A stretch of 62,696 bases of DNA, from NCBI GenBank assembly GCA_001938485.1, contig MQRK01171274.1:62001-124696 (forward strand). Reading direction: 5' to 3'. Positions 1 through 62,696 of this stretch are shown here, one piece after another. The notes below the pieces were generated by a model. That model saw nothing but the letters and a program-made list of their open reading frames with translations, had not been told where the DNA came from and made no database searches. The translations under genes and the position numbers were made by a program. The DNA comes from Girardia tigrina. Taxonomy: Eukaryota. Every line of letters starts with the position of its first letter. The stretch's first letter is position 1.

Positions 1-872
1 GAAGAAATGCCGCACCAGACTGTGACTCCTGGAAGATTTACTTCTTTTTCGATGATCTCGTGGGGATTGTTGCTTCTCAAGTAGATGCAGTTGTGCCTGT
101 TAATGTGGCCGTTCAGCTTAAATACTGCCTCATCAGACCATAAGATGGAATTAACAAAGGAAACATTTTCTTCAGCATAAGCCAAAAATTCTTCAGCAAA
201 GTGTAGGCGTCGATCTGAGTCGTCTTCATGGAGTGCACGAAATAATCTCGGGATGTATGGTTTCAAGCCCATGCTTCTTAGACAACGGTGGACACTTCGG
301 TAAGAGATTTCATCACCGGAACCATCCAACTGACAAGCTATTCTGCGACACGAAGAAGTTGGAGTAGCATTGACCTCTCTCAGAACAGCAGTTTGGATAT
401 TAAAATCATTTATTACGGAAGGTCGTCCTGACTTTGGAAGGTCACATACTGAGCCGGTGTTTTCAAACATCTTCATGAGTCTCTGAATTGTTGATGGCTG
501 AATTGTCTCTTTATTTAACTCCACATTCTGCTGTATTACTGTAATTGCTGCACTTATAAAAGTATTTCACGGCTTTAATTCTTTCTTCGGTTGATAATCT
601 GTTCTTCATTATCGATTAAATGAACTCCAAACGTTCACTTTTAAATCCAATTTATGCTTAACACAAGCGATGAATCGATAAAAAAAATTTGAAATTCAAA
701 TTTTTTATTTATAAGAAAGAAAAGTTGAAACATAGAAATCGGCTGAGAAATGAGTCAATAGATGATTCAATAATTCAATTCAATCAATGATTCAATAGAT
801 TCTGAACGACCTTAAAAGTATAATTTAAAATTAAGTCGTTCCAAGATTTTGCGTTACTTTTGTCACACCCTG
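1..872 (-). mobile_element. Tc1/mariner superfamily, DD41D (rosa-like) transposon, 5' part
   Basis: ATG at 609 with one frameshift near 530, then F.ENTGSV.D..KSGRP, LWSDEAVFKLNGHINRHNC.Y...NP, PGVTVWCGIS; terminus TA|CAGGGTGTGACAAAA at 872-874. Confidence 0.85.
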
Positions 873-989
873 TATATTGTCAGAGGTATTCAATCTATCT
901 ACCTGCAGATAAAATGAGTTTAACACACCGCGATTTGGCATGAAAATGGCCGACTACATAGTGTTTATAAGAATTTTGTCTTTTCAGTT

Positions 990-2420
990 TTACAAAAATT
1001 GAAGCTATCACTTTTATGATGACTATGAAAAACCCCATTACACCCCAGTTTCAAACATGGATAAATTTTCTGAGTAGTCTTGACATGAAAATAAAATATC
1101 GAATTGGTGAGAAACATTCAAATGCTGACACAATGTCTAGAAATTCTTGCGAATTATGTAGCCAGTGTTAGACGATGCATGAAGAAGCCAAGAAAAGAAA
1201 CATTAAGACGATATTTCTTACATTGAACGAAGAGTTAGAGGGTTTCAAATGGTAAAAGAATGATGAAGAAATAAAACAAATAATTGAAGATATCGGAAAA
1301 GGAAAAACGAGGAAATGGATAATAAAAATGATACCATGGCAACTCAGGATAATAAATACTGGATCACAAAAACAAAACGAACAGATTTAATTGAAGAAAT
1401 GCACAAACTGCTGTGCAACCCTGGTAGTAAAAAGGTCTATAACTACCGTCGAGAAGATTTCAACATGAAAATATGAGAAATTTTATTAAAGAAATAGTCC
1501 AAAGTTGTTTAAATTGTCAAAAAAAGAAAGACATTGACAGCAAAAAGGAATGAAAATCATATAAAGTTGTGGGTAGATGAACCTTTCTAGAAAATATATA
1601 TGGACTTCTGTGGATCATTCAAAAGAAACATAAACGGATATCAACACGTACTTGCCATAGTAGACCAATTCAGTAAATATATTAACATCAATGCAGTTGC
1701 TAGTCAAGATGAAAAAAATAGTGCATAGACTGATATTGTACATATGAACATGGAAGTTTGGACCACAAAAAGAAATTCATGTGAATAGATGAATTTTTTC
1801 AATGATTTTTTCAAATTTTTTCAATTTTTTTTCAAATTTTTCCAATAGATTTTTTCAATGATACAGTTAGAATCAGTGGTGGGATTCAACTGGTTCTTAA
1901 AAATTTTTGAGTTCGGCGAACCGGTTACAAACAAGTTAAAATTTTAAAATAACCGACAAATATAACTTATTGTGAACAAAAATTATGCATTTTTTTAATT
2001 AATTAATGTACTGAACTATTATTAGTAATGTAATGAAAAGGTCTGATCTGAAATTATTGTTATTTGTTACGTAAATGTGGGTAATTTAGATTTTTATTGC
2101 ACCAATTAAATGATATAGTTGTGTAGTGTTTACATCATCTATGGGTTACTTTCAGTGGTGGGATTCAGCCGGTTTGCACCGGTTCGGTAGAACCCGTTCT
2201 TAAATTATTTGAATCCTACCACTGGTTAGAATGTTCAAAGTTGAAATAATCAATTCGAGTCCATATCATAATAATACAAATGGAATCGTGAAAAGACAAT
2301 TTTGAACAATCAGAGATGCTATAAATATTAGAATGAAGGACGGAGACCACAGAGATTGGACAGACGTTTTGTCGGAAATAGAATTTATGTTGAATAGTAA
2401 AGTGCAAGCGACGACAGATG
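990..2420 (+). mobile_element. Degenerate Ty3/gypsy pol fragment (RNase H end, integrase), interrupted by a hAT MITE
   Basis: IKYRIGEKHSNADTMSR; HKLLCNPG...CLNCQK; YMDFCG...LAIVDQFSKY; after the insertion SSPYHNNTNGIV.RQF.TIRD, WTDVLSEIEF; many stops and frameshifts. Confidence 0.85.
1874..2224. mobile_element. Non-autonomous hAT element, 351 bp
   Basis: TIR CAGTGGTGGGATTCA / TGAATCCTACCACTG (1 mismatch); 8-bp TSD GTTAGAAT (1866-1873, 2225-2232). Confidence 0.92.
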
Positions 2421-2804
2421 TTTTCGAAACAAAAAAAATCGTAACGATCTAACAATTTATTTATTTATAGAAAATTTTGGTGTAGTACAATAGATTCTAG
2501 GATGTTTTTATAATTCAAGCGAAATTTTATGCTTTTATTGTTCAATTATTATAGAAATTGATAAGAATGTTAATGAAATGGTTTATGATGAAAATCTTTT
2601 GATGGTGTGAGGAGAATTATTATCGAAACTAATAATTGTATGTTGCGTAATTTATGTATGGAATGTTTGAGATGTGATCTTTGTATTGTTGTGTAATAGG
2701 TCACGACCGAAATAGTGTGTATGGTGAAATGAATGATGTATGTTTGACCCAGATTGATGACGGCATTAATCAATATATATGGACAGGAATCCGTGTCTCC
2801 ACGA

Positions 2805-3087
2805 TTTTTTAGGAAGAGAGGTGGACAGAAAACGGTAATAATCGCCTTTCATTTTATGAATTTCCTCTAGCGTCTCATCATCAATCTCCAAAGTCGTCAC
2901 TGTTTCCTCTACATCACTCAAAGTCATATTTAAATGTGAATCAAAAGCATTTAATTTGCCTCGTAATTCTCTATCGTTTTTTTATTTTAACGTAAATTCG
3001 CTCATTTAAGCTCAATCGAATCAGATCGAGTGGCTCATCGATTACGGAAATATCAGAATTTAAAACGTCGCCAGAAATCGGATCCAT
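2805..3087 (-). pseudogene. LSM3: LSm3 (U6 snRNA-associated Sm-like) intronless pseudogene
   Basis: [36 protein letters not shown], then a +1 frameshift in an A7 run near 2980, then [42 protein letters not shown], then a deleted/shifted C-terminus ([10 protein letters not shown]). Confidence 0.88.
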
Positions 3088-3769
3088 TTAAATTTCGTTT
3101 ATCAATTTATATATATTTTTTTAATTGTTCAAAAACAGAGCAAAACACGAAACCTTCTTTATTTTTTTTTAAATTGACAAGAATTCATTCACCGACAGTG
3201 GCAGAGAAATAATTTTCCATTTTTGTCATCGTTTTTAAAAAATTGTGATTGAAAATCACAATTAAAATTAACACACACACTTTAACACACATACATACAT
3301 ACAAAACATATCATTCACAAATTACACCACATTCAGACATTCACACAACACGCACACACACAGTGGCAGAGAAATCCACTTACCAGTCATTTATATACAA
3401 GCCAATCACCAAATAAAATACATACCTGATCCTATTGCAATTACATAATTTCACAAAGGAGGCTCACAATTCATAATTCACATTATCGACATTATTTGAT
3501 TCATACTATATTAACATTATCGATTGATAATGTGTTGTTTTTTAACTGTATTTTATTTAAATTATTTAATTTATTTAATTATATTTTTTTTATTTAATTT
3601 AATTTAATTAATTTATTTCATTCTTTTAATTTATTAATTTAATTATTTAATTATATATTTTTATTTATATACTGAAACTGGCAAAATAAATGTTCGGTCA
3701 AAATTGGCAATTCTCCGCTCCAATATATACTGATGATATTCCTCATTTTATTGTCTTTTAAATAAATTT

Positions 3770-4160
3770 TATGACAGTCTCGAAGTCTTCTAACAGATGG
3801 AATGATGTTTTTATTTATATTAATAATTCAAGGTTTTCTTGGATTGTAATGGCAAATTGTTTTTAAATTTATTAAAAGAATCAAATGTTTGAAACGACTT
3901 TACATTGTCCATTTTGAATGTTTATTAATGTGTTGTAGTGTCTTATTATTAATGATTCACAGAACTGACGCTTTATATTTGAATCGAAGCCCTTCTGCAA
4001 AACAGAAAACTCATCCTTCGAAACAGAAGAGATTCTATTTTTACAAAATAACCAATGATCAAGAACGTTACTCGATCGACTTGATTGTGAATACTTACTA
4101 TTCAGGGTTTTGAGATGACGATTTGTTTCTCTAATGTGTGCATCCATCTTTTTCAATGGT
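3770..4160 (-). mobile_element. Penelope-like element remnant (GIY-YIG endonuclease C-terminal part)
   Basis: HIRETNRHLKT (YIGET.R.L.T-like), VLDHW..C, FSVLQKG, RQFCESLII...INIQ. Confidence 0.7.
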
Positions 4161-4199
4161 ATAGAGCTGTTATTTCTTTAGAGGGTTCTTCTAAACCAA

Positions 4200-5055
4200 A
4201 GAACTTCATAGTCGCCTCATAAACCACCTAAGGGGTTAGAGTTTTTCAATCTCCGAGACATTTTCGGTATTATTGTAATAAATGACCAATCATAGAATAA
4301 GCTTTCATGGTTCTGCATACCTTTGGTTGTATTAGTCGACTTACAGAGTCACGAAATAGACAGATCTGTTATCCTAAAAACTAATTGTGAATCTTTGGTT
4401 TTAATTTTTTTCTCCACAACTGTTGAAATAACATGAGTTTCCGTTACTGGTTAATCGTTTTCTTGTAAAATATCTTCAGAGTTATTGATTTCAACATTAT
4501 TTGTGTTTCTGGTTTCACTGACTTGTGCTGGTTTAAATGTTGCTTCGGTGACTTCTACGATTTCATTGGACTTGCGATGATCATGATTAAGAAGTCTTGT
4601 AAACCACTCTTTCGTTTTGTATGACTTATTGCAATGTTAGAATTGGAATTGAAGATGGACTTCTTTTTGTTCAGTCAGATCTTTTTTTGAAGTAGACACA
4701 GTCTCATGATCTATTCTGATATGCCTGTTGAGCTCTTTTTGCTCTCTGAACTCCTAAAAACCTAGTTTGTGACATTGTGTTAGTTTTTCTTCTTGTGTAT
4801 CAGTTTCTATACATCTATTAGTACCCGATGGATCCTTCCTGATCTAATTTTTTCCTCACTAAGGCATGAGTTTTTACATTCGTGAAAATTAAAAATTGAA
4901 ACCAGATTAGCTCGCAATCCACAACTTGTCTTCGATTTATTTGAGAGGAAGCTTTGAACTTTAGATATCATTGAAACTACTCTGACAATACTTATATTCT
5001 TGCAAATACTCTTAAATACTTCGATTCCTTCAGAATATGGTATTTTGATTATTTT
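4200..5055 (-). mobile_element. Penelope-like element remnant with C2H2-finger insert
   Basis: Largely one frame with stops: IKIPYSEG...KVQSFLSNK...ANLV.IFN.HEC.NS.L.E, two degenerate C2H2 motifs, then H...YDW..I...R.F.EA. Confidence 0.6.
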
Positions 5056-5249
5056 TTGTGCTCTTCAATGTTTTCTAATATAATTTTTATTTCAAAATTT
5101 TCAATTTTCCTTATTGTGTTTATTTTAGATGACGAATATCGCAGTGTTATCAAGTTATTGGTGTTACAGAAGATGTGCAGTGAAATCTACGATCTTTTGC
5201 AGTCAACATACCTATATGACTCCCATTTTTAAGAACTGTTAACAGAATG

Positions 5250-6206
5250 ATTAAAAGTGGTGGCACCTACGTTTTTGATTAAGATAAATCAGGTCGGCCA
5301 CAAGAAATGTTTGATAGAGCAAATTGAAAATTGGAGAAAATGGTCCAAGAAGAGCAACAATTTACGATGAAAATGCTGTCAACGAAGCTCAACGTCAGTG
5401 TTGGTACAGTCCAAGTATAATTGAAATCCCCGGGTATCAGAAAACTGTTCTTCAGATTTGTACCCCGCTTCTTAACTAGTGAAATGATTCAAACCACTTG
5501 GATTGGCGTCAGAACAACTTGAACCTGTAAGACCAACATGGTGAGACTTTCGGGGCCAATTTAATTACGGAGGATGAAACCCCATTCAGTATGTATTTGC
5601 CGAAAATAAATCATCAGTCAGCAGAGTGGAAACTGTCTTGAGAGAAGCCATCTTTGAAGATGAGACTGGTGACATGTCATGGACAAGAGAGGTTCCTTTT
5701 CATTTTCTGGGATCATAAAGGTCTTCTTCTCATGAATTTCACGGGAAAAGGCATCACATCAACGCTGCATATTACAGCCAACTCGGGGCAACCGTCAGAA
5801 AGAATGGACGGAAGCAGAAGAACACACCACTATAGTTTTTCCACGACAATCCTTCAGTGTACACATATTGCATTTTTAGTCCCACAATTAAAGGTGCTGG
5901 ACTAGCCCAGATTTGGCACTGAACAATTTTTACCTCTTCAAATCCATAAAAAAGCATTAGAGGCATCCAGTTTGGATTCAAAGACGATTTGAAGGTTGCC
6001 GTGGAGAATTTCTTCGCTGCATGTTCCCAGAATTTTTCAAAAAAGCATTTTTCCGAGTTGATTATTTTTGAGTGCAAGTGTGTGAAGTGAAATGGGTATT
6101 ATGTTGGAAAATTATGTCTACATACGTTAAGTTTGTTGTGTTATAAAAAAACCCTTTTAGGAATTCAAATTCTTTATCAGTCCGGGTACTTATTGAACGC
6201 ACCCTG
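5250..6206 (+). mobile_element. Degenerate mariner (DD34D) element
   Basis: D.DKSGRP, RFVPRFLT, ITEDET, SAEWK, FWDHKG, YYS.L, KCV..NGYYV; 3' TIR-like end ...TACTTATTGAACGCACCCTG|TA. Confidence 0.75.
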
Positions 6207-6264
6207 TATATTCATATTCGTTTTCATTTTCTTTCATTCAAAATATAACAATTATTTTATTTAC

Positions 6265-6411
6265 CGTTCGGCATAAACAAAATCTTCCTTAGATTGTTCA
6301 TCCATGATTGCAAAAACGATTGAAGTCGGTAGACCTCTCGGTCGTGCTTCACGTCATAATAACAATTCTCAACTTGCTCTTCTATATCTAACTGCATTGT
6401 GGTAGATAGTC
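6265..6411 (-). CDS. DNAH5: Dynein HC exon 18
   Basis: ...NCYYDVKHDREVYRLQSFLQSWMNNLRK... resembles DNAH5 NYYKNVSENKEIVKL; GTAAAT donor. Confidence 0.75.
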
Positions 6412-8230
6412 CTATGAAATATAAAATATAAAAACTTATGAAAAATTAAAAGAAAATTTGTTATACTTTGATTTTCTTCTTGTTTATTAGTTGTTGATTT
6501 TGATTTTGATTTTTCTGCCTAAAAATAAAATATATTCAAACAATTACATGAACGAGCTGGTTTCTAACTTGACTATTTTGAGATTCGACTTCACTCGCTC
6601 CACTCGCCGTATTTAAAATAACATTCTGATCTTTTGTAACTTTTTTCTCTAAGGTTTTATCCTCATTCATTGTTTCGTCCTCATATTCTTTGACAACAAT
6701 ACTTGGATTAATTGGATTTTCATTTTCTGACTCTTTGGTTTCACATAAAAGAGTTTTCCGACGACCACGTTTTGACCATTTAGTAACCGCTTTCATGCTG
6801 GTTTGAATGGTAATTATGACTTTTTTAATGATACCTTGAATATCCTCTAAAGACGGTTTAATTGCTAATTTGTTTCCCATGATTCTTACAAAACATTTGA
6901 TTAATGGATTCGGTTTTACTTTTTCTAGAAATTAAATATTTATCAAGTTTTATTTTAATTTCTTTTACAAACCCGCTTTGACAACTTGTCCAAAGGTTGC
7001 ATCTTTAATGGCAAAAGTGGCATCTTTACAGGCCATGTAGTTCCATAAGTTATCTAAGGCATTCCTCACGGATTTCACAACAGCGTCCACAGTTTTCTGA
7101 TCCATTATTCTTAACAAATCATTACTTGCATTGCTTATTCGTACAACATGTTTTTCCGTCGACGTTAAAGTGATATCCGCATGCCGCATTACTATAAATA
7201 AAGATTCGCATAATAAATAGTGAGGGATTAATACAGATCTTACATCCTGACATATTTATAGCAGAAGATACTTTAGCTTTAGAGTCTTTACCGACTTTTT
7301 TTACAAGTAATTTTTGCATGCCATTTTCTTCAACAAATCTATCGAAAGATTCTAATAAAATATCGATGTAATCATTTGAGGCTTCATAGATACTCAAGCT
7401 GAAATAGTGCATTGATTGCGAACCTTTCAAACATTTTTCAATTGTCGTTTCAAGAAATTTATTTATTTCCCAAGGTTCACCATGTTCTGGTTGAGCAAAG
7501 AGTTCTGTTTCCGCAATTGATGATAAAATATTATTAATACGGAAATCTCTTATATCGAAAGCCCGATTTAAAAGTAAATCGAAGTCATAGATAAGTTTCA
7601 GTAAGTTCTGATCATAATTGAAAAATATATCATTTATTTAAAATAAAGTCGGCTCACCTCAATATAGTCTTCAACACCGAGACAACACCAATCGTACAGG
7701 GTCAACCCTTTGCCTATTTCTCTAAATATTTTTGTAGTCAGAGGTAATAATAGTTTTTCATATTCTGGAGGAACTTTACTCATTATTCTCTTATGTTCAT
7801 GGCAGAAAAACTGTTTAAGTTATAATTATGAACTGATTACAACATTATGTATTTATAAAAGAAGATATATACTAATTTAAAAGTATCTAATACAGTGTTT
7901 TTCAATCCTTCTGAACATTTGTCTCATTTGTATATGTAATATTTGTGCACACCATTTTATCAATACTCACTTGATGTTGTAATTAATTAACCGAAATATA
8001 TTGCTTAATTGTACTTTATTCAGAAAAATTTAAAAACTTTTAAAATGCATTGTTAAAAGCAATTAACAATAAATTAAATATGAAAATTATTGGGTTCGTG
8101 ATTAAAATCCAAAGTCATAATTTGCAAACTTTATTTCTATTAGAACTTTCATTACTCAAACAAATTTATGAGGAACAATATTTCAGTTTCATAACCAGAT
8201 TTTGAAATTCTAAATATAAATAATAATATC

Positions 8231-8267
<37 letters not shown>

Positions 8268-8317
8268 NNNNNNNNNNNNNNNNNNNNNNNNNNNNNNNNN
8301 NNNNNNNNNNNNNNNNN

Positions 8318-8365
<48 letters not shown>

Positions 8366-11300
8366 TTATTCAAATCATATTTGTTTTTGTTTTATTAATT
8401 TTTACAATGTTTATTAATTTGAAATATAAATTTAGATCTTTAAAATTATTTTAATGGACACATCTTGTAAAAAATCAATTCCTAAATAATTTTTCTTTAA
8501 TTTTAAAAGTTCAATTATAAATAATTTTTTAATGAGAATTTCCGTTGACAATTAAATTTAATAGAACATTATGATTTTTATTTTAGAACTTGATTTTAAA
8601 ATATTCAATAAATTATATTTTTTTAATATATCTTTCCGTTGACAATTAAATTCAATAAACATTATGATTTTTTTATTTAAAAAAAAGTGTTACAAGATAT
8701 ATCAAAATTTCTTTACAATATTCTTTTACTCTGAAACTGTTATTTTAATTGTGATTTTTAAACCTAATTTTTTTATAAAAGTTCTTTTGATTTAATTAAT
8801 AAAAATATTATCATTACAATATACTTTTTATAAAACTTATTTCATTTTAATTAGTAAAAATATTAGCTATAAACTTAAATTTTTTTATATGTAATTTCTT
8901 TCAAAAGTTCTTTCAATTTCATTAGTAAAATAATATTTTTTAATTTATCTCAACTATAATTATGATTTTTAATTTTAAAATGTCAAAAATTTTCAGTTCA
9001 CCAAAAAGAACCCCTAACAGAAATTGTATCACGATCTCAAAAATATATCAGTTCAAAAATATTCAAAATATGTTCATTAATAAATCTATTACACCTTTAA
9101 CAATATGTTCTGATATTTTTTATGAATATAAATTTAACCCTTTCGCAGCTGCTGGGACACATATGTCCCAGTGAATGTTTAAAAAGGCTGTTGGGAGATA
9201 TATGACCCATCATAAAAGACGAATGGGATATATTTGTCCCAACCTTCCCAGCCCGCCCCCTGAATAAATTTCCAAAAAAAACTTTTAAATAATAAATTTC
9301 AGACCGGAATAAACATTATATATTTAACAAAAATTATCTATAACTTAAAACGGAAAGCCGCTGCGAAAGGGTTAATGGGTGCGATGCCACATACATTTGA
9401 GAGACTGTCCGTCATCTCTGTAAACAAAGTCAAGAACATGGTCGAAAAGCGAGTAAGAGTAATTTTGCAGAAAATAGGAACAATGTAAATGTGATGTTAA
9501 TATTGATAATTTCACAATTCTGTGAGAGCATTTTGACAGTTATTGGGAGAGAGTGTCGTGTGAAGCATTGTTAATTAAGTCACGTTGCCCTAAAATCAAT
9601 GTTCAATCGGTAGTATCAACCAACTTATTGAGAATTTTTTTATTAGCGTGATATCATTATACAACCATTATTTGTGCATTTATACATTAGGGATATGACT
9701 TTCTTGTACCCTTATATTCCCATAGTACTATTATCCGTAAGCGGTAGAGACAGCAATAAATTAATGAAGAAACTAAATTCAAAGCATATACAGCATTACA
9801 AAAGTGGTTAAAAGAAACATTTAGAGTTCAGTCAATTATGTACCCTTTAAGACTGAATATTTTAATGTTTCATTCTAAATCATTGAAGTATAATGTAATA
9901 TTTCAAAAATAATTAATATAGTTTTATTCTTACTAACATGTATATAACCTTTATGCAAGTATAAAGCTAGTATTAATTGTACTGAAATTCCAAATTTCAG
10001 TTTCTGATATTCTTTCAATTTCTTATATATCTTATTTAGGAAGTATAAAAATTCAAAATGTTGACAAAGTGTAAATAAATATATCTCATAGGGTATATAT
10101 TTTAAAAATCAATTAATCAATAAAATATATACAAATATATTGTTCATAACAAACTTTCTCCAGGTGAATATATGGTCACAACAGTGCCGTGTGATCATCC
10201 AGTGTCTCTCAATCAATTGCATCTCCGCAGTCTCTCGCGTGCACTCGCAACTCGCCTATCGATCTCTATTGATCCATTCCATCGATACTCAATCTATTCA
10301 CCTTTATATTGGAATTCCTTTGTCGTTATAAAAAGTATTTTCTCATTGATAAATGAAGTAGCAAATCGTTTGAGAGATTTTGTCTTGATTATTTGAATCA
10401 CAAGGTGATCAGGCTGCCCAATTTATCTCCGATAATGGAGACGATGTAATGATGTACATCGTTTCCAAATACGGCAACACAATCCAGGCCGTTATTGCCA
10501 AGAGGGAAATACTTTGTGATAAAAGAGACGTGATTATTAGCGTGTTTTAAAAAGTCCACATTCACTAAAAATGTTCACTCAATTTACAATTGGTTTACGA
10601 GTGTTATTTTAACTATTTATCAGAAACGAATCTTTTCATATTAAATAAAATCAATCTAGCATTTTTATATATAATTATATATTCAACTTATATATTTATA
10701 TATATATATATATATATATAATATGTTAAATAGTGAGTTTTTGTTGGTACACACTATTTACACAAAGTATTAAACCATCTTATTCAATTTTTATAATAAG
10801 AATAATGTTTTATAAAAATGATATTCAATAAAATTTTAACTATCTTTGCTAAAGAGAATTTAGAGAAAAGTATTACCATAAATTTATAATTTTATAAAAT
10901 AATTACTGATTATGAGTTAATATGACCACCATATAATTTTATATAAATAAATCAATAATACTTGAATTTTTTCACATCGTTTTTTCAAAAAATCATTTTT
11001 TGCATATATTTCTCTGGGGGCCGATGTAAGGGCACAGCCAAGTCTGTCCAGACAACTGATCTCTCTGAGTAATCCTAAAACATCAGGATCCATATTCAGA
11101 AGACACTCTCCATACGGTTCATCATTTGTTAAAACAAATATTGATGATTTCATTCCATTTAATTTTGCATTAATCTAGAACAGATTAATAAGTTTAACAA
11201 AACCAATTCAATAACCAATCTTTTCCATGTGTGATAAACAGATATCTCAAAGTGAACCAGCATCTCTGTGGTAGTGTTATACATACTCACGATCTTTCTT

Positions 11301-14300
11301 CCTTCCACAATCGTAAATACTTCAGGACAAGTCAAAACAAACATATTCATATTTTCTTCAAGATGCAAATACAAATTCCGAGCCCATGCAATGCGTCCTA
11401 TTGTAAATAAAAGCATAAGTGTGATAAAAAGTATACTAAAGAAAAATTATATTGAATTACAAGAGAAGCTTCAAAAGACTATTAACTTATTGTAAATAAT
11501 ATTATTAATAAAAATTTTTTTTTATAAAAACAACCACGTTTTTCAAGCATTACCAATGCACTAAAAAGAAGAAAAAATAATTTTTTTCTAGACATGTGAG
11601 AAATTTTATACCTAACCAAAAACGTGGGGCGGATTNNNNNNNNNNNNNNNNNNNNNNNNNNNNNNNNNNNNNNNNNNNNNNNNNNNNNNNNNNNNNNNNN
11701 NNNNNNNNNNNNNNNNNNNNNNNNNNNNNNNNNNNNNNNNNNNNNNNNNNNNNNNNNNNNNNNNNNNNNNNNNNNNNNNNNNNNNNNNNNNNNNNNNNNN
11801 NNNNNNNNNNNNNNNNNNNNNNNNNNNNNNNNNNNNNNNNNNNNNNNNNNNNNNNNNNNNNNNNNNNNNNNNNNNNNNNNNNNNNNNNNNNNNNNNNNNN
11901 NNNNNNNNNNNNNNNNNNNNTTGTCATCGGAAGCAAGCCTGTATAAAACTTCATTCATGAAAATAAACGAAAAGATTGCTATTTAATACAGTGTATAAAT
12001 TTGTAGATAATCGTAAGTGGTTTTTTGCAAAAAAAATAAAAAATTATTTTTTTTTCAAATTTTTTTTATCAAATTGTATTGTCATCGGAAGCAAGCCTGT
12101 ATAAAACTTCATTCATGAAAATAAACGAAAAGATTGCTATTTAATACAGTGTATAAATTTGTAGATAATCGTAAGTGGTTTTTTGCAAAAAAAATAATAA
12201 AATTATTTTTTTTTCAAATTTTTTTTTATAATATTGTATTGTCATCGGAAGCAAGCCTGTGTAAAAAAATTCAGCTGAATTGGATGACTGAAAGTGGTCG
12301 AAAAATCGATCGCAAAATTTACAAACAAACAGACAGACAGACATACAAGAAAGTAAGTTAAGAAAAACGTGGTAAAAAGAACTTATCGTAAACCCCATCT
12401 TCTTCTCGTATAAATGAAGGTGTATAAAGCTTTTATAAATCTGAGATATACAACTCAATTGAAAACTGCAATATACCAAACGAGAATCTAACAAAATCTT
12501 TTTTCAAGGGGTATTAACTTTGAATTTCATTAACAAATCCAGAAAATTGAGGGTTGAAATAAAATGTCTCGTACAAGTATCTTTACTTAAGCAAACAACG
12601 CGGATAATTAATACTCAGAACAATGTCAATTGTCACTTAAAATATAATTTTTTAATACAAGGAAGCAATGCTGGAAGTATAACATGAAACCTATTTTTCT
12701 AGAAACATTTAACTGATTTATAAGATGACAACAAAAATGGATTAATATTTTGTTGAATGGATGCAGGTATCTTTTTTCAAATCGATTAGAACTGAGTATT
12801 TTGCTATGAATTAACATAATGTCCCACGTTCTAGGTATAATAGACAAATTTAGTAGATATATCAGCACATAATCAAGATGAGACGACAACAATACAGACG
12901 GTACAACAGAAGTGGATATTTCGATTAAGAACACCAGAGTGCATTTATGTGGACCATGGAAAAGTATTTGAATCTCGGTTATTTGATGATTTCACGTAAT
13001 CGCAATTGATTAAAATAGCATTTTCGAGTCCATGCCACCATAGTTCAAGCGGAATTATAGAGACAATTCTGAAACGTTCGAGATGAATTAAAAGTGACAC
13101 TAAGAGAAAGAGGAAGTAAATCTTCGATAGAATATTACCGGAAATAGAGTTCAGTATGCATACGTCAATACAAAACACGATTGAATGTAGTCCAGCGGAA
13201 GTAATTTTTGGAAAACGATTTACTCTTGATGAAATTAAAAAATAGAGATTCGAAAACCAAAAGCGGATTTTCAGGTTGGAGACTGGGTACTAGTGAAAAT
13301 AGGCAATCAACAGAGAAGTTCGGATAGTTATGATAGACCTTATGAAATCATATATAAAGAACATGATTGGTGCGTGAAGATACGTAATAAAACGGGTTGA
13401 ATAACACCCAGAAATATTAAATGACTGAAGCTTTTGAAAGAAGGGGGGTGTAAGGATAAATAATTTTATTCTATTTTTATTATCTTTATTACAATAACGG
13501 ATCGAGAATATTCAAATTAATCTCTTGATTGCCTATTTTCACTAGTACCCAGTCTCCAACCTGAAAATCCACTTTTGGTTTTCGAATCTCTATTTTTTAA
13601 TTTCATCAAGAGTAAATCGTTTTCCAAAAATTAAATAATAAACGCGTGTAATTTTTAGATTATAAAATAAATTTGATATTTTTCAGGGAATCATGTTACA
13701 CTTGTTAAATAGTTTTAAGAAACAGTAATGATAATTCTTTTTAATATTTATTTAAAAACATTGTTAAGAATTTTTAAAACCATGCGAACACTATTCTAAA
13801 AAATATTTAATAATAATATACTTCGACGGTTTTACCGTTATCTTCAGATTATGAACTTTATTACTTGTTATATAATCTATTGACTAAAAATTATTGAACT
13901 TTTAACAAATTGTATGAGAATGCAGTTCTAACATTGATTTTTGAATTACGAGATCTTATTAACAATACTCACACGACACTCTTTCCCAATAATTTTTAAA
14001 ACGCTTGCACAGAATTTTGAAATCATTTATACTCAAATCACATTTAAAAGTTTTCCTAAAATAAATAATAAAATTAATTATTCTATGATTGTTTCATGCA
14101 TACCGATATAAATTTTATTTCAAACCAAACTTCACAAATACAGATTGCTCCATTTAAGAATTTCAATATAATTTATCAAATTATACAATACAAATCAATT
14201 TATCTTTTAACTGAATTTCTCAACTGAAATGTCTTTGTAAAAATTTTATTTTTCTTCGAATCGATTCGATCTTTTATTTTTTTCTGTTAAGAAACTAAAT

Positions 14301-17300
14301 TGTATCCCCAACTCTCCACAATAAAACTCTATCATATACCATCATACTACCGAATGCTCATCTCCAGAACCAATATTCCGAATGGCAAATGAATTAGATA
14401 AATTTACTTTGATTTCTTGACGATCATTCTTGATCCCAAATATTTTATAAAGTTTATTCAATTGTTTATTTTTAATATTTTTGTTTTAATAATTCTTAAG
14501 AAGGATGTTTATTGGTTGATTTATCTCTATAAAAGATTTACGAGCTTACTTCAGGCCATAAATAATCTTCAGCATACCCTTTCGGTGCCGGTTCGACTTT
14601 CGACGTGGAGGTAGAGTCACTTCCTGAATTGGTCGGTAGATCCATCCGCATCTCACACAATAAAATGGGAACTCAACACAAAATTCATTACTATCAAGAA
14701 TGTTAACATTAATACAAGTCCTCGAGATCAATGGCGTTCTAGATTTGTGAGGAAACAATTGGATATGTTCCATGGTCATTTGGTATTGCATTCGATTTAT
14801 TTTTTGCCGATTTTGTCATCTTCTTTATATTAGGTGTACAACTAATTAATTTCGTATTTGTTACGAAATAACCTTATATTCGTATTTGTTACCTCATTTC
14901 GAATTTGTTACTAACCTCATATCTATTTATGTAGTCAATAGTCAATTTTATNNAATTTTAGTAAACACACAAATTTTTTTTATTACAGTCAAAATGTCAA
15001 ATTACGTTCCAACAAAACAGCATTTGCGGGGAGGTTTGCTTTTGTTCTTTAATTTAAGGAAAAGTGCAACAGAAGCTTATCCTGAATATGCTCCAGAGGT
15101 TAGAGTATATCAGCAGTGGTTTGTACGATTTAAAAGTGGCGATTTTGACGCAGAAGACAAAGAGTGATCAGGTCCATCAAAAAAGTTTGAAGACAAAGAA
15201 TTGGAGGCATTACTCGATCAAGATCCATGTCAAACTCAAGAAGAACTTGGAAAAACATTGGAAGTCACTNNNNNNNNNNNNNNNNNNNNNNNNNNNNNNN
15301 NNNNNNNNNNNNNNNNNNNNNNNNNNNNNNNNNNNNNNNNNNNNNNNNNNNNNNNNNNNNNNNNNNNNNNNNNNNNNNNNNNNNNNNNNNNNNNNNNNNN
15401 NNNNNNNNNNNNNNNNNNNNNNNNNNNNNNNNNNNNNNNNNNNNNNNNNNNNNNNNNNNNNNNNNNNNNNNNNNNNNNNNNNNNNNNNNNNNNNNNNNNN
15501 NNNNNNNNNNNNNNNNNNNNNNNNNNNNNNNNNNNNNNNNNNNNNNNNNNNNNNNNNNNNNNNNNNNNNNNNNNNNNNNNNNNNNNNNNNNNNNNNNNNN
15601 NNNNNNNNNNNNNNNNNNNNNNNNNNNNNNNNNNNNNNNNNNNNNNAGCAATAGCCGAAAAACGGCCAGAATGGGCGACCAGACACGAGAAATTGATTTT
15701 CCATCATGACAATGCTCGGCCACATGTTGCAGTACCGGTCAAAAATTATTTTGAAAATGCCGGATTGGAAATTCTACCTCACCCGCCTTATAGCCCAGAC
15801 ATAGGTCCTTCTGATTACCACTTGTTTCGGTCGATGCAGAATCACCTTTCTGGAATACGGTTCACCAATGTTGAAGGTATTAAAAAATGGCTTGATGACT
15901 TTCTCGGCGCAAAAGATGAGAAGTTTTTTTGGGATGGAATCCATAAATTGCCTGACAGATGGGAAAAAGTTGCCGCTTCCGATGGACAATATTTTGAATA
16001 AAATATTTTTTCACTTTTATACTTAAATAAATGGTTTTATTAACAAAAAAATACGAAATTAATTAGTTGTACACCCAATATTATTGAAGCAACTTTAGTT
16101 CCCAAATTGGGATTTTTGTATTTGAATTTAATTTTCTTTGAAATGGATTTTGATAATTACTATTTTTGATATTTTCAGTTTTCGGAATTCTGTTGAGATT
16201 TCGATATTTTGTGGCGATGAAAGACATGACAATAATAATAATACTAATGCGCTACGTTCATTATATTATTCTAAGATTAAAGTTGTATTTTTATGTTTTT
16301 AAATGTTTATGAAAAGATTCGGCTTTTATAATACTTACCATGATTTACAAGTTTTTAATTAATACTGATATATTACGGTGGTATAAAGTTTATGGTTACC
16401 TTAGAAACACAAGAGATGACATACAATTAAGCATTAAATTTCCAGGTAAATACCATCCTTGTCTTAATTTATCTTTTGGTTCATCCATCACGCACCTTCT
16501 TGACATTCCTGAGCTGGAGTCCTCGTACAAAGTGAGCAATCGACCGGAGCAAGTAGGTACAAATTGTACAAAGGATGAGGAAAGACGTCAATGTTGTACG
16601 ATCTTTTTCAAAAATATAAATATCTACATTTAAACGACAGTAGAAAATTTTCGAGAAGAACATAATATTTGTGAAATATATTTCTTGTATAAAAAATAAT
16701 CCATAAACTTTTGTCACACTTTATTATTCTTCTAAATTGAAATATAATTTTTAAATAAATTAGATATTCTTATCGCTTTACAAATAATTAATCCAATGTT
16801 TCATTGAAATCACATTTAGTTATAAAATATATAATATAAAAATTAAAATATTAATTTAGTGATACCCGCGAAGTAAGGCATATCGCGATCCAGAGGAGGA
16901 TTGTCTTGATGTTCAATGAATAAATTTCGGATTACTTGAATTTCGCTTTTAAATGCTTTAAACAACTCGACATATCTCGAAAAATGGTCTAGTTCGGGAA
17001 TATCTATCTTCTCAATTTTTTGTTGCATTCTTAAGCCAGCAATAACGCCTTTGGATCTGTGAAAGTAGCTGTTTATGACCCCTATTAAAGCTGTATGTAA
17101 ATCTTCAATTTGATTTTGGAATTCTTCATAATCCTTATCAAAAGATAAATTTCTTTGGTTGAGAAAATCGTATTTCTTTGATGTAATAAGTGTGGTTATT
17201 CTATCGTAACGATTTATTACCGTATCCTTTCCTGAAATACATTACAAAGGAAAAATAAATGGCAATATTGGATAAATATAAATTCAATATTTTCGTTTCT

Positions 17301-20300
17301 TTTAACACATTGTTTTCTGGAGACGAGTTAACCCGTCATACCCTTCTTTATACAGCATTACACATAATTTGCTAAGTACTTAAATCAAGACATCTTTTTA
17401 AAGTAAAACACTGAAAGTTTCATTGAAAATATTTAATAGATCGTTAGATATGAATATTTTACGGAAAGTCTAAATTTTTCGCGAAAATTAAATAACACCC
17501 ACGCTACACCACGAATGTGCGGGAAAATGTCCGACTACATTGTGTTAATTTATTTTTTAGCTATCAACTGGTGCTCATAATTTAATATGGATTGAAGAAT
17601 TTTAAACTTACGTACTTCCAGAGCCGTAGTGATGGCGGTGCGAGCGGTGCGGTCGCACCGGGTGCATGGGCGCCAAAATCGCACTTTATAATAATAATTA
17701 TAGTAGTCTTTTTTGTTTAATGGCAAAGCATCCATGAATTTATCCGAATAAATAGATGTTTTCTTATAGCTAGGCGATGCAAGGCTTAAGCATCAATGCT
17801 GCGTCATAGAGCATGTGAAGACGAACGTCCAAAGTCATTTTAATTCTTTTAAGGTATAATTTGTAGTAGTGAATCTTTTTCGCGCTGGGGGCGCCAGATT
17901 TGAACTTCGCACAGGGCGCAATTGTTCCTTACTACGGCTCTGCGTACTTCTGTTAGTTTTTTAACCCTTATTTCTTTGAAAATTATCGAATTAAAGAATA
18001 AACTTTTATCGATTTATTATAAAAGAATTCGGAAATTATAATTTCAAAATCTACATCAATTAATTGTCATTTAAATTAGTGATCTTCAACGTTTCTTTAA
18101 TATGTCACCCAATGTACAATATCCTTATAAGGTCTCTTAAGAAAGATTTATTTTTCCAACAAAATAGTGTGCTTAAAAATTATAATTTCAGATATAATAA
18201 GATAAAATTAAAAAGTACATATCACAATAATATTTATGCTAAAATGAGTAACCAGATAGTGAACCAAATTATTTATTAAAATTTGACGCCACTATTTCAA
18301 AGGACTTCTTACACCTACTTGAAAAATGAGTTAAGGACAAAAATATAAATAAATAAATGAATTTCGCATCTTTCACACGTTTTCTGTCCAAAGATTAATT
18401 TTTGTTTCATTATAGCTAATTATAATGACAATATGTCATAATTTAATGCTTTCAAGTCATAAAACACTATGTTAACGTCACCTATATGTATAGTTTTATA
18501 TGTATGATTCCAATTGACTTGAAGGCTTTAGGACAGGTTTCGGAAATTAGATATAAAAAAAATATTTTTCAAATAAGGGATGGATGGGCTAACTGGACAA
18601 AATATCAACCAGTGACCCCTCAATTATATACAGTGTGACCAGAAATCGCGGACCATAAATGTTAGAAAGTATAAAGATCCATATTAGATAGTAATCATTA
18701 TATAGTTCATTAATGACTATTTTCACCTTGACAATTTGAGAATCTATTATGATTAAGATAAATAAGTATTTCTTTATTTTTTATTTATTAGGTTGGAACG
18801 AAAGTTTTGTTAGTTATTTCAAAATCTGTAAACAATTTCTTTAATTTAATTTTGTTGTATATGGATTTTATATTTTGTTATATTCTGATGAACATTTTGA
18901 TGTATTATTCGCATTATATGGCCATTTCTATAAAAAGTTAAAAGAAAAAAAAGCTTGAAGAAATCTGCAACTTGATTTTTACAAATTCAAGCTTGGTCGT
19001 AAAGCAGTGAAAGCGTCTAAAAACATTTGTACAAGTAACGGCTAATATTTAATGACTGTAAGAACATGCTTTCGATAGTATGGGAAATGCCGCTCCGGGA
19101 ACACGCGTCGTAAAGACAAAAGGCACTCCAGATGCCTAACAACCGTTGATAAACAAGAGCTACTACGTTCTATTGAAGTGAACACGACTCAAACAACGCG
19201 CGAGCTGGCCGCTAAACTCCAAACTTTACATACAACCTTCAGTACATGAACAAGAAAAATAATCGTTGTCAAGAGTTCCTGTAAGAACTCAACAAAATGC
19301 AAAAAAATAATTTATTAAAGGCTGTACGTGCGATGAGATGTAGTTTTTATCTACAATAACCAATGGCTGAGTCCAAGTCAACTGTAAAAACGAACGCCTT
19401 GAAGTGATCCACATAAAAAAGGATGATGTTGTGCGTTCGATGGATGGCATTTGAGCCTGTTCTCATGGAACTCCTTTCGCGCGGTCTAACCATCACCTCT
19501 GAAGTTTACTGCATCGAATAAGACCGTGTTGAGGACGCTTGGCGAGTTCTTTGATTTCAACATGACAATGTCAAACCTCGTGTTACACGCCGAACGCTAT
19601 ATTTAATTTTTATTTTTTTCTAAAATTTACTTGAATTTTTCAGTTTGTTCTAAAATTGACTGGATTTTATCATCTTTTTTCAAATTTATTACTTAAAAAA
19701 CCATTTAATTTTCTGAGACTTAATTTTCCGAGACTTAATTGTCGTGCTCCGATATTATTTTTTTTTATTTTTTTTATATTTTTTTTTATATTTTTTTATA
19801 AAAAAACTACTTCTAGGATACTATATATATTAAAAATAGTGTATCAAGTTAATTAAAATTTCTAAACCTTCTAAAACAACATCCTTTAAAATGGAATAAT
19901 TTTTCATTGATTTCAAAATCGCTATCAATTTCACAAGTCTTGTTTCAAATAAATTAAAATTTCCAAATATTTGAACTTCCGAAAAATCAAAGAAGCGATT
20001 CTCATTTTCGAATTTCATATCTTTCCTCACTTTCTGATAACACTTTTGATAAACATGGTTCAGATTTATACATATTTCCATTCTTTTAATAAATTTATCT
20101 GGCTCGCCGTCCCATAGTGTATGTTTTCCTTTGTCGGTTATAAATCCTTTGCAAGTATAAATCATTTGATTAGTTATCTAAAGTATAATAAATTTCTAGA
20201 GCTCTAAATACTTATATTACCTTTACAAACAATTGAGTCATATTTGTAAACGTACGATAATACGTGGAGTAAACGTAAATCATGCTTAAGGATTGCAACA

Positions 20301-23300
20301 ATTTGGGAACAATTTCGATCATTTTCTCCTGGTTAAAAAATATTTTATATAAAATATTTTTATTTCGAAAGGTCATAATAATAATTATTTATGAAATATT
20401 TAATCAAAATATTATTTTAAACTAAAGCACTACTCGCATTTCCCGGGAAAAAATAGTTTATAATAAAAAGCTGTTTAAAACATATTAAATTTGAATTCAG
20501 GTCAACTATTTGAAGAGGTGACCCATCTCAGAGATACACCCCAATGCTGAGTTGGATACATCACTAAGGTGAAGTAATTATGGGTTTTAATTAGATACCG
20601 GTCAAAATAAAAATATCAAATATCTATTTTTCTGTTTTTCAGAATTGGATTCAGATTAAAAAGACACTTAAACTAAGGTGTCTTACCGATAGAATCAGCA
20701 TTGAAAGTTGGGTATTCCGGTACTAGTCCAGGTTAGCCGTGATGTACTGTTCTTGGGCCATGTAGAAAAAGGAACGTTGTCGAGGAATCGATTCGATCTT
20801 CACTAATTTATCCATTCAAATCAAATATTAAAATTTCAAGGTCAGAGCTCAGAATTGGACTAATCTACCACTTTCTGAAATTCCAACTTGAGCCTTAAGT
20901 CTTTCGACGGAACTGAAAACGGGTGAATATCGGGATTTTCCGTAAATCGGAATGTCATAATGAGAAAATTTTGGAATTTATACTGTTGGAGTCACCTTCT
21001 CAAGACGAGTCAAATAACATCTGGATTGGTGATCGGTAGACAAAATAAACCAATGTAACCATCTATCACACCACTGAAATGATTGACTGGTGATACAGTT
21101 TTTTCAGTGTGACACTATTGTGTAATTTATATTACTTTTGTTTATATAATATCTGTTTACTTTTATTCAAATTGTTGTCAAATAAAGCCTTCTCTTTGGC
21201 CTTATCTCAGCTCTACAATTTATTTGACAACAATTTTATGTTTTGAGATCATGGATAAATTATTAAAACCCGATCGTTTCGACGCGGATTCATCGTCATC
21301 GACAGCAACCAAAGAATTGGATGCGTATGGGCCATTGGTTGCGTACTTTCGAAAATTTCTTGAAATCGGTGGGAGATACTAAGCTCGATCGTCTAGTGGT
21401 GTTGACAAATAATATCTCATCATCAGTATATACTATCATCGCTGACTGTATTTCTTACGACGACGCTATGGAAGCGTTGAACGACGTTTTTGATAAACCG
21501 AAAAATGAAATATTTGCGCGGCATCTTCTCCCGACTTACATCAACAGCCAAATGAATCTACAGATCAGTTTTTACAATCACTTCGCCGGCTCTCGAAGGA
21601 TTGTAATTTCAAAATAGAATCAGTCGAAAAATATTGCGAGGAATCAATACGTGATGTTGTTATCGTCAATGCAACATCTCAAATGTCTTTCAAAACAATT
21701 TTATCTGAAGAAAGTAAAGTTTAAGTTGCAGCCACCTCACGTAATTTGTGCTATTTTGTGGTAATGCGCGCCACCATCGTACTGTATTCCCAGTAAGCGA
21801 TGTGATTTGACACAAATGCAGTAAAAAGGGATATCTTTCAAAGATCTATCACTTTGAAAAATCTACAATTATTTCTGCTACCACAAATCAATCAATTCTG
21901 TCAGTCAGTTGACAATCAGCTGTTGGCAATCCTGTCTCTCATGCTATAATTGATATGGTTATAAATGGCAACACTTTTAAAGCGTGTGTCGATACAGGTG
22001 ACTCTGATAATTTTATCAAAAAGTCGATTAAGCATCAACTCTCTTTAAAACAGTTTCCTTCGTCTGGATTTATCACTCTAGCCAGCACTGCTCACCATAC
22101 AAGAATTACAGACTATTGTCTAGTTAACTGTTCTATTAAAAACGAAGAGTACAATAACATCAAATTCTTCGTATTAGACAATTTATGTTGTGATCTTTTG
22201 TTTGGTCATGACTTTATGTGCCAGTATAAAAATATATCGATTACTTTTAAAGGCGATAAGCCCACTCTATCTGTCTGCAACCTCATTGCTATGTCAATTC
22301 AACCTCCAGTTCTATTCTTCAACCTATCTAGTGATTGTAAGCCTGGGGCTGTACCATCGCGACGTAATTCTAGTGATGATCGACAATTTATAAGATCAGA
22401 GGCTCAACAACTGCTGAGAAAAGGTATCATCGAGCAAAGTGACTCTCCGTGGAGAGCTTAGGTGCTAATTGTAAATAATGTGCACCACAAGAAACGCTTA
22501 GTAATTGACTAATCACAAACCATCAACAAATTTACGCATCTAAGCGCTTACCCTCTTCCCAGAATCGATGATTTGCTACAAAAAATACGAAGTACAAGTT
22601 TGCTCTTCTTGTAAAATCTTTGCTAAACTCAAAACTAGATTTTTTAAAACAGATCAAAATCACCTTATTAAAGCAACTATGCCATTCGAACGTTTGAGCA
22701 TGGATTTTGCGGGCCCTAAGCCTTCAGTAATATCTCACAAGTACCTACTCGTTTTGGTAGACGAGTACTCAAGGTTTCCTTTTGCCTTTTCATGCAGCGA
22801 TGTATCTGCTTCTTCTGTAACTAAGTGTTGGTAGCAACTATTCAATATATTTGGAATGCCGGATTATATACATTCAGATCGGATAGCTCAGTTCATGTCT
22901 GTAGAGGTATCCTCATTCTTAACATCTTGCGGAGTTGCCCAAAGTCGCACAACTCCTTACAATCCACGCAGTAATGGTAAGTGCGAGCGTTACAACGGTA
23001 CTATATGGAAAGCTATTTAACTGACTCTGAAAGAGCGAAATCTGCTTGAAAAGTTATGTGAGTCCGTGTTACCAGAATTGCTTCATGCGGTTATATCTCT
23101 ACTTTGTACCACTACGAATGCTACTCCTCATGAGCGCTTTTGTCATTTAGTCGTCAATCGCCTATCAGCAGCTCTTTGCCGTAATATTTAACTTTGACAG
23201 GGCCTGTACTACTGAAGCGGTATGTTAGAAGCTGCAAATCGGAGCCTCTAGTCGATGAGGTTGAGCTAGTTTTGGCAACTCCTAAATACGATCATATTCA

Positions 23301-26300
23301 CCATCAAAATAGTGTCGAATCTATCGTCTCGCTTCATGACTTAGACCCTATGCCCAAAAATAATGAATTTAATTTGACCCCAATTGCAGAGGAATTGGAA
23401 GAAGTATCTACTTTCTCTCCTCAGGAGAGTGAGGATCTTCAAGAAGAAGCATTGCAAAAATCTGTGAGCGACATCAGTGTCTTCGATTCTTCACTTTCTG
23501 ACGAAAAAAGCGGTCATAAAAATATTTTACCACAGTCTAAAACTATCTGTTAACCCCTCAGAAGGTCTTTGCAGTTACACGTACATCCGGAACGATATAG
23601 TTAGATATAGCTAGATATCTAAATTGTAGCATCTTGTTGTTTCTCTCTTACACAGATAACAGCTTATTTAATTGGATGAACAATTATTCTCTAGTTAGAG
23701 TGAATGTTGTGTAATTTATATTATTTTTGTTTAAATAATATCTTTGTTTACTTTTATTCAAATTGTTGTCAAATAAAGCCTTCTGTTTGGCCTTATCTCT
23801 TCTCTACAGACACTAGTATCTATATTTCTTTTCTATCGATATTTGATTTTCTCTTCGATGTTTCAGTAACTAGCATCGAATTAAAGGCTATATCCATGAG
23901 GCTTTTCAAAGAGTTGGACTAAATAGCAAATTGAAAAAAAAATCATTTTAAAAATTTTATGAATTATTATTAAAATATTTTGGTGAAATCTTTTCAAGGA
24001 TATGTGCAACAATTTTCCAAGTTTGGTTGTGATTTGTGCGTTAGGTTCTGAGTCTATTTGAAACATATATGTTTGGTTCAAAATCATTAATTGAAGTCGT
24101 AACACGTAAAAATATATTTCTATAGCAACAATGATTTTTACAACAATTTTTAAAAGAACTATTTTCTTATTTTGTACGAATCAGAAATAAATAAGTATAA
24201 TAAATATAAATATGATTTTATAATCATCATAAATTTATGTAAATATTTTTTTTAAAAAACTTTATATCAACTTATTAATTTTAGCATTGTTAAATTCTTA
24301 TTTTTTTATTCAAATTTTATCGTAAATTATTAAATTCAAATCATTTATATTGTTATTAAAACCTTATTGCAACTTATTAATTTTAAATTCTTATTTCTTA
24401 TTAAATTGTTATTTTATGTTTATTAAAATTTTAAAATCTTTATCTTATAACGTTATATTTTTTTAACTTATTAACTATTTAGTAGATAATTACTTATTTT
24501 AATAAATTATCTGTTAATCGTTATTAACACTTTTAATTAATAATCTCTTTAAATAATTTATATTTTATGCTATTTTAAAAACTGGAAAATCTATAAATTC
24601 GCCAGCCTAACAAGATTTCCATACATACATTTATATATTTATAAAGAATTTGCTCATTAAGCGTACCCGTACATGTGCCAAATACATTTTGTAAAAAAAC
24701 ATTTCATCTTTTTTCTATACATTAATCGTGGTCTTTCTGTGAAATTTTAGTGTATTATTGATTAAAGTTTATTTAGTTAATTTTACTCTTTCATTAAGAT
24801 GATTAATTTTTAATATTTAGAATTTTATTTCCTATTTTTTACTAATATTATTTGATTTCTGTTTTTAAAAAGTATTAGAAAAAATCAAGAATATGACATT
24901 TTAGTGTTAAAAATAAATTGTAGTGTCCTAGTCCAAGTTTTGTCAGACGAAGACACTTTTTGCAATAATAGATTCATTGAAGACTGCTAAGACAAAGGTT
25001 GGTGGTACATGGGTGGTGAGAATACGAATGAGTGATGATGGATCTTCAAAGCATCATAAACCTTTAGAAGAATTGGTGTCTTGTAAACTAGTTAATTTGT
25101 TAAAAAAGAAAAAATATTGTGTTTGTCATATAAGTTGCATCCCACATTTATTACAATATTTCCATTAAATTATTCATAAATAAATAAACTTTATAAAAAA
25201 TAAAGATTACTATATCTCTATGATACAACGGAACGCAATACTTTTCAATAACACTTAAGAATTTTGTGTTTTCTTTGCTTTCAATAAACGCTCTCGTGAC
25301 TTTCTGATCCAATTGTACCCATTTCTTAAAGGATAAATAAATATTTGTTCATTAGTAGCTATAAGAATTACGTCTAGAGCTTTTGAATGAGCTATTTTTA
25401 ATACAAGTAAAACATTTGTAACTACTTTTTGTTTCAATTGGTTTACCAAACAATTAAATCTAGTCATCTGTTTTTTCCAAAACTTTAACTCTTCATGAGG
25501 ACCAATAATACCACTTTCAACTCGCAATAATTCGATTTCGGTTATTTCCTAAAGAAAATATTATAGCTGATGATAAACAAAACTTTCAACCTTTTGGATT
25601 TGTTTCATCCATTTACTGGTTACTTCTTCTGCTTTGGCTAAACTTTCTGGATCATTAGCGGCACTAGTGAGACCTTCAACCCCTGTAATCAAAACTGCAT
25701 TTCCATCCATTTCGAGAATAACTTTTTCCTCGACACAAATACTGGCAGCTAGTTTACAAAAAAATATTTTAAAACAACGCTAAATAAAAACAGGAAAAAA
25801 CTTTGAAATTATGGTTGATCAATAGTTAAAGTTAAATTTTTATGTTTCGGAACATATATAATAGATAATAATTTATTATAATAGGATAAAACATAAAATT
25901 AAGTATAAGTTTAAACAAATAAATCTGGTTATTCTGTTCGAAAAAGTTTAAACGAGCTAAACAGTCTTGAGACAAGAGGAAAACTATGACCATCTAACTT
26001 ACATTACATTAGTTAAAAACACTTATATGGTGACCACAGGATTATTCCTCGGCCTCTTTATTTGCTTTTCCTATAAATGTTTACTATAGATTGTAGGGAT
26101 ATATTTTATAAAGACATATATGTGATTATAAATACTCGAAAACTTACATATATACCCCCCATTTTGGACTATTTATGTTGGAAGAATTTTTTAATGAGTA
26201 ATGTGCGATTATTTAAGTTAATTTAAAATATTATTATTTAAGGAGGAGACTATTTTTTCAGAATTTTTTTTGGAAAAAATATGATATTTTATATTGAATG

Positions 26301-29300
26301 TTTTTGATATTTTAGAATGTTTTACAAGCTACCATACTAATTCGCCTTAGAAGAATTATATGATTTTCTTATTATTTGGGCCGAGATGTTACCAGATGTC
26401 GAATTTACGATTAATGCTACTCTCCAGAAAACAATCGGCAGGAGCCCAGCAGAAGTTATATTTGGAAGGAAGATAGACAGACAAAAATGGTACAGTGAAA
26501 ACACATCAAAGAGAGAAAACACAACTGCAAGCTCACAAGACATGAATACACATATTGATGCACAAACAAAAAGAACATTTCAAGTTGGGGACAAAGTATG
26601 GGTCAAGAAGGAAAACAGAAAAAAAGATGAGGACCGATATGAAGGGCCGTACACAATAATTGAAAAGATTCACGATAGGAGTTATAGGGTAGAAGACATA
26701 CACAGGAAACAGATGGTGAGAAACGTAGAGAAGTTCAAAAATTTTAAAGAAAAGGGGGAATGTTAGGGATTAAATTGGAAGGTAAAATTTTTCATGTAGT
26801 AAATTAATTTAAATGAATAATAATAATGTAAAATTCTTTAAGAAAATTTTATCATAATAATTAAGTTAAATAATTAAACTATTTTTATGTATATAAATAT
26901 CTTATCTTATAAAAGCCCAAGTCACTCACTGCCTGCCTGCCTGCCTGCCTCACTAACGCTCATATTATCTACTTACAATTGTAAGTAGATATTTATATTA
27001 ATAATAATTCATANNNNNNNNNNNNNNNNNNNNNNNNNNNNNNNNNNNNNNNNNNNNNNNNNNNNNNNNNNNNNNNNNNNNNNNNNNNNNNNNNNNNNNN
27101 NNNNNNNNNNNNNNNNNNNNNNNNNNNNNNNNNNNNNNNNNNNNNNNNNNNNNNNNNNNNNNNNNNTGTGTCTTCTTTGTTTTAATGCATCTGTTCCACA
27201 TCCAAAATTACTCAAATTAAAATTAAAAAATGAAATTTCTTTTCTCAATTTTACCCGTCATACATGACGGGTTATTTACTAGTCTGTACTATATATGGTT
27301 GATAATTTAAATAAATTTGTTCCTCCAAAAAATAACTGAATATTGAAATAAAGAAATTGTTTTAATATTCAGAGTTTGGGAAAAAATTTCAAAAGAGTAG
27401 AAAATTGTTTATAGAAATAAATTTTTACCAAAACGTTATTTACTTTTTTTATTATGGAGTATTCGGCCGTTCCGACAGAAGATAACAATTTAAAAGTTAT
27501 TTTGTAGCAAAAATATATTTTTGTTATAATTGTCAATATTTTTATCTAATGATATTAAAGTTACTTTCGAGAGAATTGTTGAAATCTTGAATCAGATTAA
27601 CATAATTTTTCTTTCCACTTGCATCTAACTCTCCCAATTCATTTTGTTGAGCTTCGATAAATGGAAGAAAGATATTGGATAACAATTCTACATATGACCC
27701 TAGAATACTTCTGTCACCGGAGAGCTTGAAAAAATGTATATCCTAAATTGAATTATTAACATAATTAAAAGTCATAAAAATAAATCACAGTAGTCATATT
27801 TCTTTCTGTGATTGCTTGAGTTACATCTGCTTTGACAAAGACTAATCCACCCTTATCGAAAGGCAGAAGTCCAGAATGAAAACATATCATGTCTTCTTCA
27901 GTTTTTTTGACATATTTATTTCCTGTTAATATACATATATAAACATTAGAAAACATTAGATTTCATAATATACTTGTTATTTCGTTTCGAAAATTTTGAT
28001 TAAATATAAAATTCATCCATTTCAAAGTTTATTTATAGACAATACATTTCAATGGATGAAACGTCATATTCAGGTCACTGAATAATAATTTAATTTATCT
28101 GTATATAAATAGAAAAGAATTAATATATGAATTTCCCAAAATCACGCTTATCAAAAATTCTGAATAAACTTATTGAGACTACCATTTGAACATGTATTTT
28201 AGGGTAACACGAACTACTTAACAATGCTTTACAAGACACTCTCTCAATAACTATCGAAATTCTTACACAGAATCTTGAAATTAGCAGTATTAATATCACA
28301 TTTATATTTTTATTATGTTCTGCAATATTAATCTTACTCTCTTTTTTCTATTATGTTCTCGAATTCGTTTACAGAGATTACGGATTTCCAATCAAATGTA
28401 TGTGGCATCGCACCCATTACATTTATATTCAAAAAAATATCAGAACATATTTAAGGTGTAAAAGATTTATTACTGAATATATTTTGAATTTTATAAGAAT
28501 GTGACAATTTTTAAATTTAATGCATTGTTAGTTGCTTTTATCATTATATGTTTTAAGGTTTTAAATTCTTTAGAATAAGGTACAATTAAGCAATATTTCG
28601 GTATATTTCGTAGAACCATGAAGAGAAACAAAACTCGGATTTTTAGAATTATCTTTAAAAGTACCTTTTCCACTTTTTCCTATATTATTTTTTCAAGAAA
28701 AGATTTAAACTAACCATTCTGATTTAATATGAAACTTAGTTTATAAATACTTTCTACATATTTAAATAAAAGTTGAAGACAGAGACTAAGATCAATAAAT
28801 TAAGTCTGTAATCATGTTTGTTTACAAAAAATGTCCGGTGAAGTAAATAAATCTGTATAAGTTTGGTTTCTATAAATTCCAGTCTCGTAACTGAAGAAGT
28901 TTTTCAACCAAAAGATGCAGAACAGGTAAGATTTCATTTGTTTCATCTTGAACTGTAAAAGCAACATTTAGGTGTAACGAAAGTATTTTTGCTTAATTTT
29001 ACGTAATTCTGAATGATGTAAAACCTTTAGAAATACATTGTTAAAAGCAAATATTAATGAATAAATTTAAAAACTATATCACTATTTCATAAAATTTAAA
29101 ATATGTTCAGTAATAAATCTATTATACTTTTAACAATATTTTCTGATATTTATATGAATATAAATGTAAATGGTGCGATGACACATACATTTGAAAGACT
29201 GTCAGTCATCTCTGTAAACGAATTCGAGAACAAAGTCAAAAAATAATAAAAATAATTTTGCAGAACATAAGAAAAAATGTAGATGTGATATTAATAGTGT

Positions 29301-32300
29301 TAATTTCAAAATTCTGTGTAGGAAATTCGATATTTATTTATTTAGAGCATTGTTAATTAGTTCGTGTTATTCTGAAATCCATGTTCAAATGACAGTCTCA
29401 ACAAGCTTATTCAGAATTTTTGATAAGTGGGATTTTGTGCAATTGATTACATATTAATTCGTTTGCATTTATATACAGATAAATTAAATTATTAATCAGT
29501 GATCTGAAGATAACGGTTGATCTGTCGAAATATATTGTCTTTAAATATATTTTGAAATTTATGAGTTTTGTTATAAATAAAAATATTTATCTGCATTGAA
29601 GCTTCTGAAATATAAAACAATAAAATTTATGAAGCAAATAGAAACAATAAATTGAAACCCTTTAATACTAGTCCATATTCTGTTATAAGAAAGCGGTATT
29701 GTTTTGTGTCCAGATTAGTTTGTAAAATAATTCATGTCTTTCTTTTTATGGTTGATCTGTGCAGATTATGTTCCCTAACTAAATAAGGTATAACGTTAAT
29801 AAGTCGTTGGAAGTGTTTCAGTGAGTGTAAAAACCTTTTCTACTAAAGTTGGATATTAATGAGTATTGCTTAATTATAAAAAAACAAACAAAAACAATTG
29901 CATCCTTTACTTTGAGAAGAGAATAATGACTAATTCCGATCCTCAATTTCACCATTTGAGAAACCTCACGCGAACCGCGTTTGAAAAGATATATATCTTC
30001 CCCGTGATCATTGATCACTTCTATTTTCACGTCTTTTTAGACCATGTTCTACAATTGTCCTCTTCAATTATTGGAAATCTATTTTTTTCAAATAACGAAA
30101 GTCGTTTCGTTGCAAAGATGTGCTTATATTTTTCGTGTATATTTTCAATGAATCATTAATTTGAGACTAAAACTGAATAAAATCAATAAGAGAATCTGAC
30201 AAAACTGATGTCATGTATTTTGAATTAATTTAACTTTACTAAAAAGTTCGAGCAAGGTAAAAATAGAAGCCAAAAGTCAAAATATATTCCGGCAAAGGAA
30301 GCAGTAAATTATCGGTACAAAAAGGTGAGGAAGACAACTATATAAAACATCTCTTGGATACATACTTATTGGAGTTTTCTAAAAAGCCCTTGTAAAACGA
30401 AAATATTATTTTTATACTTATATACATTCAGTGATCAAAACTAAAATTGATGCAAACTTAAAAGCTCATAATCTGTAATATTTGTGTATTGAGCAGGATA
30501 AATTGGTATTCGCTTTCGTTTTAAAGATATAACATCTTAATAAGCATAAAATGGGACAATATTGCAATATATTTCATAATACTATCATGTACAAATCATC
30601 TACAGTTTAGTTATTCGTTTTCGATGATTTTTTTCCTTTAAATTAAGCTACTCCAGGTAGCTAAAATTATTTTTCTGAAAGGAAGGTGAGCTAGTATTTT
30701 GTTTTGATATTGAGGGCCTAATGAATGCCTTACGAATCCCTCATAACCAAAAGAAATTGAAAGAATATATGAACTCTTCGAAATTCAGTCTTAAACATGT
30801 TGCGCAATGAAAACTGCCTTACATATTCTATTAGTTCACAATATCCTCATGAGACATATGATAAATTAATGTAACTTTGGAATTTGAATTATTATAACAA
30901 GTGCAACTAACATTTCAGTGACGACTTGCAGGTAATTGTCCTTACAATGAGACTGCAGCAGAGATAATCTTGTGAATGAAATAACCGAACAAGTAAAATA
31001 TTTACAGCTGGTGAAGAATTTTCAGCTGCAGATGACTCTCTTAACAGACTGCTACTAATCATGCAGGACTATAAATTGCTGAGTGGTTGCAATTGTTGAG
31101 ACAGGTGCATGTCACACAAATATCATCATCCGAAGTTGATCAAGAAATATTTATTAACATCACAAAAATAAATCCGAATACAAATATAACATTCAACAAA
31201 CAAGATTGTAATGTGAAAAATAAATGATTACATAAATAAAATGAATTGCTTCACTTCAAAACTTTTTTTCTGCTAACTAATTGAGTTTCCATAGTTTTTT
31301 TATTTAGTGCGACTAAACAACGAAACATGTTTTTGTCTTTTTTCCTGTTTTGTGCTAGTCAAACTAACGTCTTTACACTGTTTGGTTGCTTTTTGGGAAA
31401 AAAGATATGTTAATTAAGTTTATGTATGTGAGTAGGGATAGTTACGTAATAATTATTGTGTGATTGCTGATGACATTGATTGTGTAAAGTCAGTTGTGAT
31501 GATACAATAAAATGGGTTACTTGTCTGATGTTAAATATATGCTGAATGTATGTTGATAGTATATATGTGTTTGAGAGTGTAAACCAATGAAAAGGCTTTG
31601 AAAATGTGAGTTATTATAACATCACTATTTTCATCATTAAATAGTCGAGATTTTGGATATTGTGTTATAATTAATAAATATTATAATCGGAATTAATCAT
31701 TTTATTTTAAATGGATAACAATGTAGATAAAATAATTTTATGATAATCCAATTTACATTTGTAGATGACTTTTTAAATTTAGATTTCTTTATTCATATAA
31801 CTATTAAAAACTTTAAACTAATTATTGAGATTTATTTAAAAATAAATTTGTTAATGATTCAATAATTAAGGGTCACTACGACATCTACCATGTTGAGAAA
31901 GAATTTCGTAAAATTTAATTTCTTGATACTTTAATTAACTAAATCTACTTTTCAGTTCCCCGATTTTTTGTAAAAAAAACTCAATTTGACACGAAAAGCA
32001 TGTGCCAGTTTTAAAAAAATACAATTGATGAACATGATTATCTCTAAATATTGGATGTACTACATTTTTACAACTGATGGTCGCATTGGGATTTTCAGTC
32101 ACGGTCACTAAAATCTATTAATACGTTGAGTTCATTAAACTGAGCCGATTTTTTAATTTAATTAAAATACCCAAATAGAATTTTCAAACGCTACACAAAG
32201 GATTGTCGTTAACTACAAGTAAAAGAATATTTTTTATTAAGAAAGCGTAAAAGAGCTAACTCAAACCTGTATTTGCTAAATTATGTAAATAAATTACTAA

Positions 32301-32504
32301 ATAAATTACTCTCTTACTAAATTATGTAAATAAATATAAAAGAAAAGTTCATTAATAATAATGAATATCTAATTTAGAATAACTAATAAACACAAATGTA
32401 GAGCTAAAAGACAAAATTAAAAATCAAGACAAGATGATAATAATTTCGATGAATATATAGAAAATTTAAATTACTTTTGTTAATGATTGGTGGATTCGAA
32501 TATT

Positions 32505-32542
<38 letters not shown>

Positions 32543-35500
32543 CTTCGGATGAATAATTAAAATGGATCTAAATATTGTTTGGATTGTCGAGAATGAAAAA
32601 ATATAGGACTGATAGATTCGGATATTTTAAGGATGTATTTTCAGCTGAATAATCAAAATTGATTAATGCATCGTTTGGATATGGGGATAAGTAATCAAAT
32701 TGTTGGATAATGGAGAAGATAATTGCTTCGATAAAGTATTTAAGATGATATTTGGGATTGTGGAGAATGAACATATAATTCTTGATAGTCAAAATTGTAG
32801 ATTTTCAATCACAATAAAAACAAACAGCGAGTCGGTAAAACTTGTTAATAAAAATGATAATTTATAAAAATATTGTGATCGATTAATGGATCAAAATTTC
32901 AAAATTCAAATATAAATATTGCATTTAGGCAATATGGAAATTTGAATTATAAATAGTAAACACATAAATAAAAATAAAATAACACATAATACAAGTTAAA
33001 TAAAATATATAAATATTTATATCATAGTGAATATTGTAATAAATGCATATCATAAACTTTATAAATAAAAATAAATATAAATAGGAAAAATTATTTCTTT
33101 TTAAATAAATGAATTGATGTCAGATTATTTACAGAAAGCATAAAATTAGAATCATTATAAACACTACAGAGAGAATAATTTAAATAAGTCATTAATAAGG
33201 CCTTGTTAGAAACAATGTTATAAATTCAGTAAGTTCATTTTTATATTTCTCCGAGGCCGCGGGTTGTACATCCGTGCTCTAAATGGTTCAACAATTCATT
33301 GTAATTAAGAACACATAAAACAAGGCGTCTCGACTTATAAAGACAATTTTACACTAATTCTCATTTTTATAATTTTCCTTTAGCTACAAAAAATTAATTG
33401 AGGATTGAAAATATGCTGAATTTTTTATACTGTTAGATGAGTTTGTTGTTACTACCATTATTATTTTTTTAAAACTATTTTAATTTTTATCATAAAAAGT
33501 ATTTTTTTTCTTTCTAATATTTTCATAACTTACAATTAAATAATACATATTTCATCAAACACATAATTTTTAAAAAATACAGTTTACTATATGTAGAATG
33601 TGAAACAATTCGAAATAATCAAAAACAATTGAAAATCAACAAATAATATTTATTAAGCTCTCAATTGCAAATAAACGCGTGATTTCCAAAATCAGCTGAA
33701 TATTAAAACAAAAATAACATATTCGATTTTCTACAATCCTAAACCACATTATAAATGACCGAATATGTCTTTAATAAAATTTCAAGTTGGAATAGTTACT
33801 TATAAAGCAAAATTTTGAATGTATTTTTATGTTTTATGTTTCAGTCATGTTTAGAATACTTTCAGTTTTTGACAGTATATTTACGAAATATGGAAATCAA
33901 TTTACTGAAAACAGCCTCAAGGGGATTTTAAAAGAATGGAATCGGGTGAAAATGTACAATTTTCCATTGTTTTCTTTAAATATGATGGTTATAAATAATA
34001 TATAAATGTATATTTATAATTGTGCGCCCCAATGATTGGATGCATTCAAAGTCTGATAGTTATTTTTTCTTACCTCTATAATATAAGGTTATAAACATTT
34101 AGAAAAGTTGTAAGTAGATGATAAAACATTCACTATTATGATATATATTTAAAATAAGAATTTCTTTTCAATTTTAAATCCATTTAATGTAATTTTTCTT
34201 CGATTAAATTATAAAATAATACAGTTACCAGCATTTAATAATCTAAATGTGGCGTTAATAAAAAATGTGATTAATGATTTTGCTTTAAACAAAAAACAAA
34301 GATGCTTTGTTTTTTTAAAAAAAGTAAGTAAATTTATATATTTATTTATAAAACTTAATTAATCACCAAAAATATCAGATTTGGTGAGGCAGTCTCGATA
34401 ACGCCTCGATGGGGTTGAGGAAAGGCGAATATGGAGGAAGGTTTATGATAGTGTGATTTGAGATCGTGTTTATGTGGATCCGGGCATTGTCATGGATTAA
34501 ATAATCTGGTGTCCGGGGTAATTTGGCAGACAATTCAGTTATGAATGTTTGATATTTGATATGATCCAAGCTTCCACACTGAACTTGGAATAAAAGGGTC
34601 CTTCTTTGGAGATTGCCATAACGAGGGATATATTTTTGCCCCTATTAGTAGGTACCACTACATTGACTGGACATCCTTTCTTCGATCATCCTGATGTCCT
34701 TCCGGGTTCACAAGTTAAACCTGATTTCATCAATATATATACATTGATTCATCCGCCAACCTTCTTTTAGAAACCGATTGGCGTATTGATATCGGATCTC
34801 TTTAACCCGGTCGGAATTCCTTTCCTGAACTGAGCCTCGAATTTTCTTAATCGTTACCAGCTGCTAAGTCAGTAATCGGAATATTGTTGACTCCGAAATA
34901 TTGATATGCTTATTATGATGCACATATCTTTTCATTTCGGTCAACGTAGATTGGGGTTTCTCCTCAATGAATTGAATAATGAAATCCCCGATTTCATTGT
35001 TAATTATTGATTTTTTGTATCCTCCCCGCTTTCCGGTTGATATTATCCATAATTTGCGGTACTTGTAAATTATTGTTTTCGCTATTATATCTGAAATATT
35101 CAGTTGTCTGGCTAAAGTCAGATAATCCTCTGACTTATTGAAGGCTCTAATAAGCCTTTGCATGTTAATTTCTGAAATTCTGTAAGAAATAAATAAATGA
35201 TGATTTAAATTTAATGGAATTTACAATTTTCGAGTTTTCTTCTCCCGACATGCCTCTGTTCTTTCACTATCTTCAGATAAACTGATAAAAAAATTAATAA
35301 AAAATAATTATTATTAATTATTAACTTCATTACAGTGTCTTCAGCACTGTTAATTTGGGAATAATGAAAATTATCCATTTTTTTATTAAATGACGGATTT
35401 TTTATTAAATGCATGAAAATAGTGTGTAAAAAGTGTGTATTGACTTGTGTATGTGTGTTGTGTGTGTTTAGGGGGAGACGTTATTTTATATATTTAACAT

Positions 35501-36265
35501 TCTTATAATATGCATGTAGTTTTTATTTAAGTATGGTTTTAGTTTTTTTAATAATTTTAATTGGATATTTATTTTTAGATCTGAATTTTTTTTGAAATTT
35601 TTTATCAAATGCCCGATATTTTTTATCAACTGCCAGTGACTGTATATATATATGCTTAAATGGATATATTTACATACATTTTTAATATATTTTATGAATT
35701 ATAAACAATTTGTTAAAACGGAATAAGAACAGTTGTAAAACAAAACTTCAAAATGGAATTCCTTAGTCCATCATAATCAAGTCATCAATTTGTATTTAAA
35801 AACGTTATGAAATTATTTCCTCTAAAATTGATAAATTCGATTTCATCTTTGATATATTTATGTACTTGTTAACTTACAGAAGTAATTCCTCTCAAAATTA
35901 TATAAAACGTCTTTCTATTTACCTGATTTTTTAGTAATTTTCTTGAATAAGGAAGATTTCATTTTGTACACGAATAACTTTTCGTCACTGCTAGCAGCAA
36001 AAAACGATTCCACTGCTTCTAACTGATTTGTTTCGCAAAGGTAATCTTCAATCGCATCATGCTTCATCTTGAAAAATTCTTCAATAATTCTTATCAGATA
36101 GTGATGTCTTTCGTCCAAATTTGCCTTCCTTAATTCAAATTCTTCTTTTTGTTTTTGCTAAAAAAAGTTTTGTAATGAACATTAAATTGTTCTAAACATT
36201 TTAATTACCATTTCTTTTAATTCCTCTTCATTAACCAAGTGGGTACTTGGAACAGCGGCTGCCAT
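6265..36265 (-). CDS. DNAH5: Axonemal outer-arm dynein heavy chain (DNAH5/DNAH8-like), 5' part; 18 exons in window, continues beyond position 1
   Basis: Exons joined by GT-AG introns with consistent phases: 36209-36265, 35923-36157, 27789-27922, 27565-27742, 25591-25748, 25372-25548, 25211-25324, 20221-20328, 19868-20177, 16866-17231, 11216-11397, 10962-11174, 7658-7810, 7244-7607, 6973-7191, 6569-6924, 6467-6518, 6265-6411. The translation is collinear with the DNAH5 N-terminal tail as I recall it (LDERHHYL, GPHEELKFWK, LFVK/ITNQMI.TCK.FIT, FDFSEVQIFG.F, KKYDFLNQR..FDKDYEEF, PPLDRDMP.FAGRIAWARNL). DNAH5 vs DNAH8 orthology cannot be resolved here. Confidence 0.92.
6467..6518 (-). CDS. DNAH5: Dynein HC exon 17 (low-complexity linker)
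   Basis: AEKSKSKSTTNKQEENQ; flanked by 50- and 55-nt GT-AG introns and keeps frame. Confidence 0.65.
6569..6924 (-). CDS. DNAH5: Dynein HC exon 16
   Basis: ...PLIKCFVRIMGNKLAIKPSLEDIQGII...SMKAVTKWS...; 3' boundary slightly uncertain. Confidence 0.8.
6973..7191 (-). CDS. DNAH5: Dynein HC exon 15
   Basis: ...NDLLRIMDQKTVDAVVKSVRNALDNL...; phases fit both neighbours. Confidence 0.8.
7244..7607 (-). CDS. DNAH5: Dynein HC exon 14
   Basis: ...LLLNRAFDIRDFRINNILSSIAETEL...GSQSMHYFSLSIYEA... Confidence 0.85.
7658..7810 (-). CDS. DNAH5: Dynein HC exon 13
   Basis: FFCHEHKRIMSKVPPEYEKLLLPL...GLTLYDWCCLGVEDYIE; GTGAG donor. Confidence 0.88.
8235..8360. repeat. (AT)n microsatellite with assembly gap; similar tracts at ~32507, ~46727, ~50412
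   Basis: Direct sequence. Confidence 0.9.
9138..9371. mobile_element. piggyBac-type MITE, 234 bp
   Basis: TTAA TSDs (9134-9137, 9372-9375); TIR CCCTTTCGCAGC; three internal GGGA..TAT..TCCC-type palindromes. Confidence 0.92.
10962..11174 (-). CDS. DNAH5: Dynein HC exon 12
   Basis: INAKLNGMKSSIFV...NMDPDVLGLLREISCLDRLG...EKIQ. Confidence 0.88.
11216..11397 (-). CDS. DNAH5: Dynein HC exon 11
   Basis: GRIAWARNLYLHLEENM...FEISVYHTWKRL. Confidence 0.9.
11533..12373. mobile_element. Non-autonomous element with 12-bp inverted ends, internal ~160-bp tandem repeats and (CAGA)n
   Basis: ACCACGTTTTTC (11533) / GAAAAACGTGGT (12362-12373); repeat units start at 11921, 12079, 12239; N gap inside. Confidence 0.6.
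11921..12262. repeat. ~160-bp tandem repeat (at least 2 copies plus a partial, probably more in the gap)
   Basis: TTGTCATCGGAAGCAAGCCTGT... recurs at 11921, 12079, 12239. Confidence 0.9.
12830..13500 (+). mobile_element. Ty3/gypsy integrase remnant with PPT and start of the 3' LTR
   Basis: IIDKFSRY, PECIYVDHGKVFES, FSSPCHH, LPEIEF, SPAEVIFGKR, FQVGDWVLVK; PPT AAAGAAGGGGGG then TGTAAG at 13449. Confidence 0.85.
13202..13633. repeat. 109-bp inverted repeat (13202-13310 vs 13525-13633)
   Basis: Arms are reverse complements with one mismatch seen. Confidence 0.92.
13760..14050 (-). mobile_element. Penelope-like family 3' fragment with hammerhead motif
   Basis: Reverse complement resembles 9520-9590 and 29300-29540. 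Confidence 0.6.
13810..13852 (-). ncRNA. Minimal type I hammerhead ribozyme motif (PLE terminal repeat)
   Basis: ATAAT-CTGAAGA-T-A-ACGGT aaa ACCGT-C-GAAG-TATAT-T-ATTAT. Confidence 0.55.
14830..16078 (+). mobile_element. Full-length-sized mariner (mauritiana/Mos1-like), defective
   Basis: ~30-bp TIRs TT(A/G)GGTGTACAACTAATTAATTTCGTATTT, TA TSDs; transposase 14994-16001 (MSNYVPTKQHLR, WF.RFKSGDFD, HHDNARPH, HPPYSPDIGPSDYHLFRSMQ); stop at 15165-15167, N-terminal deletion, N gap. Confidence 0.95.
16866..17231 (-). CDS. DNAH5: Dynein HC exon 10
   Basis: ...KKYDFLNQRNLSFDKDYEEF...NPPLDRDMPYFAG. Confidence 0.9.
17619..17942. mobile_element. Non-autonomous hAT element, 324 bp
   Basis: Perfect 12-bp TIR CAGAGCCGTAGT; 8-bp TSD CGTACTTC; GC-rich subterminal GGGCGC/TCGCAC motifs. 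Confidence 0.93.
18788..19600 (+). mobile_element. Degenerate mariner (cecropia-like), 3' truncated
   Basis: TA|TTAGGTTGG terminus; YKFKLGRKA...KNI, RSG, TTRELAAKL, TCDE, MMLCV.W, TITSEVYC, FQHDNVKP. Confidence 0.75.
19868..20177 (-). CDS. DNAH5: Dynein HC exon 9
   Basis: ITNQMIYTCKGFIT...FDFSEVQIFGNFNLFETRLVKL...LEG. Confidence 0.9.
20221..20328 (-). CDS. DNAH5: Dynein HC exon 8
   Basis: EKMIEIVPKLLQSLSMIYVYSTYYRTFTNMTQLFVK. Confidence 0.9.
21116..23808 (+). mobile_element. Ty3/gypsy LTR retrotransposon with both LTRs, internally deleted
   Basis: LTRs 21116-21217 and 23705-23808 (T(A/G)...CA), 5-bp TSD GACAC; gag (MDKLLKPDRFDAD, HWLRTFENFL, KPKNEIFARH), protease (VDTG), RT start (SDSPWRA, AYPLPRIDD) fused to integrase (PFERLSMDFAGP, VDEYSRFPFAF, IHSD, TTPYNP.SNG.CERYN). 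Confidence 0.95.
25211..25324 (-). CDS. DNAH5: Dynein HC exon 7
   Basis: KWVQLDQKVTRAFIESKENTKFLSVIEKYCVPLYHRDI. Confidence 0.9.
25372..25548 (-). CDS. DNAH5: Dynein HC exon 6
   Basis: EITEIELLRVESGIIGPHEELKFWKKQMTRFNCLVNQLK... Confidence 0.9.
25591..25748 (-). CDS. DNAH5: Dynein HC exon 5
   Basis: ...EEKVILE...AANDPESLAKAEEVTSKWMKQIQK. Confidence 0.85.
26370..26880 (+). mobile_element. Ty3/gypsy 3' end (integrase C-terminus, PPT, LTR start)
   Basis: LPDVEFTINATLQKTIGRSPAEVIFGRK...FQVGDKVWVK...RYEGPYTI; PPT AAAGGGGGAA then TGTTAG at 26761. Confidence 0.85.
26900..27282 (+). mobile_element. Non-autonomous Helitron
   Basis: 5' A|TC, (CTGC)n near the 5' end, 3' hairpin ACCCGTCAT-AC-ATGACGGGT (27253-27272), then CTAG|T; no TSD. 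Confidence 0.85.
27565..27742 (-). CDS. DNAH5: Dynein HC exon 4
   Basis: DIHFFKLSGDRSILGSYVELLSNIFLPFIEA...; follows a 46-nt intron. Confidence 0.85.
27789..27922 (-). CDS. DNAH5: Dynein HC exon 3
   Basis: ...GGLVFVKADVTQAITERNMTT; CAG acceptor, GTGATT donor. Confidence 0.8.
27960..28680 (-). mobile_element. Penelope-like family copy (linker VPY, GIY-YIG, terminal repeat)
   Basis: CLIVPYSKEF, EYKCNGCDATYI*, LCKRIREH, ALLSSS; degenerate hammerhead at 28038-28076. Confidence 0.75.
28980..29590 (+). mobile_element. Penelope-like family copy, inverted relative to 27960-28680
   Basis: EYKCKWCDDTYI*KTVSHLCKRIREQ, FAEHKKKC, NFKILC, ALLI; followed by a hammerhead motif. Confidence 0.75.
29501..29539 (+). 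ncRNA. Minimal type I hammerhead ribozyme motif
   Basis: GAT-CTGAAGA-T-A-ACGG ttgat CTGT-C-GAAA-TATAT-T-GTC. Confidence 0.55.
34222..35642 (-). mobile_element. IS630/Tc1-like DDE transposon, defective, transposase with two putative introns
   Basis: TA-flanked degenerate TIRs (CAGTTACCAGCATTTAATAA vs CAGTCACTGGCAGTTGATAA, 15/20); HTH region with KRGG, IYIDE, HDNARIH, LPPYSPFLNPIE; in-frame stop at 34864 and frameshifts. Confidence 0.85.
35923..36157 (-). CDS. DNAH5: Dynein HC exon 2
   Basis: QKQKEEFELRKANLDERHHYLIRII...; TAG acceptor, GTAAAT donor, phase 1. Confidence 0.85.
36209..36265 (-). CDS. DNAH5: Dynein HC exon 1 (MAAAVPSTHLVNEEELKEM)
   Basis: ATG at 36265; GTAATT donor; 51-nt intron joins in frame to exon 2. 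Confidence 0.7.
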
Positions 36266-36619
36266 CAGTTAATAATGTATATTTTATTCAAATTTTACAA
36301 TACAATAATAAATTCAATAATTTATATTTAAAATTTACTTTCAATAAAATAAGTTTTTAAATTATTTGTTTGATATTGTAAAACTTTGGAAACTCGTATA
36401 TCTTGTAATATATTCGTACTAATTGTGATATATGGCAGCTAATTATTGCAGTGTTTCTTTGACTTTTATTTCGTGAATCTTGATAGTTTGATATCAGTAG
36501 ACCTTAAAATGCTTTGCATTATTACTATATTTTAAAACAGGAAGTGTTGTTTATTTCAAGAGTCAATGTTCGCCCCTAAAATGCATAAAAAATGAAAAGT
36601 AAGCAACATAATAAAGAAC

Positions 36620-37130
36620 AACATAACAGAAAAGTTATATGTCTACAAAGGAATGAAAGAAGACGACGCGTTTCGAGATAATACTCTCATCATCAGATTA
36701 AACTAAACCATGTATTAAACATACACATTAAACGGGAACAAATAATAATTAAAAGATTTCACCAATAAATTAAAAAAAATAATTTATTTAATTTTTCTTA
36801 AAAATTAAGCAAAACCAAAGGTTTAGTGGTACCATTTCTAGCATAATTTTATACGAGTTTGGTTCTAACGTAGAATTATGGGGTGTTGATGCAGATGTCA
36901 ATTTATTGACTGAGAGTTCCGATACTATTTTTCTCCATGATAGTTTTGACAGCATTTTATTGGTATTAAGACTGATCAGTTTATTGATATAATTTTTGTT
37001 GGTTATTCGATCTACGAATTTATTGATGAGACTGTTGATGAAGCAGATTCGTCGCAATATCATAGCAAATAGATTATTCATTAGACTCAACGGGTTAAAC
37101 CGGATTCTTGTGTGATAAAATCAATCGAGG
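36620..37130 (-). mobile_element. Penelope-like remnant (RT thumb-like region plus terminal repeat)
   Basis: P......NN...ILRRIC-type sequence, then a hammerhead motif. Confidence 0.5.
36661..36700 (-). ncRNA. Minimal hammerhead ribozyme motif
   Basis: CTGATGA-T-GAGA gtatta TCTC-GAAA-CGC-GTC; palindromic stem III ACGCGT; weak stem I. Confidence 0.6.
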
Positions 37131-37359
37131 AACATAAACAATATGTTAGTCGAGATGCAAAAAATTTATTTTTTATTGAGTTTTTCTATATCATTAATTT
37201 AATTTACATAGTATTACTATACATAAAAGGAAAATTTACCGAGGTGATTCATCTAGCATGGGGTAAGAAAGCATGTATATATTTAGTATTTCTAATGACA
37301 TTATTGTATCAATCTTTGATTTATTCTTTTGTTCATTTATAATTCTAAGGTAGAATTAA

Positions 37360-37780
37360 CAACTAGGAAATCAAAAAAATTTTTCTCTATGCAGTCAGAA
37401 CTTTGCCAACAAAATTTTAATTAAAAAATATTATAAAAAAACAATAAAAAATTAAAAAATTCTGTTGTCCAAGCAGACTTCCGCCCGTATAAAGCATGGA
37501 TATGAAATATCTTTTTGATTTACTAGTTAGACTTTAAATCGGTTTACTGGACTTTATTTATTTTTCAATTTATTTTTTTGTGTAATTTAAACTACTTATA
37601 ATTTATAAGTAAATATTTTTATGCTAATATTGTTCAGGAACTCCGATGGGACAGTTTTGTTCTAATTTCGAGACCTTAAAAAGTTTTTTTGGTCAAATTT
37701 TCACATTATCAATATTATCATCGAAAATGAGTAAGTGTGCGAAGTTTGGAGAAAATCTATTTGAAGAAAAGAATGGAAAA
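37360..37780 (+). repeat. Dispersed repeat; inverted copy at ~46820-47170
   Basis: Shared blocks ATGCAG.CAGAACTTT..GCCAACAAA and CATCGA.AATGAGTAA.TGTGC.AAGTTTG. Confidence 0.6.
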
Positions 37781-38179
37781 CGTAGGTATAATACTCTTAC
37801 AGTCTTCTGAGGTTGGTTAAAAAATTTCATAATGTCAATTTAATGCTTTCTCATATCTAAATTTTACAAAGAATTATTCAAGGTTTAGTTCTTGTAATAT
37901 CGGATGAATATTTACAGGATTTTTCAAAAAATAAATTAAGAAATTTTATTTTAAATGATCTCATTTAAATTATATAAAATTTCAAGGTTGCTTTTTACCT
38001 TTTTCAATAGTTGTAGAAGCTATTATTTCTGGGGAGAATGATCTGGTTTCTCATTTATATGAAAAGTGTTTCATTTCTGATTAGACAGAAAGATCACCGA
38101 ATGCGATAAACGATGGGATGGTTCGGCTTCTCGATCGTTTCCAATAATTTCAACTTTCCCAAGTTAGGAAAAATCGACA

Positions 38180-38450
38180 CAGAACTTTTATGAAATGCTC
38201 TAATGTCTTCTGTTAACAATACACATTTATTTTGCAACAGGCATAAATCTTGCAATCGTTTATCACCAACTTTCGAATAAATCGAGTATAACATACAAAA
38301 AACTCTTCGTAGAACGGATAAATTTGTGCCGAACAACAATCCATCAACCTTAATGTATGACTTTGAGCAAGCAGTCATGAATGCTTTCAGACAAAACTTT
38401 ACTAGTTCGAACAAATGGGTTGTTATTTTTATTTGTGTCCGAGCATCAAT
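38180..38450 (+). mobile_element. Mutator (MULE) transposase remnant
   Basis: LTIH....VY..LSNKS..TY and PSTLMYDFEQAVMNAF..NF motifs, frameshifted. Confidence 0.65.
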
Positions 38451-39589
38451 CACCGAAAGAATTATATTTGGAACTGATCCTGGTTTTAGTGGTACTAATA
38501 ACTTCAATATGAATTTTCGAACATTTATATATATCACAAATAGAATGGTCATTACTTTCACTATTCGACATTTTTCTTGATAAGTATGTTTCTGTCATCC
38601 TAGAACTTTTGAAAACGAATTGGAAAATTATTATAATACTAATTAATTATCTAAATTCTTATTTGTTAAAATTAGATTTTTTAATTTTTCCAATTAAATT
38701 AAAATTTTACATTACACTATAAAAATTAAATATTATATTTAAAAATTTAAAAATTAAATTTGAAAAATATTTTTACTTTTAAATGAAATGAAATTCTTTT
38801 CAATTAGTAGGAATCAAAAAAATACCAATCAGCCATCTGGGTTTAGAGGCACAATCCGAATCAACATACAAAATGCAAAATACAAATTACAAAAAAACAA
38901 TTCAAAACATTCCTCACAGATGGAAACGATAAAATTCAAGAAAAGTTTGTATGTTTAACAGATTTTCCAATTGATGTTGTAATACATACATGAGCATACC
39001 CACCTACTAACGGATAAGTATTTTACTTCTTTCAATTATTCGTATATCCGTTGACCTAATCTATCTTGTGGTTTAAAGTTTAACTTTAAAAGATATCGTA
39101 CAGCGTTATTTCCACCGGCAACTTGGAAAGAAAGTGCTAATGTCAATCTAGATATAAGGAGTACAAATAATATCAGTGAAGAATGGAATGTTTTACAACT
39201 GAATACTTTTGAAGTCAACGTGCTGTTTGTACTTTTGCAGGAAGAAATAAATATTCATTAATTTTGTGGTTTCATACATGATAATTCATAGAATCATTGC
39301 TCACCAAAAAACTACTCAATGCTGAAATAAAAAATATTAAGATTAGTTTTTTATCTATGGTGTGTCTGACTGAATCACATTTAGTTTACAATATGGATCT
39401 TTCCTTACTCATAAAATTGGTATAATCTAATATAAACAAAATTAATTAAAATAGCACAAAAAACGAATTAAACTGTTAAAATAGAAAGATTTGGCTCAAG
39501 AGCATGAAAACAATTTTAAGACGAAATAAACCACTTTTCTTCATTTTAATTTCTGATTATTTTATTTCGCGCTTTTTGTCCAGAGATTT

Positions 39590-41970
39590 AAACAACAACT
39601 TGTAGTCCTCTACCACATTCCCCCTTCCCTTCAAGGCACATATGCACACTCAGTCTGTGCACTTGGGAGTTCTCCTCTCTCCTGATAATCCACCCCCGAG
39701 CAAAGTCATTGAACCAAGCTGGCCGAAAGAACATAGCGTCTCCCCCTCGCAAGTTCTCCATGTGTCCCATACTGTTTGTTCAATGAAGCTGCTTCGTAAA
39801 AGCGGCAGAAAGAGGCTGTTCGATTTCGTTTTTAAATAATAATTTTTTTTCTCGTTGTTAAGAATTATTTTTGTATTAAAGAAAAAAATTTATTAAAGAA
39901 AAGTTTATTAAAGTTAAAGAAAAAAGAATTAAAAAAATTGATAAAGAAAGGTGATATATATTTATATTGCAATTGTATATATATATATATATATATTGTT
40001 AAGTTTGTTTAAAAACGTTAAATTATTAATATGGTGACTCCGTATTATTGTAGTTTAAAAAAATAAATTATTATAATAAATCGAGTTTATTGATTTCTTT
40101 ATAATGGACATTAAAGGCTTGAAATACTCGAATAGTTACTCTAGTGAACAATTGAACCACTTGATTTTAATTATTTCTCGTCAAACGATTATCAAATGTT
40201 CTTCCACTAAAGTATTGGATAAAATTGGCTATTGTGTTCTGATCTACATGTACAGTCGGATCTTAGATAACGTTTTCGACGATTTTGTGATCGTGAATAA
40301 AATAATCGTTACGAGTTTCTTGACTTTATTGACACGATCTCTGCCGTCATCGCCATTCGATATCTGCCTCAATCTACAGAGTGGAGATCAAGTATTCAGA
40401 AATATTTACAAATATTCCCAAGTCAGTCAGCGCGTCCATTATCGCTGGTTAGATGTAGTTCGAGCGGTAATTGAGTTAGACATGTTCCCAGTAGTGGATT
40501 TAGCTATAGGACTGGGGGGAGATCGTCTAAATGGCGCCCCCAAGATGACTTTTATAAATGTGTAGTTTTGTGTACAAGAATTAGCTGCATTATGATTAAG
40601 TTTCATCCTTAACACTGACACAAGGTCTGTCTTGCAGAAGAACTAAATGGATTGGTTTAGTATGTATTATTAACGTGTACACTGCAACATATTGCTGCTG
40701 ATGCTTAGAAATAGATAATGTAGTAGGCTAGCTTACATAATATTTTTGGGCAGTGGAGAATACCACTGACTCAGTAGTTTTTTGTTCAACAAGATAGCGG
40801 GGAGCGTACAAATCGTGTATATTATAGTATTTACTCAATATTAAAATTAGAAGGGCTAGTACTACCTTTATCCTTTTTGGCGCCCTCTGAAAGTTTTCTC
40901 AACCCCCCCCCTCACACACCAAAATCTAAATCCACCACTGCATGCCCCTGATTATCGAAGAAACTCTGTTATCAGCTAGTGTAACAACGTTCGATAAAGT
41001 AGACCATAAATCGATATAAATGTTGTTGGAAAGAAAGAATTGTCGTGTTGATTGGGAATTATTCGACTCAACCAGTTCCAATGAAAAACTTGTTTCTTCA
41101 TTGAATCCCGAAATTATCGTTCAAGAATTTGAGAGTAGAAAAGAAACTCCTCAGGCTAATGAGATCAAAAATGTCAGTTTTTGATGAACATCTAGCTTGA
41201 ATAATGTTCCCATGAAAAATTGCTTGAAACATTTGATTGAATCTGATAACAGGTATGAGAAAAAGAATGAAAATGTTTATTTATTTGTGAATGTCCGTGC
41301 ACCCGATCGTTCGTTGATTGCGAAAGTGTTCGAGATGCTGTGCCAGCAGTCGGAGGTCGTGAGACAATTAACAGAGATTCTCCGGGCGCATGTTCCTCGC
41401 GGGGTGACATTGTTCGGTCGCGGACTCGCACGGTTGTCGTTGATGTTGGATGGCATTGATGTATGTATGTTATATGTACATTTATGCTTAAAAAATAATA
41501 ATAGTTTAAACAATAATAATTTGAATAATAATCAGTGTAATAATAATACTAATAAATATAATAATAATGTAATCGAACTCATTCCCTCCCCCTCGACGAC
41601 TCGTAGGAGATCAATATATAATAATGAACGCTTCCACTACGCTGCTGCCGCAACAGAGGCAACCAATGTGCATCACATCTATGGTTAGCCGCTGCCAATT
41701 TTTCTTCAGGTAGAACTCACCTTCATCCATTTAAGGGTGATGGAACAAACAAAGAACAGCAAGGTTATTCCTTGACCTCCACTTGAACTTGTATCTCAGT
41801 CACTCGTCCCCAACGCTATAATCTTCTCACTAAGAATCTGATCCTTTTACCACTAAAATGGTCAATGTCATGTAGTTTTTCAAGGCTTTCTGGTGACTCC
41901 ATCTCCCAGTCAAACACGATCGAAACCAAGTTTCCTTCGTCGTGTTCAACCAACTGCAGTGCACACGGGT
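39590..41970 (-). mobile_element. Fragmented gypsy-like remnant (integrase zinc region 41650-41970; PPT/LTR start near 39620)
   Basis: LH..DHF.G..I...VRR...P.P.KW...NWQRLTIDVMH; GAAGGGAAGGGGGAA|TG polypurine tract. Linking the two pieces is inference. Confidence 0.45.
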
Positions 41971-43664
41971 GATGTTATCTTTTTTGTTCAAATTAATAGA
42001 TTCACATACGATTGGTAAAATAAGATTTATATTGATGTCCAGTGGAAAAGATCACAAAATTTTAATTTAATAAAGTGTAAATCATCAAAAAACTTATATC
42101 TATTTTATTATGAAAATACAAACTTAAGTTAAATACCAAATAATTCCCAGTAAACAAGAATAATCATTTCTAAGTAAACACGGTTTATGCTCTTAGTTTT
42201 GGTAGTTTTAGATTAGACATTTTAAAATCTTATATTAGATTAATAATATTAATCTCAGAATGCTTCCAAATGGGGAAAAATGTCCTGTCTGTATTACAAA
42301 AGTATATTAAATTTTCGTCTCCGATCACAATTATAAAATATACGATCATACTCATTACTTCAATCCAAATTTGTTTGTTTATCTTTTGCAGTGTTGCTTT
42401 TTGATTCTTCAACCATCAGTTAATTTTGATGACGTAATATTTCGTTTTAAATGTTTTATTATTTACCAACTATTATTGATCTTCTGCATGTATCACAGAT
42501 GCTGAAAAATTTAGCACAGATGTTGATTTTTTTAATTTTTAGATTTTTTATAATAGTTATTAATTTACTTTTTGTGTGTTTCACTACTCACCACATAAAT
42601 TTAATAAAATTATATATAGATACGTAGCTATCTTTTTTAATGAATTTGATATTTTAAAAATATTGTAAATTATAATGTATTATGGCCGTGATATATGCTG
42701 TTTTACTGTAAAATTCACAAATTTTCTTTTCAAGAAACTTTTTTGTAAAAAATACATATAACATATTAAAAATATTTATATATTAAAAAAATAATATAAT
42801 AAATCAGTTCCTTTGGTATTCTTATTTATCATTAAAGTTTGACGTTCAAGTTGCATCCAATCCTTCGGAAGATATCTCAATTTATTTTTGAACTAATTAT
42901 TTCCAAAAAACTTTACAAGTTAAAGTACTTTTATTTGTCTTCCTGGGAAAAGTGATCAAATGCTTGCTTACTTTTCTGATGAACGAGATTATTATTTTAT
43001 AGAAATAATAATGTATCCCTTTTTAGTAAAATTAATATTACAATGTCGAATTGCACGTTATGTTCAGACTTTCTAATAAAAAGATACTTCTATTAACATA
43101 ACAGACATGTCAATTACATAAAAAGTCTTAAGAATTATTAAATAAATTTCTTTATTTGTCTTTAATATCAAATGAAATATAATTTATTCCTAATGCCGAA
43201 ATCTTAGTCAAAACTTCCAATAACCGATTTGTATAAAAGAATTATATACATTTGATTATCGAAAATCTTGTACAAGATAGCATTAAAATTATTTAATAGT
43301 CCGAATAAGTCGAATAAATATTTTAGTCCGCATTTCTTCTTTTCATCTTTTCTATGTATTTAAGCTGTTTTAAGTCGGATTTGCATAAATTGTATTATGA
43401 CAAATCAGATAACTTTTTTTGCCCTTTTTTTCTATAAAATGCATTTCAGATTTTTTGTTAGTCGGATATTTGAAAAAGTCATGTATATAAGTCAAATATA
43501 TATGCATAAACCCTCATTTCGAAAATAACGTATTTCTATCTAAAACGTCTTCTGTGTTTAAATGCATCAATTTACATAATTATTAGTAGTGATTTTTAAA
43601 ATCATAATTTTTAAAATATTTATTAATTGAATTTGTAATTAATCGAAATTATTTTCCCAACAAA

Positions 43665-43958
43665 ATGTCACAAGCGGGCGATATCGACAACGATTTCGGG
43701 GAAGACAGTAACAATTTCTGGTTACCGAAACAGTACATGAGGACCGTCAAGCGATTGGAGAATGCGTATAAATCCTGTCAGGATTTAACATCGTTGATTC
43801 TGGAACGAGCGGAAATCGAGAAACACTACTCGACGAGTCTCAAAAAATGGAGCACGAAATGGATGTCGTATTTGGAGTCGGGCAACGAGTACGGCACCGC
43901 AAAATGCGGCTGGCAGTCGCTGTGTAACGAGGCGTCGGACGTGTCTGAGATCCACAAT
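43665..43958 (+). CDS. PACSIN: PACSIN coding exon 1
   Basis: MSQAGDIDNDFGEDSNNFWLPKQYMRTVKRLE...SEIHN, GTAAG donor. Confidence 0.93.
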
Positions 43959-46787
43959 GTAAGATCTTATTGATTTGTCAATATCGCTAGAGAGAGTCTG
44001 TTTATGTTGTGCGCACTTGGTTATCGATCCCCATCGATTTGAGAGTGTAAATCGATGGAAATCCTATTTCTTTCTTTCTTCTGGACCGTAACCGTATTGC
44101 GCTAGGCGCACCCAATTATGCACTTTGTTGCCTTCGCCACATCTCTCTATTTAGGAGACGGTCGGAAGAGCGATAGTCAAAATAGCGACACGTTATAAAC
44201 CAACATCCAATGAATAATTTTTATGCTGATAATTATGTATATGCTGTACCGAATTCACTAACTATATGGACAATTTTCATTTTACAATGAAACTTTCTCA
44301 ATTTAAAATGATAGCTTATGTATTTAATATGATAAATTATCAATTCATTATGCAAATAGACTCCAAATGTAAAACTTTTATTCAGTTATTTAACCCTAAT
44401 GGGGCCGAAACTATTTCCTTTAGAAAAAATGAATTTTTGATATTAATTCTGGTTTATTATATCTAAATAACTTGTTCTACATTAAAAAATATTTTTTGTT
44501 TCATACGGTCTTTTTGTAATAGAGTGTCCTTTTAAAAGGACGGTGGCAACATAAGCTACACTTGGGAGTCGTCAAATTGATGTAAAAAATATTTGAGCAG
44601 TGTTCTTTTAAAAGGACGAGAGAGGTGGTTGCAACGTCTATATCAAAATTCATTTTCTTTTAAAACACCAAAATTTATTACTATAACAATTCACATTTCT
44701 AAAACAAATTTTCCTGTTAATTTAATTTAATTATCTCGACCCAAATTAATCCATTAAATTCTCTTCGATTTAATTTTTAAAATCCTGAAAATTTATTTCG
44801 AAAATTTATTTCAAAAAAATTATTTAAACTTTATTTTCAAAATCAATTTTTAAAATTGCTTATTAAAAATATTTTTATTTATAAATAAATATTTAATATG
44901 TTTGTTTTCTTGACATTTTTAATTTTAAGATATTTAATAGATACATTAAAGATATTTTTTATTTTTAAATAAATATTTTATTTTTTATGATTTTCTTTTA
45001 TTATATCATTTTTAATTTTTTAAAATATTTAATAAGCAAATTAACATAAAAATATTTTACCCTTTAAATTAAAAAATAATAAACTATTCAGGTGAGATAA
45101 AAATTTAAATTAACCCCTCATAGGCCCCATTCGGGTTAAACTTCTTCCTAGGTGGCAAGTTGAATTGCAAACGTGTTTATTTTTGAAACATTTTTTTCAT
45201 AATAAATTGATATTTTAATATTAAATCGATTATTTTTTTAATAATAATTACATATTTATATTTAGTTGAAAATTTTTCATATAAAATACATTCGGCGAGT
45301 CGGTTGCATGATTCGCGAATTCGGCAAAATTTTTACCTATAACGCTGTAAATTTGTTTTTCCTCGTTGCCACTGCTGTAGATCGTCAAATAAAAACGAAC
45401 TGTAGTTAAATTTTTATTGTATCAACAAATTTACCGCGTTATACGCTTCCATAAAACAATCATGTCTACATAATTGCCAGTATAAATAATTATTCATAAG
45501 ATCAGGGTTTTTTAATGCCATTTTAGGTGTACAATGTACACCCAAAAATTTGACTATTTATAAGTAAAGCATTGGTTCATTAAAATACACACACTGCTTT
45601 TCCACCCGCTCTCTCCCTCTCGCACATACCCTCTCCTACACAAGGTCATTTATAATTGTATACTTATTTAATAAGTATAAGACATTCTTTTGTTCTTAAT
45701 TTGTTTTCTGTAATTGTTTTTTATGAGAAATTCGTTCATATTTTATTTTAAAAATAAAATATTTATTTTTTAAATTTTTAAAATTAAATAATTGAAAAAT
45801 TAAAAATTTTTAATAAAATAAAATTGATTTTCATTTTTTTGAAAGATATAGCTAAAATTATCAAATAATAACTGAAAAGTTAATAAAAAATTAAGGACAA
45901 AACAATTTTTCCATCAAATTAAAATAATTTATTAAAAAAATTAAAAATGATGAATTTATAAACTAAAATATTAGAAACAAATTTCTCATAAAAAGACGCT
46001 TAAAAAGACAACAAAGATAATTTACGAAGTTATTGTCCAGACACAATTAGAGCTAAGTTATTTACATTGATTTATACTCTTAAACCGATGGGGACCAATA
46101 GCTAATTAATATTAATTTTAATATTAATATTAATTTTCTTTATTAAATTTAAAATATGCTTGTTATTTTCTTTTACATATTTTTTGTTATTTTTTTTATT
46201 TCATTTCATTGTTTTAATAAATTTATTTTAATTTTTCAAACATTTTTATTTAAAATTTTAATTATTATTTTAACTTTTCTATAATTTAATTTTTATTTTG
46301 TTCTGCATTTTTTAATTTAATTTTTTTATTATTTTAACTTGAATTTTTTAAAATTGTTTTTTATATATATTTTTAATTTTAATTATTTTAATTTTATTTA
46401 TATTATTTTAATTTAATTTTTTATTTTTAATTTTCTATTAGTATTTTATCGTATCTATTTTTCATTTCCCTTTGTATAGTATTTAATTTTTTTCTAATTT
46501 TAACTTAAGTTTTGTATTTATTAATTTCAATTTTCCTAATATTTTCATTTTAATTTTTCTATTAATTTGTAAAATTATTTGTGATAATTATAATTATTAT
46601 ATAGAAAAAAATTTATAAAAAATAAATAATCACTCCATTTTAAATTTGTTGGTACAATTGAATATTTTCTACTGATGCTTTTTATACCTTAGTTGTAATT
46701 TTTTCCATTCTTTTTATTAGCTTACTTTATATATATANNNNNNNNNNNNNNNNNNNNNNNNNNNNNNNNNNNNNNNNNNNNNNNNNN

Positions 46788-46820
<33 letters not shown>

Positions 46821-49800
46821 GCATGTGTGTGCGTATCCATGGAATTTAGAAACTTATTTTTGAAGGCTTTTTCAATCGATTTTCCTCAAACTTTGCACAT
46901 TTACTCATTCTCGATGCCAATAAATGATTATGTAAAAATTTAATCGAAAAAAACTTTTTAAAATCCCAAAATGAGAAAAAAACGGAAAATTTGGAGTTCC
47001 AGAACAATATTAATTGCAAGATATCTATTTATAAATTATAAGTAGTTTATATTACTTTTTATTGTTTTTTAATTAAAATTTTTTAAATTTTAATAACTTT
47101 GTTGGCAAAGTAAAGTTCTGTCTGCATAAAGAATGAATATAAAAAATTAAATTTTTTGATTTTCTAATTTTCAGAGTTTTTCAGGTTGAAATGGTATAAA
47201 TCATTTATACTACCTTGAAAAGTATTCCATCCTTAATTACTATTATCCGCGTATTACTATTATTAATTTCACTATCCGCGTGAAATTAGTTTCAAAATGT
47301 TAACTTAAAATTTAAAGAATATCTTGCACATAATAGAGCTTGTGGATTTCATCACAGGCTGCCTAGAAAATAATTTTGATGACGAAGTTTTATCTTGTAT
47401 GAGTTGGAACTGTCAGATATAATAATATTTATGCATAAATATCTCTACTGTTAAAAATTGTTAATTTTTTCGACTTCCTTATTTAAATTACATCAATTAA
47501 CTCTCAAAATTTTATTTGGCCATCTGATGGTGTACTAAATTAAATTCCGTTAAAAAACTAGACATTCAATACATTTAAATCCGGACAATCGAAGGTTGAT
47601 ATTCTAGTTGAAAATTCCATCAATCTTTAGAACAATCTTCAATTATAGTGGGATCATCTGCTGTCAAATGAGATTTAACATTGTCCTAATGCATGTATGT
47701 AGGGTTTGCCTTTAAAATTTCCGGATTTAATTTATGTTTTATAGACAAAATCATTTTTTCTTCTCTGTCAACAATTTCTACATTATTTACAGAAGATCCT
47801 CTTGAAAATTTTTTTGAATTTTTTGAATTCAGTAAGCAAACAAATGATCATATTATATATATAATACTCCCATAATTTAGTCAATCTACTCCATGTATTA
47901 AAGAGACAGGAACAAATAATTAACAAACATTTAACAGAAAATCATTGATTAAAGTGAATTTATTTCATTTCTCTTAAAAATTAAGCAAAAATACATCAAG
48001 CGCGATCATTCGATTATGGCAACTAACCATTGGCAGCTATCGATTGCCATTAACACATTTCTCTAATATTTTATTATTATCACATCGATCGGTATCAATA
48101 AACAGCATGAAAATATTGAAGTAGACCATTTAAATTGGAACTCACCTCGTGAACGAAATTCAGGAGCAAATTATAGGCTGAGCGAGTATTAAATAATGAC
48201 ATAAATTAATTTATTTATGAATTCTTAATCCATTTTACCTTTTCAGACAAAATTAAAACGTTAATTTTTATAATTTTTCACATTTTCTTTATTTAAATTT
48301 GAATGCACCACTAAGATAAAGTGGCAATATTGAATGATAATAAAATCAGTTCGAATAACGTGAAATGAAATTTTTGAAAAAAAAACACTTTATGGTTCGC
48401 TGGAACAAACACAATTTTAGCTAGTTGATTGGTGATTTTATTGCTGATTTTATTCCCGTTAATTCTAAAGGCGTTGCGGAATCAACTGATCGAAGAAGTG
48501 CAGCCTGAGATTAAGAAGTGGCAGAAGGAGCACTTCCACAAGGCGACAATACCGACTATACAGCAGTTCAAGGAAGTTAAGCAGCTTGAAACTGAATTTG
48601 AGTATACACAGAAACCGTGGAATAAAAAGTTGAAGAAAGCCAATTTATCGAAAAAGGAATATCATGCGGCATGTAAACAGGAGAAATCGCTCAATATTCA
48701 GTTGCAGAATGCCAAAAACGATTCAACACAAGCTCCAGAACAGGTTGGTTTGTTTGTTTGTTGTCTTAAGATTTGTTTTTAATTTAATTTAAAATACATT
48801 TTAATGTGATATTAGGCAAAAATTCATTAATATATCCAAACGTATGGGACTTTGTCAGACTGGTCTTCCAATCATATTACAGAGGCATACATGATTTAAG
48901 GTTACAAAATCTCTAAACTTGTATAAAAATAAAAAAAATTAATAAGACAAAATTATTTACTTGAAATAAGGTACCTTATAGGTTTCATTTTCCTCCAGTG
49001 CGGTTCCATAATGTTCAAAACCGTTTGGAAGAAATTTTAAACTTTTTATTGCAAATGAAACGAACCTACGACAATAGCGTTCTCCTGTCAAATTAGTCAG
49101 CTCTACTCCAGTAATTTTATACTTTTATTTGTTCTGAAAAGTGTATCTTTTGTATAAGATTTATAAGTTTCTTCTTTGCTCTGTGTAATGATTTCTGATA
49201 ACTCTTAAATTTTTGAATTTTTGATTAAAGATAAAAAAACATTTTAAATTAATATTTAATTATAAAAGTAAAAATAGAAATTTATTTTAAAATGCCTTAT
49301 AAAGTTTCAATATTAATAATATTTAAAAATGTTTTAGATCAAATTTGAAATAATAAAACTCGTAATTAAATAGATTAAAAAACGAATTAAATTTAAAATA
49401 ATCAAATTAATGAAATAGATTTGAAAACCAATATTTTAATAGAATTTATTAAACTTTAAAAATAAATACAAACTGAAAAAAAACTAAATATGATAAATTT
49501 TAATGAAATGTAATAAATGATTATTCAAAAGAAAATACAATTGTTAAAAAAATCAATTAAATACAAAAATTCATATAAAATATTTGAAGTTCATCATAGT
49601 TTTTAAATTAAAAAATAATTAAAGTCAATATAAAATTTTAAAAATAATTAATTAACATATTTTTATTTATAATTATTTTGATATTTTTGGTTTGTGCAAG
49701 AAAAATTAAAAATCGTTCCTCAGAAATTTACTTAGAAAAAATTATTTAAATAATATGTTTATTGTTGTTAAAAAATAATATTTCGATAATGTCTGAATTG

Positions 49801-50410
49801 TCATCTGAAAACAATACCGAGTCTTACACTCTGCTTTGCGTAAAAGTAAGAATCGAACGACTCTTCGCATCTATTATTCAATAAACCAATACTAGGTATA
49901 TCAAGCGATGTATTCATATTTTAGTTCTTCTAGTTTTAAAGTTTTCATTGCAGATGTAATTATTTGTAAGACTTACCACATATTTGCGTGTATTTATTTA
50001 TATAAATATTTGGCGAATATATTTGATTGTAGGCGGCCTTCGGTTATTTTACAAAGAAATATAAATTAATATTTTATTCAATAATATATTGTCGATTTTG
50101 TTATCAATGATCTGTTGTCATTTGGCAAGCAGTTTCATCAATCAAGTTTTTGAAGACTTCTAATTGTTCTCCCCCAAATAATCTTGTCAAGTGCGATTTT
50201 ATTATTATTAACCGAAGAGAATGTCCTATCTGACCAGACGTGTCGCAGTAAATTAAGGTCTCATAGCGTCATCTCAAGACTTGATCGTGTATGTGGTAAC
50301 AAATACAAATTTAAAATCAAGCTCTAACAATTCATTTATTTTGTATTTTTCTGATAAAAAGCTTTATTCAATTTCTGATCGGCATTAGTCGTCTATTTCA
50401 ATTAGAAGCG

Positions 50411-50442
<32 letters not shown>

Positions 50443-50492
50443 NNNNNNNNNNNNNNNNNNNNNNNNNNNNNNNNNNNNNNNNNNNNNNNNNN

Positions 50493-50556
<64 letters not shown>

Positions 50557-53500
50557 AAATTATTACATTGTAGTTCATTTTTTTGGCTCATCAGTACTGT
50601 ACATTATTAAGAACATTTAGACAAGTCTCGTTTGAATTTTTATTACAATCACATTTAGAGTCATTATGACTCTTTCTTGAATTCTTTCATGGTTTGTCAT
50701 CGTTCTAATTGGTTTTCTTATTTCTCTTTTAATCATGATTATTCGAACAATTTTTCTAAGTCATTTTTTATTAATATTAATTAAAAATAATAATTTTTAC
50801 CATTTCTCGATAAATCCCAAAATAATAAAAATGTTATCAAATTATTAAAAATGCATTTAATTTAAATTTTATTAAAAATATTAAACTTAATTTTAATAGT
50901 TCAATTAAAAAATATGAACTTATAAAAAGATTATTTTAATTATGTTCGAATCGTCAATCACTTTAAATTTAATAAAAAATGCCAATTTCCATCTGGGTGG
51001 GAGAATCACCATTCTAAATTCAACATACTTAAATCAACACACAGCATCCACACATTTACACATTCAAACAAATTAAAATATTACTCACACACATAATGCA
51101 AACATCTTTTTAAAAAATAGATTTGATTACGTTTATAAATCGAACCAGATACATCTTTAAAACTTGTGTGACACTCACATTAAGTTTTGTTACTTAATTG
51201 AACTAACTAACCCATAGAATAAAAATAACAATCCTAATATTATTTTTTTAATTATTTCACCTGTTCTAAACAATTGTTCTTTTATCAGAACACTAAGTAA
51301 CTTTACTCTTACTTTGTTGACGGTCTGTGTGTTAATATTTTATACAATTTAACCTCCGTAACTTTCATTTATTATTTTCTATATTATATTTTTTTCATTT
51401 GTCATAATATTAATTTATTCTTTTTTTTCATTATAATAGTAATTCAAGTCTTTATATTTTATCATTCTTTTTACTTTTTTGACAAATTTATTTAATAAAT
51501 AAAATTTAATCGAAATTAAAGTTAATTATTAATTCAATTAAAAAATAAAATATATTTTCTGTCAAATATCGAAGTCCAAGAACAATGCCAATGAACTTGA
51601 CGACGAAAATATTTTTGGAAATGTAATAAAATAAAATCAATAAAAAATTAAGTTAAACCGTGAAACTTATTTTTGTTAAAAAATTTAAATTGACTAAAGA
51701 AACTGTTAACTATTTAATATTAGGTTATAAAGTAGGAAATGGAACAAACATTTAATATTTGATAATGATTGCATATAATTCAACTTTGCGATATCTTTCA
51801 TATAAAGTTGTTGTAGTTTTGTTTTGTAGACACATCTTTCCTCTTTCAGAATCAATATTGGTATACATTTTTTTCTTTCGGGGATCCGAAATACGACAAA
51901 CAGTGGTTTTAAAACGTGACGGTAGCTCCTTACTTTAAAAGATGTCGTTTTAGCAATATCGACATGTCCAATGAACCACTTGGTCGACGTCATGAGACTC
52001 AGGGGACAATAATAGCAGGAGATTCTAGCAAAAGTGCACATGTTATTATTTAACACAAATCGGAGAAAACCAAACCACTTTTTATGAATCATGTACGACC
52101 ATAGTATGTGACTGAACCTAACTCAACCACCATGACATCATCAAAAGAAGAAAATCAGTCACGGTGAATGACTACTGCAAGGAACTGGATGATATGATGA
52201 GAAATATTGTGATTAAACATTCGAAATTGGTTAATTTATTAGCTTTTATCCTCTTACTAAACACTCAACTTCACACCTCATAAATGACCTTGCGAAAGGT
52301 ACAGCAGTTGGAATAAAAATTCTATGTCACCAATCATAAACTTCCAAGATGAGGTTATCATTTTTTCTTGTGTGGAAAAATAAAATATCCATAGAAAGAT
52401 CTTTCTTCAGTTAATCGGTTCCCGGTAACGTAGTGTACACAGCAAAATGATAAACAATCAGTCTTTGAAATGGTAAAAGAGTGTCGATGATACTGGTGTA
52501 AATTTGATTAAAAATATGAAGCTTTTATCCGAAAAAAATGTAATTTGATTTTACTAAATTGTGCTCCATTTCATATTGGACAACTCCAAATATTCAAGTA
52601 TCGGTTTTTGTTAAAAAAGAAAATATCTATTTAAATCGATAAAAATGACATTTTTTTACTTTAAAAATCGAATGGAGTTTTTAATGAGCTCGGATAACTT
52701 GATCAAAATAACTTGTGAATTGCTTGGTCGGGTATCTCATGGTTGAGTGGATAATTAATTAATGTGGTATTGATTGAACTAAGACTTTTATTTGGTTATT
52801 CTCTCGATCAATCGTCTCGCTATGAACCAGTCGCGATAAGTCGATCAATCAGACGAAGCGTGGCATTCTTGAGCGGCATCATCAAGTGCTCTTTTTATCA
52901 ATGAAACAGTGATATCTTCCGCGACAGGAAATGCGCTATCTCTCTCTGTTTGTCTTTTGTGTTTTGTTTTGATAAATGCGACACAAAACAAACATCTATC
53001 ACACACTTGAGTGTTTACCTCGAATAGAATGATAATCATAATTAGATGCATCAATTATCGATTATTCGAATAAGAAACTGAATACTTATGGGTGACGTCA
53101 CCTAATCGCGATGGATAATCAATAAAACTTATCAATATCAACAACAACAACAATAATAATAATAGCGGATCATTGATCTATATCGATTGATATAAATTAT
53201 CGAATATCTGTTTGTGCACCGAATAGGTAGACGTTTTCAACCCATTTCTATGGTTACGTGAATTAATTTATTTAATTTACAGATTCACATACACACGAGT
53301 CTTAATTTGATTTATTTGGATAAAAATAATGATAAATAACTAGGTATATTTCACATCTAAGTGTCATTGCAATGGCAGGTATAGTTGTCAGATCAAGAAG
53401 GATTCACTTTCAATCCACTCAAAATTATAATACGATTTTTTGAGAAATAACCGGTCTGTTTGTCCTGGTCTCTGTATCCCAGGTCTGTTTGTCCTGGTCC

Positions 53501-56500
53501 CTGCATCCGTGGTCTGCCACACCAAGATCTGTTCTAAACCGAGCATACCATGGTCTCTTCATATCTGGTCTATTTATATCAAAATAATTAAAGTCATTAT
53601 TTTTTTGTTTTTTATTACTTTATTTCTTGCTTACTTGTTTCTTTTCTTTTTTTATTGTTTTCTTCATTATCTATAAGAGTTTAACAATTTTTCGAGAAAG
53701 AAAACAGTACTATTGAACATAAAATGAGATTCGTCTACATAGACTCTAGGTTCGAACTACTTTATTCGTTCTCTCAGCATTATGTGTATATAAGGGGTTA
53801 GTTTCAATTTAAGTTTCGCCAAAATAGTTTTTTATTTTTTAATTTGAATATTTAAAGGAAATAAATTAAAAAACTGAAATGTAGAGTAAAAATATGATAA
53901 AATAAATACTTATTTAAAATATGCTTACAGTAATAACAATTGATATATTTTAATAAAATTTATGAAATAAGTTTAAATAAATTTTAAAATAAATAATTAA
54001 CGGATTAATATTTTAAGAAATAATTTTTTTAATAAAATAGTTTATTAAATTTAAATTTAATTTAAATTTAATAAATTTAATTTAATTAAATTTAAATTTA
54101 GTAAATTTAAATTAATTAGTTTTTATGATAAAGTTTCGTAAATTAATTTAAAGTTTAAATTTCGCAAAAATTTTCGTAAAAAAATGTAAAATAATTTAAG
54201 GTTTACATTTCGTAAAAGTTCGTAAAAAAATGTAAAATAATTTAAGGTTTACATTTCGTAAAAGTTCGTAAAAAAATGTAAAATAATTTAAAGTTGAAAT
54301 TTCGTAAATTTTCAAAATTTAATCGAAAAATTTAATGAATTAATTTTGGGCGAAATAATTGAATTATTAAGAAATGGAACTTATCAACTTGTTAATGGTA
54401 AAAGGAATTCACAGAGTGAATGCATCATTGTTCATTTAATCCCAGCAAGTCACACTTGGGTTTAGTTTTATCGTTATTTTAATTTTAATTACCGGTTTCA
54501 TTTTCTGCAATTTAAGTGACATTTTATATACAAAATATTTACAATTTTTTAAAACTACTTATGTAATACATCGAACATAAAATTTGTTTGGACGTTGATG
54601 ACATTTTACTGTTTAATAATGTGGATTTTCTTAATTATGTTGCAGAAAGTTGTTTTATGACAAGAATTCCAGCTGTTATATTATGAGCAATGTTGAGAAA
54701 TGTTGAACAATATAATGAATAATATCGTTTTCTGTTGAGTTCATCTAATATCAAATGACACCGAATAAAAAATATTAATCATTTGTTATTGTTATTTGAG
54801 TATTAAGAATACTTATTAGTGTAAAAAAGGTTAATCGAAAAATTCTAAATGAACTTAATATGAACTTAGATTGTCAATATTTATATTGAACCAACATTAA
54901 AAGGGGTCAACCGACGAAAGATCAAATACGATTATCATTTACTTTTTATAAGTTGTGAAATTTAAGAAATTTATTGATTTATATATGTGATTCCCAACCT
55001 GGGTGCCGCGAGCGTCTGAAAAGGGTGCCACGAGCGTCTGAAAAGGGTGCCGCGAGCTCGTGAGATGTACGAAATTATAAAATAATATAATATGTATTAC
55101 ACAAATATTATAATATATAATATATAAAATAAATGAAAAAATGAAATTGTACAAAAAATATCTATAAATATAGAAGAAATATTTAAATTACTTTTACTTT
55201 CAATTCATTGCTAAATAATAACACTCAGTAAATCCCTGATATGGACATGTCGTAAGAATGTCCAGTGCATTGGAAAGTAGAAGCATAGTGTATATCACGA
55301 CAGCGACTGTTAGTTATGCTTATGTTGACATCCATAATAAAAGTTTTTCAAAAAACAATAATATAAATACTTATTGATTACATTTCAAACAAATTTTCAT
55401 TTACCATTTTCACTTCACTTATATCCAAACGTTTACAATTTCAATCAACCTTTATAATTAGGGCAACCGGGTGGCAAAAAGTTGTAATTTTTGCAACTTT
55501 TTCGGTTGGCCTCTATAACTCTAATAAATTTCAATACATTTTTTATGTAATTACTTTTAAAAAATTTATTTTAAAAAATTTTAAAAAATATGGTATGTGA
55601 TTAATATGTTTGTTTCTAATAAGAACAATCGCCATTTTTTGGGAGGGTGTGGGTGCCGCGATATTTTAAAATTGCTTATTGGGGTGTCGCAAAATTTTAA
55701 AATTGTACAGTGGGATGCCGCCACCTGAAAAGGTTGGGAAACACTGATTTATATAATAATGTTGTTTTTATTTACTAATTAGTATATGTTTTTATTATTA
55801 TCACTATAACTACATCTGTGTATTCTCCAGAAATATTTAAGTATCTAAAATCAAAAGTTCTTGAAAAGAATTATAATTAAAAATATTTTTAATTAATTTT
55901 AAAAAGTAATTTTCAAAAATAAATTAATGAAATTTTATTTGCTAAAATGCAATTTTTAAAAATAGATAATTTTTTTAAATATTTAAGCTAGTTGAAATGT
56001 TGCAAATTAAAAAATTATTTGCTAAATAATTAAGTTTTAAAAATTTTTTATTTTTATAAAAATAAAAAATCTCTAATTTTAAAAAAAGTTTTTTTTTTAA
56101 TTTTTTTTAATTTTTTTGTAAAATTTTTTTTTAAATTAATGAAATTTTATGTGCTAAAAATAGAATTTTTTAAATATAAGCAACCATTAGAAATTGTAGT
56201 AGATTTAAATATTGTAAATTAATTTTTGAGATGTTAGAAATGGTTTTTAATATAAATATTGAAGTGTAACTCTGAAATTATAAATTGTAATAGAATAATA
56301 AACTATTTAAATATGGTAAATTAAGTTTGTAGGTAAATTATAAAAATGTTAAAAAATGGGTTTTAAAGGGGGTAAAATGAATGTGATTAAAAAATTAATA
56401 AATTCAATTTGAAAAATAACAATTTAATAAATAACATATCAGTATTTATAATTCAGTATTTTTACGTATAATCAATCTGATCGGAAAGAAAACAAAATAA

Positions 56501-59500
56501 AAGTTCCTCAACAAAAAATTGTTTGAATAATTATTAATTGTTATAAAAATAAAGTTTTGCATTTTAATTAATTCTATTCTTTACCAAGAAGCCAACACAA
56601 ATTTTATTAATTATGCGATATTTTTATATTTTATTTATTTAAGATTAAATTTTTATTATTTAAAATTAAATTTGTCGTAATAGATTATCAACGAAAATTT
56701 TTGTCTAAGTATGGCGCATTTTGAGAAGAAATATATAATTTGGAAGTAACGCTCCTCGCAAAATATTTTTAACAATTAACCCCCAATTTGTAAAACAAGT
56801 GATAATTTAATCAGAAAGTTCGAATCGGTTGGATCAATCCTTAACATACATAATGAAGGTAGACATAAAATAGTTACTACATTTAAAAGTATTGAAAAGT
56901 TTTCGTCATTCATAGGTCAGCAACTGACTACCTTCAGTCAAAGATTTTGAAGAAGAATAATTTTTTTCATGAGATGTTTAAATGAATTAATAAGAAGATA
57001 TACGATTTAAATCTTTCAAACCTTGCTTTATTCACAAATTGTAAAAGGATGACCCTGATCGCAAAACTAAATTCTTTGACATTTTTATGGAACTTTCTTT
57101 TAATTATGAATGCATATTTAAACGCATTTGATGAACTGATTAAGCTACTTTTACTCATAAGCGAACCGTTTATAGGCATTATTGTGTCTAAGATTTATGG
57201 AAAACTATACCGAGTCGAACAGAAGAGGATTTAATTTCCAGGTTTGATTGGTTTTTGGTGCCATTTCGTATAAAAGAGGACCTATCGAGTGCCTTCCTAG
57301 ATTATCTGAAATGGCCCATTGTGATTTTTATCTAGATGGTTACCTAAAATATCTTGTTTATAGTAAAAAGACAAGATTGGTTCGCATTGAAAGAAAATAA
57401 TAAACAAGCATTTCGATAAATTCTGTCCATAAAGCTTTTTCAAGTAACAAATCAGAATAGACAGGATCGGAATGACTTGATAGTAGTGCATATTAAGAAT
57501 ATTAAAATATTTTCCGACATTTTTGAATTATCTTCAGGACAATAATTAAAAAAATCGTAGTTATACACTTTTCGAATACATTTATAACTATATTCAGTTA
57601 TCTGAATCAATTTAACATATAAATACCCTTTAAAAATATTAACTAGAAAATTCATTGATTAAAATTAAAATTAATATTAATTATTTAAAAAATTTTAATT
57701 TGATTTATTAGTTAAGAAAATTTTAAATAAAAATAATTAAATTATATCTCTCATCATTTTAAAACATTTGGTACAAACATTACCATTTTTAAACATTTGG
57801 GCAATTTTTAAGGGAAAAGATTTACCAAATACGGAACCAGCCCAACATATCTTCAATGAATTCATCGCCTTGAGAATTTCAGATTTTTACGTTACACGAA
57901 TAAATAAACTTCTATCTCATTTGCAAAAATGTATCGGTTATAATGGTTTTATTTTATTAATTGTAAAAATTATTTTTTATTATTTTAAAGTTAACCCTTC
58001 AAAGTCGTCATTATTTTCATACACATCACATATAAAATAACTAATGTTGTATGTTGGCAATGATAACTCATTAAAAATTCTAAAATTTAAAGCAATAATT
58101 GAAAAGAATTAAGCTTCACAGCAATTGCCATTGTTATCAAATAGGCTTTAAATAAATATCCTGTTTGATCTGTGTAAATGGTTATATGATCCAGTTCTTC
58201 CAAATTTCGCATATTTGAATCATAGTGTAGTTGTTGATCGAGCAACACAAAGGTTTGGTTATTGATTCGCATTTGACTTGTTTTACGTCTAATAAATTTA
58301 GTTCTGAAATGATCTAATGAAAATATTTATTTAAATAATGATCAAAATTTAATAAAAATATATTTGAATCACATTAAAAATCATTTAATCAGTCTGATTA
58401 ATTCTATAATAGCCCAAAATATTTATTCTATCATAATAAAGTTTATCAATGAATCATCAGTTTACATGATCATCGGAGACCGAATAGTTGTTTAAAATTA
58501 TATTTAAATTCATTAAAATATTTATTAATCATATTAGTTTGAATTATTTTAAAAATAAAAAAAAATCAATTTATATTTAAAATATAACGAAATTATCATT
58601 TTTCAATTAAAAATAGAAAATGAGTTAAATTCAGAGTTTATTAATAAAATTATCATTTAAAAATTGTTTTTATTTGCATAAATGAACAAAATAATTAAGA
58701 CAATTGTGAGGAATATTTTAATTTGTTTGAATGTGTAAATGTATGGATGCGGTATGTTGATTTAAGTATGTTGAATTTAGAATGGTGATTCTCTCACCTA
58801 GATGGAAATTGGTATTTTTTATTTAAATTTAAAGTGATTGACTATTCGAACATAATTAAAATAATAATTTGAAAGCTTTATATTTTTAAAATTAATTAAA
58901 ATTAAGTTTAATATTTAAAAAAAGCAAAGCATTTATATAGATGTAAATAAAACTAATAAAATTTAAATTAAATTCATTTTTAACAATTTAATAACATTTT
59001 TTTATTATGTTTATTTATTATTAAGAAATGGTTAAAATTTTTATTTTTAATTAATATTTTTAGAAATTAAATATTTTAAAAAGATTCTGAAAAATTGTTC
59101 GAAAAATCATGATTAAAAATAGTAATAAAAAACCAATTAGAGCGAGGTCAAACGGTGAACGATCTTCCGAGAGTTGTGATTACACTAAAGGTGATAATAA
59201 TAAAAATTCTAATGAAAATTGTCTCAATGTTCATAACAACTATTATTCTTTATATATTATGTTTTGGTTCTTAATGAAAACAATACAGTGAATTTATGTT
59301 TCTTTTTATTGTCTGTTTACGACTTAAGTTTTACTAACCATACATGCTCTACATATTTCTACGAACGGCGGTCCATTTGACGGATTACTTATTTTACAGT
59401 CAATTATTTTAATTTCTCGAAATAACACAATTGGAATATGAATGAATAAGGAAAGCAAAAATTACATAAATTATGATTGTTTAGCTCAATTTGCATGAGC

Positions 59501-61026
59501 ATGATTGTTTGAATTGACTGTTTATAATGAAAGCCTTATCATCTTACAAATGATTATTTGAGCAGTGTTCTTTTGTAAAAAAACAAGTGCTTTTTGGAAC
59601 TTTAGTGCAAATTACTTTGTAATCGAAGATTTGCATTTTCTAAGGATTGTTAGAAATATATCCAAAAATATTTTGTCTGCTTTAGCTAAGGATAGTATAA
59701 GAAGTCTCTAAAATATATGGAATTCATAGTAAAAATAACCAGCTTAAAGGAAGACCAATCTGGATTGGATTCTAGTGTAAACGGACTATTCGAAGAGGAT
59801 GAAGAATTTGACAATCATATAAACACAATTGAAGATTCTGAAGATATTCGGAAAGAACATCGCCCCAATATCTGTCGTAAAAGAAACAAATGCATTGGAA
59901 ATTTGTAATAATGAAGAAAATTCGATCAAATACTCTATTGATGGTACTTTTAATGAATACTTCAAAACATACCACTGCAAAAGATGTAAATTTATGTAAA
60001 TTATTTGCGTATTAGTTCATTTCGTGTTATATGTAATAAATTCCTGACTATTTCATAAAAAAAGAGGTCGTCACTTTAAATTGAGATTTTTATTTATTAC
60101 AAATATATCCTTGTTATTTAGGTAATTGTGGAAACAGTTTACTTTCGAGAAAAGTACAACCTTTTATATTTTAACCAAGCTTTACTAATTTAAAAACCTT
60201 AATAATTTTCTCGCAAGTAAACTGTTTCCACTATTGCACGAAGAGACAATATATAATATTAATGGTTAATTATTTCAATTTAAAATAAAAATCTAAAATT
60301 CACAAAATTATTTAAGTTGCTTATTAATCACATCAAAAATGTTGAAACCAAAATTTTCGAAAATATTTCAATGATAAAATTAATTATAAAAATAAAATTG
60401 AAATAATTTTATTTACAATAACCCACAGAAAAATAAATATTAAATATAAAAAAGTATTTTTTTTAATAAAAAATTTTTTTTGAACCATTGATTTATTACA
60501 TATTTGGTTAATTTTTTTTTATTATTTTGACATTTATTTGTCGGCATAATTGTTTTCAAGTCTTTTATTGAGAGTATATCGTTAACGTTATATTTCATAT
60601 TTATCAAATATGGTTTAATATTTCATAAATGTTATCGACTCATTTTTGTAATATAATTAAAAAGACAAATTTTAGGTTAAAAAAATTGATGATAAATATC
60701 GAAAATCAGAAAAAGAAGTTGAAAAGACCAAAGCATCATATCAAGCAGCTATCAATGATTTGGATGGTGAAAGTGGTCGATATATGGAAGAAATGGAAAA
60801 AGTAAGAAATAAATTTAACTATTTACTCTGACAATTTGGTTTATGGACTTTGACCAGACTCATAACTCAATAATACATAATTGTTTTTATTTTATGATTT
60901 ATTTGATTATTTTCGGCTTTTATAGACATTCAGCAAGGCTCAATCAGCGGAGCAAGAAAGGATAGAATTTTTTAAAGATACCTTTGAAAACATTAGAATG
61001 ATTCTTAATATAACCAAAAATGACAG
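43665..61026 (+). CDS. PACSIN: PACSIN/syndapin (F-BAR domain), exons 43665-43958, 48471-48743, 60676-60801, 60926-61026; continues beyond window
   Basis: FW...Y.RTVKRLE, ERAEIEK.Y...LK.W, YGT...W..L..EA..VSE.H, IKKWQKE.FHK, QKPW.KKLK, KKEYHAACK.EK, PEQ|VKK, YMEEME, ERIEFFK match the PACSIN F-BAR domain; GT-AG boundaries are in frame. Confidence 0.95.
44394..45135. mobile_element. piggyBac-type non-autonomous element, 742 bp
   Basis: TTAA TSDs; TIR CCC(T/G)AATGGGGCC; internal GT(C/T)CTTTTAAAAGGAC palindromes. Confidence 0.85.
46820..47170 (-). repeat. Dispersed repeat, inverted copy of ~37360-37780
   Basis: Same shared blocks as 37360-37780. Confidence 0.6.
48471..48743 (+). CDS. PACSIN: PACSIN coding exon 2
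   Basis: ALRNQLIEEVQPEIKKWQKEHFHK...APEQ, phase 0/0. Confidence 0.93.
50600..51090 (+). repeat. Dispersed repeat family; inverted copy at 58700-59240, partial copies at ~38820-38925 and ~62450-62545
   Basis: CCATCT.GGT..GAGAATCACCATTCTAAATTCAACATACTTAAATCAACA block and flanks are shared. Confidence 0.8.
51860..52590 (+). mobile_element. Highly degenerate mariner
   Basis: YCKELDDMM....KH.KLVN, TL.KVQQL, LKW.K.VD..G..FD-type fragments and a TIR-like end. Confidence 0.55.
53091..53102. promoter_or_regulatory. Perfect CRE palindrome (GGTGACGTCACC) in a CpG-rich intronic patch
   Basis: TGACGTCA at 53093-53100; function untested. Confidence 0.3.
54174..54310. repeat. ~45-bp tandem repeat, about 3 copies
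   Basis: TTCGTAAAAAAATGTAAAATAATTTAAGGTTTACATTTCGTAAAAG recurs. Confidence 0.85.
54985..55746. mobile_element. hAT (Charlie/Buster-type) non-autonomous element
   Basis: Ends ..GTGATTCCCAACCT / AGGTTGGGAAACACTG; 8-bp TSD ATTTATAT (nnnTAnnn); subterminal GGGTGCCGCG repeats. Confidence 0.88.
57270..57420 (+). mobile_element. DD41D-like transposase C-terminal fragment
   Basis: RGPIECLPRLSEMAHCDFYLDGYLKYLVY resembles RGP..WPPRSPDL.PCDFFLWGYLK..VY. Confidence 0.55.
57780..58035 (+). mobile_element. Mariner 3' end (cecropia-like)
   Basis: FKHL.NF..GK...FNEFI..R..DFY...INKL.S.LQKCI..NG. Confidence 0.65.
58700..59240 (-). repeat. Inverted copy of 50600-51090
   Basis: Reverse complement aligns by eye over ~500 bp. 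Confidence 0.8.
60676..60801 (+). CDS. PACSIN: PACSIN coding exon 3
   Basis: VKKIDDKYRKSEKEVEKTKASYQAAINDLDGESGRYMEEMEK; absent from ORF track (short). Confidence 0.9.
60926..61026 (+). CDS. PACSIN: PACSIN coding exon 4
   Basis: TFSKAQSAEQERIEFFKDTFENIRMILNITKND, GTAAT donor phase 2. Confidence 0.88.
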
Positions 61027-61172
61027 GTAATTTGACCTTTTTTCTGGAAATATTATTTTATTATAAGGTAAACCTATCCTTGTTCTAATTTTATTTTAAT
61101 TTTTTATAAACAATTAATTAAGAAACATTTATAATAAATAAAATTGTCTCTGAATAACCAAAACTTGTATTA

Positions 61173-61920
61173 TTAGGGTTAACCAAAAGTCTCCGTATTA
61201 TTTATTAAAAATTTAAACATAATTTTACAACAAATAAAAAACATTTAAGTTTCAAAGTAAAGGCCATTTGAATCTATAGCTTGAACCCATCTATGGGCAA
61301 GTTGTGCGATCCCGCTGCGGTACCAATCCTNGTTCTTAGAAGCGAAGAACTGGTGACACCCGTTTTCGACCTCGGCCAGATTATTGAAGCTGCGACCACG
61401 AAGAAAGTGTGCCATAGAGCGGAAAAGGTGATAGTCGGATGGCGCAAGATTCGGACTATACGCTGGGTGTGGAAGAAGTTCAAATGCGTCGAAATTTTTG
61501 ATTTTTTCCTTTGTTTGTTTGGCGGTGTGCGGTTTTACATTGTCTTTTTGTAGAAGAACTCGCTTTCGATTGATCAAAGCGGGGTATTTCTCGCCAAGTG
61601 CCGATCAATTTGGGCGCAGTAAATGTCAGCGTCGATGATAGAACCATTTGGAACCAGCTCGAAGTGAATCACGCCTTCGAAATTCCACCAAACACACAAA
61701 AGTGCCTTCCTTGAGAAACGATCTCGTTTCGCTACCGGTTTCGCCATTTTCCCGGGTCCAACCATTGATTTTGTTGGTCTGGATTACTGAAGTAAACCCA
61801 CTTTTCATCGCAAGTTACAATTCGACGGATGAAACGGTCATCGCGCGGATTTTCAAGCAATTTTTGACAAGTTTCGAAACGCTTTTCGGCTTGAATTTGT
61901 GTCAATTAATGAGGCACTAA
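61173..61920 (-). mobile_element. Mariner DD34D, 5' truncated, frameshifted
   Basis: TA|TTAGGGTTAACC terminus; VPH, IVTCDEKWVY, LCVWWNFEGVIHFEL, DN.KPH, HPAYSPNLAPSDYHLFRSMAHFLRG. Confidence 0.92.
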
Positions 61921-62696
61921 TAATAACTCGTCCATCTCACCTCATTTAATTTATAAATCTACACATGAAAAATTTTGTTTCTTTTGGAGAAGTTCAGTAA
62001 TTTTCCTAAAATTGTTGGATTTTAATTTCCAACATGGGAGTTAAAATTTCTGTGCCATTTTTATCGAATTATCTGTTTTGGTTATTCATCTCCAGATACT
62101 TTAACACAACCGGCCGTGTAATTTTAACACAAAAAAACAGCCAATGAGGTATATTTTACTTAAACATTTTTTTATTTTTTGAAATTTTACATCTCATTTT
62201 GATGAAAGAATTATGGGAAACAAACGAAAACTTCAGCTCGATCGGATCACAAATTTCAGGGTTCCAATCAAATTAATTTCAATTTAGGGTTAAATATGCC
62301 ACATGACCTTTTAAGGGTTAAACATATCTAACATCTTAATGGGATAAATTGGTATCCGTCATCTATGGCGTCGAGGTCTTCCGATATAATAATCTTCAAA
62401 GTAATCTCTAACTGGTAAACTTTCGGGTGGTAATTTTTTTAAAATTCTTCAATGGCTGTGAGGAATATTTTAAATTGTTGAATGTGTGAATATATTGATG
62501 TTGTATGTTGATTTGTGATTGTGCCTCTTCTAATCAGATGATTAATATTTAAATTCTTAAAAACTATTTCTGGTATTTATGTATTATTAGGGTGAGTCAT
62601 AAGTTGTGGGGCACTCTTTCCAAAGTAATTATCTTTAATTACAACATGAATTGTCGAATCGATATTAATTGAATTTGTATATCGTAATAAAGCTCA

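Follow-up and report, generated by a model that had tools for sequence, protein, structure and literature searches.

The window analyzed here, a stretch of 62,696 nucleotides from Girardia tigrina (contig MQRK01171274.1), carries three motifs resembling minimal hammerhead ribozymes, and an earlier note on this DNA asked whether the two lying in sense with a dynein pre-mRNA had acquired their core lesions through selection against self-cleavage of the host transcript. We conclude that the motifs very probably belong to what decay has left of the 3' ends of two Penelope-like insertions, both within introns of a DNAH5-like gene, with lesions that most likely accumulated neutrally after insertion and with copies that are likely unable to cleave.

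The assignment to a Penelope-like family with minimal type I hammerheads and palindromic stem III was borne out, as were the coordinates and strands of the motifs, their placement within dynein introns and, for all three, their position 3' of GIY-YIG remnants (Table 1). The host gene of all three motifs is a DNAH5-like dynein on the minus strand. The frame at 27768-27962 had no match in PDB and was therefore not counted as dynein exon evidence, and a protein search for the full-length dynein, which was subject to length limits, returned no match. Assembled RNA contigs of related organisms, which cannot show RNA ends, cover the element arms deeply; no dynein splice joints were present among those listed, and these contigs were given no weight on either side.

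Table 1. Positions of element remnants, hammerhead remnants and dynein exons in the window.
Feature	Position	Strand	Description
Dynein exon	11162..11446	-	DHC_N1 382-444; downstream of 13810
Penelope-like remnant, subfamily B, 5'-truncated	13771..14069	-	End of GIY-YIG frame, 3' region with short deletion, hammerhead, tail
Minimal hammerhead remnant, subfamily B	13810..13852	-	Sense to dynein; changed by A15.1>G and G10.1>A, with AUAAU/AUUAU as stem I; reads AUAAU CUGAAGA U AACGGU-AAA-ACCGUC GAAG UAUAU U AUUAU
Dynein exon	16846..17241	-	DHC_N1, DNAH5 residues 501-625; upstream of 13810
Dynein exon	27545..27742	-	DNAH5 residues 155-210, weak match (E 0.037), best hit; downstream of inverted pair
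Long arm, inverted Penelope-like insertion	27989..28981	-	End of RT region, GIY-YIG, hammerhead; frame broken
Minimal hammerhead remnant, subfamily A	28038..28076	-	Sense to dynein; core change G8>U, disrupted stem II and altered palindrome (AUGUAU); reads GAC CUGAAUA U GACGU-UUCAU-CCAUU GAAA UGUAU U GUC
Short arm, inverted insertion	28989..29590	+	Starts 7 bases from 5' end of long arm
Minimal hammerhead remnant, subfamily A	29501..29539	+	Antisense to dynein; no change in the ten core bases; G10.1>A giving an A.C mismatch, C2.1>U and a single C>U in stem II; reads GAU CUGAAGA U AACGG-UUGAU-CUGUC GAAA UAUAU U GUC
Dynein exon	35918..36157	-	DNAH5 residues 20-83 (E 6.3e-05); upstream of inverted pair

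The motifs had been taken as three copies of one family; instead, those at 28038 and 29501 lie on opposite arms of a single inverted insertion of subfamily A, and the copy at 13810 belongs to a second insertion, of subfamily B. Identity of the long arm to other copies of subfamily A is about 77%, and the two arms share 79% identity over 613 columns. Private changes over 578 columns number 62 in the sense arm and 52 in the antisense arm, mostly from G/C to A/T, so that each arm has decayed by about 9-11%; at these rates the probability that a 10-base core survives is 0.25-0.33.

The window remnants align to the family frames, the long arm carrying the downstream part of the RT region. GIY-YIG (PF01541) was found in these frames at E 5.9e-05, past the cut-off in one of the six frames tested, with a second frame at E 6.9e-04; RVT_1 on one family fragment remained under the cut-off (E 6.4e-04), and no unbroken full frame was seen. 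The endonuclease lies at the C-terminus, as in EN+ Penelope-like elements; a full-length element was not recovered, and membership is given as EN+ Penelope-like element with no clade below that. In all five natural copies listed the hammerhead lies 70-93 nt past the stop codon, and natural copies have two alternative end points, separated by about 35 nt. The expected 5' truncation, inverted pLTR arrangement and tail are present, and another 16 opposite-strand pairs occur in other introns. As in described inverted 5'-truncated insertions, which have a pLTR and a 30-40 bp tail (PMC8557442), an inverted truncated copy adjoins the 5' end, here giving inverted repeats around a unit at 27989-29590; unlike in those, no target-site duplication is visible at the decayed ends. 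A non-LTR retrozyme was considered and rejected, the copies being single or inverted and joined to coding remnants rather than tandem non-coding units that each bear a canonical type I hammerhead.

None of the three window copies passes the minimal-hammerhead descriptor, and an Rfam scan of the window gave no match to a hammerhead model, the sole match being U6atac at E 3.3. Core lesions are indeed present in both sense copies, GAAG (A15.1>G) at 13810 and CUGAAUA (G8>U) at 28038, and the stem II of the latter, taken by itself, gives no fold (0 kcal/mol). The antisense copy had been described as intact; it alone among the window copies keeps all ten core bases (CUGANGA and GAAA), but its G10.1-C11.1 pair is lost through a lesion common to 13810, both reading A.C at this position, where 28038 reads G.U. 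Judged from these sequences, all three window hammerheads are likely unable to cleave. The AUAUAU palindrome of stem III holds for subfamilies A and B, but has changed in 28038.

Whether orientation matters was addressed with 67 intronic copies over a gene span of 1.29 Mb. The descriptor scan by orientation that had been proposed as a check revealed no depletion of intact sense copies in this span: intact hammerheads number 13 in sense and 8 in antisense (95% interval of the ratio 0.62-4.5), or 13/38 against 8/26 of the homologues. Another dynein intron holds an intact subfamily-A copy in sense (G000:C219863:50102). The finding is thus an ordinary one, with intact motifs in both orientations in other introns, and the fact that intact sense copies have not been purged is what one would expect if lone copies had weak activity or none. 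Raw core lesions are in excess in sense, with 34 events in 38 sense and 11 in 26 antisense copies when window copies are excluded (one-sided permutation p 0.028; p 0.034 after crude age adjustment). With window copies and self-references dropped, the 10-base core is intact in 14/33 sense and 18/26 antisense copies (two-sided p 0.065, one-sided 0.036), and across the 16 inverted pairs core events are more numerous in the sense arm in six, in the antisense arm in one and tied in nine (one-sided p 0.06). Once the decay of each individual copy and its base composition are taken into account, the difference has a permutation p of 0.22, and of 0.35-0.39 in three subsets. Core substitutions are fewer than the decay rates predict, in sense (29 vs 35.3) as well as in antisense (10 vs 18.7), the observed/expected ratio being higher in sense (0.82) than in antisense (0.53). 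Under neutral decay the sense/antisense pattern of the three window copies would arise by chance with a probability of about 0.13-0.15.

Transcription-linked strand asymmetry raises A>G changes on the coding strand, and the hammerhead core is A-rich, so that the lesion excess could be real but mutational, a reading that we consider unlikely. Core A>G changes, seven in sense and none in antisense, agree with it, as does the rate at control sites (39/1424 in sense vs 16/1046 in antisense, p 0.053). Contrary to its prediction, antisense copies show no elevated T>C (18/1170, vs 33/1579 in sense), and A>T and T>A are likewise higher in sense, suggesting instead that the sense copies are older or less well aligned.

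A reading along the lines of the earlier note holds that sense intronic hammerheads, acting in trans, as tandem pairs or with the element protein, cut host pre-mRNA frequently enough for core knockouts to be weakly favoured, and that 13810 and 28038 were inactivated in this way. This appears quite unlikely. The raw excess (p 0.03) and the 6:1 trend within inverted pairs are what it predicts, and in Xenopus, introns hold fewer tandem retrozymes than expected, in a study that contains no orientation test (bioRxiv 10.64898/2026.07.22.740005). Against it, intact sense copies are not depleted, control sites too are more decayed in sense (8.0% vs 5.9%), and at least two core substitutions are found in 9/38 sense copies, in which the second would bring no gain. 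Within subfamilies A and B alone no orientation difference is seen (3/16 vs 2/12 by descriptor, 6/16 vs 6/12 by core), and a tandem pair of sense copies in a dynein intron, spaced by 282 nt, is still intact (C200681:49373, 49655). Selection against sense copies is therefore not supported, though a weak effect may be present.

A chance origin of the three motifs from AT-rich sequence is extremely improbable: the missing Rfam match and eight loose CUGA.GA...GAAA matches within the window would suit it, but the motifs hold a fixed position behind the GIY-YIG frame, the 34-base subfamily-A pattern has 2,789 exact matches in the genome and 0 for the reversed control, and the descriptor gives 27 matches in 1.69 Mb and 0 in reversed sequence. 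Six loose core matches, at 57537(-), 35276(-), 42976(+), 59838(+), 4479(-) and 196(-), were missed by the descriptor and by homology to 12 reference copies, and were set aside as chance.

Stem I covariation was assessed on an alignment in which 59 candidate segments yielded 53, together with the three window copies; left out were three of the 59 with shifted register or heavy decay, two duplicate-like rows and the window self-hit. The claimed covariation stands for one pair, between subfamilies: 2.1/1.1 is C-G in 15 of 22 distinct A rows and U-A in 13 of 17 distinct B rows. Changes on both sides affect 17 cells, a number reached in 1/500 shuffles, 13 of the 17 being one inherited event; all five double changes that preserve pairing inside one subfamily replace G-C by A-U. 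The claim fails for GAU/GUC and AUAAU/AUUAU, which are most likely products of decay. The idea of a compensated sub-lineage, since lost, of which AUAAU/AUUAU would be the trace was rejected by comparing 13810 with its nearest copies: only one other insertion (at two places, 96% identical) comes within 3 mismatches of it, at 73% identity, which is within the range of ordinary B copies (70-77%), and in the sister arm of that insertion both G10.1 and the G of stem I are retained.

The families resemble the minimal hammerheads of metazoan Penelope-like elements (Cervera and De la Pena 2014; PMC4209133), above all those of Drosophila Penelope: type I, core CUGANGA and GAAA, one unpaired base after A9, a G10.1-C11.1 pair (G-C in 33/39 distinct rows), stem II of 5-6 bp, stem I of 3-5 bp, and the palindrome AUAUAU followed by U17 (95.7% of cells paired). 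Shared as well are the location 3' of a GIY-YIG frame, mostly single truncated copies and close opposite-strand pairs; stem sequences differ, and the window copies are damaged. The AUU cleavage triplet, an NUH site earlier called unusual, is not so for this class, with U17 in 13 of the 27 descriptor matches and the same palindrome and U17 in Penelope of D. rhopaloa, D. elegans and D. ficusphila (Fig. S3 of PMC4209133). Palindromes of other families are ACAUGU, AUUAAU, AUAU and ACGCGU.

By analogy with published work on the class, two hammerheads of an active element would pair through the AUAUAU palindrome, rebuilding stem III, and would cut after AUU slowly, perhaps only with protein help, thereby processing element transcripts. 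A single S. mansoni hammerhead did not cleave and dimers had low activity (PMC4209133); that of an Anolis Penelope-like element was inactive in the absence of protein, and its site coincided with neither the start nor the end of any RNA-seq read (PMC11167929). Minimum-energy dimer folds took the hammerhead dimer form in none of five sequences, intact or damaged, the helix being very weak and the folds uninformative. A lone intronic copy would lack a cis partner, and the sense copy 28038 would be paired in the pre-mRNA with the complementary sequence that its inverted arm supplies, which would leave little cleavage for selection to act on.

As found, the locus matters little: it extends a class already described in detail by two subfamilies. 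For the question of whether minimal Penelope-like hammerheads cleave in vivo (PMC4209133, PMC8557442, PMC11167929), inverted insertions supply a paired comparison of sense and antisense, and if host-cleavage selection were true their arms would provide genome-wide, internally controlled proof of in vivo activity of weak ribozymes. A literature search of incomplete coverage found no earlier orientation test of Penelope hammerheads in introns, and unlike the present survey the available part of PMC4209133 holds none.

A further feature is an AUG at A9-G10.1 of the hammerhead, 27 bases before the predicted cut, that opens a frame reaching the end of the element; no copy with a hammerhead followed by a long frame was found. 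In the Anolis element PAc (Poseidon; PMC11167929), for which protein-assisted cleavage was assayed, the frame begins where stem II does, 26 bases ahead of the cut. The start of this internal frame is similar (MTVxPSK) in subfamilies A, B and G.

The three hammerhead motifs of the window, here named 13810, 28038 and 29501 after their start positions, are real and ordinary remnants of the minimal type I hammerheads that Penelope-like elements (PLEs) carry, a known class, and the sequences listed in the earlier note are present where it placed them. All three are intronic in a minus-strand DNAH5-like gene, because the DHC_N1/DNAH5 exons (of the 23 frames scanned, five match DHC_N1, all on the minus strand and in descending order) and the DHC_N2, AAA_6, AAA_9 and Dynein_C matches further down the contig share that strand. 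This exon map bears out the orientations proposed from sequence, with 13810 and 28038 sense to the dynein transcript and 29501 antisense. The genome searched was the 1.43-Gb assembly, in which the window is G000:C171274:62001-124696. An F-BAR (FCH) protein gene, divergent from the dynein gene, has exons at 43608-48782 (+).

Features of the window
Feature	Position	Strand	Remark
Hammerhead 13810	13810-13852	-	subfamily B
Hammerhead 28038	28038-28076	-	subfamily A
Hammerhead 29501	29501-29539	+	subfamily A
Fourth hammerhead	36662-36699	-	core intact, family other than A/B
Dynein exon	35918-36157	-	DNAH5 residues 20-83
Dynein exon	27545-27742	-	DNAH5 residues 155-210; weak match, E 0.037
Dynein exon	16846-17241	-	DNAH5 residues 501-625
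Inverted insertion, long arm	27989-28981	-	1 kb
Inverted insertion, short arm	28989-29590	+	0.6 kb
Subfamily-A remnant	7995-9684	+	three pieces split by insertions; ends before hammerhead
Divergent GIY-YIG remnant	3881-5064	-	another Penelope-like family; in dynein intron
Transposon remnant (translation)	14850-16001	+	
Transposon remnant (translation)	21267-23553	+	
Transposon remnant (translation)	26341-26766	+	
Transposon remnant (translation)	34375-35220	-	
Transposon remnant (translation)	61245-61920	-	

Judged on their translations and on HTH matches, the last five remnants would be mariner-like (two), LTR-retrotransposon gag/protease/integrase pieces (two) and Tc1/IS630-like. Copies 28038 and 29501 terminate the two arms of a single insertion, which are 79% identical and whose 5' ends abut, the same inverted arrangement as already described for PLEs in PMC8557442. 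Subfamily A has stem I GAC/GUC and loop UAGAU (3,376 first-look candidates in the genome; a 34-base pattern has 2,789 exact genome matches), and subfamily B has stem I GUGAU/AUCAC and loop AAA (2,287 candidates); GIY-YIG is present in the family frames, which match RT weakly. The split subfamily-A remnant is younger (85-91% identical to other copies), and no hammerhead was seen in 3600-3900, beside the divergent GIY-YIG remnant.

Comparison with natural copies showed that 13810 carries A15.1>G and G10.1>A; that in 28038 the changes are G8>U, a stem II unable to fold by itself and the palindrome AUGUAU; and that 29501 keeps the ten core bases with a G10.1>A that breaks the stem II closing pair 10.1-11.1, reported in PMC4209133 as highly conserved. 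None of the three passes our descriptor (core, at least four stem II pairs from 10.1, palindrome, NUH triplet, at least three stem I pairs), which matched 27 times elsewhere in 1.69 Mb and never in reversed sequence. The fourth hammerhead, unmentioned in the earlier note, has stem II GAGA/UCUC, palindrome ACGCGU, C17 (a GUC site) and only two stem I pairs; it is on the same strand as the first mapped dynein exon, some 500 bases upstream of it, and has no detected PLE coding remnant next to it.

The motif would have served the RNA of the active element, probably overlapping the start of its frame, and the window motifs would have decayed after insertion. As described in PMC4209133 and PMC6765202, minimal PLE hammerheads need a second copy for stem III and cleave slowly even so. 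According to PMC11167929, cleavage by the Anolis hammerhead requires the element's protein, and insertion in vitro can do without the motif. In the dynein pre-mRNA, 28038 would base-pair with the other arm's complement over 137 nt that are 82% complementary across the motif. An AUG at A9-G10.1 starts a frame, MTVxPSK..., that is open to the element's end in subfamilies A, B and G (e.g., loci L020, L126 and L231) and in which family differences are whole codons; the element's protein probably begins here, as in Anolis PAc, where the frame also starts at the hammerhead. The G10.1>A of 13810 and 29501 also destroys this AUG.

Stem I covariation, as claimed earlier, stands in part. Among 39 distinct rows from A and B, 83.9% of cells fit the hammerhead structure, a share that drops to 22-64% with partners slid, and both-side changes number 17 cells, a value reached in 1 of 500 shuffles. 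Thirteen of these are at 2.1/1.1, C-G in A and U-A in B, which is one real compensatory event between the subfamilies and would equal a Val/Ile change in the MTVxPSK frame. The GAU/GUC of 29501 is a one-sided change, since C-G occupies 2.1/1.1 in 94 of the first 100 matches listed out of 2,650 in the genome (others: three U.G, two C.A and one U-A, the last with a B loop). Two G-C to A-U double changes separate the AUAAU/AUUAU of 13810 from the B stem, and every such paired double change within the subfamilies, five in all, runs in this direction. A search allowing three mismatches returned one further insertion with this stem, at two allelic-looking places; it is no nearer 13810 than other B copies and its sister arm retains the G residues, and convergent decay is the simpler reading. 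Stem III varies across other families yet remains self-complementary (ACAUGU 15, AUUAAU 6, AUAUAU 5 and AUAU 1 in the 27 descriptor matches), as already described.

Nor is the AUU triplet unusual, as had been thought: it conforms to the NUH rule, and position 17 is U in 13, C in nine and A in five of the 27 matches. Fig. S3 of PMC4209133 includes the AUAUAU palindrome with U17 in D. rhopaloa, D. elegans and D. ficusphila; the same figure has A-U-U sites for C. remanei and Latimeria. The fastest triplets are GUC and GUA (PMC3138052); literature searches found no directly measured AUU rate.

Selection against sense intronic hammerheads, suggested earlier because both sense copies are damaged while the antisense copy kept its core, is improbable. 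Private changes in the arms of the inverted insertion amount to 10.7% (sense) and 9.0% (antisense); at these rates a ten-base core survives with probability 0.25-0.33, and therefore the three-copy pattern is expected about 14-15% of the time. Orientation was compared in stretches with dynein, myosin and four-domain channel genes, located by family searches, with spans set between same-strand exons (1,285,688 bases, 64 contigs). Any allelic duplicates count separately, and seven of the myosin or channel spans, like a few of those for dynein, are defined by two end matches only. Intact hammerheads within the spans number 13 sense and 8 antisense. By homology to 12 natural reference copies, 67 copies were located in introns, spread over 23 contigs and divided into 40 sense and 27 antisense (p 0.14). 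With the window copies left out (38 and 26), and with both orientations biased toward intact cores by the alignment across the motif that detection required, the ten-base core was intact in 19/38 sense and 18/26 antisense copies (p 0.20), core plus 10.1-11.1 pair in 19/38 and 16/26 (p 0.45), and the descriptor was passed by 13/38 and 8/26 (p 1.0); for subfamilies A and B alone, the core was intact in 6/16 and 6/12 and the descriptor passed by 3/16 and 2/12. Core lesion events count against our own reading, at 34 sense and 11 antisense; the permutation p is 0.028 and becomes 0.034 once a crude age term is included, and without five self-reference copies, all sense, the two values are 0.008 and 0.031. 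Sixteen opposite-strand pairs also lean toward sense damage (sense arm worse in six, antisense in one, nine tied; p 0.06), or 5:2 instead of 6:1 when counted by bases; the set contains the pair of the window and a pair whose subfamilies differ, and in another pair a multi-base antisense deletion is counted once. However, with expectations derived for each copy from its decay at non-core sites conserved in the family and from base-specific rates, core substitutions were 29 observed versus 35.3 expected in sense and 10 versus 18.7 in antisense copies (p 0.22). A strong purge is excluded and a weak effect may exist, in statistics comprising many tests on few copies. An inverted pair in a dynein intron at L100 (G000:C205854:12281 and 15206-15440) shows the opposite of the sense-damaged pattern, its sense copy being intact and its antisense copy having G at the cleavage position.

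At L137 (G000:C200681:49373 and 49655, +) two families each contribute an intact hammerhead, both sense in one dynein intron; the two share the ACAUGU palindrome, lie 282 bases apart and are a naturally occurring candidate for mixed dimerization in cis.
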